Origin: an uncultured Candidatus Saccharibacteria bacterium | Lineage (GTDB): Bacteria > Patescibacteriota > Minisyncoccia > Phycocordibacterales > UBA12088 | Reading direction: 5' to 3' | Assembly (NCBI GenBank): GCA_964459635.1 | Contig: CAYWMQ010000001.1 | Span: 8,342 to 72,341, forward strand | DNA: 64,000 nucleotides | Shown here: piece after piece, positions 1 to 64,000 of the stretch | How positions within the stretch are numbered: position 1 is the first letter of the stretch | Layout: each line of letters starts with the position of its first letter | The notes under the pieces: generated by a model | What the model saw: the letters and a program-made list of their open reading frames with translations, nothing else | Database searches by the model: none | What the model was told of the DNA's origin: nothing | Translations under genes and position numbers: made by a program

Positions 1-156
1 ATCGAGCTCCATCCACTCCTTCTTGATGCCCCGCATCACGCGTACCTGGCGATGCACCCCCGTGGCCTTCATCATAGAAAAGGCACCGACGGCGCGCAGG
101 AGCAGAAGAAGCTTCTGTTGATTCACACCCAGTCTTTCTCGTCTGTTACGATGCAT
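1..156 (-). CDS. hypothetical protein, N-terminal fragment (gene continues past window start)
   Basis: ATG at 156 on the minus strand opens a frame with no stop through position 1. It reads MHRNRRERLGVNQQKLLLLLRAVGAFSMMKATGVHRQVRVMRGIKKEWMELD. It is absent from the ORF track because it runs off the edge. No family recognised. Confidence 0.3.
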   Translation of the reverse strand, partial: MHRNRRERLGVNQQKLLLLLRAVGAFSMMKATGVHRQVRVMRGIKKEWMELD

Positions 157-473
157 GGGAACAGTATACGACACGGGTCGCATACCCAGCAACAGTCTAT
201 GAACGGCCGTTCATAGACTGTTGAGCTGCTTTGAGTGCGGTGGGTAGCATGTGTAGGTTGGGGTGGCTGACGTCGTTTGGGGGAGGTGTGGCGACAATGT
301 GTGTGACGAGAGGGACGAACGACTCGGCGTTTTTTCGGACGGTTTGTGGGGGTGCAGGGAGATGCTTACGCCAGAGCTTGACGTGTAGCGTAAAGTATGA
401 TATGAATGACGCGAACATGTTGTCTAGCACAATTTGCAGCAGGACTGTTCTTAGCAAGACAAAGGAGGACACA

Positions 474-755
474 ATGCTTTCGATGGAAGAAGCGGTTAAA
501 AAAACACGGATTAGCACAGGACGGGCCGAAGAACTCAAGGCCATGGAGGGAGTGGCGGACATGCATATACTCGCCTTATCCGCCGAGGAAGTCTCGAGTA
601 ATGGCGTAACGTTCACACTGCGCACGCCACCTAGTGCCGAGGTGCAGCGCGTGTTCGAAGCAAGGTGCGATGAGAATCATTGGTGGCTGAGCTATCGACC
701 CAACGTGGATGGAACGTTTGTTGTTCACCTCGAAAAGCGACGCGTTCCCTTCTAG
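474..755 (+). CDS. small hypothetical protein (93 aa)
   Basis: This is the internal ATG of track ORF 231..755. It is preceded by the Shine-Dalgarno AAGGAGGA (462-469) 5 nt upstream. The MLSMEEAVKKTRISTGRAEELKAM... part looks protein-like, unlike the upstream Cys/Arg-rich extension. Confidence 0.5.
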   Translation: MLSMEEAVKKTRISTGRAEELKAMEGVADMHILALSAEEVSSNGVTFTLRTPPSAEVQRVFEARCDENHWWLSYRPNVDGTFVVHLEKRRVPF

Positions 756-777
756 AAGGTACAAACAAAGCACAACA

Positions 778-795
778 GGGGGCAGCAATGCCCCC
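778..795 (+). terminator. hairpin GGGGGCA-gcaa-TGCCCCC, 23 nt after the stop of 474..755
   Basis: 7-bp GC stem with a 4-nt loop, followed by TTCTC. The T-tract is weak. Confidence 0.4.
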
Positions 796-860
796 TTCTC
801 GACACTCTGCTCATAGCCTATATGACAACACTAAGTAACATGATACGGTTCTACTTGTGG

Positions 861-889
861 TTGACAAATATATAAGAATATGCTTGAAT
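861..889 (+). promoter_or_regulatory. possible sigma70-like promoter for 1011..1829
   Basis: Perfect -35 TTGACA (861-866), a 17-nt AT-rich spacer, and a weak -10 TTGAAT (884-889). Confidence 0.25.
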
Positions 890-1010
890 TGTACCAGAGC
901 CTCGCGATGAGGCTTCGTTCGTTGTAACTTCCCCAAACTACCCACGGGTAGCGCGGGGACTGCTCTGTACGCAGGGCAGCTAGAGGCGGTACGCCGCCAA
1001 GGAGAGAAAG

Positions 1011-1829
1011 ATGCAGCAGGAAGATGATGGCTCAAATCATTACGCGCGGGGTCATGAGGAATTTGACCCGCGCACTGAGTACGATCAGGGCACCAGTTAT
1101 TTTAGGAGTAGCCCATTGAGCGCAACGTTAAACCTGCTCGTGGGCGATGCTGATCCCTCTACGAGGCGAGACCTGGTCGAGGCTGCCTTCCGCAGGGCCG
1201 CACTCGGCTACAAAGACGGATTCGGGAACGAAGTGCTACCAAACGATTATGCGGCGGAACAGCTGGTGGACGAGCTTCGCGTGACTATGTACCGAGCATT
1301 TCCGCAGTCGAAGGCGCCGGAAGGTTTGTCGCGAGGTGCGAGAATCGCACACGAACAGGCACAGCACGAGGCCGCGAGCCTTGCTGCACTCACCGAGCTC
1401 AGCTCGATAGCGGAAAAGCTGCCGACGACGCGACAGTGGAGGGGGGCCAAAGTTCCCCACCTTCTCTATACGAAGCTGGCACTGGCGCGGGCATACTTTT
1501 GGGGTTGGTGGCGCCTGCAGGATGATACACCACGGAGCAGGGCCGCTTTCAAAGCATTCGAGCGGCTGTACCTCGCACACGTCACGGAATCGCCGGGTAC
1601 AGCGGAGAAGCTGTATCAGGTGCTTGCTGATGTGGTCAAAGCTGCTTGCGAATTCAAAGATCCTGAGGTGGTTCGCGACCTGGACCGATGGATACTCTTC
1701 GCTGAAGCGGCCGCACTGCGGGTGCCTTTCGCACAGGCACGGGCGCGAATCATTGGGCGAGAGGAGGCGGGCAAGGAAGCGCACAAGGAAGCGCTGGCGC
1801 GCAGCGAAATGAAGGGACGAGTGCGGTAG
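1011..1829 (+). CDS. hypothetical protein (272 aa)
   Basis: ORF with the Shine-Dalgarno AAGGAGA (999-1005) 6 nt upstream of the ATG. No recognisable motif. Confidence 0.55.
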   Translation: MQQEDDGSNHYARGHEEFDPRTEYDQGTSYFRSSPLSATLNLLVGDADPSTRRDLVEAAFRRAALGYKDGFGNEVLPNDYAAEQLVDELRVTMYRAFPQSKAPEGLSRGARIAHEQAQHEAASLAALTELSSIAEKLPTTRQWRGAKVPHLLYTKLALARAYFWGWWRLQDDTPRSRAAFKAFERLYLAHVTESPGTAEKLYQVLADVVKAACEFKDPEVVRDLDRWILFAEAAALRVPFAQARARIIGREEAGKEAHKEALARSEMKGRVR

Positions 1830-1864
1830 GTACCGCACCTTAGAGGGGCCCTTACACGGCCCCT
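1820..1864 (+). terminator. two consecutive GC hairpins at the end of 1011..1829
   Basis: GTGCGGTA/TACCGCAC (1820-1837, overlapping the stop) and GAGGGGCC-cttacac-GGCCCCTC (1842-1864). There is no T-tract, so this is a terminator-like structure only. Confidence 0.35.
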
Positions 1865-1939
1865 CACTACTTGACGGAAGAAAGTGTATAGAGTACACTA
1901 ACACATGGAACACGGGCCGTGGCGTGGCCTGCGAAATAG

Positions 1940-1968
1940 TTGACGTATCTAGTAAAATATGTTAAAAT
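1940..1968 (+). promoter_or_regulatory. sigma70-like promoter upstream of nadE
   Basis: TTGACG (1940-1945), a 17-nt spacer, then TAAAAT (1963-1968), in an AT-rich island 50 nt upstream of the nadE start. Confidence 0.45.
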
Positions 1969-2018
1969 AGCGCGATTTGTTCGTTGATAAATAGATGGAA
2001 AAAAAGAGGAGGAATAGC

Positions 2019-3704
2019 ATGACTCTTCGTGTTGCAGCGATGCAGATCAACTGCAGAATGCTTGACTTGAAAGGAAACAGCCGCAAGGTCATCGCGGCCT
2101 ACCGACAGCTTGCGGCATCCGGGGCTCATGTAGTGACAGCCCCTGAGCTCGTGCTGACGGACTACCCTGCGGTGGATTACTACACGAACGCGGCTGTCTT
2201 GCGCGAGCAGGACAAAGCGCTCGAACGTGTGCTCCGCGCTGTCGGCGAGACTGTGCTCGTGCTCACACATGTCACACGTAACCTCGGGACGGGTAAGCCG
2301 CTCTTCAACACTATCGTGGTGATGCAACATGGGCGGATCATTCACCGGCAGCACAAGGCCTGCCTCGCCGATCAAAGCGAGTTTATGGAATGGCGTCAGT
2401 TTGAGCCCAACCCAAGTCGTATTGAGGCGTTCCAGGTGTCCTTTGCCGATGGGGAAACCGCTCGGTGTGCGGTTCTCGCTTGTGAAGATATCTGGGGCGG
2501 TCCGGTGCCCGGCGGGTCCGGTACGATACACACTCGCGAGGCGGTTGAAGAAGTCGCCGCTCTCCGGGTGGAGTATCTCTTCGTCCCCAACGGCTCGCCC
2601 GGCTGGGTGAACAAGCCGCTCCTGCGGGACCGACTGCTGCGGCATGTGGCCACGCGCACCGGTGCGACGGTGGTGTATGCCAACAAGACGGGCGGCACCG
2701 ACAACTTGGTGTTCGACGGGGACAGCAGCATATACGCACCACACGGGTGTGTGGCGCGCGGTCTCCTCTTTGAAGAAGGTGTGGTGACCAATTACTGCTA
2801 TGGTATTGCCGACCCGCTCGCCGTGCCGGTACAGGACAGCATGGAATACTTGTATCGCCTGCTCGTGATGAGTGTGCGGGACTACTACGAGAAGAACCCG
2901 TACTTCACGGGCTTGCTCGTATCTTCCTCGGGCGGCATCGACTCGGCACTCACTGCCGCACTTGGCGTTGAGGCACTGGGTCCCGATCGCATGCGTTTGC
3001 TGATGCAACCCTCTGCTATTTCGTCTGAGCACAGCGTGCAAGACGCCGTCGCCCTCGCTCGCAATCTCGGGGTGGAGCAAAATCATCTCATCTCGATCGA
3101 GCCGGCGATGAATGCGCTCGAGTCAATGCTCGAACCCTACTTCGTGGGGCTACCGCGAGATGTAACGGAAGAGAATGAGCAGGCGCGCATCCGTGGCGTG
3201 GTGGCAATGGCGTTTGCTAATAAGTTCCACCTGCTTCCGCTTGCGACCGGCAACAAGTCGGAGATGTCGGTGGGCTACGCCACACTCTACGGAGATATGT
3301 GCGGAGGCTACGCGGTTCTCAAGGATGTCTACAAGACGACCGTGTTCAAACTCGCGCGCTACGTGAACGAGCGAGCAGGTCACGCGCTCATTCCCGAGCA
3401 CATCCTTACGAAGCCGCCAAGCGCGGAGCTTTCCGAGGGTCAGATGGATACCGACTCGCTGCCTCCGTACGATGTGCTGGACGCGATCCTGCAGAGGGTC
3501 ATTGAAGAGGGTTTGTTCGCGGCGGACATTATCGCCCAAGGCTTCGACGCAGAGACAGTCTGTCGAGTGGAACGGATGGTTACTGCAGCTGAGTTCAAGC
3601 GACGACAGGCTCCTCCGGGGCCGAAGACAACCGCGCGCGGCTTGGTGGCTGATACCGGACGTGTCGTACCCATTACGGTGAACTTCACGCGAATTGACGA
3701 TTGA
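2019..3704 (+). CDS. nadE: glutamine-dependent NAD+ synthetase (N-terminal CN-hydrolase/nitrilase domain plus C-terminal NAD synthetase domain)
   Basis: Start chosen at ATG 2019 (MTLRVAAMQIN, the typical nitrilase-domain N-terminus) with the Shine-Dalgarno GAGGAGG 6 nt upstream; the track start 1995 is an extension. PP-loop SSGGIDSAL at about residue 310. C-terminal motifs FKLARYVNE and KPPSAELSEGQ..DTDSLPPY are typical of NadE. Confidence 0.9.
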   Translation: MTLRVAAMQINCRMLDLKGNSRKVIAAYRQLAASGAHVVTAPELVLTDYPAVDYYTNAAVLREQDKALERVLRAVGETVLVLTHVTRNLGTGKPLFNTIVVMQHGRIIHRQHKACLADQSEFMEWRQFEPNPSRIEAFQVSFADGETARCAVLACEDIWGGPVPGGSGTIHTREAVEEVAALRVEYLFVPNGSPGWVNKPLLRDRLLRHVATRTGATVVYANKTGGTDNLVFDGDSSIYAPHGCVARGLLFEEGVVTNYCYGIADPLAVPVQDSMEYLYRLLVMSVRDYYEKNPYFTGLLVSSSGGIDSALTAALGVEALGPDRMRLLMQPSAISSEHSVQDAVALARNLGVEQNHLISIEPAMNALESMLEPYFVGLPRDVTEENEQARIRGVVAMAFANKFHLLPLATGNKSEMSVGYATLYGDMCGGYAVLKDVYKTTVFKLARYVNERAGHALIPEHILTKPPSAELSEGQMDTDSLPPYDVLDAILQRVIEEGLFAADIIAQGFDAETVCRVERMVTAAEFKRRQAPPGPKTTARGLVADTGRVVPITVNFTRIDD

Positions 3705-3759
3705 TCCGCACGGCAACCCGCCCCGCGCCTTCGGGCGCGGGGCACGGAGGAGACGAACG

Positions 3760-4491
3760 ATGCACCATGTGATGAACATTCAGGGGGTGCCGATCGTGCA
3801 GCCCGAGGACCTGTTCAAGACAGTGTTCCTCTTCGCCGGGCGCTTCCACGTGCCCGGACTGCACCACCGCATACTTGTCGAGATGCTGTCTATGCTCGCG
3901 GCAGACACTGCGGAGAAGACAGGCTACCTCGCCGAAGTGGTGGTGTGGCCCGTAGCGGCGTACGATGAGCGGGACATCTGCATCAGCATCGAGCACCGCA
4001 AACAACTTGTGGCTCGCGCGTTTGCGGATATTCCGCACGTCATGTTTCGCTGGGACGATTTGGAAAACGGAGGGTATGGCTATACGCCGACCGTGGACCA
4101 GTACGACCGCCTTGCGAACGTGCCGGACCAGGAGCTACGCGGCCTGCTGCGACATCGGCTTACCGTGCCTTCGCTCTTGCGCCAGGTGTTCATCGTGGCG
4201 GGAGCGGACAATGTGGCACGTGAGACCGTGCTGTCGTGGGAGCAGGGGGACTGGCTGTTCGACGAAGCTCCGTGGATCATCTTCACGCGGCCCGGACACG
4301 TGCTCACGGATGCTCCGCCACATCGCACGGTCATCGAAGTAGACCTTCCGATGTGCGCCACCGACATCATCGCGAAGATCGAGCGTGGTGAGGAATGGGA
4401 GTCGCTCGTGGCGAATCGACGGGTGGCCGACTACATCAAGCAGCACGGGCTGTACGGATACGGAGGCGCTCCGGTTACGGCGGCTTGGTGA
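3760..4491 (+). CDS. nadD: nicotinate-nucleotide adenylyltransferase (NaMN adenylyltransferase)
   Basis: Start at ATG 3760 with GGAGGAG 9 nt upstream; the track start 3694 overlaps nadE. N-terminal nucleotidyltransferase-like motif FAGRFHVPGLHH. C-terminal CATDIIAKIERGEEWESLVANRRVADYIKQHGLY aligns with the E. coli NadD [34 protein letters not shown]. Confidence 0.75.
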   Translation: MHHVMNIQGVPIVQPEDLFKTVFLFAGRFHVPGLHHRILVEMLSMLAADTAEKTGYLAEVVVWPVAAYDERDICISIEHRKQLVARAFADIPHVMFRWDDLENGGYGYTPTVDQYDRLANVPDQELRGLLRHRLTVPSLLRQVFIVAGADNVARETVLSWEQGDWLFDEAPWIIFTRPGHVLTDAPPHRTVIEVDLPMCATDIIAKIERGEEWESLVANRRVADYIKQHGLYGYGGAPVTAAW

Positions 4492-4561
4492 TGTGCGGCT
4501 TCGGACTTAACTGTGACTCACACATACCCCGCGCGCGTCTGCGCGCGGGGAGGAGGGAGAG

Positions 4562-6175
4562 ATGGAATTGAACACGAATTGGCTGAAGGGTAACAGAAAT
4601 CTGCTGGCCGCGTATCGCAACATGGGCCAGCCGGAAACGTTGCCGTGGGATCACTACGAAGTGAGCATGGCGGACGTGGATGTGGCGGAGGGTCATGATG
4701 ACACGTACATGTCCAAGGCCTTCTTCATCCGAAAAGCGCCTTTTGGTGGCACGTATGCGCTGCTTGGTGGCTTGACCAAAGCGTTGCGAGTCATCAATGA
4801 TTGGCGCTGCGACCCGGTACAGGCGGAGATGCTGCGATATCTGGGCGTGCCTGAACGGTACGTGCAGTACTTGCAGCATCATCAGCGCTTGCGGCTGCGA
4901 ATCTACGCTATGCGGGAGGGCACACCATTCTTCCCCCATGAGCCGGCAATCATCGTCTATGGGCCAAAGCCCGATGTGCGTCTGGTAGAGGGTATTGTGA
5001 GCGAGGCGTGTAACTACGGCTCGCTGTCGCTCACGAAGTGGCATCGCATCGTGCAAGCTGCGCGTCCGGGCCAGGTGCTCGAGTTCTCTCGTCGCAGGGC
5101 TCAGAACAGCGTGCTGGCATCAATCTACGCAGCATGCGCCGGCTGCGCCGCCACGAGTAACACCGCAGTGCTGCAGCACCTTGATATTCCCGTTAAAGGA
5201 ACAATGGGACATGAGGGGCCACAGTCAGTCGGCGACCCACGGGCATGGTTTGATGCCATGTTGCGGGCTAATCCCCGCAACGCGATCGGGCTTGTCGACA
5301 CCATTAGTTGTCTCGACGTCGATTTCCCGGCTTGGCTTGACTGCGTGTATGTGCATCGAGAAGAGGTGAAAGAGCATGCTGCTGTTTGGGGATGGCGCAA
5401 CGACAGTGGGTCCCTGGCAGTGCTCACCATTGAGCAGTATCAGCGATTCAGGCGGCACCCACTTTCGCAGGACCGATGGTTCGTTGAGCGAGCTCGCGTT
5501 GTACAGGGAGGCGGCCTCGACGAATATAAGATCCAGGGAATAACGCGCGATGTATACAGCATGGCGAGGCAGATCGGTCTCGATGGCGATGACCTTGTGA
5601 GTCGCTTCATTTGGGCGGTCGGTGATGCAGGTGGCTCGTGCACCGATCAGCCCATACTTGGCGGTGTGATGAAAATCGGACTCGTCGGCGGCCAGGCAAG
5701 CATAAAGCTTGCCCTTGCGGCAGACGCGTCCGTGAGCGACAAGACGTCCATTCCAGGCTTTGTGCTCTCCGCGAACGTATATGACGCGGGCAACGAGCAT
5801 CAGGGTGTGTTGCTGTACCGGCCCTCGACGGACGCACTCGTTGCCAACGTGGTGGGGTCCGGTACGTGGTGGCCGGAGGATGTGGAAATGTGCGCGATGT
5901 CCAACAGGGCAAAGCGCACGCTCGTGCGCGGGGCTCGTGTTGAGCCGAAACATACGGTCGTCTACGATAGCCTCGTGGGGACGGGGCCGACTGCGTGGCA
6001 AGAAACCACCGTCGACTCTGTGCATACTGCAATCGAAGAGGAGGTGGGTAAGCTCTGGTGGGGAGCTCGGCAGTTGCAGGACCCGACGCCGCCGCGTGTG
6101 TCAGTGACGGAGGATCTGTTCGACTTGCGCCAGCGCATGATCGAAAATTGGCAGATTCTTGAGTCTGCTGCATAG
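4562..6175 (+). CDS. pncB: nicotinate phosphoribosyltransferase family protein
   Basis: Shine-Dalgarno GGAGGAGGGAGA directly upstream. LEFSRRRAQNSV...AACAGCAATSNTAV matches the NAPRTase EFGxRRAQ...TSNVxAG motifs. The protein is 537 aa, somewhat long for the family. Confidence 0.7.
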   Translation: MELNTNWLKGNRNLLAAYRNMGQPETLPWDHYEVSMADVDVAEGHDDTYMSKAFFIRKAPFGGTYALLGGLTKALRVINDWRCDPVQAEMLRYLGVPERYVQYLQHHQRLRLRIYAMREGTPFFPHEPAIIVYGPKPDVRLVEGIVSEACNYGSLSLTKWHRIVQAARPGQVLEFSRRRAQNSVLASIYAACAGCAATSNTAVLQHLDIPVKGTMGHEGPQSVGDPRAWFDAMLRANPRNAIGLVDTISCLDVDFPAWLDCVYVHREEVKEHAAVWGWRNDSGSLAVLTIEQYQRFRRHPLSQDRWFVERARVVQGGGLDEYKIQGITRDVYSMARQIGLDGDDLVSRFIWAVGDAGGSCTDQPILGGVMKIGLVGGQASIKLALAADASVSDKTSIPGFVLSANVYDAGNEHQGVLLYRPSTDALVANVVGSGTWWPEDVEMCAMSNRAKRTLVRGARVEPKHTVVYDSLVGTGPTAWQETTVDSVHTAIEEEVGKLWWGARQLQDPTPPRVSVTEDLFDLRQRMIENWQILESAA

Positions 6176-6212
6176 CAGGCAAGGCAACTGTTCTTTGGCG
6201 CACATGCGCTAC

Positions 6213-6236
6213 GGCCGGAGGGGAAACCTTCCGGCC
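6213..6236 (+). terminator. hairpin GGCCGGA-ggggaaacct-TCCGGCC after the pncB stop
   Basis: 7-bp GC stem about 40 nt after the TAG (6173-6175), followed by TTGACTTTATCG, which also supplies the -35 of the next promoter. Confidence 0.4.
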
Positions 6237-6264
6237 TTGACTTTATCGCTAGAATGTGTATAAT
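6237..6264 (+). promoter_or_regulatory. sigma70-like promoter TTGACT-16-TATAAT
   Basis: TTGACT at 6237-6242 and TATAAT at 6259-6264 with a 16-nt spacer, 63 nt upstream of ATG 6327. Confidence 0.5.
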
Positions 6265-6326
6265 TATAAGGGAGCAGTAGCACATCAAATCCGGTGTGCT
6301 CGCCGTTCCTGTTAATGGAGGATGCA

Positions 6327-6560
6327 ATGCAGATTAAGTTTGACCGCAACATCGGGCTCGCAGAGCTTCTCGATGCCTTGAAAGACAACTCGCACGTCAG
6401 CGGCCGGATCGAGAAAGATGGTGGCGTGGACGCTAGGTTCGAGCAGAATGCGCCGCGGGTACTTTTTACGTTTCGTCGACTGCCGGTCGCGGAGGTGAGA
6501 GCTATGCTAGCCTTTGACTATCCCGCTGCTGAGTGGGTGGTAATCACCGAGATTATCTAA
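6327..6560 (+). CDS. small hypothetical protein (77 aa)
   Basis: ATG 6327 with the Shine-Dalgarno GGAGGA (6317-6322) 4 nt upstream; the track start 6294 is an extension. Reads MQIKFDRNIGLAELLDALKDNSHVSGRIEKDGG... Confidence 0.5.
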   Translation: MQIKFDRNIGLAELLDALKDNSHVSGRIEKDGGVDARFEQNAPRVLFTFRRLPVAEVRAMLAFDYPAAEWVVITEII

Positions 6561-6597
6561 GCACAAGGTCGACCCTCGCCAGAAGACGTTCACACGG

Positions 6598-6622
6598 ACC
6601 CGGTGCTCTATGAGCACCGGGT
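6598..6622 (+). terminator. hairpin ACCCGGTGCTC-tat-GAGCACCGGGT after the small gene
   Basis: Perfect 11-bp stem with a 3-nt loop, 38 nt after the stop. No T-tract. Confidence 0.4.
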
Positions 6623-6673
6623 CTTACTGCGCGTGGTTGCTACACTAGCTTTCGTACTGATGGTTTTGCGTCT

Positions 6674-6708
6674 AACTCTAAACTCTAAACTCAAAACTCT
6701 AAACTTTG
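6674..6708 (+). repeat. heptanucleotide tandem array (AACTCTA)n, about 5 units
   Basis: aactcta aactcta aactcaa aactcta aactttg, 47 nt upstream of the ABC ATPase ATG. A related array actctaa actctac actatcc lies at 36279-36299 upstream of ATG 36316. Confidence 0.6.
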
Positions 6709-6754
6709 CACCTCTTCCTCTCTTCTTCATGAGCTTGTGCTACACTAGGTACCC

Positions 6755-7681
6755 ATGGCTGATGCTGCACTTTCACTACGCGACCTGCGCAAGACGTACG
6801 AAAACGGTACGGAGGCGCTGAAGGGTATCACGCTTGCCGTACCGCGCGGTGAGCTCTTTGCATTGCTCGGGCCGAACGGCGCGGGAAAGTCTACGACCAT
6901 AGGCATCATTACCGGGCTCACCAACAAGACAAGCGGCACAGTGGAAGTCTTCGGCACGTCCATCGACGCCGACCACGACAAGGTGAAGTCGTATATCGGG
7001 CTTGTGCCGCAGGAGATGAACTTCAACATCTTTGAGAAGGTCATAGACATCGTATGCACGCAGGGTGGGTACTACGGGCTCCCGCGCAAGCTTGCCGCAG
7101 AACGCGCGGAAAAGTATCTCACCGCGCTTGGTCTCTGGGATAAGCGCAACGACAAGGGGCGCACGCTCTCGGGCGGCATGAAGCGCAGACTCATGATCGC
7201 GCGCGCACTCGTCCATGAGCCGGAGCTTTTGATATTGGATGAGCCGACGGCGGGTGTGGACGTGGAGCTTCGCCGAGGCATGTACGACTTTCTGCGGCGG
7301 CTCATAGCAGAGGGTAAGACCATCATCCTCACCACGCACTACCTGGAGGAAGCGGAAGAGCTCGCGAAGGGGCTCGCTATCATCAACAACGGCACGATAG
7401 TGGCGGAGGGCACGGTAAAGCAGCTCCTTGCAGGTATGGACGCAGCCACGTACGTGCTCGACGTTGCCGGGCCGGTGCGCGCAGACGCTTTGGGTGTGGT
7501 ACGCGCGTATGCACCTCACGTGCGCGACAGCGATACGCTTGAGCTCACTGCGCGTACTGATGCGACACTGGGTCGTGCAGTCGCCCTGCTTGAGCAGGGT
7601 GGCGTGTCGGTAGTGAGCGTGCGACCCAAGGGGAATAGGCTGGAAGAATTATTCGTCAAGTTGACGAATAATTCAAAGTAA
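6755..7681 (+). CDS. ABC transporter ATP-binding protein
   Basis: Walker A GPNGAGKST, ABC signature LSGGMKRRL and Walker B LLILDEPT. It is adjacent to an ABC-2 permease. Confidence 0.9.
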   Translation: MADAALSLRDLRKTYENGTEALKGITLAVPRGELFALLGPNGAGKSTTIGIITGLTNKTSGTVEVFGTSIDADHDKVKSYIGLVPQEMNFNIFEKVIDIVCTQGGYYGLPRKLAAERAEKYLTALGLWDKRNDKGRTLSGGMKRRLMIARALVHEPELLILDEPTAGVDVELRRGMYDFLRRLIAEGKTIILTTHYLEEAEELAKGLAIINNGTIVAEGTVKQLLAGMDAATYVLDVAGPVRADALGVVRAYAPHVRDSDTLELTARTDATLGRAVALLEQGGVSVVSVRPKGNRLEELFVKLTNNSK

Positions 7682-7791
7682 AAAGTCAAAAGTCAAAATG
7701 CAAAAATCCAAGTCAAAATTCAAAAGCTGCGGCACTCGTACCTCTCACTTTTTACTTGCGCTTTTAACTTCTACCTTTTGAATTTTGACTT
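7681..7791 (+). promoter_or_regulatory. AAAAGTC-type heptamer array and a perfect 17-bp inverted repeat between the ABC ATPase and permease genes
   Basis: aaaagtc aaaagtc aaaatgc aaaaatc ... aaaattc at 7681-7728. AAGTCAAAATTCAAAAG (7710-7726) and its exact reverse complement CTTTTGAATTTTGACTT (7775-7791) are separated by 48 nt. The right arm ends 10 nt before the permease ATG 7802 and covers the alternative TTG start 7778. Confidence 0.5.
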
Positions 7792-7801
7792 ATACGACCT
7801 T

Positions 7802-8572
7802 ATGTCCAACCGTACCTACATCGCCTTCCAAACCATCGTCCGCAAAGAGGTCGTGCGCTTTATGCGCATATGGTCGCAGACGTTGCTGCCCGCCGTTATT
7901 ACCGCCACACTCTACTATGCGATATTTGGCGCTTTTTTGGGCGAGCGTATCGGGCAGGTGGAGGGAGTGTCCTACATCGCATTCATAGTACCCGGGCTTG
8001 TGATGATGGCGGTGATCACCAACAGTTACAGCAACACGGTAAGCAGCTTTTTCGGTTCGAAGTTCCAGAAAAATCTTGAGGAGCTTATGGTGGCACCCGT
8101 GCCGCACTGGGTGGTGATAGCGGGTTACACGGTAGGCGGTGCGTTGCGCGGGCTTCTGACCGGCATACTGTCGCTCGCAGTCGCGCTTTTCTTTACCCGC
8201 TTGCCCGTGGCCCACGCAGGACTCGTGCTCGTGTTTTTCGTGCTCACGGCGGTGCTTTTTTCACTTGCGGGGCTCATCAACGGTGTGTTTGCCAAGGGCT
8301 TTGACAGCATTTCGATATTTCCCACGTTCGTCCTCACGCCGCTCATCTACCTCGGCGGTGTCTTTTACCCCATTTCTGTTCTGCCGCCTTTCTGGCAGTC
8401 GGTATCGCTTGCGAACCCTATTCTGTACCTCATCAACGGCTTTCGGTACGGTTTCCTCGGCGTGGCGGATGTGCCCGTCACTGGGGCGCTTGCAGTCTTG
8501 GTAGGCTTCATCGTTGTGCTTGCGGCGGTGCTGCAGTACCTCTTCGTGAAAGGCTACGGGCTACGCAGTTAA
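7802..8572 (+). CDS. ABC-2 type transporter permease
   Basis: Six predicted TM helices, immediately downstream of the ABC ATPase. ATG 7802 (MSNRTYIAFQ) is preferred over the track's TTG 7778. Confidence 0.8.
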   Translation: MSNRTYIAFQTIVRKEVVRFMRIWSQTLLPAVITATLYYAIFGAFLGERIGQVEGVSYIAFIVPGLVMMAVITNSYSNTVSSFFGSKFQKNLEELMVAPVPHWVVIAGYTVGGALRGLLTGILSLAVALFFTRLPVAHAGLVLVFFVLTAVLFSLAGLINGVFAKGFDSISIFPTFVLTPLIYLGGVFYPISVLPPFWQSVSLANPILYLINGFRYGFLGVADVPVTGALAVLVGFIVVLAAVLQYLFVKGYGLRS

Positions 8573-8588
8573 GCGGGCAACTCAAAAA

Positions 8589-8616
8589 GAGGAGACAATG
8601 CCATGGTTGTCTCCTC
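8589..8616. terminator. bidirectional hairpin GAGGAGACAA-tgccatgg-TTGTCTCCTC
   Basis: Perfect 10-bp stem. The A5 run at 8584-8588 gives a T-tract on the minus strand, so it acts as a terminator for minus gene 8638..8838. It also lies 17 nt after the permease stop. Confidence 0.55.
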
Positions 8617-8637
8617 GTAGGTGCGTGCTTGCATTGC

Positions 8638-8838
8638 TCATTGCATGACCTTGGGCTCTTGGAGTGCCTGATGCTCAAGGGTGAGCAATAGCACTTCTTT
8701 TTCCAATGCCTCCGCAGTGGCAGTATCGCCACATGCTTGAGCTTGAGTCATTTTTGCCAGCAGGAGCTCAGCGCGCGCGGCCAAGTCCATCAGCGCCACT
8801 ACCAAATTTACATCGGTGTCCAAATACAGCATCATCAC
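8638..8838 (-). CDS. small hypothetical protein (66 aa)
   Basis: Shine-Dalgarno GGAGG directly upstream of ATGATG. It has its own promoter and a downstream terminator. The sequence is predominantly helical/coiled-coil-like. Confidence 0.5.
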   Translation of the reverse strand: MMMLYLDTDVNLVVALMDLAARAELLLAKMTQAQACGDTATAEALEKEVLLLTLEHQALQEPKVMQ

Positions 8839-8859
8839 CTCCGTCGCTGCATCTAACTT

Positions 8860-8888
8860 TAGTTAAGCACCCTGAGATAAGAGGTCAA
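8860..8888 (-). promoter_or_regulatory. sigma70-like promoter for 8638..8838 (minus strand: TTGACC-17-TAACTA)
   Basis: Reverse complement of 8883-8888 is TTGACC, and of 8860-8865 is TAACTA, with a 17-nt spacer. Confidence 0.4.
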
Positions 8889-8927
8889 TACGTCCTCGGG
8901 TGCATAAGTGTAAATCCACGCTTGCCC

Positions 8928-8957
8928 TTGACTTACCTGCTCAACAAGGCGTACTAT
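8928..8957 (+). promoter_or_regulatory. sigma70-like promoter TTGACT-18-TACTAT, divergent from the minus-strand promoter
   Basis: TTGACT at 8928-8933 and TACTAT at 8952-8957, 24 nt upstream of ATG 8981. Confidence 0.45.
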
Positions 8958-8980
8958 GTCGGCAGCAACGGAGGACGGAA

Positions 8981-9136
8981 ATGAGAAAAGTTTGTTCCGG
9001 GTTTTTTGAGATGCTCATTCGATGGCTCACGCCGCATATCCCACCAAGGGATGTTAGCAGCGGCTTTGACCGTATACAGGAGCCCGCGGGCGCGTATACG
9101 GGTCCCGTGGTGGTTGGTCGGGGGCGACAGGGATGA
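8981..9136 (+). CDS. very small hypothetical protein (51 aa)
   Basis: Shine-Dalgarno GGAGGA (8970-8975) 5 nt upstream of the ATG. Reads MRKVCSGFFEMLIRWLTPHIPPRDVSSGFDRIQEPAGAYTGPVVVGRGRQG. Confidence 0.4.
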   Translation: MRKVCSGFFEMLIRWLTPHIPPRDVSSGFDRIQEPAGAYTGPVVVGRGRQG

Positions 9137-9294
9137 AGCAATTAGACGAGGCTACCGCCCAGGCGGCGCGGGCTGCCATCGACCATCATCATTCCGAGCA
9201 GGCATCGCCGTGCTGCATGCGCACGTTGGCGGAGGAAGTGTGCGACGCCTTGAGCGAAGCGTTCCGTCAATTGCGTGCCTGGTTCAGCAATTGA
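9133..9294 (+). CDS. very small hypothetical protein (53 aa), ATGA-coupled to the preceding ORF
   Basis: The start overlaps the previous stop (ATGA at 9133-9136). Reads MKQLDEATAQAARAAIDHHHSEQASPCCMRTLAEEVCDALSEAFRQLRAWFSN. Below the track length cutoff. Confidence 0.4.
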   Translation: MKQLDEATAQAARAAIDHHHSEQASPCCMRTLAEEVCDALSEAFRQLRAWFSN

Positions 9295-9302
9295 CGAGAG
9301 CG

Positions 9303-9334
9303 CGGCCGACCCATTGGGTCGGCCGTTTCGTGTT
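9303..9334 (+). terminator. rho-independent terminator CGGCCGACCC-att-GGGTCGGCCG followed by TTTCGTGTT
   Basis: Perfect 10-bp GC stem with a 3-nt loop and a T-rich tail, 8 nt after the stop of 9133..9294. Confidence 0.65.
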
Positions 9335-9848
9335 ATGCCCGAGCGCCCGGGCGTTTATGTTGCTCCTTCCCCACGTAAAATGCGCCTTCGTCGTAGTGCT
9401 CAAGCGTGAGCCAGAGCGCGGAGCATGTTGCTGCCGTGGCGTTCTGATAGAGTACGAGCGGCATGAGTCTCTTGTACTGTCGCAAGCATTCACGTCGCAC
9501 GGCATAGTGTCCCCGCTGTCGACCGCGCACATCCGGAAGTAGCGGTGCCGGAAACACGAAGCTGCAGTACCGCTCGTAGTCTCGTTGCAGCCCGTCCAGT
9601 TCATTTGAGCCCTGCGAAGCCGAGATCATTACCCACGCGTTGTGGAGAAAAGCGGCAAGCGCCTTATATCCTCGTATGTCCCCCGTCCCGTATACATGTC
9701 CTTGATCCACTTCACGAATAAAGCACCAACGCAGCATTTTCAGCATGGTCTGTTGGGCCGGCGTGAGCATGGTGAACGTACTGAGTTCGCGAAGCATGTG
9801 CCCAAAATGGCGGGCATTAAGTGTGCAAGGTGCAGGAGGTGTCTGCAT
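9333..9848 (-). CDS. hypothetical protein (171 aa), downstream of the P-type ATPase on the minus strand
   Basis: An internal ATG of track ORF 9333..9884 is chosen (MQTPPAP...), preceded by GGGAGA 6 nt upstream. No recognisable motif. Confidence 0.4.
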   Translation of the reverse strand: MQTPPAPCTLNARHFGHMLRELSTFTMLTPAQQTMLKMLRWCFIREVDQGHVYGTGDIRGYKALAAFLHNAWVMISASQGSNELDGLQRDYERYCSFVFPAPLLPDVRGRQRGHYAVRRECLRQYKRLMPLVLYQNATAATCSALWLTLEHYDEGAFYVGKEQHKRPGARA

Positions 9849-9909
9849 GCGTGTTCTCCCAAATTCTTGTGTTACTATGCACAATTTGAGCGCGGATGTC
9901 GAATGTCCG

Positions 9910-12483
9910 CTATGATCTACGGTGCTGCGCCAGGACGCTCACGTACCGGTAGTACATGAGCTTCACCGCTTCTGAGCTCACGAAGTACGCAGCGACGACG
10001 CCAAGGATGAGGGCGAGGTGCGGCGCGGTGGGCACACTGAAGCGAAATATGTCGGCAAGGAAGGGCACCAGAGGAACCACAAGCGCCATGAGTGCAGCAG
10101 CGACCGTGAGCAGCATAATAGTGAGCGGCGGGCGCGTGCCGCGGTAAAAGGGCAGGTGCGTGCGAATGCAAAAGAGAAACACGAGTTCCGTAAGTACGCT
10201 CCCGATAAACCAGTTCGTTTGGAGGACCGAAGGATCATAGGCGTGAAAGAGTCCAAAGAGCACAAAGTCGTAGAATGTGCTCACGAGTCCGAGCAGCGTG
10301 GCTATGAGCAAGATGTCGTGCACGTTTTGTGTGCGGGGACGCCGTACCTCTGAAGCGTCCACGGTGTCGAGTGCGACGGCCATCATGGGAAAGTCGGACA
10401 GGAGGTTGAGGAGCAGTATCTGAATGGGGAGCATGGGAAGGAAGGGAAGAAAGAGTGACACAATGGCGACCGCGTAGAAGTTGCCGAAGCTCGATGCCAT
10501 GGTGGCCTTGAGGTATTTGCTTGTGTTCGCACCTGCAATGCGCCCGGCACGTATGCCTTCAACAATGACCCCAAGGCTCTTCTTTAAGAGCACTATGTCC
10601 GCCGCGTCGCGCGCAATGTCGCTTGCACTTTCCACTACCAGTGACACGCTCGCGCGCCGGAGAGCAGGCACATCATTGATGCCCTCGCCCAGAAAGCCCA
10701 CTTGATAGCGCTCCATGAGCAGTGAAACGATATAGTGCTTTTGCTCCGGCGATACGCGCGCAAACACATGCACGGCTTGGGCCGCATCTCGCTGTCTCCC
10801 CGCGTCAAGCGCCATAAACTGCGAGCCGGTGAGCACGTCGCCTTGGTGTTCAATAAGCCCGATCTTTTGGGCGACCGCTGCAGCCACTTCGGGACTGTCG
10901 CCCGTGATGACCTTTACCATAAGTCCGAGATCACGAGCGTTCCGTATCGCTTCGGTGGTACTTGCTTTCACCGGGTCATGAAACGCGAGGTATCCGCCAA
11001 AGTGTAAGTTCTGCGGTTTTTGTGTCGCTCCGGTCGCGTCTTCCGTATCGTCCAGGTACCGTTCAGCGACAGCCAATACCCGCTCACCGCTTTGCCCGGC
11101 GCGCACGCTCCATGCCTGAGCATCCTCATGTGACGCGTCCGGAATGCAGTGCAAAAGTACCGCCTCCGGACTCCCACGCACGACAAGCCTTCTGCGTCCG
11201 GCTTCTTCCGCCACTACCGCGTTAATGCGAAGCGCGGGGTCAAAAGGCGCATGGGCAAGCGTTCGTGCTCGTCCTGCCGCTTCCCGTTCATCGCGTGTTG
11301 CGGCAGCCCAGAGCGCTGCGTCAAATGGTTCCAAGCGTAAGCCGTCCGGGTCGCTTGCCACAAGTCCGAGGTACAGTGCATGCCCTCTGTCTCCGTGCAC
11401 GTCGCCCAGCGTCAAGCGGTTCTCGGTGAGTGTGCCTGTTTTGTCGGTACAAAGGACCTCAATGGAGCCCAGGCGCAGAATAGCCGCGAGCCGGCGTACT
11501 ACCACGTGCCGGCGCGCAAGGTCGCTGGCGGCTCGGGAAAGCGTGAATGTGGTCACCACAGGTAGCGCTTCAGGTATCACGCCCACCGCAAGTGCCACGG
11601 AAAAAAGCAGCAGGTTCGGGATGTCCGCGTCGCTTCCGGAGATGAGTAGATGGAGCAGGAATACAACGCCCAGTGTCGCTATGATGAGGCGGAGGATGAA
11701 CGAACTTACGCCCACCATGCCGCGCTCATAACTGGAGAGAGTATGAGTCTCGTGCGCGAGTTGTGCAAAGTCACCCAGCGCACTTTCTTTGCCTGTGGCC
11801 ACCACGACGCAGAGTGCCGCGCCGCGCAGCACCGTGGTCCCCGCAAAGCAGATGTTTTGTGCGTCCGTGCGCTCAAGGGGAGGGGTATGCATCGTCTCGG
11901 CGCTTTTTTCGCGCGGTACGGACTCTCCCGTGAGAATTGACTCGTCCACGAGTAGCGACTGGCACTCGATAATGCGCACATCTGCCGGTACGCGGTCACC
12001 TGTTTCAAGCCGCACGATGTCACCGGGCACGAGCTCTTCTGCGCCTATGCGGAGCGACACACCATCGCGTACCACGCGCGCCCTGTCGCGCACGTACTGT
12101 TTCAGCATGCGCAGTGTTTGTTCGGAGCGGTACTCCTGCCAAAAGCCGAGCGCGGTATCTATTGTGATAAATGCGACTATGAGTCCCGCATCCATGGGCT
12201 CGCCGAGCAAGTACGCAAGGAGCGCCGACGCAGCCAAGAGGTACGTAAAGGGCGCGTGCAGCTCGGCGGCGAGTATGTGCCAAGCAGAGCGTGTATCGCC
12301 GGGGAGAATGTTCGCACCGCCTTCGTTCGCGAGCGATGCGGCACGTGAGCGCGAGAGGCCGTACTCGTGCGACACGCCGTACTCGCGCAGGAGTGCCTCT
12401 CGGGCGGTGCATGCAACGTGTGCGAGATCCATAGAAAGAGCGTACTTCGAGGGTAGCACGGAAGACGACCGTGCAGGCGGCAT
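9910..12483 (-). CDS. cation-transporting P-type ATPase (P2/P3-type; Mg2+/Ca2+-ATPase-like)
   Basis: 857 aa. Phosphorylation motif CTDKTGTLTEN, the TGES-like segment LTGESVP, hinge motif GEGINDVPALRRA, and about 10 TM helices. Confidence 0.9.
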   Translation of the reverse strand: MPPARSSSVLPSKYALSMDLAHVACTAREALLREYGVSHEYGLSRSRAASLANEGGANILPGDTRSAWHILAAELHAPFTYLLAASALLAYLLGEPMDAGLIVAFITIDTALGFWQEYRSEQTLRMLKQYVRDRARVVRDGVSLRIGAEELVPGDIVRLETGDRVPADVRIIECQSLLVDESILTGESVPREKSAETMHTPPLERTDAQNICFAGTTVLRGAALCVVVATGKESALGDFAQLAHETHTLSSYERGMVGVSSFILRLIIATLGVVFLLHLLISGSDADIPNLLLFSVALAVGVIPEALPVVTTFTLSRAASDLARRHVVVRRLAAILRLGSIEVLCTDKTGTLTENRLTLGDVHGDRGHALYLGLVASDPDGLRLEPFDAALWAAATRDEREAAGRARTLAHAPFDPALRINAVVAEEAGRRRLVVRGSPEAVLLHCIPDASHEDAQAWSVRAGQSGERVLAVAERYLDDTEDATGATQKPQNLHFGGYLAFHDPVKASTTEAIRNARDLGLMVKVITGDSPEVAAAVAQKIGLIEHQGDVLTGSQFMALDAGRQRDAAQAVHVFARVSPEQKHYIVSLLMERYQVGFLGEGINDVPALRRASVSLVVESASDIARDAADIVLLKKSLGVIVEGIRAGRIAGANTSKYLKATMASSFGNFYAVAIVSLFLPFLPMLPIQILLLNLLSDFPMMAVALDTVDASEVRRPRTQNVHDILLIATLLGLVSTFYDFVLFGLFHAYDPSVLQTNWFIGSVLTELVFLFCIRTHLPFYRGTRPPLTIMLLTVAAALMALVVPLVPFLADIFRFSVPTAPHLALILGVVAAYFVSSEAVKLMYYRYVSVLAQHRRS

Positions 12484-12929
12484 AATCCACAGTTCGCGCG
12501 AGATGCGCGACGCGATCTGTCATTGTCGACCATCCCCGACAGCGCACAGCTGTCAGCACGAGATCTGTGGAAAACACAGCATTAACGGCGCGGTGCTTGA
12601 TACAATATATGCATAAAGAAAAATATCCCAGAAAACGGGACTTTTCGTCACGCATGCCGCATCGCCGACACAACAATTTTGACGATGAATATACGCTGGT
12701 ACTTTCACCACGGCAGCGTCCCTCCGCGGGCCTTCTAAAAAGTGGCTTAAAACAAAGCCGAAGTGTGCAGGCGCGAGGGTCGCCTAGGTCTAACGCGCCA
12801 CGCGCAGGGCCGGTGCGACCTTACCCGCCGTCCAGCGCTCAGGTCGAACGAGTGCCGCACCAGATACACGACACGTCACGGGAAGGAGACCTTCGCGCGG
12901 CTTTCGGTATTGACGGCATAGTGGGACGC

Positions 12930-14345
12930 ATGGTCGCACGTATTTTACTGCTTCTTGTGCTGTTTCAGCCTATCTACGTGGCGTTCGGCATGGAGCTCGG
13001 CGATGCAGCAAGCAGTGAGCAGGGAGTAGTGAGCAGTGTCGAAAACGACGCCGAAACCACCAACGAGCAAAGTACTGAGACGAATGCGCAGGATGCTATG
13101 AGCAGTACGGAAAATGCTGCAGATATGGCGAATGTCACTGATGGTGATGGCGCAGACCCGGTAACCACTACGAGTTCGGACAGAGCTGACGCTGGGCCAA
13201 TAGACACCGATGAGTCTGCGACGAATGCGGACGAAGATGCCGCTACGAGCACGGTACCCGATACTCAGTCAGAGATACCTGCCGACGAGGCGAGCAAGGA
13301 AGAGGAAGGGGCGGAAGGCGCTACAAGTACCGATTCAGTGACGAGCGATATAGACGAAAACGCGACCGAGGAGAGCAATGAGGGTACGGAAGCGAGTACG
13401 GAGATTGAAACGCAGACCAACACCGCAAGTAGTAGCGAAGCCTCAGCAACGTCGACAGAGGAAGAAACAATGGAGCCTGTGCTCCCGCCAGCGCCGCTTG
13501 CCCACAGTACCTCATCATACACGTTTGGCGTGGGTGACTGTACGCTCGTAGCAAACGGTGAGTTCTATTGCATCGCTGCGAGCGCCGACCGGGTTGTGAA
13601 TGGCGACCCGCGCGTTTATGCCGAGAAGGACCGTGAGGGTGACAGGGAGATCTACTACTTTGACGGCGTGGAGGTGCATCGCATTACCAACAACGGCTAC
13701 GATGACTTCGCGCCCGTCTTCGACGAGGACACGAAGCGCATCGCGTGGAACGCGATGATACAGGACCGCACACAGGTGATGCTGCACGATATTCAAACGC
13801 AGACCACTCGGCAGGTAACACAGAGCAGTAACACAGCAGGTACACCGCACCTCTTCCACGACTCACTCGTGTGGCAGGAGTGGGTGGACACCAATTGGGA
13901 AGTCTTTCGTGCGGACGCGGATGCGCTCGCGGCGGGGGCTGACGCGTCGGCAGAGCGCCTAACGGACAATGTAGTGCACGATATGTTCCCGCGCGCATAC
14001 GAGGGGCTTATTACATGGCAGCGCGAAAAGGGGCACTCATGGGAGGTGGTAGTGTACGATCTGCGGACACAAAAAGAGCACGCGCTTGAAAAGGAGGAAG
14101 ACACTAAGTACGAAAACCCCCGCTTCGTCCTTTTGTTCGACTCGCGCCATGAAAACGGGGACGTGGAGACGGTGGGCTACGACCTCGACTCGGGTGAAAT
14201 GATGGAGCTCGGCACCAAACCGCGAAGTATCCCCGCACATCCCCAGACGCCGCGCGACGAGACGGAGGATGCACTCCCGAGCGTAAGTCCCATGAATAGC
14301 GTAAAGCCTCTGCGTGATGATGCGGAGGGTACGGATGAGCTATGA
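12930..14345 (+). CDS. secreted acidic protein with a C-terminal PD40/TolB-like beta-propeller repeat region
   Basis: Start chosen at ATG 12930 (MVARILLLLVLFQPIYVAFG, a signal peptide). The track's 12567 extension is Arg-rich and lies over an AT-rich promoter-like island. About 180 aa of the sequence is a D/E/S/T-rich linker. This is followed by REGDREIYYFDGVEVHRITNNGYDDFAPVFDEDTKRIAW-type repeats. The stop overlaps the giant-gene start (ATGA). Confidence 0.55.
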   Translation: MVARILLLLVLFQPIYVAFGMELGDAASSEQGVVSSVENDAETTNEQSTETNAQDAMSSTENAADMANVTDGDGADPVTTTSSDRADAGPIDTDESATNADEDAATSTVPDTQSEIPADEASKEEEGAEGATSTDSVTSDIDENATEESNEGTEASTEIETQTNTASSSEASATSTEEETMEPVLPPAPLAHSTSSYTFGVGDCTLVANGEFYCIAASADRVVNGDPRVYAEKDREGDREIYYFDGVEVHRITNNGYDDFAPVFDEDTKRIAWNAMIQDRTQVMLHDIQTQTTRQVTQSSNTAGTPHLFHDSLVWQEWVDTNWEVFRADADALAAGADASAERLTDNVVHDMFPRAYEGLITWQREKGHSWEVVVYDLRTQKEHALEKEEDTKYENPRFVLLFDSRHENGDVETVGYDLDSGEMMELGTKPRSIPAHPQTPRDETEDALPSVSPMNSVKPLRDDAEGTDEL

Positions 14346-17300
14346 GTATGCGCGAATGGTGGAGCGGCTATGATGTTTTCGGGCACGTAAAGCGTGTGTA
14401 CTTTCTCGTGCGCGGCGTTTTCAACCGATGTGCTCAGGCTCTGCGCGCGCGCATAAGTGCTGTGGGCGCAGCCACTATAGGCAGCACGCTCGTGCTTGTG
14501 GGCATTTTCATTTTTGCGTGGCCGCAGCTTGCGCCCTTCCTTGGCTTAGGTGAAGCGCAAGCGGCGACGTATCGCTTCCAGACAGGGTACTACATGGGTG
14601 ACGGCGGCTCGAAAGCTATCACGGGGCTTGGCTTCACGCCGGACTTGGTCATCATTAAAGCGGACACTGCTGCGGGCACCGGCGCCATCATGAAAACGAG
14701 CGTTATGCCACAGAACTCCGTGGCGTACCTCGGTGTCGCCACTGCAGACGATGTGACGGGGCAGATCCAACTTACGTCGGACGGCTTCGTGGTGACGGGC
14801 GCGCTCACAAACACCGCCGGCGCCCGGCATGTGTACATGGCGTTCGGTGGCTCAGATTGCGGCGCCGGTGGCCAGTTTTGCGTCGGTGCATTTACGGGTG
14901 ATGGTAATGCGAGCCAAGTGGTATCAACGGGTTTTTCTCCGGATCTGGTCTTGGCGAAACCAACAACGGCCGTACTTGCCTCTTGGCGCTCAAGCAGCAT
15001 GGCAGACAATGTAGGTCAGTACTTCGCTGCGGCAGCGGAAGACAACACCGGTACGCTCTTTACGACGCTTGACGGTAATGGCTTTTCGGTTGGTAGTGGC
15101 AATAACACACCTGCCACCACCTACCATTTTGTTGCGTTTAGAGAAGCGAGCGGTTCAATCGACGTTGGTACTTACACAGGAGACGGGCTGGACAATCGTG
15201 CGCTTACCGGTGTTGGCTTCGCGCCAAATTTTGTCTTTTCGAAGCAAACAGGTGCGTCGAGCACGATCTTTAACGTAAGCGAGACCTACGGCGATTACTC
15301 GGGCTTTTTCATTGACGCAGCGAACGCGGCTGATGCGATTCAGTCGCTCGACAGTGACGGTTTTTCCCTCGGTACGAGCGTCACAGCAAATGCCTCAGGT
15401 GTGCCGTACCATTACGTCGCGTTTGGCGGCGCTATTGCACACACTGCGAGCGGCACATTTAAGGCTACGTCAGGCACATACACAGGGAATGGTACCGGGC
15501 AAACCATTGTGGATCTTGCGTTTGAGCCTGACCTGGTGGTGATAGCCGCGAGCGGTACGCAGTATGCCGTGTTTAGGACGCGCGATATGGGTAATGATTC
15601 GACCGCGTTTCTTGCGAACGCGGCGGCTAACTTTGCAGGCGGCATTACGACCTTAGGTACAAACAGTTTTACTCTCGGTAACAGTGCCACCGTGAACGCC
15701 GCCGGGGTCGAGTATGTCTGGACCGCCTACGGCAATGCATGGGATCCGGAGACACACACAGGCGCAGCGGACTTCACGGTGGGCATGTACTATGGCAACG
15801 GTCTTGATAACAGGGACATCACTCGACTGCCGTTTGCTCCGGACTTTGTCGCAGTGAAAAGGAGCGGCGCTACCCAAGGTGTGTGGCGTTCGAGCGAGCA
15901 CAGCGGCGACTTGTCCAGCTTCTTCCATGGCGCTGCGGAGGCGGCAAACAATATCCAAGCGCTCACATCCGATGGCTTTGAGGTGGGTACTGCGGCAAAC
16001 GTAAACACCGCCGCCAATCTCTACCCGTTTTTTGCGTTTGCTACGAGCTCGTCTTTTGCGGTCGGGACATACAGCGGTACGGGTGTGGCGCAGACCGTTG
16101 CGACACCTCTGGCGCCGGCACATGTGTGGGTGAAGCAGACGGGAGCTGTAGCAGGCGTGCTTAAGACAGCGAGCACTACCGGCTCGACTTCTCTCTCCTT
16201 TGCTAACACCGCGCCGCAACAAGACGGCATTGAACAGCTTACCGGCAGCGGCTTTCTCGTAGGGGCAAGCACCACGGTGAACGCGGTTGGCGTCAACAAC
16301 TATCGGTACGCTGCGTGGCGCGATACCGACGTGCGCGGTACCTCTACCTATCGCATGCAGACGGGGTATTTCGTGGGAAACGGAGGCAGTAAGGATATCA
16401 CGGGCCTCGGCTTTACGCCGGACTTGGTCATTGTGAAAGCTGACACAAACGCCGGTACGGGAGCCACGTGGAAGTCAAGCGCAATGCCGCAGCAGGTCAC
16501 CGCACACTTGGGAAGTGCGACGGCGGACAACACGGCGGGTCAGATCACCCTCATTGAGGGCGGTTTTCGGGTAGCAGGCGCAAATACGAGTGCCGCTAAT
16601 ACCAGGTATACATATGTCGCCGTGGGCGGCAGCGACTGCTCTGCAAGCGGCACCTTCTGTGTGGGCAGGTTTACCGGCACAGGGGCGGCGACGCTTTCAC
16701 TCACGACAGGCTTCTCGCCCGAACTCGTGTGGGTGAAACGCTCCACGGCGGTACTGCCCTCTTGGCGCTCGAGCACGATGGCGGTCAATGTGGCAAACTT
16801 TTTCAGCGCAACGGCGGAAGACGCAACCGGGGCCTACTTCACTACGCTCGACGGCAGCGGCTTTACGGTTGGCACCACAAACAATGCAAGTGGAGGCTCG
16901 TATTACTTTGTGGCGTTTTCGGAAGCCGCAGGTGCTGTCGACGTGGGTACGTACACCGGCAACTTGACCGTGGACAGATCAATAGCAGGTGTAGGCTTTT
17001 CTCCCGACTGGGTATTTACCAAACAAACAGGTGCATCGGCCGCTGTCTACAACCAGCGTGAGTCATATGGTGACCACTCAAGCTATTTCGCGGACACCGC
17101 CAACCTCACGGACGCTATACAGGTACTGGAGGCAGACGGCTTCCAGGTGGGTGGTAACAGCACAGCACATGCAAACGGAGTGGTGTACCACTACGCCGCA
17201 CTCGGCGGCGCACTTGCACACGCGGCGAGTGGGACGTTCACCACCCTTTCGGGGTCGTACGTGGGCACCGGCGATGCCGGCCAAGTCACGGGACTGGGTT

Positions 17301-20300
17301 TTGCGCCCGACCTTGTCATCATCAAAGGTGACGTTGCTCAGTCCGGTGTGTTTGCGTCGAAGCTCATGGCGGGAGACTCTACGGCGTACCTCGATCAGGC
17401 CACCGCTAACTTTGCGGGCGGTATCACCGCACTCGGGACGGACGGTTTTTCGATCGGGACAAACGCGAGCGTGAACAGTGATGGGGTAACGTACTACTGG
17501 ACAGCGTACGGCAACGCCTGGAACCCGGAGACGCACCGCGGCGCTGCGGATTTTGCGCTCGGCGCACACTATGGCAACGGCATTGATGGGCGCGATGTCA
17601 CTCGGATACCGTTCAGCCCGGATCTCGTGGCATTGAAGCGCAACGGTGTAACGGGCGGAACGTGGCGTACGAGTGCACATGCCGGAGACGCGTCGAGCTT
17701 TTTTGCGGCCACCGCAGAGGGGGCAAACCGTGTGCAGGCATTGAACGCAGACGGATTTGAGGTTGGTACAAATGCGGAGGCAAACCTTGCAAACAACATC
17801 TACTGGTCGTTTGCGTTTGCCGAATCAGCCACGTTTGCGGTGGGGACCTACAGTGGTACAGGTGTAAGCCAGACCATTACTGTGGGCTTTCAGCCCTACC
17901 ACCTTTGGGTAAAGCATACCGGTGCCACACGCGGAGTTTCGCGTCCGTACGCCCTTGCGGGGGACGGTGCCTTGCCGTTCATTAGTGCCGGACTCGTGAG
18001 CGGCGCGATCTCGGCCTTTGCACCGACGGGTTTTGCCGTTGATGCCGCGGTGGAAACAAACACGAGTGGCGCGAACAACTACCGCTTTGCTGCTTGGAAG
18101 AAGAACGAGCTTGAGCAGACGCACTATCATTGGCGCTATGACGATGGCGACGAGGACGGCGCAAGCTCCGCGACGGGTGGGGCGGAAGATACGGCCCTGT
18201 CGGATGTGCGCGAGGGCTTGCCGTACCGTCTGCGTATCGGTCTTGCCAATATCGCGAGCGTTGCCGCCAGCTCCACAGGCTTTCGTATTGAGTTTGCTGA
18301 AAAAGGAGCAACCTGCGCAGCGGCTACGGGGTGGGCTCGCGTAGGTGATGCCGGTGGCGCATGGGACCTGTATGACTCACCCAACCTCACCCAAGGTGCG
18401 AACACCACCAACATACCGCTGTCCTCGGGCGGCGTGAGCGATGAAAACGACGACTTCATGTCACCGAATGGCGGCATTGCAGACACGGGTGATGAGACGC
18501 CTGCCTATGTGCTCGCGGCGTCCGAATTTGCGGAGCTTGAGTATGCCCTCACACCCACCGTGTACGCGACAAGTGCCGTAACGTACTGTTTCCGTGTGAC
18601 GGCGCAAGGTACCCCGCTCTCTATGTACTTGCAGTACGCTGAAGCGACATTCCGCACACATGTCACCGCCACCACGCTCGGGACACAGGTGAGTGAGGTC
18701 ATCGTGCCATCAAGCTCAGCATACCTGGGTGGGGCATTTGTGCTCACCGATGCGACCACCGACAGTACGCACTCCATTACGGACATTGAAGTGACCGAAA
18801 GCGGCACCGTGGACGCTGCGGCCCACCTCGACAATATCAAGCTCTTTTATGAGTACGACACGAGCGCTCCATACGACTGCGCGAGCGAGTCGTACGGAGG
18901 CAGTGAAGCACAGTACGGTCTTACTGATAGTGACGGCTTTAGCGGCCAAAACGGCACCTCGGCATTTGCCGGGTCTGTCTCCGCAAGTAGTACTCAAGCG
19001 GTGTGTTTGTACCCGGTGTTGGATGTTGTTGCGGGTGCGCTCTCCGGGCAAACAGTTGAGCTCTCGCTCGCGAGCGCAAGCGCCGTTACGGTGGCGGGCG
19101 GAGAAGTGCCGCGCTTTGCCGAGACGCCTCTGCACCTTTCGGGCGACACGACACTTGTAAGCCCGCTCCTTACGGCTACTCACTACCACTGGCGTTCAGA
19201 CGATGGCTCGGAAGCGACAGCGGGGTCCGCCACAGGTGGCATAGAAGATACGCCACTGCTCAACCTTACGAAAGGTGCGGGTCGGCGGCTTCGTATAGGT
19301 GTGTCAAATGAAGGGCTTGCAACATCGAGCGCAACGTCGTTCCGCGTCGAGTATGCGGAACGCAGCGGTACCTGCAGTGCGACCACAAACGGCTGGACCG
19401 ATGTCGGTGCTGTTGGTGGCGCATGGGATATGTATGACAGTGCCAATCTCACCGAAGGCGCCGATACCACCAACATAGCGCTCGCAAGCGGCGGCGTGAC
19501 GGATGAGAACACTACGTTCCTCACCGCAAACGGCGGCGTTCGAGATACCACATCACAAACGGGGGCGCTTTCGCTCGGGCCCGCCGAACATACCGAGCTT
19601 GAGTACTCGCTCGTGGCACTCGCCGGTGCGTCCGATGGTACGAGTTACTGTTTCCGCGTGACGGATGCGGGAACTCCGCTTCCGGCTGCAGCGGCGCATC
19701 CCGAGGTATTGGTTGCTGCCGACGTGCTGGTATCGAGTTTGGGCACGCATGTAACCGCGGTGCGGGCCGGCGCAAGCGATACGTACATCGCGGGTCCATG
19801 GGTGGTGACCGATCAAGGTGGTGGCCGCAACGTGACCGGTGTGCTTCTCAGCGAAACGGGCTCCGTAGATGGTGCGAACAATCTTGCGAATATTCGTCTT
19901 TACTACGATCTTGATACTTCGGCGCCGTACACCTGTGCGAGCGAATCCTATGCGGCCGGTGATAGCCAGTTTGGTGCCACCTCCACTGCGTTCAGTGCCG
20001 CAAACGGTACCACGAGCTTCAGTGGCTCGGTGGGCATTTCCGGGACGGCGACATTGTGTCTCTATGCAGTGCTTGATGTGCGTAGTACTGCAGAGAACGG
20101 AGAAACCATCACGCTCAGCATTGCGAACCCAAGCACCGACGTGGCCGTGTCTTCGGGTACCGTCAATCCGAACGACCGCGTGGCACCTTCCGGCACTACA
20201 ACCATAGAGCGACAGACGGTGACCCAAGAGCATTACCACTTCAGGCGTGATGATGGCGGAGAGGCGGCGGCAAGTTCTGCGACGGGCGGAAGTGAAGATA

Positions 20301-23300
20301 CTCCTCGTACCGGCATGCAGCCCGGCGTGGTGGAACGACTGCGTATAGCACTTGCAAACCAAGGCGGTACCACAACGCTTGCGTCCACGTATCGGCTTGA
20401 GTACGCGGAGAAGGTGGCCACGTGTGCTGCGGTAGGCGCGTGGCAGACGGTGGGGAGCCCCGGTGCGGTATGGAGTCTTGCTGTGTCGGAGGAGCTTACC
20501 GACGGGAGTGACACCACGAACATCGCGGTTGCGACCGGCGGTGTGACCGACGAGCAAAGTACGTTCTTATCGTCAAATAATGGCGTGCATAACGGCCGGG
20601 CTACAAGTGGCGCGCTCGTACTCGACAGCGATGAGTTTGTGGAGTACGAGTACGTGCTTGAGCCCAACGTGGAAGCGGCAGCGGGTGCCTCGTACTGCTT
20701 CCGTGTCGCGCTCGCCTCGGGTGCCGCACTCGACGCGTACGATACGTACCCCGAAGCAACCCTCGCTGCGGAGCGCGACTTTTTCGTGCAGCGCGGCGTT
20801 GTTGATATTGCAAACGGCACATCGACCGTTTCGCTTGTGGCGGGCACACACTACACTGCGCCGCGCGCAAGTACGTCTGCCTTTATACGCATCACGAACG
20901 CCATGTATACCGGGGCGGGTGCGACCGCAGGCGGCGGCAACCAAAACGCGAACAGCGTCACGACCAGTATTCTGAACCCGAGCGACATACTGACCGGTGT
21001 CACCTTCCGACGTGCCGGCGCGGTCAACTCCACGCGCATCTACTGGGAGCTTGTGGAGTACGTAGGGCCTCCCGGCGGGGACAACGAATTCATAGTGCGC
21101 GCACAGGAGCGCGTAGCGTACGGAGCGGCGGACACAAGCGTGTCGCGCAGCGGCGTACCCGGCGTGGCCGACGATGGCCAGGTCGCCGTATTCATCACCG
21201 GCCAAGAAAATCCGGCAGGTACCCTCACCGACTACCATGCAGGCATCTCCACGGCAGCGTGGACCGGTGCGTCGGACACTGCCACGTTCACCCGTGGCGC
21301 AGCAAACGGGTACGCAGCGGCTCTTTCCTTCGCAGTGATTGAGTGGACTGGCGCAAACTGGCGTGTGCAACGTGTTGAGCATACGCATGGGGTGGCGGGA
21401 GCGAATGAGACTGAAGTCATAGTGCCTGTTAATGATACATCGCGCGCGTTCTTGCATACGCAAAAAAGGGTAGGGGTGGGGCAAGTTGACGAGTTTGGCC
21501 ACCAGGTGTGGCTCTCGGGAGTGGGCGATGTCACCTTTTCCATACCCGCCACGGCCGCAAGTCCGGGCACGCATGTGTCTGTCGCATGGGTCATAGAGAA
21601 CACACAGACAAATGGGTCCCCGATGGTGGTGACACGGTCGAATGGCACGCAAGCGGCGGGCGGCGCTGAGCCTTCAACGTACCCTCTCTCCATAGGTACG
21701 ACCATTTCCGCTACCAACAACGCATCCATCTTTATGAACGTGTGGGGTTTGGGCGACACAACGAACCATCCTCGCGCTATTATGGGCGCGGGCATTACCG
21801 GTACCGCATTTTATGAACTTTGGATATCGGATACGGGATCCGGCCGGACGTACCGTACGGAAGTGGTGGACTGGCCGACAGCGGAGCTTTCTTTTGAGCA
21901 GTACTATTACCGCTGGTATGAAGACAACGACGCCCTTGACCCCACCGATGCATGGCCGAGTACGAGCGGTGTGTTGGGGGAAAACACCGCCATCACACTT
22001 ATGGATGAGCCACCCACCGCGGGGGATGTGCTGCGTTTGCGTACGACGGTGCGCGTGCATGGTGCGAGCCTCTCACGGGAGCTGCGCCGCTTTAAGCTAC
22101 AGTACGCCGCACGCACCACGACGTGTGGTGCTGTTGCGAGTTGGTACGACATAGGGGACAGTGCATCCACGACGTCTCTTTGGCGCGGGTATAATGCATC
22201 GCCTGCGGACGGCACCGCTCTTTCGACCGACCCCCCGACAGTGGGCGACCTTAACCTCTCCGTGTCCATCTCGGGCCGTGCCGGCACGTACGAAGAGTCA
22301 AATCCGACCGCCATAAACCCGTACAAAGCATCGATAGGTGAAACCATAGAGTACGACTGGGTGCTTGAGCCGAACAATGCGCCCGACAAGACGACCTACT
22401 GCTTCCGCATGGTCGAGGAAGATGGGACGGAATATCTGGAGTATACGCACTACCCCACGCTTACGACCGCAGGCTTTGAAGTAGCCCAGCACGCATGGCG
22501 TTGGTATGATGACGCGGATGTTGTCACTCCGCTCGTACCACTGGCAGCTACCAACACAGCGCCCTCGAATGTTGCGCTTGATAACGTGTTCAAATTGCGC
22601 GTGCTGCTCAGTGAAGTGGCGGGAAAAGCCGGCACGGGCGTGAAGTACAAACTGCAGTACTCCGAGTACCCTGATTTCAGCGTGGTCGCCGATGTCGCAT
22701 CGGCGGACGCCTGTGCGCCCGGTTCGCGTTTCTGCTACACGGACGGGGGCGGCGCAGATACGGCACAGATACAGGCCGCAGTGCTCTTTGGTGCGGACAG
22801 CTGTTCAGGTGGCGAGGGGCAGGGGTGTGGTACTCACAACGAGCTTCCGTATACCCCGGACATCGTGGGAGAAACGGGCACTACCAGTGTCACAGCTGCA
22901 GGCATGGTCGTGACACTCGCACATACCTATGACGACCCGGTGTTTATTGTCGAGTCTGTAACGGGTGACCCGAGCGGTGGGGCTGCAAACCGCCCCGCAG
23001 CGGCGTTCCTTACCGCTACGTCCACCTCAAGCTTCACGGTACGTGTGGGCGAGCCGGACGATGAGCCCGATACGCATGGTGCCGAGACGGTGGCGTACCT
23101 TGTGATGGAGCGCGGTGCGTACCAGCTACCCGCCGGCCCGCGCGTGGACGCGAACAGCACCACGACCTCCGCGTACCGCGGGAGCGTCGTCGGCGGCAGT
23201 GCGGGCACGTGCACGTTCGTGCAAGCATTTGATTCCGCCCCTGTGCTTGTTGCGGCACTGCAGAGCAACAACAACACAGGGTCGCCCGACTTTCTCACCG

Positions 23301-24415
23301 CCAGTGTTGAAAGTGTTGCCGCGGCGTCATTCGGCTGCGCGATCGATGTGGCCGATGGGGTGGCGGTCGCGCCTTCGCTCCCCGAGACCATTGGCTGGGT
23401 CGCCTTCTCAAGTGGCACCTTTAAGAGCAATGGTGTTCGTGTGGATGCAACCTCCACCAATGCAAGTATTACCGGATGGACGGACACGCCGTGGTATGAG
23501 TATGTCTGGCCGTACGGCACATGGACCAGCGCGCCGGGGCTGCTCGCAAGCAGGCAGACGCGCAACGGCTCCGATGGCGGTTGGGTGCGTTACGGGGCTT
23601 TGACAAGCCAAGGTGTGCGGCTCGCCGTGGATGAAGCGGATGGCGGCAACAGGTCGCACATCGCTGAAAGCGTGGGCATGCTCGGCTTTTCCCGGAGCGG
23701 CACGCTTTACAGGGCCACTACGTCCGCGAGTACGTTCGAGGCGTATGCGAACAAGGAGTTTGAGTTTACGCTGCGTCACCACGATGCGCGGCCCGGCCGG
23801 ACCTACTACTTCCGACTCTATGACGTGGCAGCCGACAGTCCTGTTACCGCAAGTACGACCCAGGAGGGGTACCCCTCACTTCTAACCGAGAGCGGCACAC
23901 TTTCATTTTCGGTGTTCGGCGTGGCTTCCGGTGTGTCTACCGAGGGTGTGACGACAGATATCACCACCACTCCTCTTTCCGTACCGTTCGGGTCGCTGCC
24001 GCTTGGTACACCGAAGACTGCAGCCCAACGGCTCGTGGTGAGTACAAATGCCGGGCAGGGGTACCAGGTGCTCGCGTTCGAGGTTGGCGCGTTTGAGGCC
24101 GGCGTTGGTGCGAGTATTGCGGATGTGACGGGCACCAACGAGGTCCCGCTCGCGTGGAGTACCGCGTGCGATGTGGGTACATCAAGCTGCTACGGCTACC
24201 ACACCGGCGACGATACACTGTCCGGCGGCTCGCTTCGCTTCTTGCCTGACGACACATACGCCGCCCTTACCAACAGCCCGAAGGAGGTGGCATGGAGCAG
24301 TATACCCGTCACGGCGGAGAGTACAGACATTATATATAGAGTGCGTGCGGGGGCGGGCCAAGAGGCTGGTCACTACGAAAGCAAGATCTCGTACGTGGTC
24401 GTGCCGGTGTTTTAG
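14342..24415 (+). CDS. giant repeat-containing surface protein (3357 aa)
   Basis: Single uninterrupted ORF. N-terminal TM anchor AATIGSTLVLVGIFIFAWPQLAPFLGLGEAQA. Two tandem ~590-aa blocks, each built from ~95-aa TGxGFxPDLV..K repeats. Five ~300-aa W-rich modules (HYHWRxDDG...RLRIG...YCFRVT). A C-terminal Gly/Trp-rich lectin-like region. It ends in TAG. Confidence 0.85.
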   Translation: MSMREWWSGYDVFGHVKRVYFLVRGVFNRCAQALRARISAVGAATIGSTLVLVGIFIFAWPQLAPFLGLGEAQAATYRFQTGYYMGDGGSKAITGLGFTPDLVIIKADTAAGTGAIMKTSVMPQNSVAYLGVATADDVTGQIQLTSDGFVVTGALTNTAGARHVYMAFGGSDCGAGGQFCVGAFTGDGNASQVVSTGFSPDLVLAKPTTAVLASWRSSSMADNVGQYFAAAAEDNTGTLFTTLDGNGFSVGSGNNTPATTYHFVAFREASGSIDVGTYTGDGLDNRALTGVGFAPNFVFSKQTGASSTIFNVSETYGDYSGFFIDAANAADAIQSLDSDGFSLGTSVTANASGVPYHYVAFGGAIAHTASGTFKATSGTYTGNGTGQTIVDLAFEPDLVVIAASGTQYAVFRTRDMGNDSTAFLANAAANFAGGITTLGTNSFTLGNSATVNAAGVEYVWTAYGNAWDPETHTGAADFTVGMYYGNGLDNRDITRLPFAPDFVAVKRSGATQGVWRSSEHSGDLSSFFHGAAEAANNIQALTSDGFEVGTAANVNTAANLYPFFAFATSSSFAVGTYSGTGVAQTVATPLAPAHVWVKQTGAVAGVLKTASTTGSTSLSFANTAPQQDGIEQLTGSGFLVGASTTVNAVGVNNYRYAAWRDTDVRGTSTYRMQTGYFVGNGGSKDITGLGFTPDLVIVKADTNAGTGATWKSSAMPQQVTAHLGSATADNTAGQITLIEGGFRVAGANTSAANTRYTYVAVGGSDCSASGTFCVGRFTGTGAATLSLTTGFSPELVWVKRSTAVLPSWRSSTMAVNVANFFSATAEDATGAYFTTLDGSGFTVGTTNNASGGSYYFVAFSEAAGAVDVGTYTGNLTVDRSIAGVGFSPDWVFTKQTGASAAVYNQRESYGDHSSYFADTANLTDAIQVLEADGFQVGGNSTAHANGVVYHYAALGGALAHAASGTFTTLSGSYVGTGDAGQVTGLGFAPDLVIIKGDVAQSGVFASKLMAGDSTAYLDQATANFAGGITALGTDGFSIGTNASVNSDGVTYYWTAYGNAWNPETHRGAADFALGAHYGNGIDGRDVTRIPFSPDLVALKRNGVTGGTWRTSAHAGDASSFFAATAEGANRVQALNADGFEVGTNAEANLANNIYWSFAFAESATFAVGTYSGTGVSQTITVGFQPYHLWVKHTGATRGVSRPYALAGDGALPFISAGLVSGAISAFAPTGFAVDAAVETNTSGANNYRFAAWKKNELEQTHYHWRYDDGDEDGASSATGGAEDTALSDVREGLPYRLRIGLANIASVAASSTGFRIEFAEKGATCAAATGWARVGDAGGAWDLYDSPNLTQGANTTNIPLSSGGVSDENDDFMSPNGGIADTGDETPAYVLAASEFAELEYALTPTVYATSAVTYCFRVTAQGTPLSMYLQYAEATFRTHVTATTLGTQVSEVIVPSSSAYLGGAFVLTDATTDSTHSITDIEVTESGTVDAAAHLDNIKLFYEYDTSAPYDCASESYGGSEAQYGLTDSDGFSGQNGTSAFAGSVSASSTQAVCLYPVLDVVAGALSGQTVELSLASASAVTVAGGEVPRFAETPLHLSGDTTLVSPLLTATHYHWRSDDGSEATAGSATGGIEDTPLLNLTKGAGRRLRIGVSNEGLATSSATSFRVEYAERSGTCSATTNGWTDVGAVGGAWDMYDSANLTEGADTTNIALASGGVTDENTTFLTANGGVRDTTSQTGALSLGPAEHTELEYSLVALAGASDGTSYCFRVTDAGTPLPAAAAHPEVLVAADVLVSSLGTHVTAVRAGASDTYIAGPWVVTDQGGGRNVTGVLLSETGSVDGANNLANIRLYYDLDTSAPYTCASESYAAGDSQFGATSTAFSAANGTTSFSGSVGISGTATLCLYAVLDVRSTAENGETITLSIANPSTDVAVSSGTVNPNDRVAPSGTTTIERQTVTQEHYHFRRDDGGEAAASSATGGSEDTPRTGMQPGVVERLRIALANQGGTTTLASTYRLEYAEKVATCAAVGAWQTVGSPGAVWSLAVSEELTDGSDTTNIAVATGGVTDEQSTFLSSNNGVHNGRATSGALVLDSDEFVEYEYVLEPNVEAAAGASYCFRVALASGAALDAYDTYPEATLAAERDFFVQRGVVDIANGTSTVSLVAGTHYTAPRASTSAFIRITNAMYTGAGATAGGGNQNANSVTTSILNPSDILTGVTFRRAGAVNSTRIYWELVEYVGPPGGDNEFIVRAQERVAYGAADTSVSRSGVPGVADDGQVAVFITGQENPAGTLTDYHAGISTAAWTGASDTATFTRGAANGYAAALSFAVIEWTGANWRVQRVEHTHGVAGANETEVIVPVNDTSRAFLHTQKRVGVGQVDEFGHQVWLSGVGDVTFSIPATAASPGTHVSVAWVIENTQTNGSPMVVTRSNGTQAAGGAEPSTYPLSIGTTISATNNASIFMNVWGLGDTTNHPRAIMGAGITGTAFYELWISDTGSGRTYRTEVVDWPTAELSFEQYYYRWYEDNDALDPTDAWPSTSGVLGENTAITLMDEPPTAGDVLRLRTTVRVHGASLSRELRRFKLQYAARTTTCGAVASWYDIGDSASTTSLWRGYNASPADGTALSTDPPTVGDLNLSVSISGRAGTYEESNPTAINPYKASIGETIEYDWVLEPNNAPDKTTYCFRMVEEDGTEYLEYTHYPTLTTAGFEVAQHAWRWYDDADVVTPLVPLAATNTAPSNVALDNVFKLRVLLSEVAGKAGTGVKYKLQYSEYPDFSVVADVASADACAPGSRFCYTDGGGADTAQIQAAVLFGADSCSGGEGQGCGTHNELPYTPDIVGETGTTSVTAAGMVVTLAHTYDDPVFIVESVTGDPSGGAANRPAAAFLTATSTSSFTVRVGEPDDEPDTHGAETVAYLVMERGAYQLPAGPRVDANSTTTSAYRGSVVGGSAGTCTFVQAFDSAPVLVAALQSNNNTGSPDFLTASVESVAAASFGCAIDVADGVAVAPSLPETIGWVAFSSGTFKSNGVRVDATSTNASITGWTDTPWYEYVWPYGTWTSAPGLLASRQTRNGSDGGWVRYGALTSQGVRLAVDEADGGNRSHIAESVGMLGFSRSGTLYRATTSASTFEAYANKEFEFTLRHHDARPGRTYYFRLYDVAADSPVTASTTQEGYPSLLTESGTLSFSVFGVASGVSTEGVTTDITTTPLSVPFGSLPLGTPKTAAQRLVVSTNAGQGYQVLAFEVGAFEAGVGASIADVTGTNEVPLAWSTACDVGTSSCYGYHTGDDTLSGGSLRFLPDDTYAALTNSPKEVAWSSIPVTAESTDIIYRVRAGAGQEAGHYESKISYVVVPVF
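14564..18111 (+). repeat. intragenic tandem duplication (2 x ~1.77 kb) within the giant gene
   Basis: Residues from ATYRFQTGYYMGDGGSKAITGLGFTPDLVIIKAD... to NNYRYAAWRD are repeated as TSTYRMQTGYFVGNGGSKDITGLGFTPDLVIVKAD... to NNYRFAAWKK, with the same order of sub-repeats. Confidence 0.7.
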
Positions 24416-24474
24416 GGTGTGTATGAGTGCGCGTACACACGTGGCACAGTGGTATACTTGAGGTGCATCTTGCT

Positions 24475-27400
24475 ATGGGAGAGCGTGCCTATATAAAGAC
24501 AGAGGATGACCCGCTCGCCGGAAAGACGGTCCTTCAGCCGTACGTGTCTGAAGAAGTTCTGCGCGCCTTGTCCGAAGAGGAACTCTTGAACCAAGCGAAC
24601 GCTGCGCGTGTCGCCCTTGGGATGGCGCCATTGTCCGACACAGCGGACGCTGTACAAGCTGATCCACAGCGGAAAGAAGTGATAATTTTGGCTCTCGAAC
24701 GAAATCTTGCTAAGTTTCACGAAACTCAGCAAGGAGAGAGCGGCGATGCCGAGTTTGCCTATGTATACGACCCGCGCAATGGCAGAGGTGAATGGCTTTC
24801 GCGGGAGCAAGCATTGCGTGCAGGTTTCACTGAGCGTGCTGCTTCTGCGGACGATGCAGACGCGCTACGCGCACGTGCCGGAGAGTTGCTTGAACAGGCA
24901 AATCTCCTGAGATCTTCGCTGGTGGGAAACCAGAGCAAACAAAAGGCGCGTCTCGACGTTGCGATCGTGCGCCTTCAGGGGCTTTTGGAGGAAAGGCCAT
25001 CCGATATTGCTGCGCTTGAAGAAAGAGTGCGTGATCTTGAGGAGGAGGTAAGGCGGCAAGAACAGCCGGGCGAAAACCCAACTTCAGACGTACAAAACAA
25101 GAATCCTGCTATACGCGTGAATGAAAGGGACGTTGCGGCTTCTGAGGAAAAAGCTGCGGTTGAGCGACAGGAAGCAGAGCTTCGGGACCTATCAAAAAGA
25201 TTTGAAAGATTTGAAGTAGGCACGGTGTCCGGTGATCAAAACTATTCCCGCGACTATGACCGTGCAGAACATCTACTATTTGAGCTGGAAAAACGTCTGG
25301 AAGGCTCTTCAGAGCAGGTACGGCAAAGTGAGATTCGCCATTTAGAGCGTTTGATTGTAAAGCTTGAAAGAATGCAAGCATCAGCAAAGGCCGGACCTGG
25401 AGCTCCAGAGCCTGCGCCCACCCCTGCCCAAGAAGCGGATCCACACACTGCAGAACGCGCGCGAGCACGTGTATACGAAGAAGTGGCGATGGAAATACTC
25501 GCGCGACTACCCGAGGGCAACGATTGGGAGAAAGCGAAAAAAAGGTTCTTTACCGACGATTGGGAACGAATTACGCGCGAAGTGGGAAGCGAGAGTACCA
25601 CACCTGATTTGAAAAGGCTTATTGTGGAGTACGATCATTTGCGCGCATATGAATGGAACTTAAAAGAGCCGTCTTCGGGCGCAGCCCACACAGAGGCTGC
25701 GGAGCCTACCCCCGCTCCCACACCAGAAGCGGATCCTCACGCGAGCGAGCGTGCAGAGGCGCAGCAGCTCGAAGAAGAGGCGCAGCAGCTCATCGCTACG
25801 CTACCTACGGGCTACGACGCTGCAGATCTGAGCAAGCAGGGTGCGGAAAAAAGTTGGGAAGCGCTTGTGCGGAAAAGTGGCAGTCAAGCAAAGACTCCCG
25901 ACCTTACGGTGCTGCGTGACGCGCTGGAAGAGCTGCGCAGACTTGTTGCACATACGCCACCCAAGGCTCCGGAAAGCCCACATGCCGGATTCAAGATAGA
26001 AAAGGGCGGGAAGGCCGAGATCACGCGTCTGGAAAACTATGTTGCTCTGCGACTTGCTGAACTTCCGGTTACCACTGACGAAGAGAGGGCGCACCATGAC
26101 GTACTTATTGCTGAGTGGAAACATCTAAAAGAGCAGTATGGCTCACATGCAGCCAAACCGGAGTACGAGCACTTAAAAGACTTCGTACTCGCTCATTTGA
26201 AGCTGGGCGGGGTCACGACAGAAGCTGAGCTTGATGCCGTGCTCGGCGTCGTGTCGGACAAGAGCGCACTTGGCACCGAGACCGAGGCTGAGCGCATTAC
26301 AGCGCTCGCACAGGAGCGGGAAGAGAATCACCTTCGGACGCGCGAGGCATATGGCGCAGAAATTCGCGAGGCGCGAGAGAGGTACCAAGGCTACCGTAAG
26401 GAGCTTCTTGATGCGGAGGAAGCGTATCTTAATGCGGTTACGGCCCACCGGGAAGGCACCAAGTACTTTAAGGGGCTGCGCAACAGGCTCTTGCGCAACA
26501 CTGAGGGTCAGGAGCAGATCGCTAAGCTTGAAAGAGATATGCGAGCTGCGCAGGTGGAGTTTGAGACAAAGCTTAATGAAATGAAAGCTGAGCGCGCCGA
26601 ACGCCTGGGACTCACGCATCGCTTGCTTGAAATGAGCTACCAACGGCGGTTGGGTGGTGAGAACGATCCCGCCGCCCATCCGGAGCGCCGCAAAGCGCAG
26701 CGCGAGGCGAAATTTGCTGCGCTCCACGAAGCTCTGGTGCTGCGCTCTACTTCTACGATGCTGGAGCTTGCGCAGGGAATCGGCGGCAAGGAGGAGCTTG
26801 ATATCGCGGTGGCAAGCCGCGTGGGTGTGAGGAGGGAAGACTTGAGTGAAGGAACGCGGGATGCGTCCGGCGTGCTCACGCCCGAGGCACAGGTACGCGC
26901 CACCGCGCGCAAAGAGCACTGGGCGGAGCTTGAAAAAGCGGTCGGCGAACGCAAGGACCCCTCCCGCCTCGTGCGTACGTACAAGGCGGGGATGCGGTAT
27001 TACCGGAGCATACCAAAAGAAAAGCAGCTTGCCATACGTATGCTGGGTGGTGGTGCTGTAGGTCTCGTGGTGGGCGGTGGCGCAGGGGCGGCCGCGTACA
27101 TGGCGGCGCGCGCAGGCGCAGGCTTCTTCGGAGGTGCACTTATGGCGGGCGCCGTGTCAAAAAAACTTTTTGGAGCTACCGAGCGGCACATAGCTCGCAG
27201 TAAAAAGGGTATATTGGAGAGCGACACCATGACTCTTGCGGATAAACAGCACGAGTACATGGCCATGCGCAGGAGAGAGCGCAACATGAAGCGGGGCGCA
27301 ATGGCCCTCACAGGCGCAGCGGCATTTGCTGCCGGCGCATCCGCAGGACAGGCGGTAAACGAGGTTGCCATGAGCGGCCTTTCGCTTGAGTCCATCGGAC

Positions 27401-30312
27401 GTGGCGTGGTACACGGTGTGCCACGCACGGTTGAAGCGTGGAACAACAACGCGCACCGTGCATGGGATTATGCTACCGGGGAGACACCCGTCGCGCCCGC
27501 GGGAGCTGCCGGAGCCGCACCTGTGGAAGCGCCTCGCAGTGGAGCGACGCAAGCACCCGAGACACCACCCGACAGTGCGCATGTCGAAGTGCCGCCGGCC
27601 GGTGCGCCGCGCGCTCAGGCGGAGATCACGGGCCAAGGTGCATCAGTACAGGAGTTTGAGCGTATTCGAAAGGAAGGGTACGTCATTACGGAGGAACATG
27701 GCGCTCGCGTGTACACGCATCCGGATGGCATGCGCTACCATGTCTTTGGGAATGGGAACATGTACGCAGAGACCCTGAATGAGTCACCCTCTGCAGGGGA
27801 TGGGCACGCGGGTATCTCAAATTCACCAAAGGTCACTCTGGACAATCTGCCACCGGAGTTACGTGAGCATTTGGTGCGGCTCGTGCGTGTGCAAGTCTCA
27901 GAAGCTATTGAGGCGTACGGCGGCGGCATTGGTGCGGAAGAGCAAAAGCTGGTCCTGGAGGAGCTCGCCAAGGACGGTCTTACCGCGGACGATGCCTCGC
28001 GTGAGGCGGTGATGGAAGCACTGGCGCGAGTAAAAAACGGCATAGGAGACCGCCCGCGTACGTTTGAGCCCGGGCCTTCACGCGGCGCTGCGCCTGTCGC
28101 GCCCGATGAGGTACGTCCACTCGGCACGCGTACGGCGGCGGCGCCCGAAGCGCTGCATACGCGCGCCGCAGCGTCCAGCGTGCAAGAGGCATACGGTGTT
28201 GCGGATACAACAGGGAGCCGGAGCCAGCGCATCCTCAATAATTTGGAAAGCATGCGGCACACCTTTGCAGGTACGGGTTTCAAGGAAGGGGTAGCAACCA
28301 CAGCCTCACTTGACTACATTCTTAAGCAGGTCGAGTTACCTAAGAGTTCCATTTTCCCGCGCGCGAGCTTCCGCGGCGCATGGGGTGCGGTGGCGGACTT
28401 CCCGGCCTCACGAATATTCGACAGCCGGCCGGGCGCAGAGCTCCTGCTGCCCAACAGACAATGGGTCGCTATGAACCCGACCACAGAGGCTATGACCCGC
28501 AACTTCTTCGAGCAGGTGGATCATCGTGTGACCGGCGGTCGCCTCTTGCATAATGCCGACTACCTACGCGGCCGCAGTCTGGGCGATGTCATGCATGACT
28601 TCGAGCGCATACAGAAGGGGCAGGTACGCGTTGAGGACGTTCTGCGCCAGCGGATGGGGCGTGGTGCGGCTGTTGCAGCGGAGGCCGACACACGCGTACG
28701 CGACACCATGCCGCACGAACAGCCTGCAGCTGCGCGCGTACCGGAGGTGCAAGAGTCGCGTTCGGGCTTTGTGCCGGGGGAGCGCACGGCGGCGGCGAGC
28801 GCCACACTCTTGCGCAAGCTTGATGCGCTCGCCGGCCCGGATGTCTCGCATGTACGCGTGGCGGACCTTCTCGCACGTGAGCCGCAGACCCTCAGTGAGC
28901 AGGTGGCGCGCCAGTATGTTGTTGGCTTCCAAAACAATGGCATTACTGCAGATCCGAACCTGTCATTCAAGGAGTACCTCACACGTGCGGTTGACGAGTA
29001 TCTCGAACGCGGTTATTCGCCGCAAGAGCTTGAAATAGCAATGGACTGGCTTGAGGAGGAGTACGGCAAGGCATCGGCTCCGCGTTCGCGAGCAAAGTAT
29101 GCCGTGTATGATGCATCTGAGCCGGTGCCTTTCCGGCGCGCGGGTATTGAGGCTCCAGGCACGGTGAGTCCCGAGGCTATGCGTGCGTCAGAAGCGCTCA
29201 CGGGCCGATTGCGTGCGCTCGGTTCCGTAGAGCTCGGGCGCGACTCCGTGAGCGACGTGTACGCGGGCGACAACAGGGTGAGCGAGCTACTTGGCTCGAA
29301 GCCGCGCAGTGCGGGGGACTACGTGGCACAACGCTTCGTGCAGCAGATGAAGGCGCAAGGCTTTGTCGCAGATGAGCGTTTGCCCTTTGAGCAGTACGCG
29401 CGTGAGGTTATTGACCAGTATCTGAAAAAAGGAGGCACGGAGAACAACATTGCAATGCTTACCGGTATGTTCGAAGACGAAGAACTCGTGCAGCGCGCTC
29501 TTGCGCGCTCCGCGAGCGAGTCGTATCACGAAGCGGATGAAGCGCGCGAAGATGTGGCATACACACGCGAGCGCGGGAGTCGTCGCTCAGGTGGGCAAAC
29601 GTCGCGGACGGGCGTGCGTGGTACGTACCACGGCGAGGCGGGTCCGTTAGAGGCGGATGGTCGTTTTAAGGTGGAGTTTCGCTCGCGTAACCCGCAAGCT
29701 CCGGAACTGCGCATCAGGTCGGGAGGACGTTATTATACACAAGCAGTTGAACGTGTTGAGGCATCTGCTCGGGGTAGTACTCAGTACAAAGGCTGGCTTG
29801 AGTACCCTGGGTCTGCGCTCGAACTTATGAATAGGGACGCGTCCTTTGCCAAGCACGTGTACGACGAACTGCGTGAAGCGGGTTGGGAGGGTCGTACGGG
29901 CAACCGATCGTCATGGAAAGTCTACCAGCTGCCCGATGCTGAAACACTGGCGCACACGTCTCCCCGTGAGCTTCTGGTGAGTGCGGAGGTGCAGGAACTG
30001 GAGGGTATGCGGAAGCAGGCACGTTATCTGGAGCACCACGATAGGGATCTGTACGGCAGATCACGCATTAACATGGGTCGCGATGGTAAGCTTCGCGGCA
30101 GCGGCTCGCTCTTTGAAGAGCGCGAGGGGTCGCGCAACAGAGGCCGGATTGACTCGCATGAGCGACAAGCGCGGCGTGAAACAGACGCTCGCAGTAGGCG
30201 GGAGTTTAGCCGCAAGATGGACAAGATACGCCGCGATACTGACAAGTTGCGGAGCGATCGCAAGACGATGCGCGACATACAGCGCATGAAGCAAGATCAG
30301 CGCAGACATTAA
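24475..30312 (+). CDS. large coiled-coil protein with a central glycine-zipper membrane segment and an Arg-rich C-terminus (1945 aa from this start)
   Basis: ATG 24475 with GAGGTG 9 nt upstream and TATACT at 24453-24458; the track's GTG 24427 would lie upstream of that -10. The N-terminal ~850 aa are E/R/K/A-rich coiled-coil. TM segments GGGAVGLVVGGGAGAAAYMAARAGAGFFGGALMAGAV and AMALTGAAAFAAGASAG. Two ~75-aa internal repeats. The C-terminus reads RRETDARSRREFSRKMDKIRRDTDKLRSDRK. Confidence 0.65.
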   Translation: MGERAYIKTEDDPLAGKTVLQPYVSEEVLRALSEEELLNQANAARVALGMAPLSDTADAVQADPQRKEVIILALERNLAKFHETQQGESGDAEFAYVYDPRNGRGEWLSREQALRAGFTERAASADDADALRARAGELLEQANLLRSSLVGNQSKQKARLDVAIVRLQGLLEERPSDIAALEERVRDLEEEVRRQEQPGENPTSDVQNKNPAIRVNERDVAASEEKAAVERQEAELRDLSKRFERFEVGTVSGDQNYSRDYDRAEHLLFELEKRLEGSSEQVRQSEIRHLERLIVKLERMQASAKAGPGAPEPAPTPAQEADPHTAERARARVYEEVAMEILARLPEGNDWEKAKKRFFTDDWERITREVGSESTTPDLKRLIVEYDHLRAYEWNLKEPSSGAAHTEAAEPTPAPTPEADPHASERAEAQQLEEEAQQLIATLPTGYDAADLSKQGAEKSWEALVRKSGSQAKTPDLTVLRDALEELRRLVAHTPPKAPESPHAGFKIEKGGKAEITRLENYVALRLAELPVTTDEERAHHDVLIAEWKHLKEQYGSHAAKPEYEHLKDFVLAHLKLGGVTTEAELDAVLGVVSDKSALGTETEAERITALAQEREENHLRTREAYGAEIREARERYQGYRKELLDAEEAYLNAVTAHREGTKYFKGLRNRLLRNTEGQEQIAKLERDMRAAQVEFETKLNEMKAERAERLGLTHRLLEMSYQRRLGGENDPAAHPERRKAQREAKFAALHEALVLRSTSTMLELAQGIGGKEELDIAVASRVGVRREDLSEGTRDASGVLTPEAQVRATARKEHWAELEKAVGERKDPSRLVRTYKAGMRYYRSIPKEKQLAIRMLGGGAVGLVVGGGAGAAAYMAARAGAGFFGGALMAGAVSKKLFGATERHIARSKKGILESDTMTLADKQHEYMAMRRRERNMKRGAMALTGAAAFAAGASAGQAVNEVAMSGLSLESIGRGVVHGVPRTVEAWNNNAHRAWDYATGETPVAPAGAAGAAPVEAPRSGATQAPETPPDSAHVEVPPAGAPRAQAEITGQGASVQEFERIRKEGYVITEEHGARVYTHPDGMRYHVFGNGNMYAETLNESPSAGDGHAGISNSPKVTLDNLPPELREHLVRLVRVQVSEAIEAYGGGIGAEEQKLVLEELAKDGLTADDASREAVMEALARVKNGIGDRPRTFEPGPSRGAAPVAPDEVRPLGTRTAAAPEALHTRAAASSVQEAYGVADTTGSRSQRILNNLESMRHTFAGTGFKEGVATTASLDYILKQVELPKSSIFPRASFRGAWGAVADFPASRIFDSRPGAELLLPNRQWVAMNPTTEAMTRNFFEQVDHRVTGGRLLHNADYLRGRSLGDVMHDFERIQKGQVRVEDVLRQRMGRGAAVAAEADTRVRDTMPHEQPAAARVPEVQESRSGFVPGERTAAASATLLRKLDALAGPDVSHVRVADLLAREPQTLSEQVARQYVVGFQNNGITADPNLSFKEYLTRAVDEYLERGYSPQELEIAMDWLEEEYGKASAPRSRAKYAVYDASEPVPFRRAGIEAPGTVSPEAMRASEALTGRLRALGSVELGRDSVSDVYAGDNRVSELLGSKPRSAGDYVAQRFVQQMKAQGFVADERLPFEQYAREVIDQYLKKGGTENNIAMLTGMFEDEELVQRALARSASESYHEADEAREDVAYTRERGSRRSGGQTSRTGVRGTYHGEAGPLEADGRFKVEFRSRNPQAPELRIRSGGRYYTQAVERVEASARGSTQYKGWLEYPGSALELMNRDASFAKHVYDELREAGWEGRTGNRSSWKVYQLPDAETLAHTSPRELLVSAEVQELEGMRKQARYLEHHDRDLYGRSRINMGRDGKLRGSGSLFEEREGSRNRGRIDSHERQARRETDARSRREFSRKMDKIRRDTDKLRSDRKTMRDIQRMKQDQRRH

Positions 30313-30323
30313 CCCCACCGCAC

Positions 30324-30722
30324 ATGAACAACGATGACACACAAGAAGACGCCGTACACCCGCTCTTTGCCGAGCTTGGGCTTGAGGAGATGACACCTGA
30401 GGAGCAAGCGGAGACGCTCACGTCTGTGGGAGAGGTGGTATTTCAGGGCGTGATGCTGCGGGTGATGCGCGTCTTAAGCGAAGAAAAGCAAGACGCGCTG
30501 TCCGCGCTCTTCGACGCGAGCACCGAAGACCCCGACTCCGAGGAAAAGCGTGCTGCGATATACGCGTTTATCACGCACGAGGTGCCACAGTACGACGACC
30601 TGGTCGAGGAGGAGCTTGATGCGCTATACGAGACCTACAGCGGAAATCTTGAGGAACTGAGCGCCATAAGCGAAGCAGTCGGTACTGCGGACGCTGCCGT
30701 ACGCCCGGACGAACAAGTGTAG
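30324..30722 (+). CDS. small acidic hypothetical protein (132 aa)
   Basis: ORF 11 nt after the previous stop. D/E-rich, with no recognisable motif. Confidence 0.45.
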   Translation: MNNDDTQEDAVHPLFAELGLEEMTPEEQAETLTSVGEVVFQGVMLRVMRVLSEEKQDALSALFDASTEDPDSEEKRAAIYAFITHEVPQYDDLVEEELDALYETYSGNLEELSAISEAVGTADAAVRPDEQV

Positions 30723-30830
30723 CTCCGTTGGTACCGTCATCCCATCCGCGCTCATCCGCGTAGTTTCTGCGTCGGATTCGCGTCATCCCGGGCTTGACCA
30801 TGCGCGCCTCTGCCCGCACAATGCCTAGAG

Positions 30831-30898
30831 TTGCGACGCCACACATCGTGCGTGTGTGGGTCGCAATGCCTATTTCGACAGTCAGTTGAAATAGGCAT
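30831..30898 (+). promoter_or_regulatory. two adjacent hairpins in the leader of pepA
   Basis: TTGCGACGCCACACA-tcgtgcg-TGTGTGGGTCGCAA (30831-30866) and ATGCCTATTTCGA-cagtc-AGTTGAAATAGGCAT (30866-30898), ending 13 nt before ATG 30912. Confidence 0.4.
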
Positions 30899-30911
30899 AA
30901 CACTACCCCCT

Positions 30912-32315
30912 ATGAACATCACCACACCCCCCAGCACACGCGCGCTTGAGTCGGGCGTATACACGAGCGTCTCCTTTGTGGAAGACTCGAACATGCATGA
31001 GCTCGTACGCACCGATACAGGTGTCTACCGCATGGAAATGGGCATAAAGGACAGTATGCCCATGACCGCACGCCGCTTTCGCTTGCTCGTGCGTACGCTT
31101 GTACAGCACGCCAAAGGCGACAAGCGCAAGAGACTGGCCGTGTCGCTCGATGAGCTCTTGCGTATAGCGCCCCCCGACATGAGCAGGCTTGAACTTCTGC
31201 GTGCTTTTGCAGAAAATGCACACCTTGCAAACTATGCGTTCGTTGCGTTCAAGGAAAAACCAAAAGAAGGATGGCCTTTTATGGATGAAATAGCGCTTGC
31301 GGGGGCACTTACGGCAGAGGACAAGGCGGTGCTTCGCATAGGGGAGCTCGTGGCGCGCGAAGTAAATGCCGCACGCGACCTGGCGAACACGCCGGGCGGC
31401 GACATGACGCCGGGCATCCTGGCCAAGCGTATTCAAGCGTCCGCGCGTGGGACCGAGGCAACGGTCAAAGTACTTGGGCGCGTACAAATGGAAAAGCTGG
31501 GCATGGGCGCTATTCTTGGCGTAGCGAAGGGTTCAAAGGAAGAGCCAAAGTTCATCATCGTAGAGTACAAGGGCGCAAAAAAGAAGCAGCCAACGGTGCT
31601 TGTGGGAAAGGGTATCACTTTTGACACAGGCGGTCTCAACTTGAAGCCGGGTAACGCCATTTCGGACATGCATCTCGATATGTCCGGCGGCGCGGCGGTC
31701 GCGCACGCGGTCATAGCGGCGGCGCGCCTCAAGCTCCCTGTACATGCCGTGGCGCTCATACCAGCAGCCGAAAATATGCCGTCGGGGGAGAGCTACCGCC
31801 CGGGTGACATACTGCGCTCACTTTCGGGGAAGACCATTGAAGTGTTTGATACGGATGCCGAAGGCCGCATCGTGCTTGCGGACGCGCTCACCTACGCTGC
31901 GCGATATAAGCCTGAGCTCGTGGTCGACGTGGCAACGCTCACGGGAGCGGCTATGGTGGCGCTTGGAACGAAGGCGTCAGCACTTTTTTCGGCAGATGAC
32001 GCGCTCCGTGCGCGCATGCTTGCGCTCGCGGAGTTAAGCGGTGATTATTGCTGGCCACTCCCCATGTGGGAAGAATATAAAGAGCGCGTCAAGGGTAGAT
32101 TCGGCGATGTGGCCAACCTTCCGGAGTCCAACTACCGCTACGGCGGTTCGACCGATGGGGCCATGTTTCTTGCGGAATTTGCGCAGGGCTACCCCTGGGT
32201 CCACATAGACATGGCCCCGCGCATGACGAGCGACAAGAGCGACCAGCTCTCGCCGGGAGCCACCGGCGAGCCTGTGCGGATGTTGGTGCGTTTGCTTGAG
32301 AGCGTCTCCCGCTAG
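30912..32315 (+). CDS. pepA: leucyl aminopeptidase (peptidase M17)
   Basis: M17 signature NTDAEGRL present as FDTDAEGRIVLADALTYA. Lys/Asp metal ligands at VGKGITFDTGG. Start taken at ATG 30912; the track's TTG 30831 extension lies inside the hairpin element. Confidence 0.85.
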   Translation: MNITTPPSTRALESGVYTSVSFVEDSNMHELVRTDTGVYRMEMGIKDSMPMTARRFRLLVRTLVQHAKGDKRKRLAVSLDELLRIAPPDMSRLELLRAFAENAHLANYAFVAFKEKPKEGWPFMDEIALAGALTAEDKAVLRIGELVAREVNAARDLANTPGGDMTPGILAKRIQASARGTEATVKVLGRVQMEKLGMGAILGVAKGSKEEPKFIIVEYKGAKKKQPTVLVGKGITFDTGGLNLKPGNAISDMHLDMSGGAAVAHAVIAAARLKLPVHAVALIPAAENMPSGESYRPGDILRSLSGKTIEVFDTDAEGRIVLADALTYAARYKPELVVDVATLTGAAMVALGTKASALFSADDALRARMLALAELSGDYCWPLPMWEEYKERVKGRFGDVANLPESNYRYGGSTDGAMFLAEFAQGYPWVHIDMAPRMTSDKSDQLSPGATGEPVRMLVRLLESVSR

Positions 32316-32412
32316 TGCGCGTCAATTTGGCGCGCGTACACAGGGTATGGTCTGCTCGCGCTATCCACGGTCTCCGCTAACGTTGCGCTTGTACTTGGGG
32401 TACACTGAAGCT

Positions 32413-33699
32413 ATGCGAGTGGCATTCGCGCGCTTTTTTCCGTACGTCTACGCGGCGTGTATTGTCGTGCTGGCTGCCGCGCCGCTCGTGTGGGCATATG
32501 CACAGGAAGCTTTCGATACCACGGAGCCTGAGCGTCCACCGGCCGCTATAGAAAGCTCGGCGTCATTTGCGGTGACGCCCGTGGTGTCCAACGAGAAAGC
32601 AAAAGCGCGCGACATCATCAAGAAAGAGCTTTTGCTCGAAAATAAGAGTGCCGAGCGCATAGGGCTGCGCGCCAAAGTGGAAAACGTAGACCCTGGCGGC
32701 GGCGCGGTGTCGTTCGTATCGCCGGGTGAAGCGGATCTGGCTCATTCGCTCGCGAACTGGGTGGAAATAACACGCGGCGTCGTAGAGCTTGAGCCCGGTG
32801 AGAGTCGCAAAGTGCCGTACCTCATACATGTGAACGTTGTGGCGGAGCCGGGGACCTACTATGCGCGCATCGCATTTACGGACGGCTCACCTGAGTATGA
32901 GACTGACAAACGACCTGATGGAACCAGCCTTCTTTTGACGGTAGAGGTGGCTGATGACGCACGCGAGCGCCTGCAGCTGGCCGGTTTTGTTGCGTCCCGG
33001 TCGCTTGTGTTCGGCGCCGACGCGGCGTTCACGTACCGCCTTGAAAATGTGGGCAACAGAGACCTGGAGCCGCGCGGCACTATCCGCATATTCAACAGAC
33101 GCGGCGAGGAGGTCGGGTCTGTGCCGCTCAACGCGGACGGCGTGTCGCTCTCGCCCGCGAGCAAGCAGCAGCTCGCCACGGCATGGAACGCGAGCGGCCG
33201 TTTCGGCAAGTACAAGGCATTTTTGGACCTGGAGTATGGCACGGAGCAGCTCGCGAGTGTGCAGGACACCGTCTACTTTTGGGTGTTCCCATGGAAAGAA
33301 ATTCTCGCGTCCATGTTCGGCGTGCTCGTGCTTGCGGTGGTGGGCACCTATGTCATCCACATGCGCACCATGGCGCGGCCGGCGCATGTGTATGCGCCCG
33401 TGTATCCCGAAGCACAGTCTCGCATGTCACCTAAGTCCGTTCTGATGCCGAGCGGTGCTCGCAGCCACGGCGATTTCGCAGATCAGCCTGTGGCTTCTGC
33501 GGCGCCGGTGCGCGCTACGGCTCAGGCTGCACCTGCTCGCGTCGTAGCTCAGCCTATGCCGGCGGCTCCTCCCGCGGTTGTCCTGGCGCGCAAGGAAGCG
33601 GCATCGCCCGGCCCGGTGGTCTCGCTCGCGCCTCGCAGTCGAGGTGGCTCTCATGTAGATGCTCAAGCTCACACCGTTCAACTCAAACCCCGCCGGTAG
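32413..33699 (+). CDS. membrane-anchored surface protein, paralog 1 of 3
   Basis: ATG 32413 gives the signal peptide MRVAFARFFPYVYAACIVVLAAAPLVWAYAQE. A ~300-aa beta-rich ectodomain carries the motif EPGTYYARIAF. A C-terminal TM helix ILASMFGVLVLAVVGTYVIHM is followed by a Pro/Ala-rich cytoplasmic tail. The architecture is reminiscent of DUF916/DUF3324 cell-surface proteins; this is inference only. Confidence 0.55.
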   Translation: MRVAFARFFPYVYAACIVVLAAAPLVWAYAQEAFDTTEPERPPAAIESSASFAVTPVVSNEKAKARDIIKKELLLENKSAERIGLRAKVENVDPGGGAVSFVSPGEADLAHSLANWVEITRGVVELEPGESRKVPYLIHVNVVAEPGTYYARIAFTDGSPEYETDKRPDGTSLLLTVEVADDARERLQLAGFVASRSLVFGADAAFTYRLENVGNRDLEPRGTIRIFNRRGEEVGSVPLNADGVSLSPASKQQLATAWNASGRFGKYKAFLDLEYGTEQLASVQDTVYFWVFPWKEILASMFGVLVLAVVGTYVIHMRTMARPAHVYAPVYPEAQSRMSPKSVLMPSGARSHGDFADQPVASAAPVRATAQAAPARVVAQPMPAAPPAVVLARKEAASPGPVVSLAPRSRGGSHVDAQAHTVQLKPRR

Positions 33700-35092
33700 G
33701 GTGGCGCTACAAAGTGCCTCGCGTGCACCCACAACAGGGGCGCGGTTTTTCTTGCTTCTTATACTTTCTACTTTCTACTTCCTACTTGCTACTTTCTACC
33801 TTCTACTTTCTACTCCCGTCTTTGCCCAAGACGCCCTCACGCTCACCATCACACCGCCCTTGATACAGGTGAACTTGGATCCCGGGCAAACATGGACGAG
33901 CAGCATTCGAGTAGTGAACGGCAACCGCTACGAGGTTACGGTATACGCAGACCCCGTGCCGTTTACGGCAGAAGGTGAGGGTGGCCGCCCGCGCATAGTC
34001 TTGTCGACCAAAGCAGCGGACAATGCCACGGCAAACGGCGTAGCGGCGTGGCTGGACGTGCCGCAGGAACCTATCATCATCGGCCCCGAGCAGACGCACG
34101 AGGTACCGTTCACCATACGCGTGCCGGCAGACGCGCCGCCGGGCGGACATTATGCCGCGGTCCTGATAGGCAACAAGCCGGGTGCGGGCGCGGCGGAAGG
34201 CGGCACGGTCACGGTCTCAAGCTCTATTGCGTCATTGCTCCTGCTCACCGTTTCCGGCAATATCGACGAGCGCGGGCGTATACGCGACTTTGTGACGGAG
34301 CGGCATCTCTACGATAAGCCTGAGGCGCGCTTTTCGCTGCGCTTTGAGAACCAAGGCAATGTGCACATCCAGCCGCAGGGGGATATAGTCATTTACAACC
34401 ACTTCGGTAAAGAGCGCGGGAGAGTCACCCTTGGCCAAGGGGGCAACTTCGGCAATGTGCTTCCCGGAAGTATCCGTCAGTTCAGCTTCGAATGGATCGC
34501 GGACGCGGGAGGCTGGGATATCGGCCGGTACCGCGCAGAGGCAACGTTTGCATATGGTAAAGACAGCAAACGGTTCGCCAGTGCGACAACATACTTCTGG
34601 GTGCTTCCACTTGGGCGTATCGCGCTGCTTGCAGGCGGCTTGGCGCTGTTCATATGGTTTATCGGGTGGAGCTTGCGGCTTTACGTACGCCGAGCGTTGG
34701 CTCTGGAAGCACAGCGTATCGCTAGCACCGATCCTCCGCTTCAAGCCCGTGCGGCAGTGCGCCCCGCGGAGCCCGTTCAGGAGCATGTGGCACCACAGAT
34801 CGTTTCACCACGTACGTACTTGCGGCCTATCGAGCGAGGTATCGTCGATCTGCGCGCCCTCGCGCGTCCCGTTGATTCCGAATCCGGTCCGCAAGCGGGG
34901 CATGTGCTCGTCAGCCGTTTGCACCGCACGCGCGCGTTTCTACGCAGGTACCGTGTCTTTTTCATCTTCCTTGCCGTCGTAGGGGCAGCGCTTCTGATGG
35001 GGCGGACCTTGCTGCGCGATGTGCTCACGTACGAGCGCGCATACGAAGTGGAGGTGCTGGATCCGGAAGCACCGAAGTCAGACGCACCGTAA
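33659..35092 (+). CDS. membrane-anchored surface protein, paralog 2 of 3
   Basis: Phe/Leu-rich signal peptide ...FFLLLILSTFYFLLATFYLLLSTPVFA-QD. The real start is possibly TTG 33752. Motif PPGGHYAAVLI. C-terminal TM LLAGGLALFIWFIGWSL followed by YVRRAL. Its 5' end overlaps the tail of paralog 1 in another frame. Confidence 0.55.
   Translation: MLKLTPFNSNPAGRVALQSASRAPTTGARFFLLLILSTFYFLLATFYLLLSTPVFAQDALTLTITPPLIQVNLDPGQTWTSSIRVVNGNRYEVTVYADPVPFTAEGEGGRPRIVLSTKAADNATANGVAAWLDVPQEPIIIGPEQTHEVPFTIRVPADAPPGGHYAAVLIGNKPGAGAAEGGTVTVSSSIASLLLLTVSGNIDERGRIRDFVTERHLYDKPEARFSLRFENQGNVHIQPQGDIVIYNHFGKERGRVTLGQGGNFGNVLPGSIRQFSFEWIADAGGWDIGRYRAEATFAYGKDSKRFASATTYFWVLPLGRIALLAGGLALFIWFIGWSLRLYVRRALALEAQRIASTDPPLQARAAVRPAEPVQEHVAPQIVSPRTYLRPIERGIVDLRALARPVDSESGPQAGHVLVSRLHRTRAFLRRYRVFFIFLAVVGAALLMGRTLLRDVLTYERAYEVEVLDPEAPKSDAP
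33762..33817 (+). repeat. heptanucleotide tandem repeat (TACTTTC)n, 8 units (4 perfect), inside the signal-peptide coding region of paralog 2
   Basis: tactttc tactttc tacttcc tacttgc tactttc taccttc tactttc tactccc. The unit is 7 nt, so it is not a multiple of 3. Confidence 0.75.
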
Positions 35093-36200
35093 CACGTGCG
35101 TAGCACGTGTTGTGCAAGAGTGCTCCATCCTTTGGGGACGTTGTGGCGTAGACGGCATTGTGCGATGCAGGGGTGATCTCGCGCGGGCAGTGTCACTCGC
35201 TCGCGTACCGCTTCAAGCACAGGGCCTGGGCATAAAAGTGCAGCCGTCAACCATTGAAGAGCGTCTTGATCCGGGCGGCTCGGTGGAGGGTGTGCTCACT
35301 ATCACCAACGAGAGCGATGCTCCACAGGTCTACAAGATAGGTACGCGCGACGTAACAGGCATGGAGCTCTCCGGCAGACCGAACTTTTCGGATAAACCGG
35401 GCGGTGAAGACCCGTATGCTGCGTCTGCGTGGGTACGCCCGCAGAAAGACAGCGTTCCTCTTGCGGCATGGGAGGCGGTAGAGGTGCCGTACCGTATTGA
35501 GGTACCGACTGACGCGAGTCCCGGCGGGTACTTTGCGGCTATCTTCGTGACGCGCGAGGCAGATGGTATTGCCGAGTCGGGAGCGAGTGTTGGCTTTCAC
35601 GTGGCGGCGCTCGTAAACCTACGCGTCAACGGCGAGGTGCGTGAGGACTTGGTGCTGAAGGAGTTTAGTACCGGGCGCGCTGTACATACCGACCTCGAGG
35701 TGGAATTTACCGCTCGCATGGAAAACACCGGCACCGTACATGAGCGGCCCGTGGGTATCATTACCATTGCGGACATGTTCGGCAAAGAAGCGGGGAAGGT
35801 GATGCTTAACGAAAACGAGGGGGCGATACTGCCACGTTCCGAGCGTCTATTTGATACTACGTGGAAGGGAGAGGGCTTCCACGTGGGCCGGTACACGGCA
35901 CTTCTCAGCGTGACATATGGGAATGACGCGAAGCAAACGGTCACACGTTCGACTACGTTTTGGATTGTACCGCTCCGGGACACGGCAGCCTTTGCGGGAG
36001 CTATTGTAGTGGCACTTGCGCTCATCTTGCTTGGTATGCGGGCCTATGTACGCCGGCAGCTTCGCCGTGCGGGCTACGATGCACAGACCGTACGTATCCG
36101 TGAGCAGAGCTCTTTTGCGGCAAAGCTTAGTCGTGTGCTTGTCTGGCTCGCGGCCCTACTCGCACTCATGGTCGTTGCAGTGGTGGTGTTCTTCGCGTAG
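35019..36200 (+). CDS. membrane-anchored surface protein, paralog 3 of 3 (start uncertain)
   Basis: Shares the motif SPGGYFAAIFV and the C-terminal TM AFAGAIVVALALILLGM followed by YVRRQL, plus a second C-terminal TM. No convincing signal peptide lies upstream of the conserved ...PLQAQG position. The track start overlaps paralog 2 by 73 nt. Confidence 0.45.
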   Translation: MCSRTSAHTKWRCWIRKHRSQTHRNTCVARVVQECSILWGRCGVDGIVRCRGDLARAVSLARVPLQAQGLGIKVQPSTIEERLDPGGSVEGVLTITNESDAPQVYKIGTRDVTGMELSGRPNFSDKPGGEDPYAASAWVRPQKDSVPLAAWEAVEVPYRIEVPTDASPGGYFAAIFVTREADGIAESGASVGFHVAALVNLRVNGEVREDLVLKEFSTGRAVHTDLEVEFTARMENTGTVHERPVGIITIADMFGKEAGKVMLNENEGAILPRSERLFDTTWKGEGFHVGRYTALLSVTYGNDAKQTVTRSTTFWIVPLRDTAAFAGAIVVALALILLGMRAYVRRQLRRAGYDAQTVRIREQSSFAAKLSRVLVWLAALLALMVVAVVVFFA

Positions 36201-36315
36201 ACCCCCTGTGCACGTGTGTGTTGCGCGCAGACATCAGCCTTGATACGGTAGAGGTACCGATCGTGCATGTCGCCTTCACACTCTAAACTCTACACTATCC
36301 ACTAAGTACCCAGGT

Positions 36316-36675
36316 ATGCTCTGGCGCTACACGCGACGCGATACAAAAGTCCTGCTGCTTGCAACGCTGCTCACCGTGAGCGGCTACGCGTACCTTTTGG
36401 CGGACAGCTGGAAGCATGAGCTTGTGCAGAGCATGCAGACAGCCCAGGTAGTGGGGGTGTTTGCGTCCGTGGCACCCAACGAAGCGAACACGCGCATGGC
36501 CGCTCTTGACGCGCGCGAGGCGGAATTACAGGCGCGCGAGTCTTTGCTTTTCGAAGAGATAACGCGTCGCGACCGGACCATGCTCGTCATCGTCACAGCG
36601 ATAGGCGCGGTGCTCTTGGTTCTCATTTTGCTTAATTTCTACCTTGACCAAAAGCGGCGGATGTCGCTGGCGTGA
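36316..36675 (+). CDS. small membrane protein (119 aa, 2 TM with a coiled-coil middle)
   Basis: TM segments LLLATLLTVSGYAYLL and MLVIVTAIGAVLLVLILLNFYL. Preceded by the heptamer array at 36279-36299. Confidence 0.45.
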   Translation: MLWRYTRRDTKVLLLATLLTVSGYAYLLADSWKHELVQSMQTAQVVGVFASVAPNEANTRMAALDAREAELQARESLLFEEITRRDRTMLVIVTAIGAVLLVLILLNFYLDQKRRMSLA

Positions 36676-36833
36676 AAACGAAAGGCACCTGCCGATAGCA
36701 GGAAAGTTAAAAGTGCATTACACGCGTTAACGTCGGCGGTCGTCTAACTGGACCTACACGGTCTAAGGCATTTTGGTGGCGTGAAGTCATGGCAAACCGT
36801 CTATGGCTTTCACTCCCGTGTGCTGTTACGTAG

Positions 36834-36861
36834 CGTGTTACGTAGCATGCTACGTAACACG
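36834..36861. promoter_or_regulatory. perfect 28-bp palindrome CGTGTTACGTAGCATGCTACGTAACACG
   Basis: Self-complementary across 28 nt. It has a flanking direct repeat GTTACGTAG (36825-36833 and 36837-36845) and lies in a ~500-bp region with no credible ORF. Confidence 0.5.
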
Positions 36862-36929
36862 CTGTGCGGTAGGTGTTCAGCCGCCCGATTACGCAGCCAA
36901 GCTGTGCGAGTTCTGTTCGGGCGCGCCCC

Positions 36930-36954
36930 ATGTTCGACTTACGAAGTCGAACAT
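36930..36954 (+). other. hairpin ATGTTCGAC-ttacgaa-GTCGAACAT
   Basis: Perfect 9-bp stem with a 7-nt loop in the same non-coding region. It does not form a tRNA cloverleaf. Confidence 0.4.
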
Positions 36955-37049
36955 ACGAGCACACCGACTCAAATGCACCTATAAAATTTCTACTTTTGTG
37001 GACTACGCGCGCTGCTATCTGGCTACTCGGTGTAGTCACGTTTGGATTT

Positions 37050-37094
37050 CCTGCCTGCCGGCAGGCAGGTACATTTTAACTTTTGACTTTTGTT
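37050..37094 (+). terminator. perfect 20-bp GC palindrome CCTGCCTGCCGGCAGGCAGG followed by T-rich heptamers (ttttaac ttttgac ttttgtt)
   Basis: Terminator-like: a GC hairpin followed by TACATTTTAACTTTTGACTTTTGTT. It could end an unannotated transcript from 36676-37050, or act as an operator upstream of the FGE gene. Confidence 0.4.
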
Positions 37095-37178
37095 ACCCTC
37101 CCCCTCCAGGTGGATAAGCTGTTCATGGTGTAGCTCCACTCGCGGTACAATATAGGTACGGATCATATCCGCCCCCGA

Positions 37179-38039
37179 ATGATCCAGTCACTCACACGGA
37201 CCGTTGCGGTCTCTGTGTGCTCCGTTATTTTGACGACGCTTGCAGTGAATGCAACGGACAGCATCAATGTACCCGCCGGTAGCATGCTCGCGGGCGTGTT
37301 TGGGGCGAGTACCTCTGTGGACACCGGTCCGTGTCCCAAAGATATGCGCCTGGTGAAGCAAGCACTCGTTCCCTTTTGTGTAGATGCGTACGAGGCGGCG
37401 GCAGGTGACAGTTGCCCGTATGAGACGCCCCGAAGCGTTGACGAGACGAACAAGAACCTTTCGGGGGCTTCATGTGCACCGGTATCCAAGGCCGGCACCA
37501 CACCATGGCGTTTTGTGGACGTTGTCCAAGCGCAAGCGGCCTGCTCCAGAGCCGGCAAGAGGCTGCTGACTGCAGACGAATGGTACAAAGCCTCACTTGG
37601 AACCCCCGACACGTCGTCAGAGTTTACCGGTGAGCAGTGCAACGTGGCGCGCAACCTCGCCGATGGTGTCGCCCCTACGGGAAGCGCCGCCCGGTGCGTA
37701 TCCGATGCCGGTGCATACGACATGGTGGGCAACGTGTGGGAGTGGGTGGATGGCGCGGTACGTGATGGTGTGTTCGAGGGACGTTCTTTGCCACGGAGCG
37801 GGTACGTGCAGGGCGCGGATACGAGCGGCATAGCGTACGAAACAGCGAGCGGCGCGCAAGCTGCGTTCGGCAGAGACCGCTTCTGGTCGGACAGCATCGG
37901 CACGATGGGGCTGATGCGTGGCGGCTACTTCGACAGCGAAGGTGATGCGGGTGTATTCAGCATATACGCTGCCAGTCCCCCCACCTTTGCCGGGGAGGCG
38001 GTAGGCTTCCGCTGTGCCACTGCACCGAAGAACCCGTAA
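37179..38039 (+). CDS. formylglycine-generating enzyme family protein (FGE-sulfatase / SUMF1 domain), secreted
   Basis: Signal peptide MIQSLTRTVAVSVCSVILTTLAVNA. Hallmark motifs YDMVGNVWEWVDG, RGGYFDSE and a C-terminal GFRCATAP. A possible -10 TACAAT lies at 37146-37151. Confidence 0.8.
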   Translation: MIQSLTRTVAVSVCSVILTTLAVNATDSINVPAGSMLAGVFGASTSVDTGPCPKDMRLVKQALVPFCVDAYEAAAGDSCPYETPRSVDETNKNLSGASCAPVSKAGTTPWRFVDVVQAQAACSRAGKRLLTADEWYKASLGTPDTSSEFTGEQCNVARNLADGVAPTGSAARCVSDAGAYDMVGNVWEWVDGAVRDGVFEGRSLPRSGYVQGADTSGIAYETASGAQAAFGRDRFWSDSIGTMGLMRGGYFDSEGDAGVFSIYAASPPTFAGEAVGFRCATAPKNP

Positions 38040-38124
38040 GTCACATATGGAAGAACGAGAAAGTCCACCCCCTGTAATAGAGGAGCATGCGCAGCGAGAC
38101 GCATCGACCTTGTGTGTACGTAAG

Positions 38125-40020
38125 ATGGCAGGCCGTCACTTTTCGTTGCGCTTAGGCAGTCGACAGCCTTTTTTGTCTTTTGTCTTTTGTCTTTTGTATC
38201 TCGTGCTCCTGTTCTCTTTTCTCTATACGTCGCACTCGGCATTTGCCACAAGCTATCTCTCTCGCATTTCAGACCTTATCTCCACCAGTGCGCCGGGCGC
38301 GGCTGCGAACCACACGCTTCGTTTCACTATAGCTCAAGCGATACCGCCCAACGGTGCCATTGAAGTGCTTTTCAACCGCGGGGGTTTCACTATCCCCGGG
38401 GCACTTAATTTTACCGATGTGGACCTTGGTTTTTCGGCAGTATCCGGGGGCCCCTATACCGAGCGTCCGCTATCTTCCGTGCAGACGGGCGGTACGGACC
38501 GGGTGGTGGTCACAAGCGGTAGCGCGGGCAAGATACGGTTCGACCTCAACACGTCGGTAGGTATTGCGGCAGGCAGCGAGTTGCGCATCAAGATAGGCAC
38601 GAACGCCACGTTCGGTACGGTGGGTGATCAGCGCATTCTGCTCCCTACGGCCACCACATCTCACCCGGTGACTGTGTACACATACGATGCGGCTGATGCC
38701 GAGCTTGACTACGGCGAAACGCGTATAGCGGTAGTGGAGCAAGTGACAGCGGGCCCGGTAGATACCGATGACGTCACGCCGCCCGTGGTGCTTGCGGCAT
38801 ACCCTTCCGGGCTGCTTCAAGTGGGAACGAGGGCTGTACAGATGTGGGTAGTTACCGATGAGCTTACGGCGTGCAGATGGGCGACCTCAAGTATGGCGTA
38901 CGCAAGCATGCCGTACTCTTTCACCTCCACAAGCACATTCGGGCTTGCGTACTGGAATTTTGCCACATACGGCGGACTTGAAGATGATACTGAGTACAAT
39001 GCGTACATCCGCTGCGTTGACTTTCGTTCTAACGAAATAGATCCCGATTACATCCTTTCCTTTACCGTAGGTATTACGCCCGGTAGTGCAAGCTCAACAG
39101 CCACCACGACCGGCACAGGTACCGGCACAGGTACGGGCACATCGACCGGCACATCGACCGGCACCGGTACCGGCACCGGTACCGGAGGAGGACCGTCGGG
39201 TTCCGGCTCGGGCAATGGCCCCAATGGCGGCGATGGGGCAGGGTCGGGCGGGGGTGGGTCCGGGCAGTCGGGCTCCGGTGACAAGCTGCCCCAGGCGGAT
39301 GTGCAGGTGTCGGGATGGGCGTACCCGGGCTCTACGGTAACACTGCTTCGCGACGGGGCGATAGTGGCTACGCAGGCCGCGGGAGGCGGCGGCGAGTTCC
39401 TGCACCTTACGGAAGGTATCGACCGCGGCATATACTCCTTTGCCGTGTATGCGACCGACTCAAAGGGAACACGTAGTGCGACATACGCCACTACGCTCGG
39501 CCTGCGTTCGAATACGCTCAACAAGCTTGCGAACATTATGCTCCCGCCCACCGTCTCGGTCGTGGCCGCTTCCGTAGACCCGGGTAAGCCTGTCGAGGTG
39601 AGCGGTTACTCCGCGCCAAGTGCCAAAGTCACCGCATGGCTGCGGCCCAGGCTTGCGGTGGTATCGGCGGCGGACGTGGTGGCGAGTACCACCGCGCTCG
39701 CGAACGGCATATACACGCTCAGCATTCCGACCACGGGGCTCACACAGGGTACGTACGAGCTCGTTGCGCAAGCTGCTCATGCGAACGGCACCGTGCAGAG
39801 CGACAAGAGCGCGCGGCTTGCCGTAGGACTTGGCGTTCAAGTGACACAAAACACGGGCTGCAAAGACGGCGACCTCAACTGCGACGGCTCAGTGAACCTC
39901 ATAGACTTTTCGATCCTTCTTTTCAACTGGAACACCGCGAGCACCGTTGCAGACATAAACAAAGACGGGACCGTCTCGCTGCCGGACTTCTCGATACTGC
40001 TCTTCAATTGGACGGGGTAG
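38125..40020 (+). CDS. secreted surface protein with a Thr/Gly-rich linker and a C-terminal type-I dockerin
   Basis: ATG 38125 gives MAGRHFSLRLGSRQPFLSFVFCLLYLVLLFSFLYTSHSAFA. Beta-rich domains, then the linker TTGTGTGTGTGTSTGTSTGTGTGTGTGGGPSGSGSGNGPNGGDGAGSGGGGSG, then more Ig-like domains. The final 55 aa, DLNCDGSVNLIDFSILLFNWN and DINKDGTVSLPDFSILLFNWTG, form two dockerin calcium-binding repeats. Confidence 0.7.
   Translation: MAGRHFSLRLGSRQPFLSFVFCLLYLVLLFSFLYTSHSAFATSYLSRISDLISTSAPGAAANHTLRFTIAQAIPPNGAIEVLFNRGGFTIPGALNFTDVDLGFSAVSGGPYTERPLSSVQTGGTDRVVVTSGSAGKIRFDLNTSVGIAAGSELRIKIGTNATFGTVGDQRILLPTATTSHPVTVYTYDAADAELDYGETRIAVVEQVTAGPVDTDDVTPPVVLAAYPSGLLQVGTRAVQMWVVTDELTACRWATSSMAYASMPYSFTSTSTFGLAYWNFATYGGLEDDTEYNAYIRCVDFRSNEIDPDYILSFTVGITPGSASSTATTTGTGTGTGTGTSTGTSTGTGTGTGTGGGPSGSGSGNGPNGGDGAGSGGGGSGQSGSGDKLPQADVQVSGWAYPGSTVTLLRDGAIVATQAAGGGGEFLHLTEGIDRGIYSFAVYATDSKGTRSATYATTLGLRSNTLNKLANIMLPPTVSVVAASVDPGKPVEVSGYSAPSAKVTAWLRPRLAVVSAADVVASTTALANGIYTLSIPTTGLTQGTYELVAQAAHANGTVQSDKSARLAVGLGVQVTQNTGCKDGDLNCDGSVNLIDFSILLFNWNTASTVADINKDGTVSLPDFSILLFNWTG
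38168..38197 (+). repeat. heptanucleotide tandem repeat (CTTTTGT)3 plus a variant unit, inside the signal-peptide coding region of the dockerin protein
   Basis: cttttttgt cttttgt cttttgt cttttgt; rotated, this is (TTTTGTC)n, matching the intergenic TTTTGAC arrays. Covers codons 15-25 of the gene. Confidence 0.75.
39109..39192 (+). repeat. 12-nt tandem repeat (ACCGGCACAGGT-like, 7 units) encoding the TGTG linker
   Basis: accggcacaggt x2, acgggcacatcg, accggcacatcg, accggcaccggt x2, accggaggagga. In-frame microsatellite. Confidence 0.7.
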
Positions 40021-40024
40021 CGTT

Positions 40025-40166
40025 GAAAACTGAAAAACAAGATAACTGAAACAAAAAAAACAACGACATGCGTCTCGGACGATGCGATTGAGGTATCAAG
40101 TTGTGTAGGGGCAGTCGCTTTAAGCTCGCGTTTTTTGTTTTCTCTATCTTTTGTTTTTCAGTTTTC
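40025..40166 (+). promoter_or_regulatory. long inverted repeat of heptamer arrays between the dockerin gene and hsp20
   Basis: GAAAACTGAAAAACAA (40025-40040) and its exact reverse complement TTGTTTTTCAGTTTTC (40151-40166) flank 110 nt that contain an A8 run. The left arm starts 5 nt after the dockerin-gene stop. Confidence 0.45.
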
Positions 40167-40287
40167 TCTTTATCCACACGTTACGCTCGCATATGCACAT
40201 GCGCATGCACGTGTGGTGCTATACTCTGAGTAACAACGCTCCGGGCGACCGGCCATCACGCGTTCTTTAGGATAAGTTCTATCTCCT

Positions 40288-40794
40288 ATGGCTACATTCA
40301 TGGATAAGCTCAAAGGCCGCGGCCTTACCGAAAAGGGCGGAAGTCTCTCCGCCGGCAGTGCCGCCGATCATGCGGGTACTCCCGCGATGGGCCACCAAGA
40401 GGTGGTCCCGAGCCGCGCACTCCAGCTTCCCGTAGACGTGTTCCAATCGGACGACGAGATCATCATATACGCACAGCTTGCCGGTATGGACATGCATACG
40501 CTCGACGTTTCCATAGCGGGAGATAATGACGTGGTGGCCATCCAAGGCACAAGCTTGCGCCCCGAGCATCTCATGCATGATGCGCATGCGGGCAGAAATG
40601 GGGACTATACGCTCGAAGAGTGCCACTGGGGTGATTTTTACCGCCAGATCATCTTGCCCGATGAAATTGATCCGGAGCGTGCGGAAGCCAAAACGAAAGA
40701 CGGCGTGCTTGCGCTACGTCTGCCGCTGGCAGGCAAGGCTGTCAAAGGCCGCAAACTGAACATCGTGCGTGCGGATGAACAGCCGCAGCAATAG
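40288..40794 (+). CDS. Hsp20/alpha-crystallin family small heat-shock protein
   Basis: Alpha-crystallin domain from VDVFQSDDEIIIYAQLAGMDMHTLDVSIAGDNDVVAIQGT to GDFYRQIILPDEIDPERAEAKTKDGVLALRLP. TATACT lies upstream at about 40220. Confidence 0.8.
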   Translation: MATFMDKLKGRGLTEKGGSLSAGSAADHAGTPAMGHQEVVPSRALQLPVDVFQSDDEIIIYAQLAGMDMHTLDVSIAGDNDVVAIQGTSLRPEHLMHDAHAGRNGDYTLEECHWGDFYRQIILPDEIDPERAEAKTKDGVLALRLPLAGKAVKGRKLNIVRADEQPQQ

Positions 40795-40810
40795 CGCACG
40801 AGCTCGCGCT

Positions 40811-42346
40811 ATGCTCGCGTCGAATATACACCGTGTTGTTCATAAAAATGCCGTAGCGCAGGCGTATACCCGCGTCAAAGTTTTTGTGGCGCTTGTTTTT
40901 TTTCCGTTTTTCTTGTTTCTTGTTTCTTGTTTCTTGTTTTCTACCTCCGCCCACGCCGCCTCCTACTCCTTTTCGCCCGCGTCCGGCTCCTACGAGGTCG
41001 GCAAAACGTTCACCGTGTCCGTCATGGTGGACCCGGGCACCGATGCGGTGAACACGGGCGATGGAGCGCTCTCGTATGACACCGCCAAGCTCACCGCAGT
41101 GTCGGTGTCCAAAGAGGGTTCCGTTTTCAATCTTTGGGTGACCGAGCCCGCGCTTAACGCGGGAGCGGGCACGGTGACTTTTGCGGGTGGTGCCACCACG
41201 CCCTTTTCAGGCTCTAAGCGAGTCGTCACGGTTAGCTTCAAAGCGAAGGCGGAGGGCGCCGCCACGGTAAAACTTGATAAGGGTACGCTGCTGGCAGGCG
41301 CCGGTCAGAACGTGCTTGCCGGATCCCTGCCCACCGCTTCTTTCACCATCACTCCCGCTGCCGCCAAGCCGCCGGTGGAGGAAAAGCCGGACACCCCTGC
41401 ACCCGCAAAGCCGGCACGTGCGGTGAATATCCCCGTACCTGATGCTCCTGTTATCAAGAGTTCCACGCACAAAGAAGAGGGCACCTGGTACAACCAGAAC
41501 ACCGTGAAGCTCACGTGGGACCTACCCTACGGTGTGACCGGGCTCAAGAAGCTGTGGAGCGAGAAAGCCGACGCAGAGCCCACCGAAGTGCATGAGCCGC
41601 CCATACCCGACTGGACAAAGGAGAACGTGGCCGACGGTGTGTGGTATTTCCATGCCGCGTATAAGAACAGGGGCGGATGGGGAAGCTCCACCGCGTTCAA
41701 GGTGCAGATAGATACTACGCCACCGAAAGAGTTTACCGTGACGGGCACCGGAGGAGACCTTGCCGCGCAGCTTTCATGGGCTGCTGAGGATGAACTCTCC
41801 GGTGTGGTCGTATACCGCATAGCCGTAGACGACGGCCGGCCGCGGGATGTACAGCCCTCCGAGCTTATAGCCGGCGGATATACGCTCACCAACATAGATC
41901 CTGGCGAGCATAGCATTATCGTGACGGCTGTCGATGCTGCGGGCAACGAGCGGGAAGCTCGCACTAAGGTCACCGCGACAGGTGAGCTCCCTCCCGCAGA
42001 AGGAGCGCAGGAAGTTGAAACATCCGGCTTCGGAGCCATCTACTGGGTATCACTCATCTTCATGGCGCTTCTTGCAGGTGCGGTAACGCTCCTTGTGCTG
42101 GAGCGGCGCAAGCATCATGAGGAGCGCGAGCTCATCAAGCGTGAGGCGATGGAGGCGGGCGACAAGCTCATCAACGTATTCGGCGTGCTGCGCGACGAGA
42201 TAGAAGAGCGCGTGCTTGACCTCTCGCACAAGCCCAACATGACCGACAACGAGCGCGAGATATTGGAAGGCCTTAAAGATGCCCTGGATGTATCCGAAGA
42301 GCTTATCGACAAGGAGATAGAAGACATTCGCAAGCTCCTCAAGTAG
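40811..42346 (+). CDS. membrane-anchored protein with an N-terminal cohesin-like domain, Pro-rich linker, FN3/Ig-like domains, a C-terminal TM and a cytoplasmic coiled-coil tail
   Basis: ATG 40811 gives the signal peptide MLASNIHRVVHKNAVAQAYTRVKVFVALVFFPFFLFLVSCFLFSTSAHA. Cohesin-like beta-sandwich pattern SGSYEVGKTFTVSVMVDPGTDAVNTGDGALSYDTAKLTAVSV...GTVTFAGG...VVTVSFKAKAEGAATVKL. Pro-rich linker EEKPDTPAPAKP. TM AIYWVSLIFMALLAGAVTLLVL. The cohesin assignment comes from pattern recognition only. Confidence 0.55.
   Translation: MLASNIHRVVHKNAVAQAYTRVKVFVALVFFPFFLFLVSCFLFSTSAHAASYSFSPASGSYEVGKTFTVSVMVDPGTDAVNTGDGALSYDTAKLTAVSVSKEGSVFNLWVTEPALNAGAGTVTFAGGATTPFSGSKRVVTVSFKAKAEGAATVKLDKGTLLAGAGQNVLAGSLPTASFTITPAAAKPPVEEKPDTPAPAKPARAVNIPVPDAPVIKSSTHKEEGTWYNQNTVKLTWDLPYGVTGLKKLWSEKADAEPTEVHEPPIPDWTKENVADGVWYFHAAYKNRGGWGSSTAFKVQIDTTPPKEFTVTGTGGDLAAQLSWAAEDELSGVVVYRIAVDDGRPRDVQPSELIAGGYTLTNIDPGEHSIIVTAVDAAGNEREARTKVTATGELPPAEGAQEVETSGFGAIYWVSLIFMALLAGAVTLLVLERRKHHEERELIKREAMEAGDKLINVFGVLRDEIEERVLDLSHKPNMTDNEREILEGLKDALDVSEELIDKEIEDIRKLLK
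40912..40939 (+). repeat. perfect heptanucleotide tandem repeat (CTTGTTT)4, inside the signal-peptide coding region of the cohesin-like protein
   Basis: cttgttt x4 at 40912-40939, with one more unit at 40893-40899. Covers codons about 34-43. Confidence 0.8.
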
Positions 42347-42638
42347 TCTTGCGCCCCTTTTTCAGCTGTTGCATAACGCGACGCATCTCTGTGCGCCGGA
42401 GCGCATCGCGTCACAGTATCGCTTGAGCGTGTGAGGGTGTGCGGTATGCGGGGGGAGACAGCTTGTAGAAAAAGTAAGCCCACAGCGGTGTCTGCGGGCT
42501 TACACACGTACTCTGCGAGCCGTCTCAAGAATAGCGGTTCGGCGCGCAACTGCGCAACATGCGCTATCCACAGAATACGGCTTTGTAGGGCCGCGTATTG
42601 CGCCGTACGAGAGCTTTCTCATGCGATACTGAGAGTAC

Positions 42639-43253
42639 ATGCGGAGCGCGGTATTTAAACATGTACATCGTTTTCCCGCACGTTTGCGTGAGCCGAAAGC
42701 GGCCCTGGCGCTCTTGGGTGCGGCGCTTTTTTTGATGGCCGTGGCTGCCGTATTTGCAACGAGTGAGGAACGTACGATACACATTTTCCCTACGTCCGTT
42801 TCCGATGCCGGGTGGAGCGGTGCTCAGAGGTCGCTTGAGCAAACGCTTTCTCAAAACGCCATTTTTGATGACTTCTCCGCAGAAAATAGCGCGAGCCTTT
42901 ACTTTACGCGTAACGCGAGCCGTTCTTCGGAGGGAGCACCGCATGAGGCCGTGAGCGCCGGCGACAGCACGTCGGGCGGCGACGCTGTTTCGTCCGAGGA
43001 CGCGTCGAACGATACGGAAGCGAGTGAAGTGCAGGGCGATCAGTCGGCTGAGTCTGGGGATCTACTAGACGACGCCGCAGACGCCGAAGGTCAGGTGCAG
43101 GAAGAGACACCCGCACCCGAGCAGGAAGAAGAGGCCACACAAGAAGACACGCCCACGCCACAGGTTTCTGAGGAGCCGGAACCGCTTGCCGACCTAAGCC
43201 CGTATGGGTATGTTCGCGATCTGTTGCGCGCCGCGCGTGGTACCGCCGCATAG
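42639..43253 (+). pseudogene. signal-anchor plus acidic-linker ORF, probably the severed N-terminus of the 6482-aa giant protein
   Basis: 204 aa with the TM ALALLGAALFLMAVAAVFA followed by a D/E/S-rich linker. It ends at TAG 43251-43253 and is in the same frame as the giant ORF 43278. Composition is continuous across the stop: ...AARGTAA*AQTQDEAQVQNIAPVDA.... Confidence 0.45.
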
Positions 43254-43277
43254 GCACAAACACAGGATGAGGCACAG

Positions 43278-46200
43278 GTGCAAAATATCGCGCCGGTCGA
43301 TGCGGTGATCGAAGGTGTCGAGTACGCAGAGCCTGCCCCGGGCGAGACAGCAAGCGGTGCAGAGGTTGCGCCGGAGGCGGAGCGGGGCGCGGATGCGAGT
43401 AGTGCCGAGACACGTGCACGCCAAGCGGACGAGGATGTGCGCGTGTGCACCGTACTGGATATCCCCTGTCACACCATACGCTACGACGGCTTTGATATCG
43501 GCAGCGTACTTGCGGATCACACAGTACGCGAGTACACACTGCGGCTTTCGCTTGGTGCGCGAGTCGAGGGCGAGAGCTTCACCCCGGACAAGCTGCTTGT
43601 GCGGTACATGAGCGCCGGCACATGGCACATTGCGGGAGAAGTGGTGATCGACCGCGAACTGTCCAACTTCGACAGCGGCGGGCACTTCTCATTCCCCTTG
43701 CCGGGGCTCACCGCGTGGGATTCCTTGGCCGACCTTGCTGTGGAGCTTGAGTACGTTCGGCATGGTACTGCAGAGACAGAGTTCTATGTCGACAGCGTGT
43801 GGGTGGATGCGCGGTATGCGGTGGTGGACGAGGGTGAGGAGCTGCAACTGGCACCGAACATCTTACCCGAGCTCGCGGTACTAGAAGACTCGCGGCGGCC
43901 GGACATGCTTCTTGTCGGGGATGAGCGCATTACTCTGCCGAGGACAGACGCCGTGCCGGGCGACGAGCTCGTCATTCGCAGCGACCATGACGTATACGAT
44001 GGCCTCACACGGGTGCGCTCGTACCTGTCCGTTACGAACCACGGAGACACGGAAATGTATGCGGATCTCGTAGTACGTACGGGCCGCCATGCGGAAGTAG
44101 TGGGACTGCGTGAGCGCGTGCGTGCGGTGCCGCAGTCTACGTTGGTGCCCGAGTACAGTGACGTGGCGTATTTGTGTGAAGGTGGGTGGCAGCCGGGTAG
44201 CATGTCGCAGGGTGTAGCCGCGCCATCTGACGTACCGGCAGATACAAACACGACAGACGGGGAAGAAGTGGAGGATGGCACAGCGAGTTCCTCCGTATCG
44301 ATGACGGAAGCGCTTGTGAGCGATGGTACGGGATCCGCCACCCTAGATGACGTCGGCCCGGACGCTTCAGGTGAGACTGCAGACTCGGAGGGCGAACCCT
44401 ATACCTGCGCCGCGACAGGTGAAGAGCGCGTGTGCTCGTCTCTCAATGATGACGAGACGAACTGCATCGCCGAAGAAGAACGCATTTCGACCACTGAAGA
44501 AGTTGCATACCGTGAAGGATGGCAGCCGGTCGGCCTGCGGCCCTACCGTGAGCGCACGAGTTTCTGGCAGCGAGTGCTTCGCAGCGAGGCCACCACTACG
44601 TCGGAGTTGCCCAATGCGGTGGAGGCAGAGGAGCGTGTACGGCTTGCTCCGCGGGAGACGCGCTTTTTCGCGGTGGACGTCGAAGTGGGTGTGCAGCGTG
44701 CGGGTGAGTTTGCTTTTGAGCTTCGCGCGGGCGACACGCATGCCGAGCGGCGCATGTGGTGGCGCAGCGGCTACTCGCGTCGTGTGCCTCTTACCGTTCC
44801 TCGTGTAGAATCCGAAGCGCCCGAGGTGCCACTCCTGTATCGCGTGCGGATAGAGGAGAATGACGTGCCCGGGTTTTTCACCACAGCGCGGTTGGACGGA
44901 GGGGATGTGCGTTTTTATGATGCGGCGCTTCGTCTTGAGTTACCGAGCAAAGTGGTCTCATTTTCATACGTTGAACAGGCGGCAGAGTACTTGGTGGAGC
45001 TTGGAGAAAGCTCGACACAGGCGAGCTCAAGCATCTTTGCATATTACGGTAACGATACGGTGATGGAAGCGTCACGGATGCGCGCCCCCTCGCAAACAGA
45101 TACGCCCATAGAGTACGTCCGTGCGGCGGAGTCCGCTACGGGGGCGCTCGTGTCTGTGACAAGTTTGCGTGACGGCAACACCATGCGTACGGGTGCGGGA
45201 GGTACGGAGGTGACACTCCACGAAGGTGAAGCGCTTGATATGGTGCTGGGAGAGGAGCCGCTCTATGCTCGCGGGCCCCTGCTCATACGCCCGGCCGACA
45301 CCGTGTCCTCAAAGGAAATGCGCGCGTTCGCGCTTACGCTTCCTGCGCATACCTACAGCCTCGCGCAAGGCACGTCGAGCCTCACGTATGTGGTAGAGCG
45401 CTACGCGAGCACAAGCCCCGAGCTGCGCTTTGGAGACGTGGAAGAGCTTCCGGTACCTGCGGTCGGTATTTTTGAGCCGCTCTCCTTTACCGACCAGCTC
45501 TCGCGCATACTGTACTTGCGCTCACTCACGGGCCCCGCGTACCACGACTTCCTTGAAGAGCTGCGCGACTTTGAGCTTGGCGATGAAGTGGTGTTTAAGC
45601 TCCGGTACAAGCCACAGCGGTGGGGTATCACGCGCTTTTTCCGCGGGCTTGTGCGCGACCGCCTCGCCACAGTGGCGGGCGTGCGTCTCCTGTACGGTGG
45701 GGAGGTCCTCACGGACGCGCGTTTTGACGTCTCGTACGGCGCAGAAGGCGAGTGGACCATCAAGCTTACAGAAGCGCCGAGAAGCCTCGTACCGGGCAAG
45801 TACTCCGTCGAGCTCACCATTGACGAAGTGGGCGAACTCTACACCGACACCTTTGATTTTTACTTCGGGGTGCTTGCCGTGAACACGCCGGAAGCCACGT
45901 ACGAGACGGGCAGCGTGGCCGAGTTCCACATGGCCGCGCTCGACGATCGTGGTGACACCATATGCGATGCGGAGCTGCGCTTGCTCATCACACCACCGTC
46001 CGGTCTGGCGGAGGAGATACCGGTAGAGCGCTCCACCACCTGCGGTCCCAACAACGTGACCGATGAGCCCGACTACCGCGCGCTCTATCGTTTGCGGGAG
46101 AGTGGCACGTACGACCTTGTTCTCACGCATGTAAACAGGGAGGGTGAGATAGTGCACCAGGTGCGCGATGCAGTGCACGCGGCCGAGCGCATGCCGTACA

Positions 46201-49200
46201 CGATAGAGCGGGCGGGCGCCACGCGCATCTGGCCGAAAGCGCCTTACACCATGCACCTCACCGTGTCGGCACGCGAGGACTGGAGCGGCACGTTGGTGGA
46301 GGCACTGCCGCGTGACTTCGTAGTGACGGACGCGGGCGGTGGGGAGTCGTCGGTGTGGGGCGGGGCCAAGCGTCTGAGTTGGGAGCTTACACTTGCGGCG
46401 GGTGAGTCGGTCACACTTTCGTACGAGTACGATGCGCCCGATCGCTCGCCGTACCTCTACCTCCTCGGGCCCGCGGAGCTTCGTGTGGGAGAGCAGGCTG
46501 CGTACCGCGAAGCAAAGAGCTGGAAGCTCGCCTCCGACGCGCTCGGGCAGTACACCGAGTCCTACGTCACCTTTACCCCAACGGTAAATGACACGTGGAC
46601 GACCATTGATCTCTCCGGTGCGCCGTACAGCATACCCGCGAACGCCATTCTTGAGATCGCGATCTCAAACGTGGACACAGGTAACGAGGCATACGGCGGT
46701 GTACGCAGCGGTGCCTCGACCACGCTCGACCGCCGTGTACGCATTCATGAGGCCGAGCCGTCAGGATCGGACGTCACCACCATGTTCGTACAAGCCAGTG
46801 CAACGTCAAGCATTCAGTACTACTCCGACGACACCAATGACATACGCTTCACCATTCTTGGCTACTGGACGAGCGGCACGTATACCGAGCGTTGGAGTGT
46901 GTTTGGACCTGCGGCGAACAACTGGACAACAGACTGGAACCTTAACACGTACGGCGTAGCCGACGGCAACGTGGCGGAAATCGTCTTAGTGAACACAGAT
47001 GGTTCAAATGAGTACGCTGCAGGCGTACGCACACTAGGCTCTACACTCACGCGCGAGGTGACCATACACGAGCCTGAACAGGGCGGCGTAGATACCGCTA
47101 CCATGCTTGTACGCGCGAGTACCTCCAACGCGACCATACGGTATCGTAACGCAAACGCTGCAATAGACTTCTACGTGGCAGGCTTCTTTTCGACGTTGCC
47201 CACCGGTCTTGAGTACTATGAGCGGTGGGACGACCTCGGCGGGCCAGCCAGCGCAAACACATGGACCGATCGCAGGCTCGACGACATCACCGTTCCCAAT
47301 TCAGCCATCGCAGATGTTGCGTATGCCAACACTGCTGCAGACGACACCACAGTCACGATCGGTGTGCGTGCCAACGGCTCGTCACTTTCCCGCACCGCCG
47401 AGCTGCACGAGGCTGAGGCGGGTGGCCAGAACCACGCGCGGTCGCACGTCACGGCAGGCAGTGATGCAAGCAGCACCATCGAATACTTCACCGGTAACAC
47501 CGCATACGACTCATTCCGGCTCGCCGGATACTGGGCAGCCGCCAACTATCCGCCCGATGCACCAACGCTCCACGACATACCGTTTGACAATGAAAAAACA
47601 GGGAGCTCGACACCGTACTTCGAGTTCACCGCATCCGACCCCGATGGCTCTAGCGATATCGTCTATCAGGTGCAGTGGGATGATGATGCCGACTTGGATG
47701 CTTCACCTCTGGGTGACCGCTCAAGTGATAATGAAACGGGCTGCTCTCCCAACTGTTTTGCCAATACCGTAAGCGGTGGCGACACCTCGCCTTTTACCGA
47801 GGGGCAGCGGATACGTTTCAGCATACAGAGTGCGCTCACGAGCGGTACCACATACTACTGGCGTGTACGTGCCAAAGACAGCAGCGGTTCGAACATCTAC
47901 TCCGAATGGACAGAGGTGCGTTCTTTCACATACGTGGCCGACACGAATCCGAAAGCGTGGTACCAAACAGCCGATGCGCAGTTTGACGGTGGTACTTTTT
48001 CGGGCGCGGAAACGTACGGTGCCAATTCCGTACGCCTTGCGACCACACCGCCCGTTGGCGCCATGGTGGCGTACGGCGAAGGTACGGTGGCGACACCACG
48101 GTACCAGATATGGAACGGTACCGCGTGGGGCGGAGAGCTCAGTGCGCAGAGCGCTACGGGTAGAATAAGCTGGACCGTACTGCGTGCCGCTCCCACACGG
48201 GATGAATATGTCCTGGTGACGCAAACCGCCACAGGCACCGTATTGGCGCAGGTGTACAACGGCACAAGCGGTACGTGGGGCAATGCACGCGTGATGACGA
48301 GCGCGGCCCCAAGCGCCGATCGTCGCGCGGTTGACGTGGCGTACCGCGGTCTTTCGGGTGAGGCGGTGGTGACGTACTGCGATGGTGATACCGACCCAAG
48401 CACGAACATTTGGAACGGCACGAACTGGTCCGCCACCACCACCCTCGACACGCAGTTCAACAGCGCCTGCAACTGGGTCGCGCTCGCTGCAAGTGACGCG
48501 AGCGATGAAATAGCGGCGGTCGTGCAAGCCGACAGTACGAACACCACCTCCGACTTTGAGGCGCAGATACTGACCGGTACTACGTGGGGCAACAGTTACA
48601 CCGGGGGCAGCAATACGGCGGGTGAAGAATTTCTTGAACGCATGTCGATCGCGTATGAGGAGTCGGGGACGGAAGCGGTGGTCGTCGTAGGCAACGGCGG
48701 CACCGCCAGTTTTGTCAGTGCGGTCTGGAACACTACGGCACAAACATGGACCGCAAACGCAAATCGCGGCACGCAAGACGACTTTGAGTGGTCTGAGTTT
48801 GCTGTGGATGATGGGTCCGACAACCTCGGTCTATGCTACATAGACGAGGACAACCAAGTCCACATCGCCAAGTGGAACGGCACGAGTAACACGTGGGACG
48901 CGTACGATGCCGCGGGTGACCAAATAGACACTGGCGGAAAGGCAAACGGTACAACCGACTACCACGCTCGGCCCGTCACGTGCCGGTACGAAACAACAGC
49001 AGGCCGCGATGGCTATCTCATGGTGCCGTACTCTGATACCACGAACGCGCGGTATCGTGTGTGGAGCACATCACTTACCGTTGAGCAGTCCATCTCGACC
49101 ATAGAGGATTCATGGACCGTGAGCAGTGCGCGCACGGGGGATGGCCTCATTCTCACGCTTTGGCGCGACGATACCAACGACCGCTTCGACTTCTCCTACT

Positions 49201-52200
49201 GGAACGGCAACTCGTGGTCGGCACGTGCCGCGTTGGAGAGCTCAATGGCCGATGATACAGAGCCCTATGCCGAGCCGGCCATGATAGCCGCACAGCGGTT
49301 CCAAGCGTCTGCCGGCTCCATCGTTTCGCCCATCATTGATTTCGACAGTGTGCCCGGGCAAAGCTCCTGGGGCGAACTCCTATGGACCACCACTGAGCCC
49401 TCGGGCACCGACGTTGTCATGCAGGTGTACTACGCCACCACGACCGCGGTCTGCAACGTGCTTGTGCCGGACGCGGCGCTTGCGGGCAACAGCACCGGTT
49501 TTCAAGCCACCTCGAGCCCGCTCAACCTCTCCGGACTTTCGACCTCTACCTACAACATGTTGTGTCTCAAGGCCTCGCTCTCCTCACAGTCAAGCCAGTC
49601 GTCCACCTTGGATGAGTGGACGGTCTCGTGGGTGCGACAGCCGTTCCTTACGCAAACCGCCTACCGCTGGTATGCCAATACAGATGCAAACACACCCACC
49701 GATGTGTGGCCGGTGGGCAGTAACAGTGTGGCGGAGAACGAAGCCATTTCGACCGCCTTCGCACCTAACGTGGGTGATGTATTGCGGCTTCGCTTGGGTA
49801 TGCTTGACTCTAACGTGACGTTGGCCGCAAGTAGTACCGCATTTACCCTGCAGTGGGCCGAAGGTGTGTCATGCAGTGCCAGTATGGACTGGCAGGATGT
49901 TGGTGCGTCCGGTAGTAGCGTCGCATGGCGCGGGTACGATAACGCGTCCGTGTCGGATGGTGCAACGCTCAGTTCGCGTCTTCTCAGCACCACTGACGTG
50001 TCTTTTTCATACGAAGAAGTCAATGACACCGCGACAAACACCAGTGCGCTCGCTCCCACGGAGGAGGCAGAGTTCGACTTTGTGCTGCAGCACAACGCGA
50101 CATCTTCCACCAACTATTGCTTCCGTCTCATCAACGATGATGGTTTGCCCATCAATCAGTATGACCGGTACCCGCAGCTCATAACGAACGCGCCACCCTC
50201 TACGCCGGTGCTCGCAACACCATTTACCTACGAAGCGCTCGCCTCGACCACACCATGGTTTACGTTCGTGGCGGAGGACATAAAAGGTGACGATATCCAC
50301 TACGAGATAGAGATCGACGATGACCCTGCGTTCGGCAGTCCGCTCACACGAAACAGTGCCGATCACTTCAATGAGTTCGTTAACACCGTCACGCCGGCCG
50401 ACAAGAGTCCGTTCACCTCCGGTGAGCAGGTGCGCTTCGTGCCCACTACTGCACTTACCGACAACACAACCTACTGGTGGCGCGTGCACGCACGAGACCC
50501 GTCCGGCAGCAACGACTGGAGTGACTGGTCCGTGGCGTGGAGCTTCACCGCCTCATCGACCGTGAGTATCTCGACATGGTTCCAAACTACGTACGAGCAA
50601 TTTGAGGAAAATGATCATGAGAACACCGAAGCGACCGTGAGTGATGATGTGGCACTCATCCCCTCGAACACACTTGGTACGACGACCGCGCCCGGTATCA
50701 AGTTTGCGTGGAAGACTACCGGCAATGCGTGGGGCTCGCTCTCATGGACCGAGAACGAAACGACAGGCACTTTGCGAACGCGTGTACAGTACAACAACAA
50801 CGGGATCTGGGAGCTCATCCCCGACTCGGTGCTTTCCGGTAACAGCGTGGGATTTGCAGCGGGCCCGGTGTCGCTTTTGGGTCTTGACCCGACACTCTAC
50901 AGCGAGATACGTCCGGTTGCGTACCTGCAAGACGTGAGCGGATCGCCGCGACTCCTGGACTGGACGTTGAGCTGGGGACTCGCGGTAGAACAGCCCACGC
51001 TCACGAGTCCGTTTGACAACGAAAAAGTTGCCACCGTCACTCCAAGCTTCACCTTCCGATCCACCGATCCCCAGGGCAACGACCTTACATACGAGATCCA
51101 GTGGTCCGCGACACCGGACTTCGCGGCATCCACCACGCGCACGTCCGGCACGCATACGGGCTTTACGAACACCGCGAGTTCGACCGATACCTCACCGTTT
51201 CTTGAAGACAACATCATTCGCTTCACGGTGCAGGGTGCGGATGCGCTTACCAATGGGGCCACCTACTGGTGGCGCGTTCGAGCGAAAGACCCCGGCGGTG
51301 GCGACACGTGGAGCGTGTGGAGCCCGATACGCAGCCTCACGGTGGATACGAGTATCACGGTCTCAACATGGTTCCAAACGACCGATGAACAGTTCGATAC
51401 TGATTTTTTGACCGACCTTGAAACCTACGGCTCAGACCAAGTGCGCATTACCTCTACCATTCGTGAGGCGCTCGTGGCATACGCGGAAGGTGTGGTGCAG
51501 ACGCCGCGGTACCGCTTGTGGAACGGCAATGCCTGGGGCACCGAAAAGAGCGCCGCGAACATAGGAGAACGCATCTACTGGATACGCACCGCTGCGGGGC
51601 CCGCGCGCGACGAGTATGCCATGGTGACGGGCGGCCTGTCGGGCGCAGTGAAAGCACAAGTGTACAACGGTACGACCGGCCAGTGGGGCGATCTTGTTGA
51701 TATGAGCACACCGGCCGCAACAAACAGGCGCGGGTTTGATGTGGCGTATGAGTCCGTGTCGGGACGCGCAATGGCCGCGGCATGTCGCGGTGCGGATGCG
51801 GTGTATCGTACATGGGACGGCGCGAGCTGGAGCGCTACGTCCACCATAAACCTGGGTTTCACTCAAAACTGTGAGTGGCTCACACTTGCGAGCGACCCAA
51901 CTTCAAACGAAATTATTTTAGCTGCGCGCGCGAACACCGCGAACACCCCGTACGCGTTTGAAGCGCAGGTATGGAACGGCTCTGCATGGGGCAACAGTAC
52001 TGCGCAGGGCTTGATGGAATCTACGGACGCAGAGAACATCGGCATGGCCGTTGCGTATGAAGAGTCGGGCGATCAGGCGCTTTTTGTGACCAGCAACGGC
52101 ACCAACGCAAACTTCCACTGGCGCACCTGGAACGGCGCGTGGTCGGGCACGAGCTCCACCACGACCGTTGACGATTTGGAGACTCCGAAGATAGCGCAAG

Positions 52201-55200
52201 ATGCGGGCTCCGATGCGCTTGGGCTCTGCTACATCACAAATCTGAACAGCATGTACTACATGCGCTGGGACGGTTCGAAATTTGTGAGTGCACCCACTCA
52301 GTTTTCGGCAGATAGTAACAGCAAGGATGGCGGACATGCATTCGACTGTGCGTACGAAACCACCGCCGGCCGCGATGGGTACCTCATGATGCCGTACACC
52401 GACGGCACGCTTGGCTACTATCGTTTTCATAACACCTCGACCGGCCTTTCTGCTGAAGCGGCTCTGTCGAGTGTAACCGACTCATGGTCGGTCGAAAGCG
52501 TTCGTACGGGCGACGGGCTTATTCTGGCCGTCTTCTGGGACGATGCGAATACGCAGTTTGACTTTTCATACTGGAACGGCACCGCCCCGTGGAGTGCGCG
52601 GCAAACGCTCGAGACAAACGTATCCACCATCGTAAACCCCATAGTTCCCGTGTCGCTCACCCCCCGCCGGTACACCTCATTTACGTCAGGCACCCTCGTC
52701 TCAGACCCCATTCATTTTTCCGACGGTACTGGGCCGCGCTGGGGAGTGGCAAGCTCGACGGATACCACACCGGGCGCCTCAGAGATACGCTACCAGTTTG
52801 AGCACAGCACCGATAATGGAGAAACATGGGCGCTCATACCGGACTCTGCATTGCCCGGCAACTCCGTAGGTACCACCTCAAACACGGTTGATCTCTCCGC
52901 GCTTTCATATACCACGTATGACGTCATACGCTATGTGGCCAACTTCGCCTGCGTCTCGGGTGACTGCCCCATACTGCACGACTGGACGATCGCATGGTCT
53001 GAGGGGCTCAAGGTTTCCGGTACCGCAAAGGGCTACGACGAGAGCACCAACGTGACGAGTGGTACCGTGGCGGTCGCGGTGAATGGTGCTGTGCAGACGG
53101 GTAAGACGGCGAGTATCTCGGGCGGTACATGGCAGATAAACAACGTTACCATGTTCCCGGGCGACACGGTCCATGTGTGGATACAAGGCGCAGCAGACGC
53201 AAACGAGGCGGCAGCGGTCTTTCGGTACGACGGTGTGGGCGACACGACGGGTGTCGAGCTCTTTGAGCGGCACCTCACCATAGGCTCACATGATGCGACC
53301 ACAACAACGAACGCCCACATTGCGCTCTACGACAACAGTGCCTCGGGGAATGAAGACCTGTTCTTTGAGGTCGACAGCGGCAACGACCTCACCGTGTGTT
53401 CGGTCGGAGCGTGCAGCGATGCGGAGCTCTTCGTGGCTCAGGGGTACACGTACCGGCCCGACTCCGCTTCGGGCGGCAACGTTTCCACGCACGATATGGA
53501 GATAGCCGGTACATTGACCGCAGACGGCAACACGCTCACGGTGTCGGGCTCATGGGAAAACCGCGGCATCTTCACCGCAAACAGTTCAAGCGTTATTCTC
53601 CGTGCGACATCCAGCCAAGAAACCTTGAGCTCTGTCGGCGCCACGACGAGCGCGTTCAACATACTGACCTTGGGGCAGACCTCCGGTAATGCCACGTGGA
53701 CGCTCGCAGGACCCCTCGAAGTGGACGGCAACTGCACCCTGTCGTACGGCACACTAAATGGGTCTACATCCGCGCTCTTCCTGGGTGGCAATTTTTCACT
53801 TGCTGCGGGTACGACCTTCCTCAAGAGCACGGGCACCACAACATTTGACGGGACCGGTGTAGCGGTGATTACAGATGCAACTGCGGCAAAGCAAGACTTG
53901 GGCAAGGTAGCTGCAAGCGGTACGAGCAAAACGGTGCGTCTTGGCTCAGCACTAAAGCTTACCGACCTCACTATATACACGGGAAACACGTTCGACGTGT
54001 CGTCAAACAACTACGCGCTTGAGGTACGTGGTGATTTCCGGAACAGCGATTCGTTCTCGGCACGTGCAGGTACCGTCACCATGACGGCAACGACCACGGG
54101 GCGCACACTTGTGCCTGGCAACTCTCCTTTGTATGACCTGACGTTCCAAGGGGTGGGGGGTAACTGGGCGTTTGGACAGCCTCTTGTTACGGTGCAAAAC
54201 AACTTGACCATTGCGACCGGCACCGTCACGCTCGCAACAGGCACGACAACAGTATCGGGAAGTTTGTCTAACAGTGGCACACTTGTGCACAACAACGGTA
54301 CGTTGGAACTCACCGGAAGCGGTTCGAAAACGTTGACGCAGGGCGGCTCACCACTCTACAACCTCACCGTAAACGGTGCAGGCGCGTGGAGCTGGACCGA
54401 GCAAAACGCGACATCCTCCGGATCCACACGTATCCTGAACGGCACGTTGACAATGCCGGCGGAAACGTACGCGGTGGGCAAGTCTTTTGTAAATGCCGGA
54501 GGCACCGTCGCCCCCAATGGCGGCACGCTTCGCTTCACATCGAACGTAGCCGAAACAGTGCAGGCAAACGGTTCTGCACTCTACGGGCTCACGTTTGACG
54601 GCGCGGGAGGGACGTTCGCGTTGGCGGACACCAACCTTGTTGCAAGCGGCACGGTGCGCTTTGTTGCGGGGACGACCACGCTTCCATCGGGTACTATGAC
54701 CGTGTCGGGTTCTTGGGTTACGACGGGCGGCACGTGGAATGCGAATGGTGGCACTGTGCTCTTTAACTCGGCGGCCACGGGACGTACGGTCACTACCGGC
54801 ACCAACAACTTTGCGTCCGTGACCTTTAATAGTGCGGTGGGTGGCTGGAGCATCGACTCGCATGCAACGTCGACCGGTGCATGGTCACTTCTTGCCGCTC
54901 AAAGCTACACGGTCGCGAGCGGCAACACCATGGCTGTAGGTGGGGCGTTTGTCAACAATGTACCGGGTGCCACCACATGGACCGGCTCCACACTCGCACT
55001 CAGCTCCGGCACTTCGTATACGGTAGGGAGCTCAAGTCAAGCGGCGGAAACATACGGCACGCTGCGCATTGGTGCAAATACCGACGTGAAATTCTGGCAG
55101 TCGTCCGCAGCAAGCTATGCGGTCGACAGTACCGGTTCTCTCTACTCTCAGGATCATGCGGCACAGAATGGCGACCTGTATATATGGGGAGAGTACGTGC

Positions 55201-58200
55201 GTACGAGCGGTACCGAGCACTGGAGCTATGCGACAGACTTTGATGGCACCGATATCGGCGGCTCTCCGCGGCAAGTGGACGTGCGCTTTGCCTCCGGTGC
55301 ATCCGCCCAGTTCACCGGTGCGACCTTGTCGCTGCGTGGAGACGCAGCCGCCACCACCACGCTGGCGAATCAAGGCTCGGGCAGCTACAGGCTGCAGCTT
55401 ACGGGAAGTACGTTGTTGGCGGAGTACTTCAGCGTTGCAAATACCGATGCGGATGGACTCGCGCTCATGGCGTCTACCACCGTGAACTACTTGCGTGACG
55501 GCACGTTTACGCTTGACACACAGGGAGGGTCAATGCTCACGCTCGCATCCACCACCATTGACAAAAATCCGCTCTTACAGCCGGACCGCCTTTCTTTTGG
55601 AACGTCCACCGGTATCTCGACAGGGTACAACGTCACCGCCTCCGGTACAGCCTCGTCCTATTGGTGGTTCAAGAACACGAGCGGCAACTATGATGGTGAG
55701 TCATACGACAATGACCCGGTTGCAGGCGCAGGGAGCATACGGTGGGATGACTCGGGCTTTACGATAAACGTGTCCGGCACCGTCTACACGGGAGAAGGTG
55801 CGGGTGTACCCGCGTACTGCAACGGGTCCACACAGGTGCTTCGGCTTGTGGTACAGGGCGTGACGACGTACGACACATCGTGCGCTGCAGGTACGGGCGC
55901 ATTCACATTCTCCGGCGTTACGTACTCGGGCGATGTCACGTTCATGGCGTTTCTCAACGGCACGTCGGGGCGTGGCGCCACCGTCTCACGTACACCGCAA
56001 GGGAACATTGCGGGCTTCGACCTTTACCAGGATCGCGTCATAGTGCGTCACGAGGATACTGCGGCGCTCAGTATAGCGAACATGCTGCTGTATGATGCGG
56101 ACCAAGACCTAGACATTCCGTTCGACGCTGAAGCGGGTTCTCTCACCGTATCTCCGGAGACCGGCCTCCATGTGTGGGCCGCAAAGACGTTCGCACCGAG
56201 CGGCAATGTCACGCTTCAGTCCGGCGGCTCGGGCGCAGTACAGGACGGCACGCTTCGCCTTGCCTCGGGGAGCGTCTTTACCGCGGCGGGATCGGAAAGT
56301 CACAGCATCGGAGGTTCGTGGATAGCGAACACGGGTGCCACCTTTACGGCTGCAAACTCCACGGTAAACTTCACGGCGACCACTACAGGCAAGACCATTG
56401 CACCGAGCGGCAGCTTCCACAACCTCTCCTTTACGGGGTTAAACGGCGGCTGGAGTGTGGCCTCTTCGACGCAGGTGGCGAACAACCTTGCGGTATCAGC
56501 GGGTACCGTAAGCGGCACCGGAAACGTGACGGTGGATCTTGGTGCATTCTCAGGAAACGGGAGCGTCACTATGACGGGTGGTACCGTAACGGTGAACAAG
56601 GGTGGCAATTTCGGCGGTAATAGCACGTGGACGTTCAACAATTTGACGCTTGGCGATGGTACATCGGGCACCACCGCCAAAGTGGGCTCCGGGGATATAG
56701 CCGTAAGCGGCGCACTTACCGTGAGCGCCAATCATATCTTGGAGGCGGGTTCATACACTTGGACGCTTACGGGGAGCGGTGCGGTCTTGTTGGTACCCGG
56801 GACCTTTACCGCACAAACGTCCACCACAACATTTGCGGGCACAGGTGCAATGACGGTCCCGGCGCTCACATACCACAACCTCGTGCTTGCGCCAACCGCG
56901 GCGGGCAGCCCCACGTACACGCTCGCGGCCGGGAGCCTTACGGCCAATACCGTTACCGTAGGGAACGGTACGCACCCGGTGACGGTGCAGGTAAACACAA
57001 ATGATCCGCTCATAACGGTTGCCGGCACCTTCCGTAACCGCACAAACGCAACGTACCAAGCGGCGAGCGCCAATGACCTCATGATCGCAGGCTCGTACAT
57101 AAACGAAGGTACCTTTACGGCAAACGGCGGTGGTGTGGTAATGAACTCCGCAGACACGGGCGAGCTCGTGACGCCGGGTGCATCGTCTTTCCATCACCTG
57201 ACGTTCAACCATGCGAGTGGCGGCTGGACCATTACAGGCAATGCAACGACGACCGGTAATTTCACCCTGACGGCCGCCTCCAACTTTACACAGGCGAGTG
57301 GCAGCACGCTTAGGGTAGAGGGCATTTTCCTTAACAGCGTGGGCGGTGGTGCGACCACGTGGAGCGGCACCACGCTCGCGTTGTACTCCGGTACGAGCTA
57401 CAGCATGAATACCAAGACGACCGAGGGCGACACCTACGGCACGCTGTCGGTAGGCACAAATACCGACGTGGCGATGTGGAACTCTACGTCGTCAAGCTAC
57501 AGCATATCCCCGTCGGGCTCGCTCTATTCACAGGACCACAACAGCGTAGATGGCGCACTCTATATATGGGGCGACTACACGCGCACGAGCGGTACCGAGC
57601 ACTGGAGCTACGCCACCGACTTTGACGGCACCGATATCAGCGGCACGCCGCGCCAAGCGAAGGTGTACCTTGCGGAAGGAGCATCCACCACACTCTCTGC
57701 CGGGACGTGGAATATCCTTGGTACTTCGGGCGCCACCACCACCATTCAAAATCAAGGGAGCGGTGTGTACGGCCTCAAGGTTGCAGGCGGCACCTTTAAT
57801 GCGCAGTACTATCGCGTGCGTAATGTAAATGCGCTCGGTCTCGAGTTTGCGGGCACACCGACCGTGACCTCGCTCTCGGATGGCGACCTGGAGCTTGGCA
57901 TCACAGGCGGCGCGATGCTCACGATACCTGCATCGGTCATTACGACGAACCCCGTCAAGACCTGGTATCGCGTTTCTTTTGCGACCAGCTCCGGTGTTAC
58001 GAGTGGGCGTAACGCAACGAGCTCCGGCACCACCGCAAGTTCGTGGCGCTTTACCCCCGCGCTTGGCAACTACTACGGCGAGGCGTACGATGGCGACCCG
58101 GCGGGCGACCCCGGCTACCTCATATGGGACGACAGTAATGCGCAGGTCTCGATAGGCGGCAATGTGTACAGCAACGAAACAGGTACGGTGTCTGCCTTGT

Positions 58201-61200
58201 GCAACGGCTCAACGCAGGTCGTGCGTATGGTGATACAGGGCGGCAGCCCCCAGTCCACCTCGTGTGCGGCGGGTACCGGGGCATACCTCTTTACGGGAGT
58301 GAGCTACTCGCCCGGCGACGCAATAGTGGTATACCTCGATAACGCGGCAGCTAAAGCCGCAAACGTGACGGTGGACCCTGTCACGTCTATCGCCGATATG
58401 CATTTGTACGAGTCGCGCGTGGTGGTGCGGCACGAAGATACGAACGCGATCACCATAGCGGACCTCGCCGTATATGATAGCGATCAGGACACCGATATTC
58501 CGTTCGATGCGGATACCGGCAGCCCCAACACACTCACGTTGCCTGCAAACCGCAAGCTCATCGTGTGGAACGGCAAGACATTCACTCCCGGCGGCAACGT
58601 GACACTTACTTCGGGGGGTAGCGGTACGGACTATGACGGTACACTTGAGCTCAGGGACAATGCGACGTACGTGTCATCGGCTTCGTCAGCGGAGACCATA
58701 TCAGTGGGCGGGAGTTGGCTTACAGGTGCGAGTGCATCCTTTACCGCGGGTACAAGTACCGTGACCTTCACCGCGACCACGTCCGGCAAGGTGGTCAGTC
58801 CGGATCGGTCCGCGTTCAACAACCTCACCTTTAACGGCTCGGGCGGTGCTTGGACGTTCGCAGACCGCGACGCCACCACGACCCGCAACTTCACGCTTAC
58901 GGCGGGAAGCGTAACGCTTGGTACCTCGACGCTGGCGGTGGGCGGCTCGTTTGTGAACAGCGGCACGCTCTCCGCCGCATCGACGAGCATCAGGTTCAGT
59001 GCGGCGGCTCCCGCCACGGTCACGTTTGGCGGAGCAAGTGTGGGGAGCCTTACCTTTGCAGGTGCCGGGGCACACACCATAACCGATACCAGCGCCACCT
59101 CGACAGGCTCTGTCTCGATCACGGCCGGCACGGTCGCACTGCCCACGAGTGTGTTTGCGGTGGCGAATGGGTTCTCCGCGCAGGGGGGCTCGTTCACACA
59201 CGCGGGCACGTTGCGGCTCTATGGAACACTTGCGGCACAGACGCTGCGTGTGGGTGCTTCCACACTCAGGCACCTTCTTATTGACGGCTCGGGTTCGTGG
59301 GCGTTTGCAGACACCGCGGCCACCACAACAGGGACGACCACAGTGCGTGCGGGGGCCCTGACTGCGCCATCGCAAACCTTTGCCATCGGCGGCAGCTTCA
59401 CGAACAGCGCCACGTATAACAGCAATGGCGGCACCATGCGCTTCTACGCAACCACCACAGGACAAACCATTTCTGTCGGGGGCGCACTGCTGGCGAACGT
59501 CATCATTTCCGGCACGGGAGGTGGGTGGACAGTGGCCACGTCGGCGACTACGACGGGAGCGTTTCGGCTGCAGACGGCAACAGCGTTTGAGATGGCGAGC
59601 AGCACAGCTCTTGAAGTGCAAGGACAATTTGAGAATACCGTGGGAGGCGCGGCCACCAACTGGACTGATTCGCGCTTGTACCTGAACGCCTCAGGGACAA
59701 GTTATGCGGTAAACGGTAAGTCATCGACCGGGGATACGTACGCGTTCTTGACACTCGGCCCGAATACCGACGTCTCCATGTGGAACTCATCCGCCGCCAC
59801 CACGACGGTGCATGCGTCAAGCTCGCTGTACGCAATGGATCACGCGGGTGTCGATGGCTCGCTCTATATTTGGGGCGAGTACGTGCGGAGTGCGGGCGCT
59901 GAGTATTGGAGCTATGCGACGGACTTTGACGGTGCCGCGCTTGGCGGCAGCGCACGTGCCGTTTCAGTGCGCGTTGCCTCAAGCAGTACATTGACGTTTA
60001 CGGGCGGCTCGCTTGATATGGTGGGTAGCACAGGCGCCACCACGTCCGTCGCGGTGATAGGTACGGGTGCGTACAGCATCGTAAAGTCGGGCGGATCGCT
60101 CAACGCACAATACTACTCGTTCCGCAATCTCACGTCTCAAGGTCTCGTACTCAGTAACGCCATTACGGTGACGTCGCTCTCGTATGGAGACTTTGAACTC
60201 TCAACACCAAACGGTGTTCTCCTCCAGGTGGCTTCGAGTACCATTGACCAAAACCCGACCAAGACCATTGTGGGTAATCGCTTTGCGTCCACGTCCGGGA
60301 TTACGGGCACGAACGTGAAGGTGAACGGTACCACCGCGAATTTCTGGGACTTCCAAAGCCACTACGGCGAGATCGACGGTGAATCGTACGACGATGATGG
60401 TGTGGATGCGTGCGGTGCGGTGCGCTGGGATGATAGTACGTGTCTTGAGGTATCTCAGGCGCATTTCCGCTTCAGGAACGATGATGGTGGCGGTGGTGCG
60501 CCGGACAGTGAATGGTACAACGCAGACTGGAGCAAGCGTGTGCGGCTGAACGTGAGAAACCAGAATGGTACGACGCTCACTGACGTACCCGTGCGCATGG
60601 AGCTTCCGTACGACTCCGACATGCAGTCCAACTGGAACGATATCCGGTTCACCGATGCTTCCGGTACCACGTCGCTCCCCTACTTTGTGGAGCGCTACAC
60701 AACGAGCGCCACGGCCACCATTTGGGTCAAGGTGCCGAGTATTCCCGCAAACGGCTATGCATCCCTGTATGCCTACTATGGCAACGCGTTTGCCGCAAAC
60801 GACGAGAGCGGGGCGAATACATTCAGTAGCTTCGATGACTTTGAGGACGACAGCATCTCTGAGTACTCGGGCGATACGGGCGTCTTTGATGTTGTTGCGG
60901 ACTCAGGTGCAGAAGGCAGCTACATCCTCAAGGCTGGTGCGGGATATGAAAACGACCAAACAACGGACGGCATATACCGCACCGGCACCACATTCGGGCA
61001 AGGCAGTACGGTGCGCTTCCTGCAGTACGTAGACGCAACAAAAGACGATGAGCCATGCGCACTTTTTGGCGTGCAGAGTCCCGGCTCCAACAATCAAAAC
61101 TATGCCGTGTGTCTCGACCAGTATCCGAGTGACAGGCTGGTGCTTGCGAAGAATGTATCCTCCAACGATGGCTCCGGCACCGTGCTGGCTTCCTCGTCCA

Positions 61201-62726
61201 TTGCGTGGTCGAGCGCATGGTACACCGTGGAAGTGGATTGGTTTACGAACAACAGCATCTACGTGTCGGTGTACAACAGCTCCGGTTCGCTCGTAGCCAC
61301 CACGACCGCGTCGGACGCAAGCTACGCCTCGGGAGGGATGGGCTTCTCGTTCTGGTACCAGAGCGGTGGTTGGGACTTCTACACGGCACGCCCATACGCG
61401 GCGGTTGAACCGACACTTTCATCTATCGGACTCGAGCAAGGGAAGAGTGGTGCAAGTTGGAAGGCGGCACAGGATGTGTCCGTCACACAAGACCAAGGTT
61501 TGCCGTTCCGAGTGCGTTTCTCCGTTGAGAACTCTGGGCCGACGATATATGGCAAACAGTGGCGCTTGCAGTATGCCGACAAGACCGGGTACGGTACGTG
61601 TAACGCAGTGCCGGAAGTATCGTTCAATGATGTACCGACCGTCTCAAACTGCGGCACGAACGCCATCTGCATGACCACCACTTCACAGTATGCGGACGGC
61701 GATGCGACACAGGAGCTCTTAACATCAACGACGTTCTACCGGTACGCGGGCGGTAAGCTCATCGAGAGTCCGAGCAATCAGACCGCATCATCTAGCTTGG
61801 GGCAGGGAGAGCTCACCGAAGTGGAGTACGCGATAGAGCTTACCCAGAACGCGGTATCGAATGCATACTGTATGCGCGTGTCGGACGGGGGTGTCGAGCT
61901 TGACTCGTATCAAACACTCGCGGAAGTCACCGCGAACTATGGGCCGCAGATCACGAGTTGGAGTCTCAATGGAGATGAGCCCATAGCGCTCACGGAAGGA
62001 CAAACCACATCCGTGCAGGCGACCGGCACCATCACAGATCTTAACGGATTTGAGGACTTGCTGTACGCTACCGGCACCATATATAGAAGTGCGCTTGGGG
62101 CAAACTGTGGTGCCGATCTCAACAATTGCTACCAGCTCTCCTCGCTTTCGTGTCCGCTCGAAAACTGCGATGGCACGTCGTGCGACGTGACGTGTACTGC
62201 CGATATTCAGTACTTTGCCGAGCCGACCGATCCGGGCGCTCCGCACGAGGCGCAGAGCTGGCTTGCCAAGGTCTTTGTGGTGGACCTCACGGGCAACGAG
62301 GCAAGCTCGACAGCGCCCGGCGTTGATATGCTCACGATGCGCGCGGTGTCCGTTACCACCGGTGGCATAGGGTACGGCTCACTCCAGGTCAACTCAGACA
62401 CGGGTTCGTATAACGCCACTTCCACGTTGCGTAACACCGGCAACACGGGGGTGGACATAGATATCGAAGGAGCGGACTTGACTGCGGGCGCAAGTACCAT
62501 CCCCGCTGCAAATCAGAAGTTCGCCACGTCCACCTTTACATACTCCGCGTGCGCCATTTGTACCGCACTCTCCGGCACTGTAAGCGATTACGAGCTTGAT
62601 CTGCCCAAGCCCACCAGTACCTCCACTCCCGTGACCGATGATCTCTACTGGGGCATCTACGTGCCTTCAAACGCTGCCGGCCTGACCCACAACGGGCAAA
62701 ACACATTCTATCCGATTAGTGATTAG
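43278..62726 (+). CDS. giant multi-domain surface protein (6482 aa from the GTG start)
   Basis: Uninterrupted 19.4-kb ORF ending in TAG. DUF2341-like segments at about 44780-45060 (LLYRVRIEENDVPGFFTTARLDGGDVRFYD...IFAYYGND) and 60463-60790 (AHFRFRNDDGG...IRFTDASGTTSLPYFVERY...LYAYYGNAF). A LamG/ConA-like region at about 60800-61400. Three FN3-like modules carrying YWWRVRAKD. Two ~420-aa W/G-rich propeller-like modules. Three ~700-aa beta-helix-like super-repeats. No N-terminal signal peptide after the GTG. Confidence 0.85.
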   Translation: MQNIAPVDAVIEGVEYAEPAPGETASGAEVAPEAERGADASSAETRARQADEDVRVCTVLDIPCHTIRYDGFDIGSVLADHTVREYTLRLSLGARVEGESFTPDKLLVRYMSAGTWHIAGEVVIDRELSNFDSGGHFSFPLPGLTAWDSLADLAVELEYVRHGTAETEFYVDSVWVDARYAVVDEGEELQLAPNILPELAVLEDSRRPDMLLVGDERITLPRTDAVPGDELVIRSDHDVYDGLTRVRSYLSVTNHGDTEMYADLVVRTGRHAEVVGLRERVRAVPQSTLVPEYSDVAYLCEGGWQPGSMSQGVAAPSDVPADTNTTDGEEVEDGTASSSVSMTEALVSDGTGSATLDDVGPDASGETADSEGEPYTCAATGEERVCSSLNDDETNCIAEEERISTTEEVAYREGWQPVGLRPYRERTSFWQRVLRSEATTTSELPNAVEAEERVRLAPRETRFFAVDVEVGVQRAGEFAFELRAGDTHAERRMWWRSGYSRRVPLTVPRVESEAPEVPLLYRVRIEENDVPGFFTTARLDGGDVRFYDAALRLELPSKVVSFSYVEQAAEYLVELGESSTQASSSIFAYYGNDTVMEASRMRAPSQTDTPIEYVRAAESATGALVSVTSLRDGNTMRTGAGGTEVTLHEGEALDMVLGEEPLYARGPLLIRPADTVSSKEMRAFALTLPAHTYSLAQGTSSLTYVVERYASTSPELRFGDVEELPVPAVGIFEPLSFTDQLSRILYLRSLTGPAYHDFLEELRDFELGDEVVFKLRYKPQRWGITRFFRGLVRDRLATVAGVRLLYGGEVLTDARFDVSYGAEGEWTIKLTEAPRSLVPGKYSVELTIDEVGELYTDTFDFYFGVLAVNTPEATYETGSVAEFHMAALDDRGDTICDAELRLLITPPSGLAEEIPVERSTTCGPNNVTDEPDYRALYRLRESGTYDLVLTHVNREGEIVHQVRDAVHAAERMPYTIERAGATRIWPKAPYTMHLTVSAREDWSGTLVEALPRDFVVTDAGGGESSVWGGAKRLSWELTLAAGESVTLSYEYDAPDRSPYLYLLGPAELRVGEQAAYREAKSWKLASDALGQYTESYVTFTPTVNDTWTTIDLSGAPYSIPANAILEIAISNVDTGNEAYGGVRSGASTTLDRRVRIHEAEPSGSDVTTMFVQASATSSIQYYSDDTNDIRFTILGYWTSGTYTERWSVFGPAANNWTTDWNLNTYGVADGNVAEIVLVNTDGSNEYAAGVRTLGSTLTREVTIHEPEQGGVDTATMLVRASTSNATIRYRNANAAIDFYVAGFFSTLPTGLEYYERWDDLGGPASANTWTDRRLDDITVPNSAIADVAYANTAADDTTVTIGVRANGSSLSRTAELHEAEAGGQNHARSHVTAGSDASSTIEYFTGNTAYDSFRLAGYWAAANYPPDAPTLHDIPFDNEKTGSSTPYFEFTASDPDGSSDIVYQVQWDDDADLDASPLGDRSSDNETGCSPNCFANTVSGGDTSPFTEGQRIRFSIQSALTSGTTYYWRVRAKDSSGSNIYSEWTEVRSFTYVADTNPKAWYQTADAQFDGGTFSGAETYGANSVRLATTPPVGAMVAYGEGTVATPRYQIWNGTAWGGELSAQSATGRISWTVLRAAPTRDEYVLVTQTATGTVLAQVYNGTSGTWGNARVMTSAAPSADRRAVDVAYRGLSGEAVVTYCDGDTDPSTNIWNGTNWSATTTLDTQFNSACNWVALAASDASDEIAAVVQADSTNTTSDFEAQILTGTTWGNSYTGGSNTAGEEFLERMSIAYEESGTEAVVVVGNGGTASFVSAVWNTTAQTWTANANRGTQDDFEWSEFAVDDGSDNLGLCYIDEDNQVHIAKWNGTSNTWDAYDAAGDQIDTGGKANGTTDYHARPVTCRYETTAGRDGYLMVPYSDTTNARYRVWSTSLTVEQSISTIEDSWTVSSARTGDGLILTLWRDDTNDRFDFSYWNGNSWSARAALESSMADDTEPYAEPAMIAAQRFQASAGSIVSPIIDFDSVPGQSSWGELLWTTTEPSGTDVVMQVYYATTTAVCNVLVPDAALAGNSTGFQATSSPLNLSGLSTSTYNMLCLKASLSSQSSQSSTLDEWTVSWVRQPFLTQTAYRWYANTDANTPTDVWPVGSNSVAENEAISTAFAPNVGDVLRLRLGMLDSNVTLAASSTAFTLQWAEGVSCSASMDWQDVGASGSSVAWRGYDNASVSDGATLSSRLLSTTDVSFSYEEVNDTATNTSALAPTEEAEFDFVLQHNATSSTNYCFRLINDDGLPINQYDRYPQLITNAPPSTPVLATPFTYEALASTTPWFTFVAEDIKGDDIHYEIEIDDDPAFGSPLTRNSADHFNEFVNTVTPADKSPFTSGEQVRFVPTTALTDNTTYWWRVHARDPSGSNDWSDWSVAWSFTASSTVSISTWFQTTYEQFEENDHENTEATVSDDVALIPSNTLGTTTAPGIKFAWKTTGNAWGSLSWTENETTGTLRTRVQYNNNGIWELIPDSVLSGNSVGFAAGPVSLLGLDPTLYSEIRPVAYLQDVSGSPRLLDWTLSWGLAVEQPTLTSPFDNEKVATVTPSFTFRSTDPQGNDLTYEIQWSATPDFAASTTRTSGTHTGFTNTASSTDTSPFLEDNIIRFTVQGADALTNGATYWWRVRAKDPGGGDTWSVWSPIRSLTVDTSITVSTWFQTTDEQFDTDFLTDLETYGSDQVRITSTIREALVAYAEGVVQTPRYRLWNGNAWGTEKSAANIGERIYWIRTAAGPARDEYAMVTGGLSGAVKAQVYNGTTGQWGDLVDMSTPAATNRRGFDVAYESVSGRAMAAACRGADAVYRTWDGASWSATSTINLGFTQNCEWLTLASDPTSNEIILAARANTANTPYAFEAQVWNGSAWGNSTAQGLMESTDAENIGMAVAYEESGDQALFVTSNGTNANFHWRTWNGAWSGTSSTTTVDDLETPKIAQDAGSDALGLCYITNLNSMYYMRWDGSKFVSAPTQFSADSNSKDGGHAFDCAYETTAGRDGYLMMPYTDGTLGYYRFHNTSTGLSAEAALSSVTDSWSVESVRTGDGLILAVFWDDANTQFDFSYWNGTAPWSARQTLETNVSTIVNPIVPVSLTPRRYTSFTSGTLVSDPIHFSDGTGPRWGVASSTDTTPGASEIRYQFEHSTDNGETWALIPDSALPGNSVGTTSNTVDLSALSYTTYDVIRYVANFACVSGDCPILHDWTIAWSEGLKVSGTAKGYDESTNVTSGTVAVAVNGAVQTGKTASISGGTWQINNVTMFPGDTVHVWIQGAADANEAAAVFRYDGVGDTTGVELFERHLTIGSHDATTTTNAHIALYDNSASGNEDLFFEVDSGNDLTVCSVGACSDAELFVAQGYTYRPDSASGGNVSTHDMEIAGTLTADGNTLTVSGSWENRGIFTANSSSVILRATSSQETLSSVGATTSAFNILTLGQTSGNATWTLAGPLEVDGNCTLSYGTLNGSTSALFLGGNFSLAAGTTFLKSTGTTTFDGTGVAVITDATAAKQDLGKVAASGTSKTVRLGSALKLTDLTIYTGNTFDVSSNNYALEVRGDFRNSDSFSARAGTVTMTATTTGRTLVPGNSPLYDLTFQGVGGNWAFGQPLVTVQNNLTIATGTVTLATGTTTVSGSLSNSGTLVHNNGTLELTGSGSKTLTQGGSPLYNLTVNGAGAWSWTEQNATSSGSTRILNGTLTMPAETYAVGKSFVNAGGTVAPNGGTLRFTSNVAETVQANGSALYGLTFDGAGGTFALADTNLVASGTVRFVAGTTTLPSGTMTVSGSWVTTGGTWNANGGTVLFNSAATGRTVTTGTNNFASVTFNSAVGGWSIDSHATSTGAWSLLAAQSYTVASGNTMAVGGAFVNNVPGATTWTGSTLALSSGTSYTVGSSSQAAETYGTLRIGANTDVKFWQSSAASYAVDSTGSLYSQDHAAQNGDLYIWGEYVRTSGTEHWSYATDFDGTDIGGSPRQVDVRFASGASAQFTGATLSLRGDAAATTTLANQGSGSYRLQLTGSTLLAEYFSVANTDADGLALMASTTVNYLRDGTFTLDTQGGSMLTLASTTIDKNPLLQPDRLSFGTSTGISTGYNVTASGTASSYWWFKNTSGNYDGESYDNDPVAGAGSIRWDDSGFTINVSGTVYTGEGAGVPAYCNGSTQVLRLVVQGVTTYDTSCAAGTGAFTFSGVTYSGDVTFMAFLNGTSGRGATVSRTPQGNIAGFDLYQDRVIVRHEDTAALSIANMLLYDADQDLDIPFDAEAGSLTVSPETGLHVWAAKTFAPSGNVTLQSGGSGAVQDGTLRLASGSVFTAAGSESHSIGGSWIANTGATFTAANSTVNFTATTTGKTIAPSGSFHNLSFTGLNGGWSVASSTQVANNLAVSAGTVSGTGNVTVDLGAFSGNGSVTMTGGTVTVNKGGNFGGNSTWTFNNLTLGDGTSGTTAKVGSGDIAVSGALTVSANHILEAGSYTWTLTGSGAVLLVPGTFTAQTSTTTFAGTGAMTVPALTYHNLVLAPTAAGSPTYTLAAGSLTANTVTVGNGTHPVTVQVNTNDPLITVAGTFRNRTNATYQAASANDLMIAGSYINEGTFTANGGGVVMNSADTGELVTPGASSFHHLTFNHASGGWTITGNATTTGNFTLTAASNFTQASGSTLRVEGIFLNSVGGGATTWSGTTLALYSGTSYSMNTKTTEGDTYGTLSVGTNTDVAMWNSTSSSYSISPSGSLYSQDHNSVDGALYIWGDYTRTSGTEHWSYATDFDGTDISGTPRQAKVYLAEGASTTLSAGTWNILGTSGATTTIQNQGSGVYGLKVAGGTFNAQYYRVRNVNALGLEFAGTPTVTSLSDGDLELGITGGAMLTIPASVITTNPVKTWYRVSFATSSGVTSGRNATSSGTTASSWRFTPALGNYYGEAYDGDPAGDPGYLIWDDSNAQVSIGGNVYSNETGTVSALCNGSTQVVRMVIQGGSPQSTSCAAGTGAYLFTGVSYSPGDAIVVYLDNAAAKAANVTVDPVTSIADMHLYESRVVVRHEDTNAITIADLAVYDSDQDTDIPFDADTGSPNTLTLPANRKLIVWNGKTFTPGGNVTLTSGGSGTDYDGTLELRDNATYVSSASSAETISVGGSWLTGASASFTAGTSTVTFTATTSGKVVSPDRSAFNNLTFNGSGGAWTFADRDATTTRNFTLTAGSVTLGTSTLAVGGSFVNSGTLSAASTSIRFSAAAPATVTFGGASVGSLTFAGAGAHTITDTSATSTGSVSITAGTVALPTSVFAVANGFSAQGGSFTHAGTLRLYGTLAAQTLRVGASTLRHLLIDGSGSWAFADTAATTTGTTTVRAGALTAPSQTFAIGGSFTNSATYNSNGGTMRFYATTTGQTISVGGALLANVIISGTGGGWTVATSATTTGAFRLQTATAFEMASSTALEVQGQFENTVGGAATNWTDSRLYLNASGTSYAVNGKSSTGDTYAFLTLGPNTDVSMWNSSAATTTVHASSSLYAMDHAGVDGSLYIWGEYVRSAGAEYWSYATDFDGAALGGSARAVSVRVASSSTLTFTGGSLDMVGSTGATTSVAVIGTGAYSIVKSGGSLNAQYYSFRNLTSQGLVLSNAITVTSLSYGDFELSTPNGVLLQVASSTIDQNPTKTIVGNRFASTSGITGTNVKVNGTTANFWDFQSHYGEIDGESYDDDGVDACGAVRWDDSTCLEVSQAHFRFRNDDGGGGAPDSEWYNADWSKRVRLNVRNQNGTTLTDVPVRMELPYDSDMQSNWNDIRFTDASGTTSLPYFVERYTTSATATIWVKVPSIPANGYASLYAYYGNAFAANDESGANTFSSFDDFEDDSISEYSGDTGVFDVVADSGAEGSYILKAGAGYENDQTTDGIYRTGTTFGQGSTVRFLQYVDATKDDEPCALFGVQSPGSNNQNYAVCLDQYPSDRLVLAKNVSSNDGSGTVLASSSIAWSSAWYTVEVDWFTNNSIYVSVYNSSGSLVATTTASDASYASGGMGFSFWYQSGGWDFYTARPYAAVEPTLSSIGLEQGKSGASWKAAQDVSVTQDQGLPFRVRFSVENSGPTIYGKQWRLQYADKTGYGTCNAVPEVSFNDVPTVSNCGTNAICMTTTSQYADGDATQELLTSTTFYRYAGGKLIESPSNQTASSSLGQGELTEVEYAIELTQNAVSNAYCMRVSDGGVELDSYQTLAEVTANYGPQITSWSLNGDEPIALTEGQTTSVQATGTITDLNGFEDLLYATGTIYRSALGANCGADLNNCYQLSSLSCPLENCDGTSCDVTCTADIQYFAEPTDPGAPHEAQSWLAKVFVVDLTGNEASSTAPGVDMLTMRAVSVTTGGIGYGSLQVNSDTGSYNATSTLRNTGNTGVDIDIEGADLTAGASTIPAANQKFATSTFTYSACAICTALSGTVSDYELDLPKPTSTSTPVTDDLYWGIYVPSNAAGLTHNGQNTFYPISD
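53400..60430 (+). repeat. three tandem ~2.0-2.3-kb intragenic super-repeats (beta-helix-like)
   Basis: Repeat units at about 53400-55750, 56100-58130 and 58640-60430. They share nucleotide strings such as ACGAGCGGTACCGAGCACTGGAGCTA (55200 and 57586) and protein strings such as YIWGEYVRTSGTEHWSYATDFDGTDIGG, YIWGDYTRTSGTEHWSYATDFDGTDISG and YIWGEYVRSAGAEYWSYATDFDGAALGG. Confidence 0.75.
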
Positions 62727-62784
62727 CTTTTGGCGGAGCGAACATGCACAGGCTCCTCATGCTCATCTAACACACCTTATCTTT

Positions 62785-63468
62785 ATGCGCTTACTCACCA
62801 TTGCTCTCGTACTTTTCGCGCTCGCGGGAGCGGCTGCGTACATGTGGCACTACTATGGCGGCTTCGCAGGTGATGATGCGGGCGCGGTGATGTTCATAAA
62901 TGCGTATGGTGAGTATGCAGACGTGGCGCAGCGCGCCGATGCGCTCACGCATGCACCCACCGTGGAGGAGAACACTTCGCGGAGCGACCTGTATGCTTCG
63001 CTTGCCGCCATGCTCACCGAAGCCCAAGCGGATGATGTGCGCGAAGTGCGGGCACGTGCGGCATTTGCGCAGCTTGATCAGCTCAAGCGGGAGGTTGATG
63101 CGGCGCAAGCGGCGCAAGCGGATCTGCTCGCCGCACAAGAAGCGATGGGAGAAGCTGCGCGGGCGCTCAAGAGTGCGCGTTTGCGCGTGCGGGCGCAAGA
63201 GATCGTGGAAGCTGCCGGTGTGCGCAGTGCGGTATCAGCCAAGATCACCGGTCTGCTTTCGCACGCGAACGATGAGTCATACGCCATCATTACCAGGGTC
63301 CTGGAGGAGAAGGGGGCACTTTCACAGGAGCATATCATTCGTATCAACAGCATTACCACGGCAGCTGAGACGCGCCATGATGAGCTTACAGCTGCGTACG
63401 ATGAACTCGTTCGCGCGGAAGAGCTCATACAAAGCTCGTTTGCCGCCTTTGTAGCGGAGGCGCTGTAG
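62785..63468 (+). CDS. membrane-anchored coiled-coil hypothetical protein (227 aa)
   Basis: ATG 62785 gives MRLLTIALVLFALAGAAAYMWHYYGG (a signal-anchor), followed by an A/E/Q-rich helical region. The track's GTG 62719 would overlap the giant-gene stop. Confidence 0.45.
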   Translation: MRLLTIALVLFALAGAAAYMWHYYGGFAGDDAGAVMFINAYGEYADVAQRADALTHAPTVEENTSRSDLYASLAAMLTEAQADDVREVRARAAFAQLDQLKREVDAAQAAQADLLAAQEAMGEAARALKSARLRVRAQEIVEAAGVRSAVSAKITGLLSHANDESYAIITRVLEEKGALSQEHIIRINSITTAAETRHDELTAAYDELVRAEELIQSSFAAFVAEAL

Positions 63469-63535
63469 ATTCTCCACAGTGTACCTGCCGTGTCGCGCGG
63501 CCCACGTGCTATATATATAGTATAGGTTCACCATC

Positions 63536-64000
63536 ATGACCCGGGCTTCCACAATCTTCGCGGTGTGTACGGGAGGCGCTGCGCTTTTCTTTGCCCTTAC
63601 AGCCCCGCTTACACGGCATATGCGTACGCATGACCATCCGGTGTTGGCAGCGGTATCTGTGGCGCACACCGCAGAGTCGCGCGTAGCACCTTCGCGTACA
63701 CCTGTCCACGTCGGAGTGGTAAGGGACAGGCCCGCCAGTACCGCGCGGTCCGAGGAAGCAGCGGCGGGGCGTGTGCTACAGGTATGCCCGTACGAACCGG
63801 ATGAGAAAGTGTATATAGTACACTTAGCAGAGCAGGATGCGCCACCGCTCAGGGCGGACGGAAGCAGGGCTGAGGCCGAGCGTGTACAAGCACTGCACGT
63901 GCCGCCGGGGGTGTATGATGTTGAAACATACACGCTTCGGTTTGGCTCGACTACCGCTTCCATGCGTCTTGAGCGCTGGTACATGCGCATGTATGCAGCG
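63536..64000 (+). CDS. hypothetical secreted protein, N-terminal part (runs off the window end)
   Basis: ATG 63536 opens a frame with no stop through 64000. It starts MTRASTIFAVCTGGAALFFALTAPLT, a signal-peptide-like N-terminus. The AT-rich sequence TATATATATAGTATAGG lies directly upstream. Absent from the track because it has no in-window stop. Confidence 0.35.
   Translation, partial: MTRASTIFAVCTGGAALFFALTAPLTRHMRTHDHPVLAAVSVAHTAESRVAPSRTPVHVGVVRDRPASTARSEEAAAGRVLQVCPYEPDEKVYIVHLAEQDAPPLRADGSRAEAERVQALHVPPGVYDVETYTLRFGSTTASMRLERWYMRMYAA

Follow-up and report, generated by a model that had tools for sequence, protein, structure and literature searches.

Much of bacterial diversity falls within the Patescibacteria (candidate phyla radiation, CPR). 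Hardly any of them have been cultured, and practically nothing is known about the DNA signals that regulate their genes in cis or organize their chromosomes. The 64,000-nt stretch of DNA analyzed here (the window) contains a spacer of 503 nt (36676-37178) that is crowded with perfect palindromes, raising the question of what such a region does between two genes. The original prediction offered two answers: a gene for a small RNA (sRNA) of ~350 nt, or a region where a dimeric regulator binds and controls the downstream surface-protein genes. In our best reading, the palindrome cluster is neither an sRNA gene nor a local switch. On balance we lean towards a spacer that became swollen in this lineage, with a main palindrome that would serve as a site for a putative conserved protein acting on the chromosome or at the borders of transcription units.

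Anatomy of the spacer

The spacer and its two flanking genes contain the following features, given in window coordinates.

36316-36675, + strand: 119-aa gene closing the upstream operon (from the ORF list; no Pfam family)
36676-37095, no strand: lineage-specific spacer expansion of ~400 nt, with no counterpart in syntenic relatives
36824-36859, no strand: Patescibacteria palindrome family, represented by three 12-bp units in phase, in the order forward-forward-inverted
36824-36835: 12-bp unit 1, forward, TGTTACGTAGCG
36836-36847: 12-bp unit 2, forward, TGTTACGTAGCA
36848-36859: 12-bp unit 3, inverted, TGCTACGTAACA
36832-36863, no strand: perfect palindrome of 32 bp, AGCGTGTTACGTAGCA|TGCTACGTAACACGCT, consisting of the family core plus a locus-specific symmetric extension of 4 bp on each side
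36858-36924, + strand: direct repeat of 27 nt, two copies, 70% identical, 40 nt apart
36930-36954, no strand: hairpin, stem 11 bp, loop 3 nt (-13.5 kcal/mol, z = -5.4)
37050-37069, no strand: GC palindrome of 20 bp, CCTGCCTGCCGGCAGGCAGG, from a second hairpin family recurring in Patescibacteria
37050-37095, + strand: terminator-like unit found by a consensus scan, GC hairpin plus T-rich tail TACATTTTAACTTTTGACTTTTG
37144-37178, + strand: promoter/leader block with GGTACAAT, GTACGG, a small hairpin, and CCCCCGA just 5' of the ATG
37179-38039, + strand: FGE-sulfatase-like gene, first of the downstream surface-protein cluster (Pfam PF03781, E = 5e-13)

At five syntenic loci (L121 and L201-L204) the same two genes are separated by only 82-202 nt. 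A 112-124-aa ortholog of the 119-aa gene lies directly 5' of the FGE-like gene in L201-L204 and is also found in L121. The five spacers have in common only the terminator hairpin (in 4 of 5) and a GTACAnT promoter block, so the ~400 nt that carry the palindromes are confined to this lineage, and this tells against a conserved sRNA as well as a dedicated operator. We picture a normal spacer lying between operons of the same direction. In this lineage its length would have risen from ~100-200 nt to 503 nt, and the extra ~400 nt carry three hairpin or palindrome elements, two of which belong to families recurring across Patescibacteria. The collections searched contained no close relatives suitable for a covariation analysis of the spacer, and the homologs of the FGE-like gene share at most 60% identity with it. 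The next NadE homolog is 66% identical and the next FGE-like homolog 60%; FGE-like homologs named as Falkowbacteria show 41-42% identity and, together with the motif and the synteny group, are the basis for placing the window in Patescibacteria.

Both flanks of the spacer are present in independent Logan assemblies, where contigs end or start inside the 32-bp palindrome, so these assemblies do not prove contiguity across the spacer. The join is supported by the gene order, since the 119-aa gene is followed by the FGE-like gene in all five relatives.

The conserved functional parts of the spacer probably lie at its 3' end, where a terminator-like GC hairpin is followed by the promoter/leader block. 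In the consensus scan the stem of the hairpin counts 8 pairs, its loop 4 nt, and its tail 5 T; 4 nt (TACA) lie between the stem and the T-run, and the unit lies 375 nt after the stop codon. In L121, L201, L203, and L204, the promoter block is likewise preceded by a hairpin in the corresponding position. The scan and these relatives thus agree with the earlier description of the 20-bp GC palindrome and its T-rich tail as terminator-like, and the unit is probably the terminator of the upstream operon. The -10-like TACAAT occupies positions 37146-37151, 27 nt rather than the reported 28 nt from the ATG at 37179, and in an alignment of the six syntenic loci (A4) the GTACA and T positions are invariant. 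The GGTACAAT promoter/leader block presumably drives the FGE-like operon.

Three of the ~8 long perfect hairpin palindromes of the window fall within these 500 bp. The main one, described at first as a perfect palindrome of 28 bp, is real and extends to 32 bp (36832-36863); by our arithmetic ~1.5e-5 such palindromes would be expected by chance in 64 kb, and as RNA it would form a 14-bp stem of -26.6 kcal/mol. The flanking direct repeat noted with it also exists, but palindrome and repeat together resolve into three in-phase 12-bp units, the third of which is inverted. The family core at this locus is the 24-mer TGTTACGTAGCATGCTACGTAACA (36836-36859), formed by units TGTTACGTAGCA|TGCTACGTAACA, and the forward-forward-inverted arrangement also occurs in L114, L020, L083, and L088. 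The second hairpin, credited initially with a 9-bp stem, has one of 11 bp with a 3-nt loop, and no other copies were found in the 1.25 Mb searched. The GC palindrome recurs as exact copies of CCTGCCTGCCGGCAGGCAGG at L011:1933, L061:492, and L111:1627 and with 1-3 mismatches in seven more loci. Both repeat families occur together in this spacer, in L011, in L056/L068, and in L075. The 27-nt direct repeat hints weakly at a local duplication, as two-copy families are often chance matches.

Two observations favor an sRNA, a structured RNA of ~350 nt transcribed from the spacer and ending at the GC hairpin: no shuffled sequence folds as well as the region as a whole (z = -3.9, + strand), and a terminator-like end lies at 37050-37095. 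The strong fold is accounted for by three independent palindromes, however, and the consensus scan of the + strand from 36000 to 37600 returned no promoter-like sites. The segment is also missing in all five syntenic relatives. The proposed Rfam scan, run on the whole window, gave no matches at gathering score, and at E ≤ 10 the spacer region gave just chance matches to miRNA and snoRNA hairpins; tRNA and tmRNA scans of the window revealed nothing relevant. We consider an sRNA gene highly improbable. The region had been called ORF-free, which is not literally the case: mechanical ORFs reach 110 aa, and two on the minus strand are called by a public gene caller. Small proteins were nevertheless rejected, as none of the spacer ORFs has a Pfam match and the DNA is absent in the relatives. 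For the FGE-like gene, which is of the C-type-lectin-fold kind, a diversity-generating retroelement was also rejected, because blastn of 36601-38100 against the whole window detected no template repeat.

A palindrome family in Patescibacteria

The earlier suggestion to look for further copies of the palindrome proved fruitful and uncovered a multi-copy family of considerable size, consistent with a protein-binding site. Among the matches listed, more than 117 stretches from ~62 genome assemblies contain the core 20-mer TTACGTAGCATGCTACGTAA, compared with ~0.5 expected by chance. The assemblies listed belong to Patescibacteria except for two, plus a few with doubtful names. Each assembly carries 1-10 exact copies, counts that are lower bounds, and the same 24-mer is found across several lineages. 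Since the site set was defined by exact 20-mer matches, core conservation, copy numbers, and taxonomic range are biased or lower bounds. The main palindrome of the spacer is one copy of a family present at ~1-10 per genome in many Parcubacteria-type lineages.

The consensus, yTTGTTACGTAGCATGCTACGTAACAAr, is near-invariant over 24-28 bp. The TG/CA positions that lie outside the 20-mer query are 95-98% conserved among the listed sites, flank position 3 is ~77% T/A, and position 4 is ~75% pyrimidine/purine; the other flanks are unrelated, and complementarity further out is at chance level (~30%). Conservation therefore ends at ~28 bp, indicating a sequence-specific site and not a generic stem. 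The units occur only as head-to-head pairs, any extra units follow in strict 12-bp phase, and isolated 12-bp units are rare (~10 in 878 kb). The 64-kb window holds one family locus, and a rough estimate of the family density is about one per 60 kb or less. A motif that is letter-perfect over 24-28 bp across several candidate phyla would seem to require a conserved reader. By its symmetry alone, the motif could equally be a site for a dimer, a cruciform in DNA, or a hairpin in RNA.

The family seemingly has not been described so far. In the searchable literature, no paper prints 14-, 18-, or 20-mers of the motif, and the 12-mer matches are apparently chance (primer-type) occurrences in unrelated animal or E. 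coli papers; searches combining Patescibacteria or Parcubacteria with palindromes, parS, or uptake sequences returned no description of it. Several trivial origins were rejected. A synthetic polylinker (SnaBI-SphI-SnaBI) or vector contamination does not account for the motif, as plasmids contain no copies and the best phage match has E = 0.3, and as sites lie in frame in conserved genes from many independent studies. For a phage or mobile origin, IMG/VR viral contigs contain no copies and phages show matches at chance level only. A MITE or insertion sequence does not fit, as the 12-mers abut, separated pairs were not found, the flanks are not direct repeats, and the copies in miaA add no length.

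Genomic context and copies inside genes

The listed family sites are intergenic in 79% of cases. At 118 listed sites the motif is faced by 104 gene 3' ends vs 69 5' ends; the two neighboring genes converge on it in 19 cases and diverge from it in 5. Facing stop codons lie at a median of 83 nt and start codons at a median of 154 nt. The 3'-end bias could merely mirror where insertions or sites are tolerated. Among the 69 genes with their 5' end on the motif side, 106 Pfam families are represented, none of them more than twice, and we found no functional enrichment among the genes flanking listed sites.

This distribution bears on the second answer of the original prediction, namely that a dimeric regulator on the palindromes controls the downstream operon of FGE-like, dockerin, and cohesin surface-protein genes. 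Such an operator is suggested by palindromic multi-unit sites 5' of the operon and by a conserved promoter 280 nt downstream. The motif lies 287 nt 5' of the -10 element, though, with a terminator-like hairpin between them, and the same operon exists in five relatives that lack the motif, which is also absent from the 372 kb around FGE-like homologs. The family as a whole avoids divergent promoter regions (5 vs 19), and its neighbors share no function. Control of the surface-protein genes by the motif is very unlikely, and we think that the motif does not act as an operator for its neighbors elsewhere.

The search of the neighborhoods extended to 663 ORFs within 3 kb of 117 sites. After clustering, no family was present in more than 11 of the 117 loci, and no cognate gene was found. 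Among the same ORFs, a crude regular-expression test detected no ParB, ParA, or DnaA signatures, so the sites do not cluster around parAB or dnaA genes. An association with tRNA genes was rejected (9 of 117 sites within 400 nt of a tRNA vs ~5 expected). A LexA (SOS) box is likewise disfavored by genomic context, given the 3'-end bias and the lack of a RecA signature near any motif site. A passage of one article groups a LexA study in Patescibacteria with those that find a direct-repeat LexA motif (PMC7739468).

Copies of the motif also occur in frame within miaA and prmC, where they are read as (L/V)LRSMLRN. In miaA the motif takes the place of a native helix with no change in length, and the MiaA variants LRNKLRNK, LRNMLRNK, and LRSKLRNK retain two GYTACGTARC 10-mers 12 bp apart at the same codons. 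At the miaA and prmC copies it is the DNA and not the peptide that is conserved, and miaA is thus subject to a constraint at the DNA level. The exact peptide is kept in only 10 of 120 MiaA homologs, indicating that individual sites turn over. Compared with the canonical site, the miaA variants of L205 and L206 carry a compensatory G:C to A:T change at an inner pair, which leaves room for a structural role of the motif.

That compensatory change is one of several observations in favor of an element acting at the RNA level in 3' UTRs, such as an mRNA-stabilizing hairpin, a processing mark, or a factor-assisted terminator. The hairpin is stable, the facing stop codon is close (the median of 83 nt), and for 74 of the 104 facing 3' ends no other terminator lies within 90 nt. 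The family does not look like an intrinsic terminator, as no T-tract follows the motif in the direction of transcription (3.6 vs 4.0 T in 12 nt, background 30%, p = 0.37), and in 19 cases a canonical terminator lies between gene and motif, placing the motif past the transcript end there. Moreover, extension of the stem past 28 bp is at chance, no Rfam family matches, and a plain stem needs no strict sequence invariance. We regard an RNA element as quite unlikely.

A different possibility is a palindromic repeat of the REP, MITE, or RPE type, dispersed as a selfish or neutral sequence and propagated through gene conversion or by a transposase acting in trans. Such repeats would build up at harmless places, namely 3' ends and tolerant protein segments, and the spacer would be a dumping ground. 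The bias to extragenic sites and 3' ends, the TG...CA ends of the motif, and the in-frame copies in genes are compatible with this, as are the joint presence of two repeat families in the spacer and at the other loci named above, a GC hairpin in L093 that lies within a MITE-looking inverted pair, and a spacer expansion confined to this lineage. The motif indeed resembles the REP/BIME elements of enterobacteria and pseudomonads in being a short extragenic palindrome that is present several times per genome, after 3' ends and between convergent genes. REPs are imperfect, species-specific palindromes that number hundreds per genome and are linked to a RAYT gene, whose transposase mobilizes them. 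In contrast, the motif has just 1-10 copies per genome (lower bounds), its sequence is identical across distinct lineages of Patescibacteria, and it is found in frame in genes without a change in length. We detected no target-site duplications, and no transposase or RAYT either among the 663 neighboring ORFs or among the Pfam families of the 198 flanking or overlapping ORFs, a search that covered the neighbors of the motif and not whole genomes. Viral contigs and plasmids carry no copies, phage matches are at chance level, and the miaA copies sit at the same codon positions across diverged genomes. A selfish repeat is in our view unlikely.

The Rickettsia palindromic elements (RPEs) provide a second point of comparison, since they too are palindromic repeats translated inside housekeeping genes. 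RPEs are insertions of 100-150 bp that add a peptide segment. The motif differs in that 24 bp are exchanged for a native helix at unchanged length and in that DNA, not peptide, is conserved.

Comparison with known DNA sites and a candidate role

Among the known classes of site, the uptake sequences of Neisseria (DUS) and Pasteurellaceae (USS) resemble the motif in being conserved across genera and often arranged as inverted pairs near gene ends. Within genes they favor one reading frame and protein segments that tolerate them, as do the copies in miaA and prmC. With a length of 9-12 nt and about one copy per kb, uptake sequences differ from the 24-28-bp motif with its low density and its rarity of single 12-mers.

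The dif site of the Xer recombinases (11-6-11 bp) is another conceivable parallel, as the 28-bp span can be read as yTTGTTACGTA GCATGC TACGTAACAAr. A dif site is present once per replicon and has an asymmetric center. The motif, in contrast, occupies at least 10 distinct loci in one assembly, is fully symmetric at its center, and can carry extra in-phase 12-bp units.

Similarities also exist with the sites of chromosome-organizing proteins (parS/ParB, matS/MatP, the NBS of Noc, and the SBS of SlmA), which are near-invariant palindromes with few to tens of copies per genome, are unrelated to promoters, are tolerated in coding sequence, and are conserved over large phylogenetic distances. The motif is not parS itself (TGTTnCACGTGAAACA), from which it differs in sequence, in its greater length, and in being made of 12-bp units; parS-like sites (16-bp consensus, ≤ 2 mismatches) were not found in the 1.25 Mb searched.

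We infer that the motif may be a double-stranded DNA site bound by a putative conserved protein, whose likely form would be a dimer or a pair of dimers on two TACGTA cores 12 bp apart. The protein would act on the chromosome or at transcription-unit boundaries, for example at an architectural site or as a roadblock. More specifically, we tentatively propose the TACGTA-pair palindrome as a candidate cis site of a Parcubacteria-specific DNA-binding system, serving chromosome organization or segregation or acting as a boundary roadblock; this is a possibility that we put forward with some reserve. If true, whole candidate phyla would have kept a 28-bp specificity unchanged, giving a lineage-defining signature comparable to parS or uptake sequences. 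Finding the reader of the motif would provide a direct experimental handle on the chromosome biology of Patescibacteria. In practice, the motif could be used as a taxon marker for binning, and the ends of the Logan contigs suggest that it is a predictable breakpoint for de Bruijn-graph assemblers.

For the GC palindrome, finally, a close known counterpart is the Acido-Lenti-1 RNA motif (RF01687). The palindrome of the window lacks the second hairpin and the linker of this RNA and gives no RF01687 match at E ≤ 10. In L093, a near-identical hairpin (CCTGCCTGCCGGTAGGCAGG) forms the first stem of an RF01687 match that scores 40.9 bits (gathering score 37), and an inverted second copy at that locus scores 50.4 bits.

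Architecture of the spacer and its counterparts in relatives

The spacer between the 119-aa gene (36316..36675, + strand) and the FGE-sulfatase-like gene (37179..38039, + strand), whose product matches Pfam PF03781, contains the following elements.

Elements of the spacer 36676-37178
36824-36859: three contiguous 12-bp units TGTTACGTAGCG, TGTTACGTAGCA and TGCTACGTAACA (main palindrome and flanking repeat taken together)
36832-36863: main palindrome, perfect, 32 bp
36930-36954: hairpin, 11-bp stem, 3-nt loop
37050-37069: GC palindrome CCTGCCTGCCGGCAGGCAGG, 20 bp, followed by a T-rich tail, terminator-like by scan
37146-37151: TACAAT, separated by 27 nt from the ATG of the FGE-like gene

The features listed in the original prediction were thus confirmed with small corrections. 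The perfect palindrome reported as 28 bp measures 32 bp and belongs to three 12-bp units, the third being the reverse complement of the second; the hairpin credited with a 9-bp stem has one of 11 bp; TACAAT lies 27 rather than 28 nt from the gene; and the GC palindrome with its T-rich tail is present as described, the scan agreeing that it resembles a terminator. The ORFs dismissed as artefacts match no Pfam family, but they do exist mechanically and two are called by a public gene caller. The clustering of palindromes is not due to chance, since these 500 bp hold 3 of the ~8 long perfect hairpin palindromes of the 64-kb window and the predicted fold of the region is better than all shuffles. 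Other long perfect palindromes (25-34 bp) occur in the window at 190-223, 7646-7674, 6597-6623 and 9303-9325, the first two having no second copy in the retrieved loci. A/T-rich heptamer arrays (AAAAGTC or AAGTTTA and their complements) form inverted blocks around terminator-type hairpins, in the window (7681-7790 and 37074-37095) and in the syntenic relative L204 (2314-2440).

The 32-bp palindrome (window 36832-36863; loci L001, L002 and L003) is a point at which k-mer assemblers systematically break contigs: Logan assemblies from at least three sequencing runs stop or begin within it. Because they break there, these assemblies alone cannot prove that the flanks are adjacent; the adjacency of the two flanks is shown by conserved gene order. 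Five syntenic loci (L121 and L201-L204) keep the succession of ~390-aa, ~355-aa and 119-aa genes, spacer, FGE-like gene, ~610-aa gene and HSP20. No relative of the FGE-like protein above 60% identity was found, and its homologues named Falkowbacteria share 41-42% identity. Dockerin- and cohesin-bearing proteins encoded near this gene (38014-40020 and 40769-42346) suggest a cell-surface assembly, and the window also holds giant ORFs of 3357 aa (14342-24415), 1961 aa (24427-30312) and 6482 aa (43278-62726). With these ORFs, the cohesin/dockerin pair and the Falkowbacteria-named homologues, the window has the look of Patescibacteria (CPR) DNA.

The spacers of the five relatives, 82-202 nt long, contain two elements only: a terminator-type hairpin (four of five) and a conserved block before the ATG, GGTACAAT..GTACGG..small hairpin..CCCCCGA-ATG, found in the window at 37144-37178. 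All six sequences agree at the GTACA and T positions of the GGTACAAT block. In each of them CCCCCGA, directly 5' of the ATG, ends a leader with no Shine-Dalgarno-like purine run. Since the relatives hold nothing more, the DNA from 36676 to ~37095 is an addition specific to the lineage of the window. This is the main argument against the interpretation that came with the original feature list, which was borne out only in part: a local operator of the downstream operon, which the palindromes had suggested, is very unlikely, and an sRNA gene, whose segment is lacking in all five relatives, is more improbable still. We best read the spacer as having neither, and as beginning with the untranslated 3' end of the upstream operon, which has been swollen by DNA found in this lineage alone, among it copies of two palindromes recurrent in Patescibacteria and one unique hairpin. 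A terminator-like hairpin with its tail comes next, and then the promoter and leader conserved ahead of the FGE-like gene and its operon. The locus is ordinary, yet it exposes an apparently undescribed palindromic DNA motif across Parcubacteria-type lineages.

Extent and sequence of the TACGTA family

A search for the palindrome elsewhere, as had been proposed, revealed a large multi-copy family. The central 20-mer TTACGTAGCATGCTACGTAA was scanned exactly in one genome per species (596 Gb), and was found in more than 117 stretches, against ~0.5 expected by chance, from at least ~62 assemblies; this set is biased by its ascertainment through exact matches. Informative names among the matches listed are Moranbacteria/Moraniibacteriota, Paceibacterota, Falkowbacteria, Campbellbacteria, Kaiserbacteria, Staskawiczbacteria, Buchananbacteria and "Patescibacteria group". 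Some third-party MAGs with the motif bear the labels Bdellovibrionales, Gammaproteobacteria, Myxococcales or Saccharibacteria (L005, L030 and L103, all from CAZRQA01; L049-L119, from CAYMRZ01; and others). We treat these labels as doubtful because CAZRQA01 and CAYMRZ01, the two with most sites, have Moranbacteria-type miaA or prmC genes; for at least these two the labels look wrong. Two matches, labelled Flavobacteriaceae and Oscillospiraceae, do not have the full family flanks and are probably due to chance. No copies were found in 2.9 million viral contigs or in plasmids, and phage records gave chance-level matches only (E = 0.3).

The sequences flanking the motif are unrelated between loci, and nevertheless 95-98% of sites have TG and CA as the two bases outside the 20-mer on either side. 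The third outer position is T/A in ~77% and the fourth pyrimidine/purine in ~75%, beyond which complementarity is at chance level (~30%). The element is therefore no generic stem but a sequence-specific palindrome of ~28 bp, yTTGTTACGTAGCATGCTACGTAACAAr. Each assembly has at least 1-10 exact copies, these counts being lower bounds. The 12-bp units are seen only as head-to-head pairs, isolated 12-mers being rare, and any additional unit always keeps the 12-bp phase, in the order forward-forward-inverted (the case in the window) or forward-inverted-inverted. In L005 (1440-1510) and L024 (6750-6815), degenerate arrays with a 12-nt period (GTAC[A/T]TACGnAC...) run into the canonical palindrome, suggesting that the array can grow by tandem duplication.

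Placement of the copies and nature of the motif

A crude ORF model places 93 of the 118 sites between genes. The motif is faced by 104 gene 3' ends versus 69 5' ends, and lies between 19 convergent versus 5 divergent pairs; its median distance is 83 nt from stop codons and 154 nt from start codons. A canonical terminator is ruled out by the absence of T-tract bias downstream of the motif, and in 19 cases a normal terminator stands between gene and motif. An RNA hairpin of the 3' untranslated region is quite unlikely. Pfam scans of genes that face the motif with their 5' end, of those that face it with their 3' end and of those that overlap it revealed no functional enrichment and no transposases, clustering of 663 ORFs within 3 kb gave no recurrent neighbour, simple signature searches detected no DnaA, ParA, ParB or RecA near any site, and tRNA genes showed no significant association. 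The only recombinase-adjacent case noted is L007, where a large serine recombinase gene (90-1649) has its 5' end 19 bp from a motif copy, with a degenerate copy 3.5 kb off.

About a dozen sites lie within bona fide genes and nearly always read (L/V)LRSMLRN, including four that share one position of miaA (L012, L059, L082 and L103) and three that share one of prmC (L030, L042 and L110). In a comparison with E. coli MiaA, the motif takes the place of the native helix and leaves the length unaltered. The exact peptide occurs in 10 of 120 Moranbacteria-type MiaA homologues, and LR[NS]xLRN, judged by eye, in roughly half. The three non-exact variants whose DNA was compared, LLRNKLRNK (DNA TTGTTACGTAACAAGTTACGTAACAAA), VLRNMLRNK (GTGTTACGTAACATGTTACGTAACAAA) and VLRSKLRNK (GTGTTACGTAGCAAGCTACGTAACAAG), all keep two GYTACGTARC 10-mers 12 bp apart in the same codons, so that the nucleotide pattern rather than the peptide is conserved. 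In two of the three the inner pair has gone from G:C to A:T by a compensatory change, one half of which is synonymous in a Leu codon. The site arose in place or was maintained there, rather than being inserted.

We favour the motif as a putative protein-bound site on double-stranded DNA because its specificity covers 28 bp and no more, its sequence does not vary across candidate phyla, the DNA itself is conserved where it lies in genes, promoter regions are avoided, and marks of mobile DNA are absent. One dimer, or two, would recognise the pair of TACGTA cores, 12 bp apart; our searches found no reader protein. Such a site, we think, may work at chromosome level or at the boundaries of transcription units. 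A cruciform or an RNA hairpin would account for the symmetry and the compensatory changes just as well. In location the family is like REP elements, from which it differs in copy number and species specificity; a REP/MITE-like selfish repeat is unlikely. Uptake sequences are similar in their fit to coding frames but not in density; parS/matS-type sites share the invariance and copy number, whereas parS differs in sequence and in its proximity to parAB; dif has a like 11-6-11 geometry but is single copy. As a defining feature of each fails, the family is filed under none of REP, uptake sequences, parS or dif. No description was found in the searchable literature (the Patescibacteria LexA box being outside the comparison), and the motif thus appears undescribed.

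The GC palindrome family

The GC palindrome also recurs in AT-rich Patescibacteria (CPR) loci, with 3 exact and ~9 near copies in 814 kb. The exact copies are at L011:1933, L061:492 (a 23S-5S rRNA spacer) and L111:1627; copies with 1-3 mismatches, the variants often symmetric, occur in seven more loci. Acido-Lenti-1 (RF01687) is an RNA family described from Acidobacteria and Lentisphaerae. In L093 (5304-5520), from a Patescibacteria-type MAG, two inverted matches to it (40.9 and 50.4 bits; gathering score 37) surround a long hairpin, an arrangement that looks MITE-like, and a near-identical GC palindrome copy (L093:5330) forms the first hairpin of a match. The palindrome of the window has no Acido-Lenti-1 match and no such context. 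At most 200 nt separate the TACGTA motif from the GC hairpin in the window, L011, L056/L068 and L075, roughly what two intergenic-preferring elements would give.

Follow-up and report, generated by a model that had tools for sequence, protein, structure and literature searches.

A heptanucleotide repeat in the signal-peptide coding region of a Patescibacteria dockerin-domain protein may form a latent frameshift switch

Results

A perfect heptanucleotide array encodes a signal-peptide core

The gene for a secreted dockerin-domain protein in our window (the whole 64,000-nt stretch of DNA analysed here, with all features given on the forward, or +, strand) carries a perfect array of TTTTGTC units at 38171–38197, within the segment that encodes its signal peptide. 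We favor, at roughly even confidence, a reading in which this repeat was born by slippage and constitutes a latent frameshift switch held ON by selection, behaving on present evidence as a by-product that is tolerated and not as a proven high-frequency switch.

The gene (38125–40020, 631 aa) was assigned from its ORF, from a C-terminal Pfam Dockerin_1 domain (residues 582–625, E 2e-6) and from ~100 orthologues in Patescibacteria; the public gene call (P0001) uses the in-frame ATG at 38047 instead of ATG 38125 and thereby yields 657 aa. Its N-terminus, MAGRHFSLRLGSRQPFLSFVFCLLYLVLLFSFLYTSHSAFA|TSYL, appears to follow the plan of a Sec-type cleavable (SPase I) signal peptide, the 41-codon coding segment (38125–38247) being read from the sequence as a basic n-region (MAGRHFSLRLGSRQ), an h-region (PFLSFVFCLLYLVLLFSFLY) and a c-region (TSHSAFA) with A-x-A before the mature protein. 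This A-x-A site marks the start of the conserved mature part, ATSYL..STSAP, in orthologues, and the array, in the predicted h-region, precedes the conserved cleavage site. Counted to the S of the conserved SAP motif, the presequence is unusually long at 54 residues (orthologue median 41), a length matched by 2 of 54 orthologues. The signal-peptide architecture and orthologue alignment, together with a cohesin-domain partner encoded two genes downstream, suggest that the product is secreted or surface-exposed.

The tract spans 27 nt (about four units), is non-triplet, and lies inside the ORF near its 5′ end. Positions 38168–38197 read CTTTTTTGT CTTTTGT CTTTTGT CTTTTGT, i.e. three perfect CTTTTGT units after an imperfect leading unit (CTTTTTTGT, 38168–38176) with two extra T, 30 nt or 10 codons in all. 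TRF reports TTTTGTC ×3.9 with 100% matches (score 54) at 38171–38197, and a separate exact scan returned a copy number of 3.86; reading, TRF and exact scan thus agree with an earlier sequence-only reading that had placed a repeat at 38168–38197 in the signal peptide of the dockerin protein, over codons 15–25 counting from ATG 38125.

Signal-peptide cores are simple in composition, and the array might accordingly be chance low complexity in a T-rich hydrophobic segment, or else an assembly artefact. A chance origin is excluded because no perfect period-7 array of at least three copies appeared in 200 dinucleotide-preserving shuffles of the window, and because the array was not reproduced once when the signal-peptide segment by itself was shuffled 20,000 times with its composition kept. 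Period-7 arrays as a class are over-represented in the window (six versus none in shuffles). Furthermore, an independent Logan contig from another run, with reports from at least 20 samples, shows the identical sequence over the array stretch, so that an assembly artefact is refuted as well, and we assign a negligible probability to either account.

Changes in unit number truncate the product in silico

Because seven is not a multiple of three, the array encodes one cyclic peptide, F-C-L-L-S-F-V, that is identical in all three frames. In silico, a gain or loss of one or two units leads to a truncated product of 66–81 aa, with the alternative frames stopping at 38332 and 38363, and a change of three units keeps the frame. 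No upstream start that could rescue a shifted frame was found; what remains are TTG or GTG codons within the array or immediately behind it. Since changes of one or two units truncate and changes of three stay in frame, the tract resembles in its structure the frameshift switch of Neisseria opa genes. Three properties of simple-sequence contingency loci are present here, namely a perfect non-triplet repeat near the 5′ end of an ORF, loss of the full-length product upon unit change (in silico) and a product that is probably secreted or surface-exposed. By analogy with Pseudomonas, the mutability of a tract of ~4 units should be 10^2–10^4 times background. The earlier proposal that unit changes switch expression by frameshift therefore stands as to the in silico truncation to 66–81 aa, but not as to actual switching, only one allele being on record.

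The heptamers could also act in the RNA, by making ribosomes shift frame by −1 (at T TTT TTG, 38169–38175) or by forming a regulatory 5′ structure, which we consider very improbable. CCT TTT TTG does fit X XXY YYZ in the zero frame, but each alternative frame meets a stop within some 60 codons and has no conserved coding content, neither an inverted partner nor a stable local structure was found, and Rfam and tRNA scans returned no match in the whole window. UUG in the A site is moreover a poor slippery codon. A programmed −1 frameshift site was consequently rejected, the motif being present but followed by early stops (38332/38363) and accompanied by no stimulatory structure.

Consensus sequences show no unit-number variant of the dockerin and cohesin arrays

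Two further genes in the window contain arrays in their signal-peptide coding regions. A 511-aa secreted cohesin-domain protein (40811–42346; Pfam Cohesin, E 5.5e-8; P0197/P0102) has its h-region (FFLFLVSCFLF) encoded by a perfect TTTCTTG ×4.43 array at 40909–40939 (TRF, exact scan), and the signal peptide of ORF 33659–35092 contains a decayed TACTTTC ×7.6 array at 33762–33814 (TRF, 89% matches), with TATTTTC ×4.1 at the same place in the orthologue from L067. The three genes fall within 8 kb, and their arrays (38171, 40909, 33762) are built from three different units. The cores that these arrays encode are rich in F/S/C/Y, in a window where the other N-terminal hydrophobic segments are A/L/V-rich. 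The perfection of two of the three arrays fits ongoing turnover, an observation that runs counter to a latent state.

At consensus level, no second allele of the dockerin array is on record, and at least 20 metagenomes are reported to contain the identical contig. In exact-protein look-ups, a single Logan contig of 4105 nt, identical each time, accounted for the public 657-aa product, for the FGE protein and for the HSP20 protein; the product that starts at ATG 38125 had no exact match on record. In homologue searches with the dockerin, cohesin and FGE proteins, identity above 70% beyond exact copies was found only in a cohesin variant (P0102, 98%), whose repeat count equals that of the cohesin array here; in strain L002, at 97.9% identity, the count is unchanged. 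All of the ~14 signal-peptide arrays found are in frame (none in an out-of-frame state), and none of 44 intergenic arrays resembles an out-of-frame signal peptide. Between L146 and L148, substitutions are the sole differences among 11-mer arrays. The unit-number polymorphism anticipated from the sequence was therefore not borne out at consensus level, with a single dockerin allele and a cohesin count that is the same at 97.9% identity; natural count variation and natural OFF alleles, two further properties of contingency loci, are not seen at that level.

The assembly graph nevertheless breaks at the cohesin array in ten metagenomes, where only the purely periodic 31-mer 40909–40939 is missing, with Logan contigs closing at 40938 and resuming at 40910. 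Either a longer co-existing TTTCTTG allele or a second locus with that unit may be the cause; the break has the form that such a longer allele would give, which is a point counter to a latent switch. Another contig break, at 36834/36861, coincides with a palindrome (TGTTACGTAGCA..TGCTACGTAACA), and polymorphism was ruled out as its cause.

Intergenic heptamer arrays fold as hairpins

Heptamer arrays also occur between genes in the window, with 73–92% matches, and most of them have an inverted A-rich/T-rich partner and fold as long hairpins. Such partners are present at 7675–7791, where (AAAGTCA)n (7675–7726) and TTTTAAC..TTTTGAC (7762–7791) share a 17-bp stem (7710–7726/7775–7791) in the stretch between the ABC ATPase and permease genes; at 36696–37095, where positions 37079–37095 of a stretch overlapping TTTTAAC TTTTGAC TTTTGTT (37074–37092) are predicted to pair with an A-rich arm at 36696–36714; and at 40025–40166, where a long hairpin directly after the dockerin stop codon pairs an A-rich arm (40025–40058) with a T-rich arm (40131–40166) at a fold energy of −53.6 kcal/mol (z = −4.4). 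A hairpin of the same architecture follows the orthologous gene in L087. No obvious inverted partner was seen for an AACTCTA array at 6674, and a search near the coding arrays at 38171, 40909 and 33762 found none. Lacking an inverted partner, the dockerin array stands apart from the intergenic AAAGTYA/TRACTTT family of Paceibacteria, whose members are hairpin arms.

The sequence-only reading had united the coding array with TTTTGAC units at 7766–7791 and 37081–37087 as one TTTTGWC satellite family. Arrays do exist at both places, though degenerate (7762–7791 is TTTTAAC TTCTACC TTTTGAA TTTTGAC), and the coding and intergenic groups have in common a period of 7 and a high AT content, in a genome of 59% GC. 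We consider it improbable, however, that the coding array derives from, or exchanges with, T-rich intergenic hairpin arms, for instance by capture of an upstream arm into frame. In favor of such an origin, TTTTGTC is one base from TTTTGAC and the array at 37074–37092 ends in TTTTGTT; TACTTTC (33762) is one base from an AACTTTC arm in L087; T-rich arms are located just upstream of genes; L125 and L096 have inverted GGAATAT/ATATTCC arms within 5′ coding sequence; and the F/S/C/Y-rich cores stand out from the other N-terminal segments. Against it, the three coding arrays have three units, of which two do not match TTTTGAC, and no flanking similarity between coding and intergenic arrays was found. 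Among the 6 circular arrangements of a T5GC heptamer, enumeration gave 1 that differs from TTTTGAC by no more than one base, so that one TTTTGAC-like unit among three coding arrays is unremarkable by arrangement alone, with a prior of about 1 in 6 per array. The single-family claim is not supported, given that the coding units differ from one another and that the intergenic arrays are degenerate and mostly paired as inverted hairpin arms, whereas the coding arrays are partnerless; the sequence likeness points only weakly to kinship with the intergenic TTTTGAC arrays.

Non-triplet repeats recur in signal-peptide cores of Paceibacteria

The source genome is absent from the genome collection that was scanned, where the best hit was 63% identical; a repeat census over 160 sources (the window and related loci, 1.86 Mb of Paceibacteria) therefore stands in for a census of the source genome. 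Repeats in orthologues were sought in DNA, 7-aa periodicity at the protein level being too insensitive. Among 22 non-triplet tandem repeats in ORFs of this 1.86 Mb, 17 lie within the first 240 nt (expected fraction 0.21, p=3e-8). Arrays are present in dockerin orthologues from L067 (TATTTTC ×6.1) and L096 (TATTCCC ×3.7), in orthologues of ORF 33659 from L067 and L069, and in cohesin orthologues from L087 and L146; period-10 and period-11 arrays occur in further secreted-protein genes of L146, L148 and L154. Repeat units that build signal-peptide cores measure 4, 7, 8, 10 and 11 nt; making such cores from AT-rich or GT-rich non-triplet tandem repeats is a recurrent habit of Paceibacteria.

The arrays have copy numbers of about 4, 4, 7.6, 4, 6 (plus a 1-nt insertion) and 4, which fits in-frame expansion from one unit. 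Match levels range from 100% down to about 70%, and this spread of array ages is as expected under birth and decay. In L067 different genes have units in common, and several genes from each of L146 and L148 carry 11-mer units that are related to one another.

Discussion

Relation to known repeat systems

The opa genes of Neisseria carry about 7–28 units. In these genes the number of CTCTT units in the leader coding region sets the frame of the ATG (PMC3960869; 10.1101/2020.09.16.300947), and there as here a pyrimidine-rich non-triplet repeat falls within the coding sequence for a surface protein's hydrophobic leader. The two differ in that opa has a pentamer in the gene of a proteobacterial outer-membrane beta-barrel, whereas ours is a heptamer in a Patescibacteria dockerin protein with no homology to it, and in that opa switching was measured at about 1e-3 per generation, the dockerin array having a single allele on record. 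The dockerin array lies outside the CTCTT family and is an analogue only.

A second parallel is pflu0185 of Pseudomonas fluorescens, where a GGTGCCC tract near the 5′ end is in frame at 1, 4 and 7 copies, a 1-to-2-to-4 copy route was observed, and the frameshift rate of 5′ heptanucleotide tracts rises 150-fold at 2 copies and >10^4-fold at 6 (10.1101/2024.05.01.592015). In both tracts the unit measures 7 nt, the 5′ end is near and copy steps shift the frame, but in pflu0185 the unit is GC-rich, the product is a cytoplasmic regulator, and the tract was laboratory-evolved under alternating selection with switching measured directly.

The hmw1A/hmw2A repeats of Haemophilus influenzae, 10–30 units located in the promoter or 5′ UTR, tune transcription and not the reading frame. 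Common to hmw and the dockerin array are a 7-bp unit and a surface protein, in hmw an adhesin that the heptanucleotide repeat controls (PMC8262952). Frameshifting repeats in or beside the signal-peptide coding region are described for surface proteins in the CT repeats of Helicobacter pylori oipA and the poly-C tract of Gardnerella nanH3 (PMC10564699; 10.1101/2020.09.16.300947), which differ in having mono- or dinucleotide units and length variation documented within strains. The arrays of the window may be set beside one further group from an unrelated phylum. Cyanobacterial STRR are lineage-specific, abundant 7-nt tandem repeats in intergenic DNA; they have other units and stand nearer the intergenic arrays here than the coding array.

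Latent or active switching

Under the preferred reading, the array would be a young microsatellite that replication slippage generated in the stretch coding for a Sec-type signal peptide's hydrophobic core. The residues F-C-L-L-S-F-V should all be acceptable in an h-region, in every frame, and the repeat would therefore be tolerated, with total length alone mattering. As changes of one or two units truncate the product, the tract would be a latent ON/OFF frameshift hot spot, of the design seen in opa leader-peptide repeats, and selection would keep it ON at present. It is the slippage origin, the elevated frameshift rate and the selection for the ON state that we infer here. A build-up to four units needs OFF intermediates or multi-unit slips because each 7-nt step is a frameshift. 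The OFF route would be easier if transient loss of the protein were tolerated or useful, which is contingency-locus logic and runs counter to a latent switch.

Slipped-strand mispairing might instead switch the dockerin protein ON and OFF at high frequency, with the cohesin protein and ORF 33659 switching likewise and independently; we regard this as possible but rather doubtful. Such active switching would accord with perfect non-triplet repeats at the 5′ ends of surface-protein genes that truncate cleanly upon changes of one or two units, with the occurrence of three such genes within 8 kb and of arrays in orthologues of other genomes, with an assembly graph that in ten samples breaks right at the cohesin array, and with the strong hypermutability of Pseudomonas heptanucleotide tracts at 2–6 copies. 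In classical phase-variable species OFF alleles are numerous in the genomes, but the OFF state was found in none of the ~14 arrays here, and the tract has only about 4 units as against 7–28 in opa. For the dockerin gene no variant in unit count is recorded, at least 20 samples are reported to carry the identical contig, the cohesin count is constant at 2% divergence, related imperfect arrays change by substitution only, and the graph break is equally explained by a second locus sharing the unit. Switching at 1e-4 to 1e-2 would, on the other hand, escape consensus assemblies, which are blind to minority alleles; N-terminal enrichment (p = 3e-8) is a signature proposed for phase variation (PMC3315296), and opa offers a precedent for repeats in a leader-peptide coding region (PMC3960869). 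A broader and somewhat less probable proposal is that the signal-peptide repeats of Paceibacteria are independent switches of a conserved cohesin–dockerin surface module, perhaps seeded from the T-rich arms of heptamer-repeat hairpins that form a lineage-wide class.

If the dockerin gene were a contingency locus, a host-attached CPR bacterium would gain a variable surface display, and one uncultured Patescibacteria lineage with a reduced genome would share, for its cohesin–dockerin surface system, a bet-hedging trick with Neisseria, Haemophilus and Helicobacter. Were the broader proposal correct, phase variation by tandem repeats would be described for the first time in the Candidate Phyla Radiation, as a way in which these episymbionts vary the surface that contacts their hosts; the top results of our literature searches contained no report of phase variation or simple-sequence repeats in Patescibacteria/CPR. 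Even without switching, cores built from tandem repeats are informative on the origin and lengthening of signal peptides. Such tracts, at which contigs are broken and start-codon calls disagree, also serve as a practical warning for gene callers and assemblers.

A heptanucleotide tract in the dockerin-protein signal peptide

The dockerin ORF is open from 38014, and its ATG at 38125 gives a 631-aa protein (the public gene call starts at an in-frame ATG at 38047) with Dockerin_1 at the C-terminus (Pfam, E 2e-6) and a weak, below-cutoff Pfam match to Big_13. At 38168–38197 the window reads CTTTTTTGT followed by CTTTTGT CTTTTGT CTTTTGT; Tandem Repeats Finder (TRF) reports TTTTGTC ×3.9 with 100% matches at 38171–38197, and an exact scan of this array gives a copy number of 3.86. 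The heptanucleotide repeat that a sequence-only reading had placed in the signal peptide at codons 15–25 is thus present as described, and its product, FLSFVFCLL, makes up the h-region's first half. Perfect period-7 arrays of at least three copies appeared in 0/200 dinucleotide-preserving shuffles of the window and in 0/20,000 shuffles confined to the signal-peptide segment, which rules out a chance origin, and an independently assembled Logan contig (L001, SRR13617030, reported in at least 20 samples) is identical to the window over 36834–40938, which rules out an assembly artefact; the tract is therefore real.

The homologue search returned ~100 dockerin orthologues, at most 69% identical, and those with a source name were all labelled Patescibacteria; the loci drawn from the genome collection were titled Paceibacteria, Parcubacteria and related groups. 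The collection's species representatives do not include the source genome, the best match being 63% identical. In the orthologue alignment, ~27 variable residues precede a block conserved from ATSYL..STSAPG. Ahead of this block the window protein carries the presequence MAGRHFSLRLGSRQ-PFLSFVFCLLYLVLLFSFLY-TSHSAFA, whose three segments, judged from sequence, read as a basic n-region, a hydrophobic h-region and an A-x-A c-region. Counted up to the serine of the conserved SAP motif, the presequence has 54 residues, compared with an orthologue median of 41 (2/54 orthologues are as long), and this length is consistent with an insertion of ~7–13 residues. Further into the gene, a period-12/36 repeat of the ordinary in-frame kind (ACCGGCACAGGT, 39107–39185) encodes the TGTGTG..STGT linker.

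The neighbours of the dockerin gene encode an FGE-sulfatase-like protein (37179–38039), HSP20 (40288–40794; PF00011 in the contig gene table) and a cohesin-domain protein (40811–42346). This gene order appears conserved, because the FGE, dockerin and cohesin homologue searches have many contigs of identical length in common; the FGE and dockerin homologues adjoin each other in related locus L096, and the dockerin, HSP20 and cohesin homologues follow the window order in L087. Three giant forward-strand ORFs (14342–24415, 24427–30312 and 43278–62726; 3357, 1961 and 6482 aa) have only faint or DUF Pfam matches in the contig gene tables (DUF7483, DUF2341).

Predicted effect of unit-number changes

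In silico, loss of one or two units leaves dockerin products of 66 or 74 aa and gain of one or two gives 81 or 73 aa; changes of three units in either direction keep the frame. After changes of one or two units no upstream start was found for the main frame, only TTG/GTG codons in or just past the array. The arrays in the cohesin gene and in ORF 33659–35092 have the same in silico frame consequences. Since 7 divided by 3 leaves a remainder of 1, all three frames of the dockerin array yield, by direct reading, one cyclic heptapeptide; the repeat itself is hydrophobic in any frame, and ON or OFF is set solely by its junction with the downstream sequence.

This mechanism class, the repeat contingency locus, is well known. 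The closest analogues of the dockerin tract are the CTCTT leader-peptide repeats of Neisseria opa, structurally the same design (PMC3960869), the evolved GGTGCCC tract of pflu0185 (10.1101/2024.05.01.592015), the 7-bp repeats of hmw1A/hmw2A (PMC8262952), which differ in sitting in the promoter, and the repeats close to the signal-peptide coding region of oipA and nanH3 (PMC10564699). In the experimental heptanucleotide system, frameshifting rose 150-fold with two copies and more than 10^4-fold with six, and copy number was observed to pass from 1 through 2 to 4 (10.1101/2024.05.01.592015); by analogy, a perfect tract of 4 copies very probably makes this site prone to frameshifting, used by the bacterium or not.

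Non-triplet arrays in signal peptides across the window and related loci

At a TRF score of at least 40 the 64-kb window holds six period-7 arrays, three in signal peptides (33762, 38171 and 40909), two intergenic (6674 and 7675) and one weak and gene-internal (13011); a weaker seventh at 37074, cited in the sequence-only reading, scores 31. We also surveyed 160 related loci, where period 7 ranks with the most frequent non-triplet periods and clusters in a few genomes. Over 1.86 Mb, at a TRF score of at least 30, 17/22 non-triplet arrays in ORFs of at least 150 aa fall in the first 240 nt (expected fraction 0.21, binomial P = 3e-8), and triplet-period arrays are mostly internal.

Signal peptides of dockerin orthologues carry TATTTTC ×6.1 plus a 1-nt insertion in L067 (38% GC) and TATTCCC ×3.7 in L096. 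ORF 33659–35092 encodes a secreted protein of unassigned function whose signal peptide contains TACTTTC ×7.6 (89% matches, 33762–33814), and arrays occupy the same place in its orthologues in L067 (TATTTTC ×4.1, 6227–6255; 34% identity, E 5e-51, aligned from the cleavage site onward) and L069 (period 7/8). The L087 cohesin orthologue has a period-4 array (TGTT ×6, 5593–5615) in its signal peptide, and period-10/-11 arrays lie in those of several genes in L146 (642–683, 4121–4163), L148 (2663–2708, 5154–5196) and L154 (1191–1232); the period-11 units are GTTTAGTGTCA-like, and a single genome may use related units in more than one gene (L146, L148). Cores encoded by arrays abound in F, S, C and Y, and the window's remaining N-terminal hydrophobic segments in A, L and V. 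As far as literature searches show, a contingency-locus candidate in Patescibacteria is novel, as is the recurrent building of signal-peptide cores from non-triplet repeats in this group.

The signal-peptide array of the cohesin gene is a perfect TTTCTTG ×4.43 at 40909–40939. Three of its units (40909–40929) translate to F-L-V-S-C-F-L with a lipobox-like L-V-S-C, probably coincidental since cleavage in the orthologues is at an A-x-A site. In L125 (1475–1565) and L096 (3165–3238), inverted GGAATAT/ATATTCC arms lie on either side of the start codon and h-region codons of two similar signal peptides (..PYS[IV]FPIP..) and might fold into a hairpin spanning the translation start.

Unit-number conservation, tolerance and contingency

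Unit-number polymorphism, which the sequence-only reading proposed and by which contingency loci are defined, was looked for at consensus level and did not appear. The homologue search for dockerin count variants gave the exact protein alone (public call P0001, a one-member cluster; next match 64% identical), look-ups via two flanking genes gave one single contig, reported in at least 20 samples, with no alternative dockerin allele, and the FGE homologue search gave no strain variant able to bring a variant dockerin 5′ end. The dockerin unit count is therefore fixed at consensus level, minority alleles being invisible to such data. In the cohesin region, a strain from a different run (L002, SRR14126295; 97.9% identity over 2.7 kb) has 4.43 units, exactly as in the window, with two amino-acid changes just upstream of the array. 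A contig break at 36834/36861 is accounted for by a palindrome instead of polymorphism.

In the SRR136170xx runs, L001 stops at 40938, and on the downstream side ten contigs, each from a different run, begin at 40910 (40912 in one case). The Logan assembly graph is built on 31-mers, and on that assumption the sole missing piece is the purely periodic 31-mer 40909–40939, so the same k-mer must occur in a second context. Either a longer TTTCTTG allele or a further locus built on the TTTCTTG unit would provide it, the latter being as plausible because different genes of L067 have units in common and L146 and L148 each have several genes with related 11-mer units.

The N-terminal enrichment of non-triplet arrays is compatible both with contingency (PMC3315296) and with tolerance. 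On the tolerance view, the h-region would be the only coding context in which a T-rich repeat of non-triplet period yields an acceptable peptide whatever the frame, and slippage products would survive there if their net length restored the frame. Each of the ~14 arrays in signal peptides keeps the reading frame, none of the 44 intergenic ones resembles a signal peptide put out of frame, orthologous 11-mer arrays of L146 and L148 are equal in length and separated by substitutions alone (~85–91% identity), and perfection runs from 100% to about 70% matches, which suggests a birth-and-decay series. Since every array is ON, close relatives keep their counts and arrays decay, we favour tolerance and put at about even chances a slippage-born, tolerated array that is a latent switch held ON. 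A genuine high-frequency switch, its position selected for ON/OFF control, seems to us rather unlikely, yet it is kept alive by the OFF intermediates that 7-nt steps require, by two arrays that are still perfect and by the assembly-graph break at the cohesin array.

Intergenic heptamer arrays

The sequence-only reading had joined the dockerin array to the intergenic ones in a single TTTTGWC satellite family; the intergenic arrays exist but differ in kind, and the proposed kinship is weak. At 7762–7791 the array pairs with (AAAGTCA)n at 7675–7726 in a 17-bp stem, 37079–37095 pairs with 36696–36714 around a highly structured 360-nt spacer, and 40025–40058 pairs with 40131–40166 directly past the dockerin stop codon (fold z = −4.4). 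No inverted partner was found for the coding arrays, which have three different units, and by our own enumeration the prior chance that TTTTGTC comes within one base of TTTTGAC is about 1 in 6. Both groups have a period of 7 and are AT-rich although the genome is 59% GC, and descent of the coding array from T-rich intergenic arms strikes us as quite improbable.

An A-rich heptamer arm, GC hairpin and T-rich heptamer arm follow genes in other genomes too: after the orthologous dockerin gene in L087 (4762–4868) and after other genes in L011 (7836–7949), L061 (10730–10839), L022 (15937–16036) and L147 (1432–1521). The A-rich arm comes right after a stop codon and the T-rich arm ahead of the next gene, often with a GC hairpin between them, and the motif AAAGTTAAAAGT recurs in genomes of 43 to 59% GC; these hairpins look like terminator-like or mobile (MITE/REP-like) elements. 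The 400-nt intergenic region 36696–37095 is bounded by inverted AAAGTTAAAAGT/ACTTTTAACTTT arms and packed with perfect hairpins (palindromes at 36824–36856 and 37051–37070; MFE −158 kcal/mol for 411 nt); it has no Rfam or tRNA match and may represent an ncRNA or mobile element.

AACTCTA arrays (×4.6 at 6674–6705 in the window, ×4.7 at 1489–1521 in L147) lie 24–50 nt upstream of start codons. Heptamer arrays in L022 (15937–16036) and L070 (14674–14699) end 5–7 nt upstream of a start codon, between ABC-ATPase-like and membrane-protein ORFs that we read as putative ftsE and ftsX, and the window has an equivalent array between ABC ATPase and permease genes.

Follow-up and report, generated by a model that had tools for sequence, protein, structure and literature searches.

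Phase variation through simple sequence repeats (SSRs) is already a well known class of mechanism. In the Opa genes of Neisseria, the region for the leader peptide contains a coding repeat of the pentamer CTCTT, and slipped-strand mispairing switches these genes at about 1e-3 per generation (PMC3960869). In Haemophilus influenzae, the heptanucleotide SSRs that are proposed or documented to be phase variable span 6-38 units, and they include the TGAAAGA tracts in the promoters of hmw1A and hmw2A as well as in-ORF tracts of AACAACC and AATTTTG (PMC2651432). In Helicobacter pylori, a 5' CT dinucleotide repeat sets the in-frame or out-of-frame status of oipA, an outer-membrane protein gene (PMC10564699).

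We found a coding repeat with comparable features in the window, by which we mean the whole 64-kb stretch of DNA that was analysed. A gene for a cohesin-domain membrane protein of 511 aa (40811-42346, + strand; assigned by Pfam PF00963, alignment and translation) carries the array (CTTGTTT)x4, with 0 mismatches, at 40912-40939 (+ strand), where codons 34-43 read FLFLVSCFLF. On comparison, the architecture of this array matches that of an Opa-type coding repeat. As in the opa genes of Neisseria, the repeat is pyrimidine-rich, has a unit length that is not a multiple of three and is located in the 5' leader-peptide coding region, and several genes of the genome each have their own tract, with the opa genes switching independently of one another. 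The number of units toggles a surface adhesin ON and OFF in opa, whereas here the frameshift is that of modelled alleles. Further differences are that the unit measures 7 nt here and 5 nt in opa, that the opa tracts hold many more units than the roughly four present here, that the organism is an environmental CPR bacterium and not a host-restricted pathogen, that the cohesin and dockerin proteins are unrelated to Opa, and that every allele seen here is ON, with an equal number of units in two strains.

The SSRs of Haemophilus influenzae share with this locus the heptanucleotide unit, the presence in surface adhesin or receptor genes and, for in-ORF tracts, the frameshifting of the gene. However, most of the H. 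influenzae heptamer tracts are found in promoters and not in signal peptides, and they vary visibly between strains, whereas here four units are identical in two strains. The array lies at the 5' end of its ORF (codons 34-43 of 511) and its unit length is not divisible by three, but the tracts fall short of a hypermutable length, with 4.4 units in the cohesin gene and 3.9 in the neighbouring dockerin gene versus 6-38 in the heptanucleotide tracts of H. influenzae. The CT repeat of H. pylori oipA is found in the signal-peptide coding region. The likeness consists in an SSR that lies in the 5' region of the gene, which in oipA is that of an outer-membrane protein, and governs its frame, whereas the unit is a dinucleotide, the proteins are different and switching is experimentally established in oipA.

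The cohesin-gene array and its signal peptide

TRF reports the array at 40909-40939 in the register TTTCTTG, with a period of 7, 4.4 copies, 100% matches over 31 nt and a score of 62. The preliminary description had placed four identical CTTGTTT units at 40912-40939 and a fifth unit 13 nt upstream, at codons about 34-43 (FLFLVSCFLF) of a signal peptide, and all of this was confirmed: the four units by the sequence and by TRF, the fifth as CTTGTTT at 40892-40898, and the codons with the ATG at 40811. The isolated fifth unit opens a degenerate upstream part of the array (40892-40911, + strand), in which, upon segmentation into sevens, it is followed by TTTTTCCGTTTTT. A T8 homopolymer (40896-40903) is located inside this degenerate stretch, and the 13-nt spacer between the fifth unit and the array is a degenerate unit pair, one base short.

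An exhaustive perfect-repeat scan of the 64-kb window returned only two perfect heptamer arrays, at 40912-40939 and at 38171-38197. The G+C content is 58.7% in the window and 29% in the cohesin array. The window contains five period-7 arrays, with TRF scores of 54-85; in 100 shuffles that kept the composition within 60-nt blocks, the best period-7 array reached a TRF score of 39, and no array reached a score of 50. The short-read k=31 contigs break at the array, as could be expected if the repeat were an assembly or sequencing artefact, collapsed or stuttered and absent from the organism. However, the same four units are found in the MAG contig, in both broken ends of the Logan contigs (L001-L011) and in an unbroken contig from another study and another strain (L029). 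Additionally, the reading frame of the cohesin gene is intact only at the present array length, judged by in-silico alleles of +/-1 unit. Because the same sequence recurs in independent Logan contigs, the array is not an assembly artefact, and that reading, to which we give hardly any credence, is effectively refuted by the independent assemblies.

The start codon at 40811 is the pick of the gene caller on an independent contig and occupies the same place as the starts of the orthologs. The protein consists of a signal peptide, a cohesin domain, an Ig-like region and, at the C-terminus, a TM helix with a charged cytoplasmic tail that is conserved. Pfam Cohesin (PF00963) matches residues 62-167 (E=5.3e-8; 33.6 bits vs a cut-off of 24.1) and is precomputed for most cohesin orthologs, and a PDB sequence search with the cohesin protein gave no match. 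The signal peptide coding region (residues 1-49; 40811-40957, + strand) comprises the charged n-region MLASNIHRVVHKNAVAQAYTRVK, ending in ...YTRVK, the h-region VFVALVFFPFFLFLVSCFLFSTS and a cleavage site between AHA and AS; the cleavage junction, A-x-A followed by A-S/T-Y(-S), is conserved in 119 cohesin homologs. Judged by inspection and ortholog N-termini, and not by a predictor, the N-terminus reads as a Sec-type cleavable signal peptide. The array falls in its hydrophobic core (h-region), and the other secreted proteins in the window have ordinary h-regions rich in A, L, V and G. With a signal peptide, a cohesin domain and a C-terminal TM anchor, and with a neighbour that carries a dockerin, the cohesin protein is predicted to be a surface-exposed or envelope component.

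Neighbouring arrays and the reading frame

Three signal peptides with heptamer arrays are found inside 7.2 kb, in agreement with the earlier statement that the cohesin gene is the third envelope gene in 8 kb with a 5' heptamer array, and the identities given to the proteins (cohesin, dockerin and surface paralog) were likewise correct, as seen from Pfam matches and paralog alignments. The dockerin-bearing secreted protein (38047-40020, + strand; C-terminal Dockerin_1 at residues 619-662) has a perfect (TTTTGTC)x3.9 array at 38171-38197 (+ strand), in its signal peptide (LSFVFCLL). This gene was called from 38047, but the ortholog N-termini make a start at an internal ATG, at 38125 (MAGRHF...), more likely. 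The third array, (TACTTTC)x7.6, lies at 33762-33814 (+ strand), in the signal peptide (LILSTFYFLLATFYLLLST) of the ORF 33659-35092 (+ strand), which encodes a secreted or membrane protein with no family assigned. This ORF is the middle of three tandem paralogs and shares 29-33% identity with those flanking it at 32296-33699 and 35019-36200, neither of which carries an array. Its repeat unit is a cyclic permutation of TTTCTAC, the unit that is found in the cohesin orthologs of related species. The cohesin and dockerin tracts are homogeneous, while the third, which is the longest of the three coding arrays, is imperfect (89% matches) and is broken up by substitutions, so that it is stabilised.

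The gene order, namely FGE-sulfatase-like, dockerin protein, HSP20, cohesin protein and giant protein, is conserved. When a second strain was sought with the dockerin protein as the query, the closest homolog had 69% identity, and the signal peptides of the orthologs were short and ordinary. Between L030 and L033 the dockerin ortholog seems to differ in length by 13 aa, but the DNA is identical and the difference stems from the choice of start. An exhaustive HMMER search for the STFYFLL-type h-region of ORF 33659 returned only satellite-like spurious ORFs.

Since seven is not a multiple of three, the reading frame is shifted immediately ahead of the cleavage site whenever one or two units are gained or lost. 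For the cohesin gene, alleles modelled in silico encode 511 aa at n=4, 77 aa at n=3 and 91 aa at n=5, and the alleles with n=1 (504 aa) and n=7 (518 aa) are both in frame. Similarly, dockerin alleles with +/-1 unit are truncated at 92-107 aa and those with +/-3 units stay in frame. The frameshift that would be needed for the ON/OFF switching of the preliminary description is thus seen in the modelled cohesin and dockerin alleles, in which a one-unit change puts the gene out of frame. Furthermore, because 7 and 3 have no common factor, a single frame runs through all unit phases, and a coding heptamer array must consequently be free of stop codons in all three frames. We observe no stop codons in the three coding units, and they are present in the intergenic units TTTTGAC, TTTTAAC and AACTCTA.

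In the mechanism that we propose, slipped-strand mispairing would create the array and keep its units homogeneous, producing a simple-sequence coding repeat, and the array would be housed in the sole part of a secreted protein that tolerates such a repeat. Whichever of the three frames is read, a heptamer rich in T and free of stops encodes hydrophobic residues (CTT GTT TCT TGT TTC TTG TTT = LVSCFLF), which would make it usable as an h-region. A change of +/-1 or 2 units would cause a frameshift before the cleavage site and leave a dead-end peptide of 77-91 aa, the OFF state, and three-unit changes (n = 1, 4, 7) would keep the frame, resize the h-region and leave the gene ON. The dockerin gene and one surface paralog would carry independent arrays of the same design, with switching being combinatorial per gene. 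We regard the array as a slippage-driven, frameshift-capable and probably slow ON/OFF element, independent in each gene, with a confidence about evenly balanced by doubt, and we infer that slippage occurs on ecological time scales.

The coordinated switching of the three genes that was initially suggested finds no support. The unit differs from array to array and each array lies in a gene of its own, so that slippage would be independent and not coordinated, and nothing ties their states. Additionally, with only about four units the switching rate is expected to be low, much lower than the rate of about 1e-3 per generation in Opa genes, and such a low rate would make the array a weak or incipient contingency locus and not a fast switch. 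Low mutability is argued for by the roughly four units, by the equal number of units in two diverged strains, by the occurrence of ON alleles only and by the interruption of the longest array.

Unit number across strains and assemblies

The comparison within the species covered two strains, those of the window and of L029. The L029 contig (SRR14126295), which comes from another study, is 2.2% divergent from the window, with 59 differences over 2719 positions, and it passes unbroken through the array, with the same four units and flanks and the gene ON. Stochastic ON/OFF switching, as the preliminary description had claimed it, was not observed, since L029 has four units and is ON, and no OFF alleles were found in this species (two strains) or in any ortholog examined, all of which are in frame. 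The suggested check of unit counts across genomes thus yielded the same four units in a second strain, with two strains compared. Two candidate OFF alleles with short N-termini, P0021 and P0040, were rejected: an ATG farther upstream is in frame, and the shortness comes from the later start that was picked by the gene caller. Within the 90% clusters of the three array-bearing proteins there were no length variants, the members being identical sequences and one 2-aa variant.

Identical unit number in a strain with 2.2% divergence and the lack of an OFF allele among the alleles and orthologs examined would also fit a reading that we consider possible, if somewhat less probable, in which the array is a tolerated by-product. 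A/T-rich heptamer slippage would survive in coding DNA only in sequence-indifferent hydrophobic h-regions, the roughly four units would be effectively stable and selection would remove frameshifted variants. In the same direction point the longest coding array, which is decaying through point mutation, and the ordinary signal peptides of most orthologs, which make the array dispensable. Heptamer arrays are also intergenic, both in the window and in related genomes, and a general mutational tendency could therefore yield arrays without a selected function. However, a by-product leaves unexplained why coding DNA has only the frame-breaking period of 7 and not 6 or 9. Moreover, among the three coding arrays two have no mismatch, a sign of recent slippage, the products of all three genes concerned are surface proteins of a single locus, and a k=31 graph break in at least 20 samples fits longer alleles that occur alongside the four-unit one.

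This graph break is the sole positive hint, and an indirect one, of the length heterogeneity that a slippage-driven ON/OFF element would produce. The SRR136170xx series matches the window at 100% identity, but none of its k=31 contigs passes through the array: on the upstream side the contig ends at 40938 in at least 20 samples of the series, and among the ten downstream contigs examined nine begin at 40910 and one at 40912. In a de Bruijn simulation the break was reproduced only if two predecessors and as many successors adjoin the fully periodic 31-mer 40909-40939, which implies that the reads include an array of at least five units or another locus with this 31-mer. With a homogeneous four-unit population the simulation gave no break, and with a three-unit allele the break fell elsewhere. 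An unrelated locus with the same repeat could cause the break, and unrelated (CTTGTTT)n arrays exist in other metagenomes. A peptide search with (LVSCFLF)n for a second locus or longer alleles returned only short spurious ORFs over such unrelated arrays, the sole Logan match being a eukaryote-like contig from an unrelated sample.

A scan of JGI metagenome contigs with the pattern flank-N{20,50}-flank, covering 2-6 units, gave 0 hits, which indicates that the species is absent from those contigs. In exact-protein look-ups, the full cohesin protein, the paralog at 35019 and the protein P0019 were not on record, and for the first two this is explained by the contigs breaking at the array.

Related species, non-coding arrays and wider meaning

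The window lies on a 98-kb NCBI MAG contig, and the genome is that of a member of the Paceibacteria/Parcubacteria (CPR). The homologs and related loci derive from Parcubacteria, Paceibacterota and Kaiserbacteria MAGs. Most cohesin orthologs have ordinary signal peptides and no array at the site, whereas the closest relatives (65-69% aa identity) carry heptamer arrays at exactly this position. In L044 (69% aa identity) the site reads TTTCTAC CTTCTAC CTTCTAC TTTCTAC, in L030 (68% aa identity) it holds a degenerate TTTCTAC array, and in L021 a degenerate CTCTTTT array of 13.6 units; the protein P0019 reads LSTFYSLLLSTFF. A lag-7 peptide periodicity screen of the homolog N-termini, which is insensitive, gave 0 hits.

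When anchored on the cleavage-site codons, the window reads (TTTCTTG)x4, T, TTTCTAC and C, followed by TCCGCCCACGCCGCC, and L044 reads (YTTCTAC)x4 and C, followed by ACCGCCTACGCTGCC, from which it follows that the array site is old. The TTTCTAC at 40938-40944 (+ strand) adjoins the conserved cleavage-site codons and emerges from the right-anchored comparison with L044 and L030 as a remnant of the array unit of the related species; TTTCTAC is likely the ancestral unit at this site. Since related species have a related unit here, the array of the window seems to be a slippage-homogenised derivative of an older array, and the terminal TTTCTAC beside four identical TTTCTTG units points to a recent expansion of a mutated unit in the window lineage. 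At the level of the compared sequences, these arrays are direct evidence that slippage acts on the cohesin locus over evolutionary time, and to this extent the reading of the preliminary description is supported.

The A/T-rich heptamer arrays that are intergenic, in the window and in related genomes, lie beside terminator-like hairpins and promoter-like elements. Related units (TTTTGAC, TTTTAAC, TTTCAAA and TTCAACT) recur in non-coding positions that flank hairpins, some of them as inverted pairs, and the dockerin ortholog of L030 has a T-rich heptamer-like stretch directly upstream of its start, outside the ORF. Such positions would suit a signal at the DNA or RNA level, be it a protein-binding array, a transcription pause or termination element or a leader element, with the coding output being secondary. 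We nevertheless judge such a signal quite improbable, because the coding and intergenic units have no common consensus, the units in coding DNA vary across the three genes as well as across orthologs, the array is absent at the site in most orthologs, and there is no known candidate for a binding protein. Scans of the 64-kb window with Rfam and for tRNAs found nothing, and RNAalifold on the start-codon hairpins, a mixture of two types, gave no consensus. For the T-rich stretch, programmed ribosomal frameshifting was considered too, but there is no out-of-frame ORF downstream that it could express, and no conservation.

The genomes of CPR/Patescibacteria are tiny and encode few regulators, and these bacteria are believed to live attached to the cells of a host. 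To our knowledge, little is known about surface variation in CPR besides diversity-generating retroelements. In our literature searches we met with neither a report of phase variation by SSRs in CPR/Patescibacteria themselves nor a paper devoted specifically to their cohesin-dockerin proteins. It is a rather unlikely extension of the slippage-driven element that the signal-peptide heptamers of Paceibacteria (CPR) are true contingency loci, which would switch components of a cohesin-dockerin surface complex independently and stochastically, so that clonal episymbiont populations would vary in host attachment or in their recognition by phages and predators. The lineage-specific heptamer slippage would then also be a source of hydrophobic segments for new signal peptides. 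If the arrays slip, the cohesin-dockerin complexes of Paceibacteria would be under bet-hedging as in Neisseria, Haemophilus and Helicobacter; if they do not, they still show T-rich, slippage-prone repeats supplying and remodelling signal-peptide cores. The fragmentation of k=31 assemblies by period-7 repeats at surface-protein genes also serves as a warning.

Sequence features at the 5' end of the cohesin gene

At the start codon of the cohesin gene (40811-42346) we observe a small hairpin (window 40792-40813), immediately 3' of the HSP20 stop codon, and hairpins are also found at this position at other ortholog loci, including the compared contigs L015 (572-603), L027, L020 and L047. In the window and its clade (contigs L030, L044 and L037) the hairpin takes the form TAGCGC-N7-8-GCGCTA, with its TAG being the HSP20 stop codon and its 3' arm reaching the ATG. 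In 13 other cohesin orthologs it is (C)CTCGCTC-N8-15-ATGAGCGAG and pairs the G of the ATG as well as codons 2-3. These orthologs largely retain the 6-bp core, and all 13 preserve its four innermost pairs. Compensatory changes are seen at two pairs. Possible roles of the hairpin are translational control of the cohesin gene or termination of HSP20.

Further into the signal-peptide coding region, a T8 homopolymer (40896-40903) lies 8 nt upstream of the perfect (CTTGTTT)4 array (40912-40939) and is the same in L029, a second strain of 2.2% divergence. We regard it as a potential second slippage site.

Heptamer arrays in intergenic DNA

Across the window and related loci, A/T-rich heptamer arrays in intergenic DNA adjoin G+C-rich, terminator-like hairpins. 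Such arrays were observed at 7675-7726 (with 7770-7790), 37050-37095 and 6674-6705 of the window, and elsewhere in L016 (6262-6377), L040 (4358-4463 and 7264-7370), L017 (69-147) and L030 (8310-8340). Their units include AAAGTCA/TGACTTT, TTTTAAC and AGTTGAA/TTCAACT, among others, and inverted pairs are frequent, generating long imperfect palindromes; a perfect 17-bp inverted repeat is present in the window. This arrangement of arrays beside hairpins looks like a lineage-wide feature.

The array at 6674-6705 (AACTCTA, 4.6 copies) lies 5' of an ABC transporter ATPase gene (6755-7681), and L030 carries a perfect CACTCCT array of 3.7 copies (2378-2403). Extended -10-like motifs, TGCTACACT and TGCTATACT, are found just downstream of these two arrays, and given this upstream position, changes in unit number could alter promoter geometry.

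Gene cluster and features near the array-bearing genes

We find a conserved Paceibacteria gene cluster (window 37179-62726; also L030, L031, L044, L046 and L047), encoding in order an FGE-sulfatase-like protein, the dockerin protein, HSP20, the cohesin membrane protein, a small protein and a giant DUF2341-containing protein of about 5700-6500 aa. Two more giant ORFs, of 3357 and 1961 aa, occupy window positions 14342-30312.

Within the dockerin protein gene, an in-frame 12-nt repeat (ACCGGCACAGGT, 6.4 copies; 39109-39185) encodes a Thr/Gly/Ser linker (TGTGTGTGTSTGTS...). The T-rich repeat at this gene lies inside the ORF in the window, whereas in the species of L030 it is outside: a heptamer-like stretch (TTTTCGC TTCTCGC TTTTAAT TTTTCGC; 5420-5470), with a stop codon within it, directly precedes the GTG start of the dockerin ortholog.

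Among the three tandem paralogs upstream, which form the family of ORF 33659-35092, the third (35019-36200) has no convincing hydrophobic N-terminus in frame (…GDLARAVSLARVPLQAQ, then GLG). A perfect 28-nt palindrome, CGTGTTACGTAGCATGCTACGTAACACG, is located at 36829-36856; TRF gives it as a 12-nt repeat, and the k=31 Logan contig L001 starts within it.

Follow-up and report, generated by a model that had tools for sequence, protein, structure and literature searches.

A single in-frame TAG severs the anchor-encoding start of a giant gene from its body, probably through a recent, lineage-specific nonsense mutation

We asked why, in the 64,000-nucleotide stretch of DNA analyzed here (the window), a 6,482-aa product without any export signal is encoded directly behind a short ORF that supplies one. 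One TAG is the sole stop in its frame between positions 42639 and 62726, with 206 open codons on its left and 6,490 on its right up to 62726, and it is the only point among the real plus-strand genes of the window at which two long open stretches are joined. The two ORFs around it (42639..43253, ATG start, 204 aa; 43278..62726, GTG start, 6,482 aa) have a common frame, and conceptual translation across the TAG gives a joined protein of 6,695 aa. The first-pass annotation had described a split of one frame by one TAG, a giant ORF with a GTG start and no signal peptide, an intact protein of about 6690 aa with an N-terminal anchor, and a composition running seamlessly over the stop. The sequence bears out each of these points: the 6,482-aa product has neither a transmembrane (TM) helix nor a signal peptide, none of its 19-residue windows reaching a Kyte-Doolittle (KD) hydropathy of 1.6, the TM helix lies in the 204-aa part, and an acidic low-complexity linker spans the TAG, with continuity backed by homology. 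A sequencing error, a recent nonsense mutation and programmed readthrough serving as an ON/OFF layer had been offered as explanations. As set out below, we favor a recent, lineage-specific nonsense mutation that splits a giant gene of one ORF, a reading to which we give a probability of roughly 0.8. The features of the locus are collected in Table 1.

Table 1. Features at and around the in-frame TAG; KD19 is the mean Kyte-Doolittle hydropathy across 19 residues
Feature	Position	Strand	Basis
HSP20 gene, upstream neighbor	40288-40794	+	Pfam
Membrane protein with cohesin domain, upstream neighbor	40769-42346	+	Pfam
204-aa ORF: signal-anchor, conserved N-terminal module, acidic linker and most of the linker motif	42639..43253	+	Homologue alignment
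TM helix/signal-anchor, aa 21-39, AALALLGAALFLMAVAAVF, after the basic stretch MRSAVFKHVHRFPARLREPK	42699..42755	+	KD19 = 2.57
Conserved N-terminal module SEERTIHIFPTSVSDAGWSGAQRSLEQTLSQNAIFDDFSAENSASLYF	42762..42932	+	Column-by-column alignment with all intact homologues
Linker element P-L-x-D-h-[ST]...Y-h-h...R...[AV]-x-A|[QE][ED]; in the window PLADLSPYGYVRDLLRAARGTAA, stop, AQT	43182..43262	+	Homologue alignment
In-frame premature TAG	43251..43253	+	Orthologous codons TAC, TTT/TTC, CAT, CTT, CGT/CGC
Possible re-initiation site: AGGA 43264-67, GAGG 43269-72, 5-nt spacer, GTG 43278-80	43264..43280	+	Sequence
Rest of giant gene, 6,490 codons and stop	43254..62726	+	Colinear with P0002 to the last residues
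Cys-containing N-proximal domain of the giant	43434-44189	+	Domain analysis

The short ORF has the makings of the missing N-terminus. Its product contains one hydrophobic helix preceded by basic residues, so that by the positive-inside rule the N-terminus would lie inside the cell and the remainder outside. The helix is followed by the module EER(T/L)IH(I/V)FPT..GW..LEQ.L...A...DF...N(S/A)A, which is a feature of the orthologous group and gave no Pfam match in the window. The 204-aa ORF aligns with the N-termini of seven homologues that are single polypeptides (P0001, P0002, P0003, P0005, P0056, P0101, and P0144), and on this alignment it is best read as the severed N-terminal piece of the giant gene. 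A full HMMER search using the 1,200 aa after the TAG as the query returned 2,302 relatives. Among the 150 top-ranking of these, which were examined, all full-length proteins that match the N-terminal part of the query carry an extra 180-330 aa before it: query residue 7 falls at position 198 in P0001, residue 26 at 258 in P0003, and residue 33 at 326 in P0005. The shorter extensions of P0053 and P0113 belong to N-terminally truncated entries. In the seven proteins that were read, the TM helix and the conserved module of the 204-aa ORF both recur in this extension.

Orthologues had been named as the comparison to make, with two separate genes in them as an outcome that would count against the idea; all of them proved to be continuous ORFs through the site. 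At the site of the TAG, 17/17 distinct relatives have one ORF for anchor, linker, and body, and 14 of these are DNA loci (L011-L024, some of which duplicate one sequence), all open from the anchor to the Cys domain. The window departs from this group feature solely at the TAG. The loci were found with an alignment of four sequences (A2), a more divergent one of seven (A1) having failed, and a word-indexed protein search with the joined N-terminus or the 258-aa domain missed even the query's own protein, the index apparently failing on this giant family. The surroundings are conserved too. By tblastn, 13 loci have these upstream neighbors: L011-L019 and L021-L023 carry both the HSP20 and the cohesin gene immediately before the giant, and L024 carries only the cohesin gene, with matches 52-82% identical across the orthologous loci; gene calls and Pfam place both genes upstream in L011 as well, and the upstream DNA of L020 is too short for synteny. 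Orthologous anchored giants from CPR/Patescibacteria metagenomes include those of Parcubacteria GW2011_GWD2_42_14 (LCCS01000007, L013) and GW2011_GWA2_43_11 (L019), that of Paceibacterota JAYRSE010000006 (L014), and P0002, P0003, and P0005. The window resembles them in the HSP20-cohesin-giant neighborhood, the N-terminal TM helix, the EERxIHxFPT module, the acidic linkers, the linker motif, and the Cys domain; it is colinear with them over ~6,600 residues and has their conserved C-terminus. Unlike these giants, each of which is one ORF, it has a TAG in place of the x residue of the motif, which cuts the anchor from the body. The gene thus appears, by homology, to encode an N-terminally anchored extracellular giant protein in a conserved HSP20-cohesin protein-giant locus, and the interrupted state is the derived one.

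The TAG is genuine rather than a product of assembly. Gene calls give exactly the 204-aa product on 15 separately assembled contigs from runs in the range SRR13617028-45, and the 10 of these contigs that were retrieved match the window at 100% identity across 3.4-12.3 kb, TAG included. Because these 10 come from separate runs and are base-identical at the TAG, the sequencing error that the first-pass annotation had entertained is rejected. The TAG allele is the only one among the contigs of this run set; the runs have adjacent accession numbers and for that reason probably come from a single clonal population rather than from independent lineages. Errors are common in giant genes from metagenome assemblies, and L011, the nearest orthologue, is frameshifted by 1 nt at a G run, which would lend some color to an error here, but the TAG is a substitution-type difference in non-repetitive sequence. 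Standard recoding, by pyrrolysine or by genome-wide reassignment of TAG to sense, fares no better: TAG ends 13 of the 22 other putative genes in the window, where it is the commonest genuine stop, none of the other real plus-strand genes is interrupted or has an in-frame TAG, and Pfam scans of the window's ORFs revealed no pyl-type gene. We therefore consider an error or recoding extremely improbable.

How the stop arose is suggested by the codon that it replaces. It occupies the variable middle position x of the linker motif, where relatives vary between F, Y, L, H, and R. P0002 (identical with L021), the closest full-length relative, reads GCG TAC GCG CAA where the window reads GCA TAG GCA CAA, and its TAC (Tyr) is one base away from TAG; most simply, the ancestral codon would have been TAC or TAT (Tyr). 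Because the position tolerates such different residues, any product of readthrough would probably be functional. We also considered whether the motif could be cut in the manner of a signal-peptidase site, behind a second hydrophobic segment; the segment before it, whose 15-residue mean hydropathy peaks at 0.2-1.4, is not hydrophobic enough to form a membrane helix, and cleavage at this point is speculation.

Downstream of the stop, the giant body, which carries Ig-like repeats and DUF2341, is intact. Over 6,632 aligned residues, down to the last one, P0002 and the joined protein share 59% identity, the Cys domain C..L...C(H/R/Y)T...GFDIG... that marks the orthologous group lies ~250-330 aa from the N-terminus, and the C-terminal motif YWGIYVP...TFY is common to the window giant and its relatives. 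One stop is the only disabling lesion in 6,695 codons, with none further in the 19.5 kb downstream. The joined protein keeps 87.5% of the family-invariant columns (those invariant in the other three orthologues), compared with 86.4% for P0002, 78.6% for P0003, and 65.5% for P0005 in the same leave-one-out comparison, so that the body has no excess of changes at conserved sites relative to these three. Since invariant columns are retained as in intact orthologues, the gene does not appear to be decaying and would at most be a pseudogene of very recent origin with one lesion. If the gene evolved neutrally, another nonsense mutation would be 95% likely by ~0.5% divergence. The mutation is probably recent, given that the rest of the ORF is untouched; alternatively, the body may be under selection through residual expression, and we note that the flawless 19.5 kb fits continued selection equally well. 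No relative above 60% identity was found, and with it no near-identical intact allele by which to date the TAG; a scan of JGI metagenomes with the window's own domain gave no close relative, and a look-up of the 90%-identity cluster gave no further member. At the far end of the gene, a 249-aa TM protein is encoded at 62719..63468 (+); the first 8 nt of its gene lie within the giant ORF, an overlap that makes translational coupling to the giant ORF probable.

Intactness of the body also bears on whether the stop is maintained as a leaky one, with TAG selected as an expression throttle or as a population ON/OFF switch through mutation and reversion. Most ribosomes would then make the 204-aa anchored stub, and a few would read through to the costly anchored giant of 6,695 aa. 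Three observations are consistent with this: the 6,490 downstream codons are flawless and conserved as in intact orthologues, the stop sits at the one place in the motif where F, Y, L, H, or R can stand, so that any inserted residue should be tolerated, and no other allele was seen in the run set. The hallmarks of programmed readthrough or recoding, as in viral leaky stops, Sec/Pyl decoding, and the reassignments of phages and CPR, are nevertheless missing, the likeness being confined to a stop inside one functional frame. The stop is not conserved, being absent in 17/17 distinct relatives; the RNA fold of 43230-43380 is not stimulatory (z = +0.65 versus shuffles); the TAG-G context also occurs at the ends of three ordinary genes; TAG is not avoided and no other gene is affected; and the 64-kb window contains no tRNA, and hence no suppressor tRNA, and no Rfam family or known RNA element. 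Nothing of relevance emerged near the stop when the sequence was scanned for promoters, terminators, tandem repeats, RNA folds, and Rfam families. Further, programmed readthrough is rare in bacteria. The readthrough context that the first-pass annotation had thought worth looking for, a downstream structure or a suppressor tRNA, did not materialize in the window, and its idea of an ON/OFF layer is left without support. We regard a maintained leaky stop as unlikely, and its stricter form, a throttle selected at a substitution-tolerant residue to give few anchored giants per cell, or a toggle by reversion, as less likely still. A preprint on giant genes (10.1101/2023.11.21.568195) does not discuss interrupted giants.

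The GTG at 43278 lies 24 nt after the TAG, in frame, and the GAGG before it, at a spacing of 5 nt, resembles a Shine-Dalgarno (SD) sequence. These features, together with the two genes annotated by gene callers, would suit a genuine two-gene operon that arose by gene fission and in which an anchor subunit cooperates with a separately initiated giant. Against this, 8.9% of the codons in this giant gene, which is rich in acidic linkers, have an SD and start within 15 codons by chance, a background against which the pair is not significant as an evolved second start, and no orthologue is split at the site. Further, because the giant part has neither a signal peptide nor a TM helix, it would be unable to reach the outside, where Ig-like, DUF2341, and Cys domains belong. 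A two-gene operon is accordingly a very doubtful reading.

The nonsense mutation, by contrast, draws strong support from the 14 syntenic loci and the protein relatives, all unbroken, from the TAC of P0002, and from the undamaged 19.5 kb downstream. We propose that a single-base substitution created the TAG from the variable middle codon in the linker motif and that this allele became fixed, or nearly so, in the sampled population. Translation would end at 204 aa, leaving a stub anchored in the membrane. The body could still be made by two routes: re-initiation at the GTG would yield a giant without an export signal that is kept in the cytoplasm, and rare near-cognate readthrough of the TAG would yield a little full-length protein. 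The net effect would be that the surface giant is lost or strongly reduced, and residual, unprogrammed, leaky expression may persist at a low level. The situation resembles that of young single-lesion pseudogenes (nonsense alleles) of large bacterial surface adhesin genes, in which a single disabling substitution likewise strikes an intact, very large target, and the lesion, here as in ordinary nonsense alleles, is restricted to one lineage and fixed in a single population. Unlike a plain null allele, this one has its stop at a linker position that tolerates substitution, with a potential restart site close behind, so that it may be a hypomorph and the loss of function is putative.

Overall, we conclude that one disrupted gene in all likelihood accounts for both the 204-aa "hypothetical protein" and the 6,482-aa "giant without a signal peptide"; the two should be annotated as its halves and not taken as an unusual leaderless giant or as a recoding event. 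The frameshift in L011 hints that 20-kb giant genes are often inactivated, or are often hit by assembly error. If the TAG did act as a throttle or toggle, it would be a cheap way of rationing an extremely expensive surface protein in a cell with a tiny genome. On the reading that we prefer, a recent nonsense mutation, the locus points to complete or near-complete loss, in this population, of a giant surface protein conserved among its relatives, and such a loss would bear on how dispensable giant surface proteins are in the CPR lifestyle.

An in-frame TAG between a signal-anchor ORF and a giant ORF that has a GTG start and no signal peptide had been reported by the first-pass annotation, and the ORF coordinates and a six-frame scan bear out this layout. 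The scan showed a single stop flanked by long open stretches of 206 and 6,490 codons as the sole such case among real plus-strand genes, and no other interrupted gene in the window. The 204-aa product starts with basic residues, after which comes a single, strongly hydrophobic helix (aa 21-39, with a mean Kyte-Doolittle hydropathy of 2.57 across 19 residues), and no 19-residue window of the 6,482-aa product attains 1.6. Joined conceptually, anchor and body make a protein of 6,695 aa. We also noted a hairpin upstream of the anchor ORF with a perfect-looking 12-bp stem (GTAAGCCCGCAGACACCGCTGTGGGCTTAC as read on the minus strand); its T run is confined to that strand, on which no convincing gene ends there. 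The window holds a second giant-gene cluster, in which a gene for a 592-aa transmembrane (TM) protein shares 4 nt (ATGA) with that for a 3,357-aa protein with an N-terminal TM helix, DUF7483, and DUF7361, followed after 12 nt by a 1,961-aa ORF in another frame without TM helix or signal peptide; the last may be a gene of its own or a continuation shifted in frame.

Coordinates of the split giant gene and of features around it or in its relatives
Feature	Position	Strand	Remarks
Second giant-gene cluster	12567-30312
FGE-sulfatase-like protein	37179-38039		just upstream of the HSP20, cohesin, giant set
Dockerin-domain protein	38014-40020		just upstream of the HSP20, cohesin, giant set
HSP20/cohesin region	38014-42346		includes the dockerin gene
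Hairpin	42474-42503		intergenic, within the 292 nt preceding the 204-aa ORF
Anchor ORF, 204 aa	42639..43253	+	ATG start; TAG end at 43251-43253
Conserved linker element	43182-43262		P-L-x-D-h-[ST]...[YF]-h-h...R...[AV]-x-A, then [QE][ED]
Shine-Dalgarno (SD)-like GAGG	43269-43272		5 nt ahead of GTG 43278, which is 24 nt past the stop
6,482-aa ORF	starts GTG 43278	+	first start codon past TAG 43251-43253
Giant body frame	to TAG 62724-62726	+	6,490 open codons past 43253; same frame as anchor ORF
Frameshift in the L011 locus	L011:13990-14035		JGI 3300076802, contig Ga0645783_01495

With the 1,200 residues after the TAG as query, exhaustive HMMER searching found 2,302 relatives. The query's own protein is present in the collection, yet two word-indexed protein searches returned neither it nor any other member of the giant family; given the HMMER result, negatives from indexed searches should not be trusted for giant proteins rich in low complexity. 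Among the best 150 of the 2,302, all full-length proteins matched in the N-terminal part of the query carry 180-330 extra residues ahead: query positions 7, 26, 33, 62, 50, and 60 fall at positions 198, 258, 326, 307, 232, and 261 of P0001, P0003, P0005, P0056, P0101, and P0144, respectively. The shorter extensions of P0053 and P0113 belong to N-terminally truncated entries that start within the linker. A TM helix is present in all seven extensions read (those six and P0002), as is a conserved module, EER(T/L)IH(I/V)FPT..GW...LEQ.L...A...DF...NSA, which can be aligned, column for column, to residues 42-98 of the 204-aa ORF. This match indicates that the two ORFs of the window correspond to the two ends of one polypeptide in relatives.

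We read 14 DNA loci of relatives: L011, which encodes P0001, eight from a scan of species-representative genomes, and five from a JGI metagenome scan, some of which duplicate genome loci. The eight genomes, all CPR/Patescibacteria assembled from metagenomes, include Parcubacteria GW2011_GWD2_42_14 and GWA2_43_11 and a Paceibacterota genome. None of the loci is split at the site; in 14/14 a single frame runs unbroken from the anchor via the linker into the Cys-containing domain, rather than the two separate genes that the first-pass annotation had considered for orthologues. By tblastn, counterparts of the window's HSP20 and cohesin-domain genes, 52-82% identical, precede the giant gene in L011-L019 and L021-L023; in L024 only that of the cohesin gene does, and the upstream DNA of L020 is too short to show them. 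The open frame and the shared upstream genes identify L011-L024 as true orthologues and the unsplit gene as ancestral. All orthologous CPR loci with sufficient upstream DNA keep the order HSP20, cohesin-domain membrane protein, giant. Together with the dockerin and FGE-sulfatase-like proteins just upstream in the window, this order suggests that a surface assembly of the cohesin-dockerin type is built around the giant. The giant gene of the nearest orthologue is also broken, elsewhere: owing to a 1-nt frameshift at a run of G in GTGCGGGGCAGG, P0001 stops at 3,344 aa, beyond which homologous sequence (AGDGVILVGYWDDANT...) can be followed through more than 1,415 aa of a different frame. Either the family has really been disrupted a second time, independently, or the assembly contains a homopolymer error.

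That the TAG itself reflects a sequencing error or recoding is highly improbable. The identical 204-aa product is on record for 15 separately assembled contigs from runs within SRR13617028-45; the 10 compared base by base (3.4-12.3 kb each) have no mismatch to the window and read GCA TAG GCA in 10/10, which excludes an error of assembly or consensus. Because the run numbers are adjacent and the sequences wholly identical, the contigs point to one clonal population sampled repeatedly, not to independent lineages. As for recoding, TAG, the dominant stop codon across the window, ends 13 of the 22 putative genes other than the one studied, and the TAG-G context recurs at three of these ends. Pfam scans of neighbouring ORFs found no pyrrolysine-type genes, only ordinary ones (NAD synthase, NAPRTase, ABC transporter, P-type ATPase, M17 peptidase, HSP20, and cohesin- and dockerin-domain proteins). 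Nothing in the window suggests altered decoding of TAG, and every hallmark of stop-codon reassignment and Pyl decoding that is testable there is absent. The G+C content of the window, 59%, is high for a CPR genome.

The linker element is also found at equivalent positions in L011-L024, P0005, P0101, P0144, P0113, and P0056, within an acidic linker that is otherwise unconserved. It resembles an AXA signal-peptidase-type site; the segment ahead, however, is too polar for a membrane helix. The stop (...RGTA-A-stop-A-QT...) sits at the variable residue x, which is F, Y, L, H, or R across 17 distinct sequences (orthologous codons TTT/TTC, CGT/CGC, CAT, CTT, and TAC). L021, the locus of the closest full-length relative (P0002), has GCG TAC GCG CAA in place of the GCA TAG GCA CAA of the window, so the TAG would be reached most economically by one C-to-G change in a Tyr codon; CAG, TTG, and other codons are likewise one step away.

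Termination at the TAG would release a 204-aa membrane-anchored stub. The SD-like GAGG makes re-initiation at the GTG mechanistically plausible, but it is no sign of adaptation: 8.9% of positions in the giant gene have a comparable SD and start site no more than 15 codons away, since GAG-G codon pairs are frequent in acidic linkers. The Ig-like, DUF2341, and Cys domains and the N-in/C-out anchor of intact relatives indicate that the intact protein is probably extracellular, and the re-initiated product, without any export signal, would stay stranded in the cytoplasm. A functional fission into two genes, for which re-initiation could serve, is thus very doubtful, all 14 orthologous loci being unsplit. 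Only readthrough would yield the anchored giant, probably in small amounts; this giant would probably function, given the wide variety of residues accepted at x. A maintained leaky stop is unlikely, and programmed readthrough as an ON/OFF layer, which the first-pass annotation had offered, fails every testable hallmark: shuffled sequences fold just as well as the 150 nt at the stop and beyond (z = +0.65), and the 64-kb window contains no tRNA (ARAGORN) and no Rfam family. If the body goes untranslated, the gene for a 249-aa membrane protein, which overlaps its 3' end by 8 nt, may suffer polarity.

The body is without decay. The joined protein is 59%, 50%, and 42% identical to P0002, P0003, and P0005 (5,848-6,632 aligned positions), up to a common C-terminal ...YWGIYVP...TFY... 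end. When each sequence was scored on columns invariant in the other three, the window kept 87.5%, P0002 86.4%, P0003 78.6%, and P0005 65.5%, which argues that the window protein is under no relaxed constraint. Over this stretch, the other five frames are open for at most 380 codons. As 3.2% of all single-base changes in the giant ORF create a stop, a second nonsense codon would, without selection, be 50% likely at 0.11% divergence and 95% likely at 0.48% (indels not counted); hence, unless selection still acts on the body, the TAG is very young.

The remaining option of the first-pass annotation, a recent nonsense mutation, thus describes the gene best, and we put at roughly 0.8 the probability of a recent, lineage-specific, single-lesion nonsense allele fixed in the sampled population. 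The gene lacks the hallmarks of an old pseudogene and has every tested defining feature of the CPR giant anchored proteins, a widespread, uncharacterised group, except an uninterrupted ORF. The split is of an ordinary kind and stands out through the size of the gene. Its practical value lies in correct annotation of the split giant gene, and 20-kb giant genes may be frequent disruption targets.
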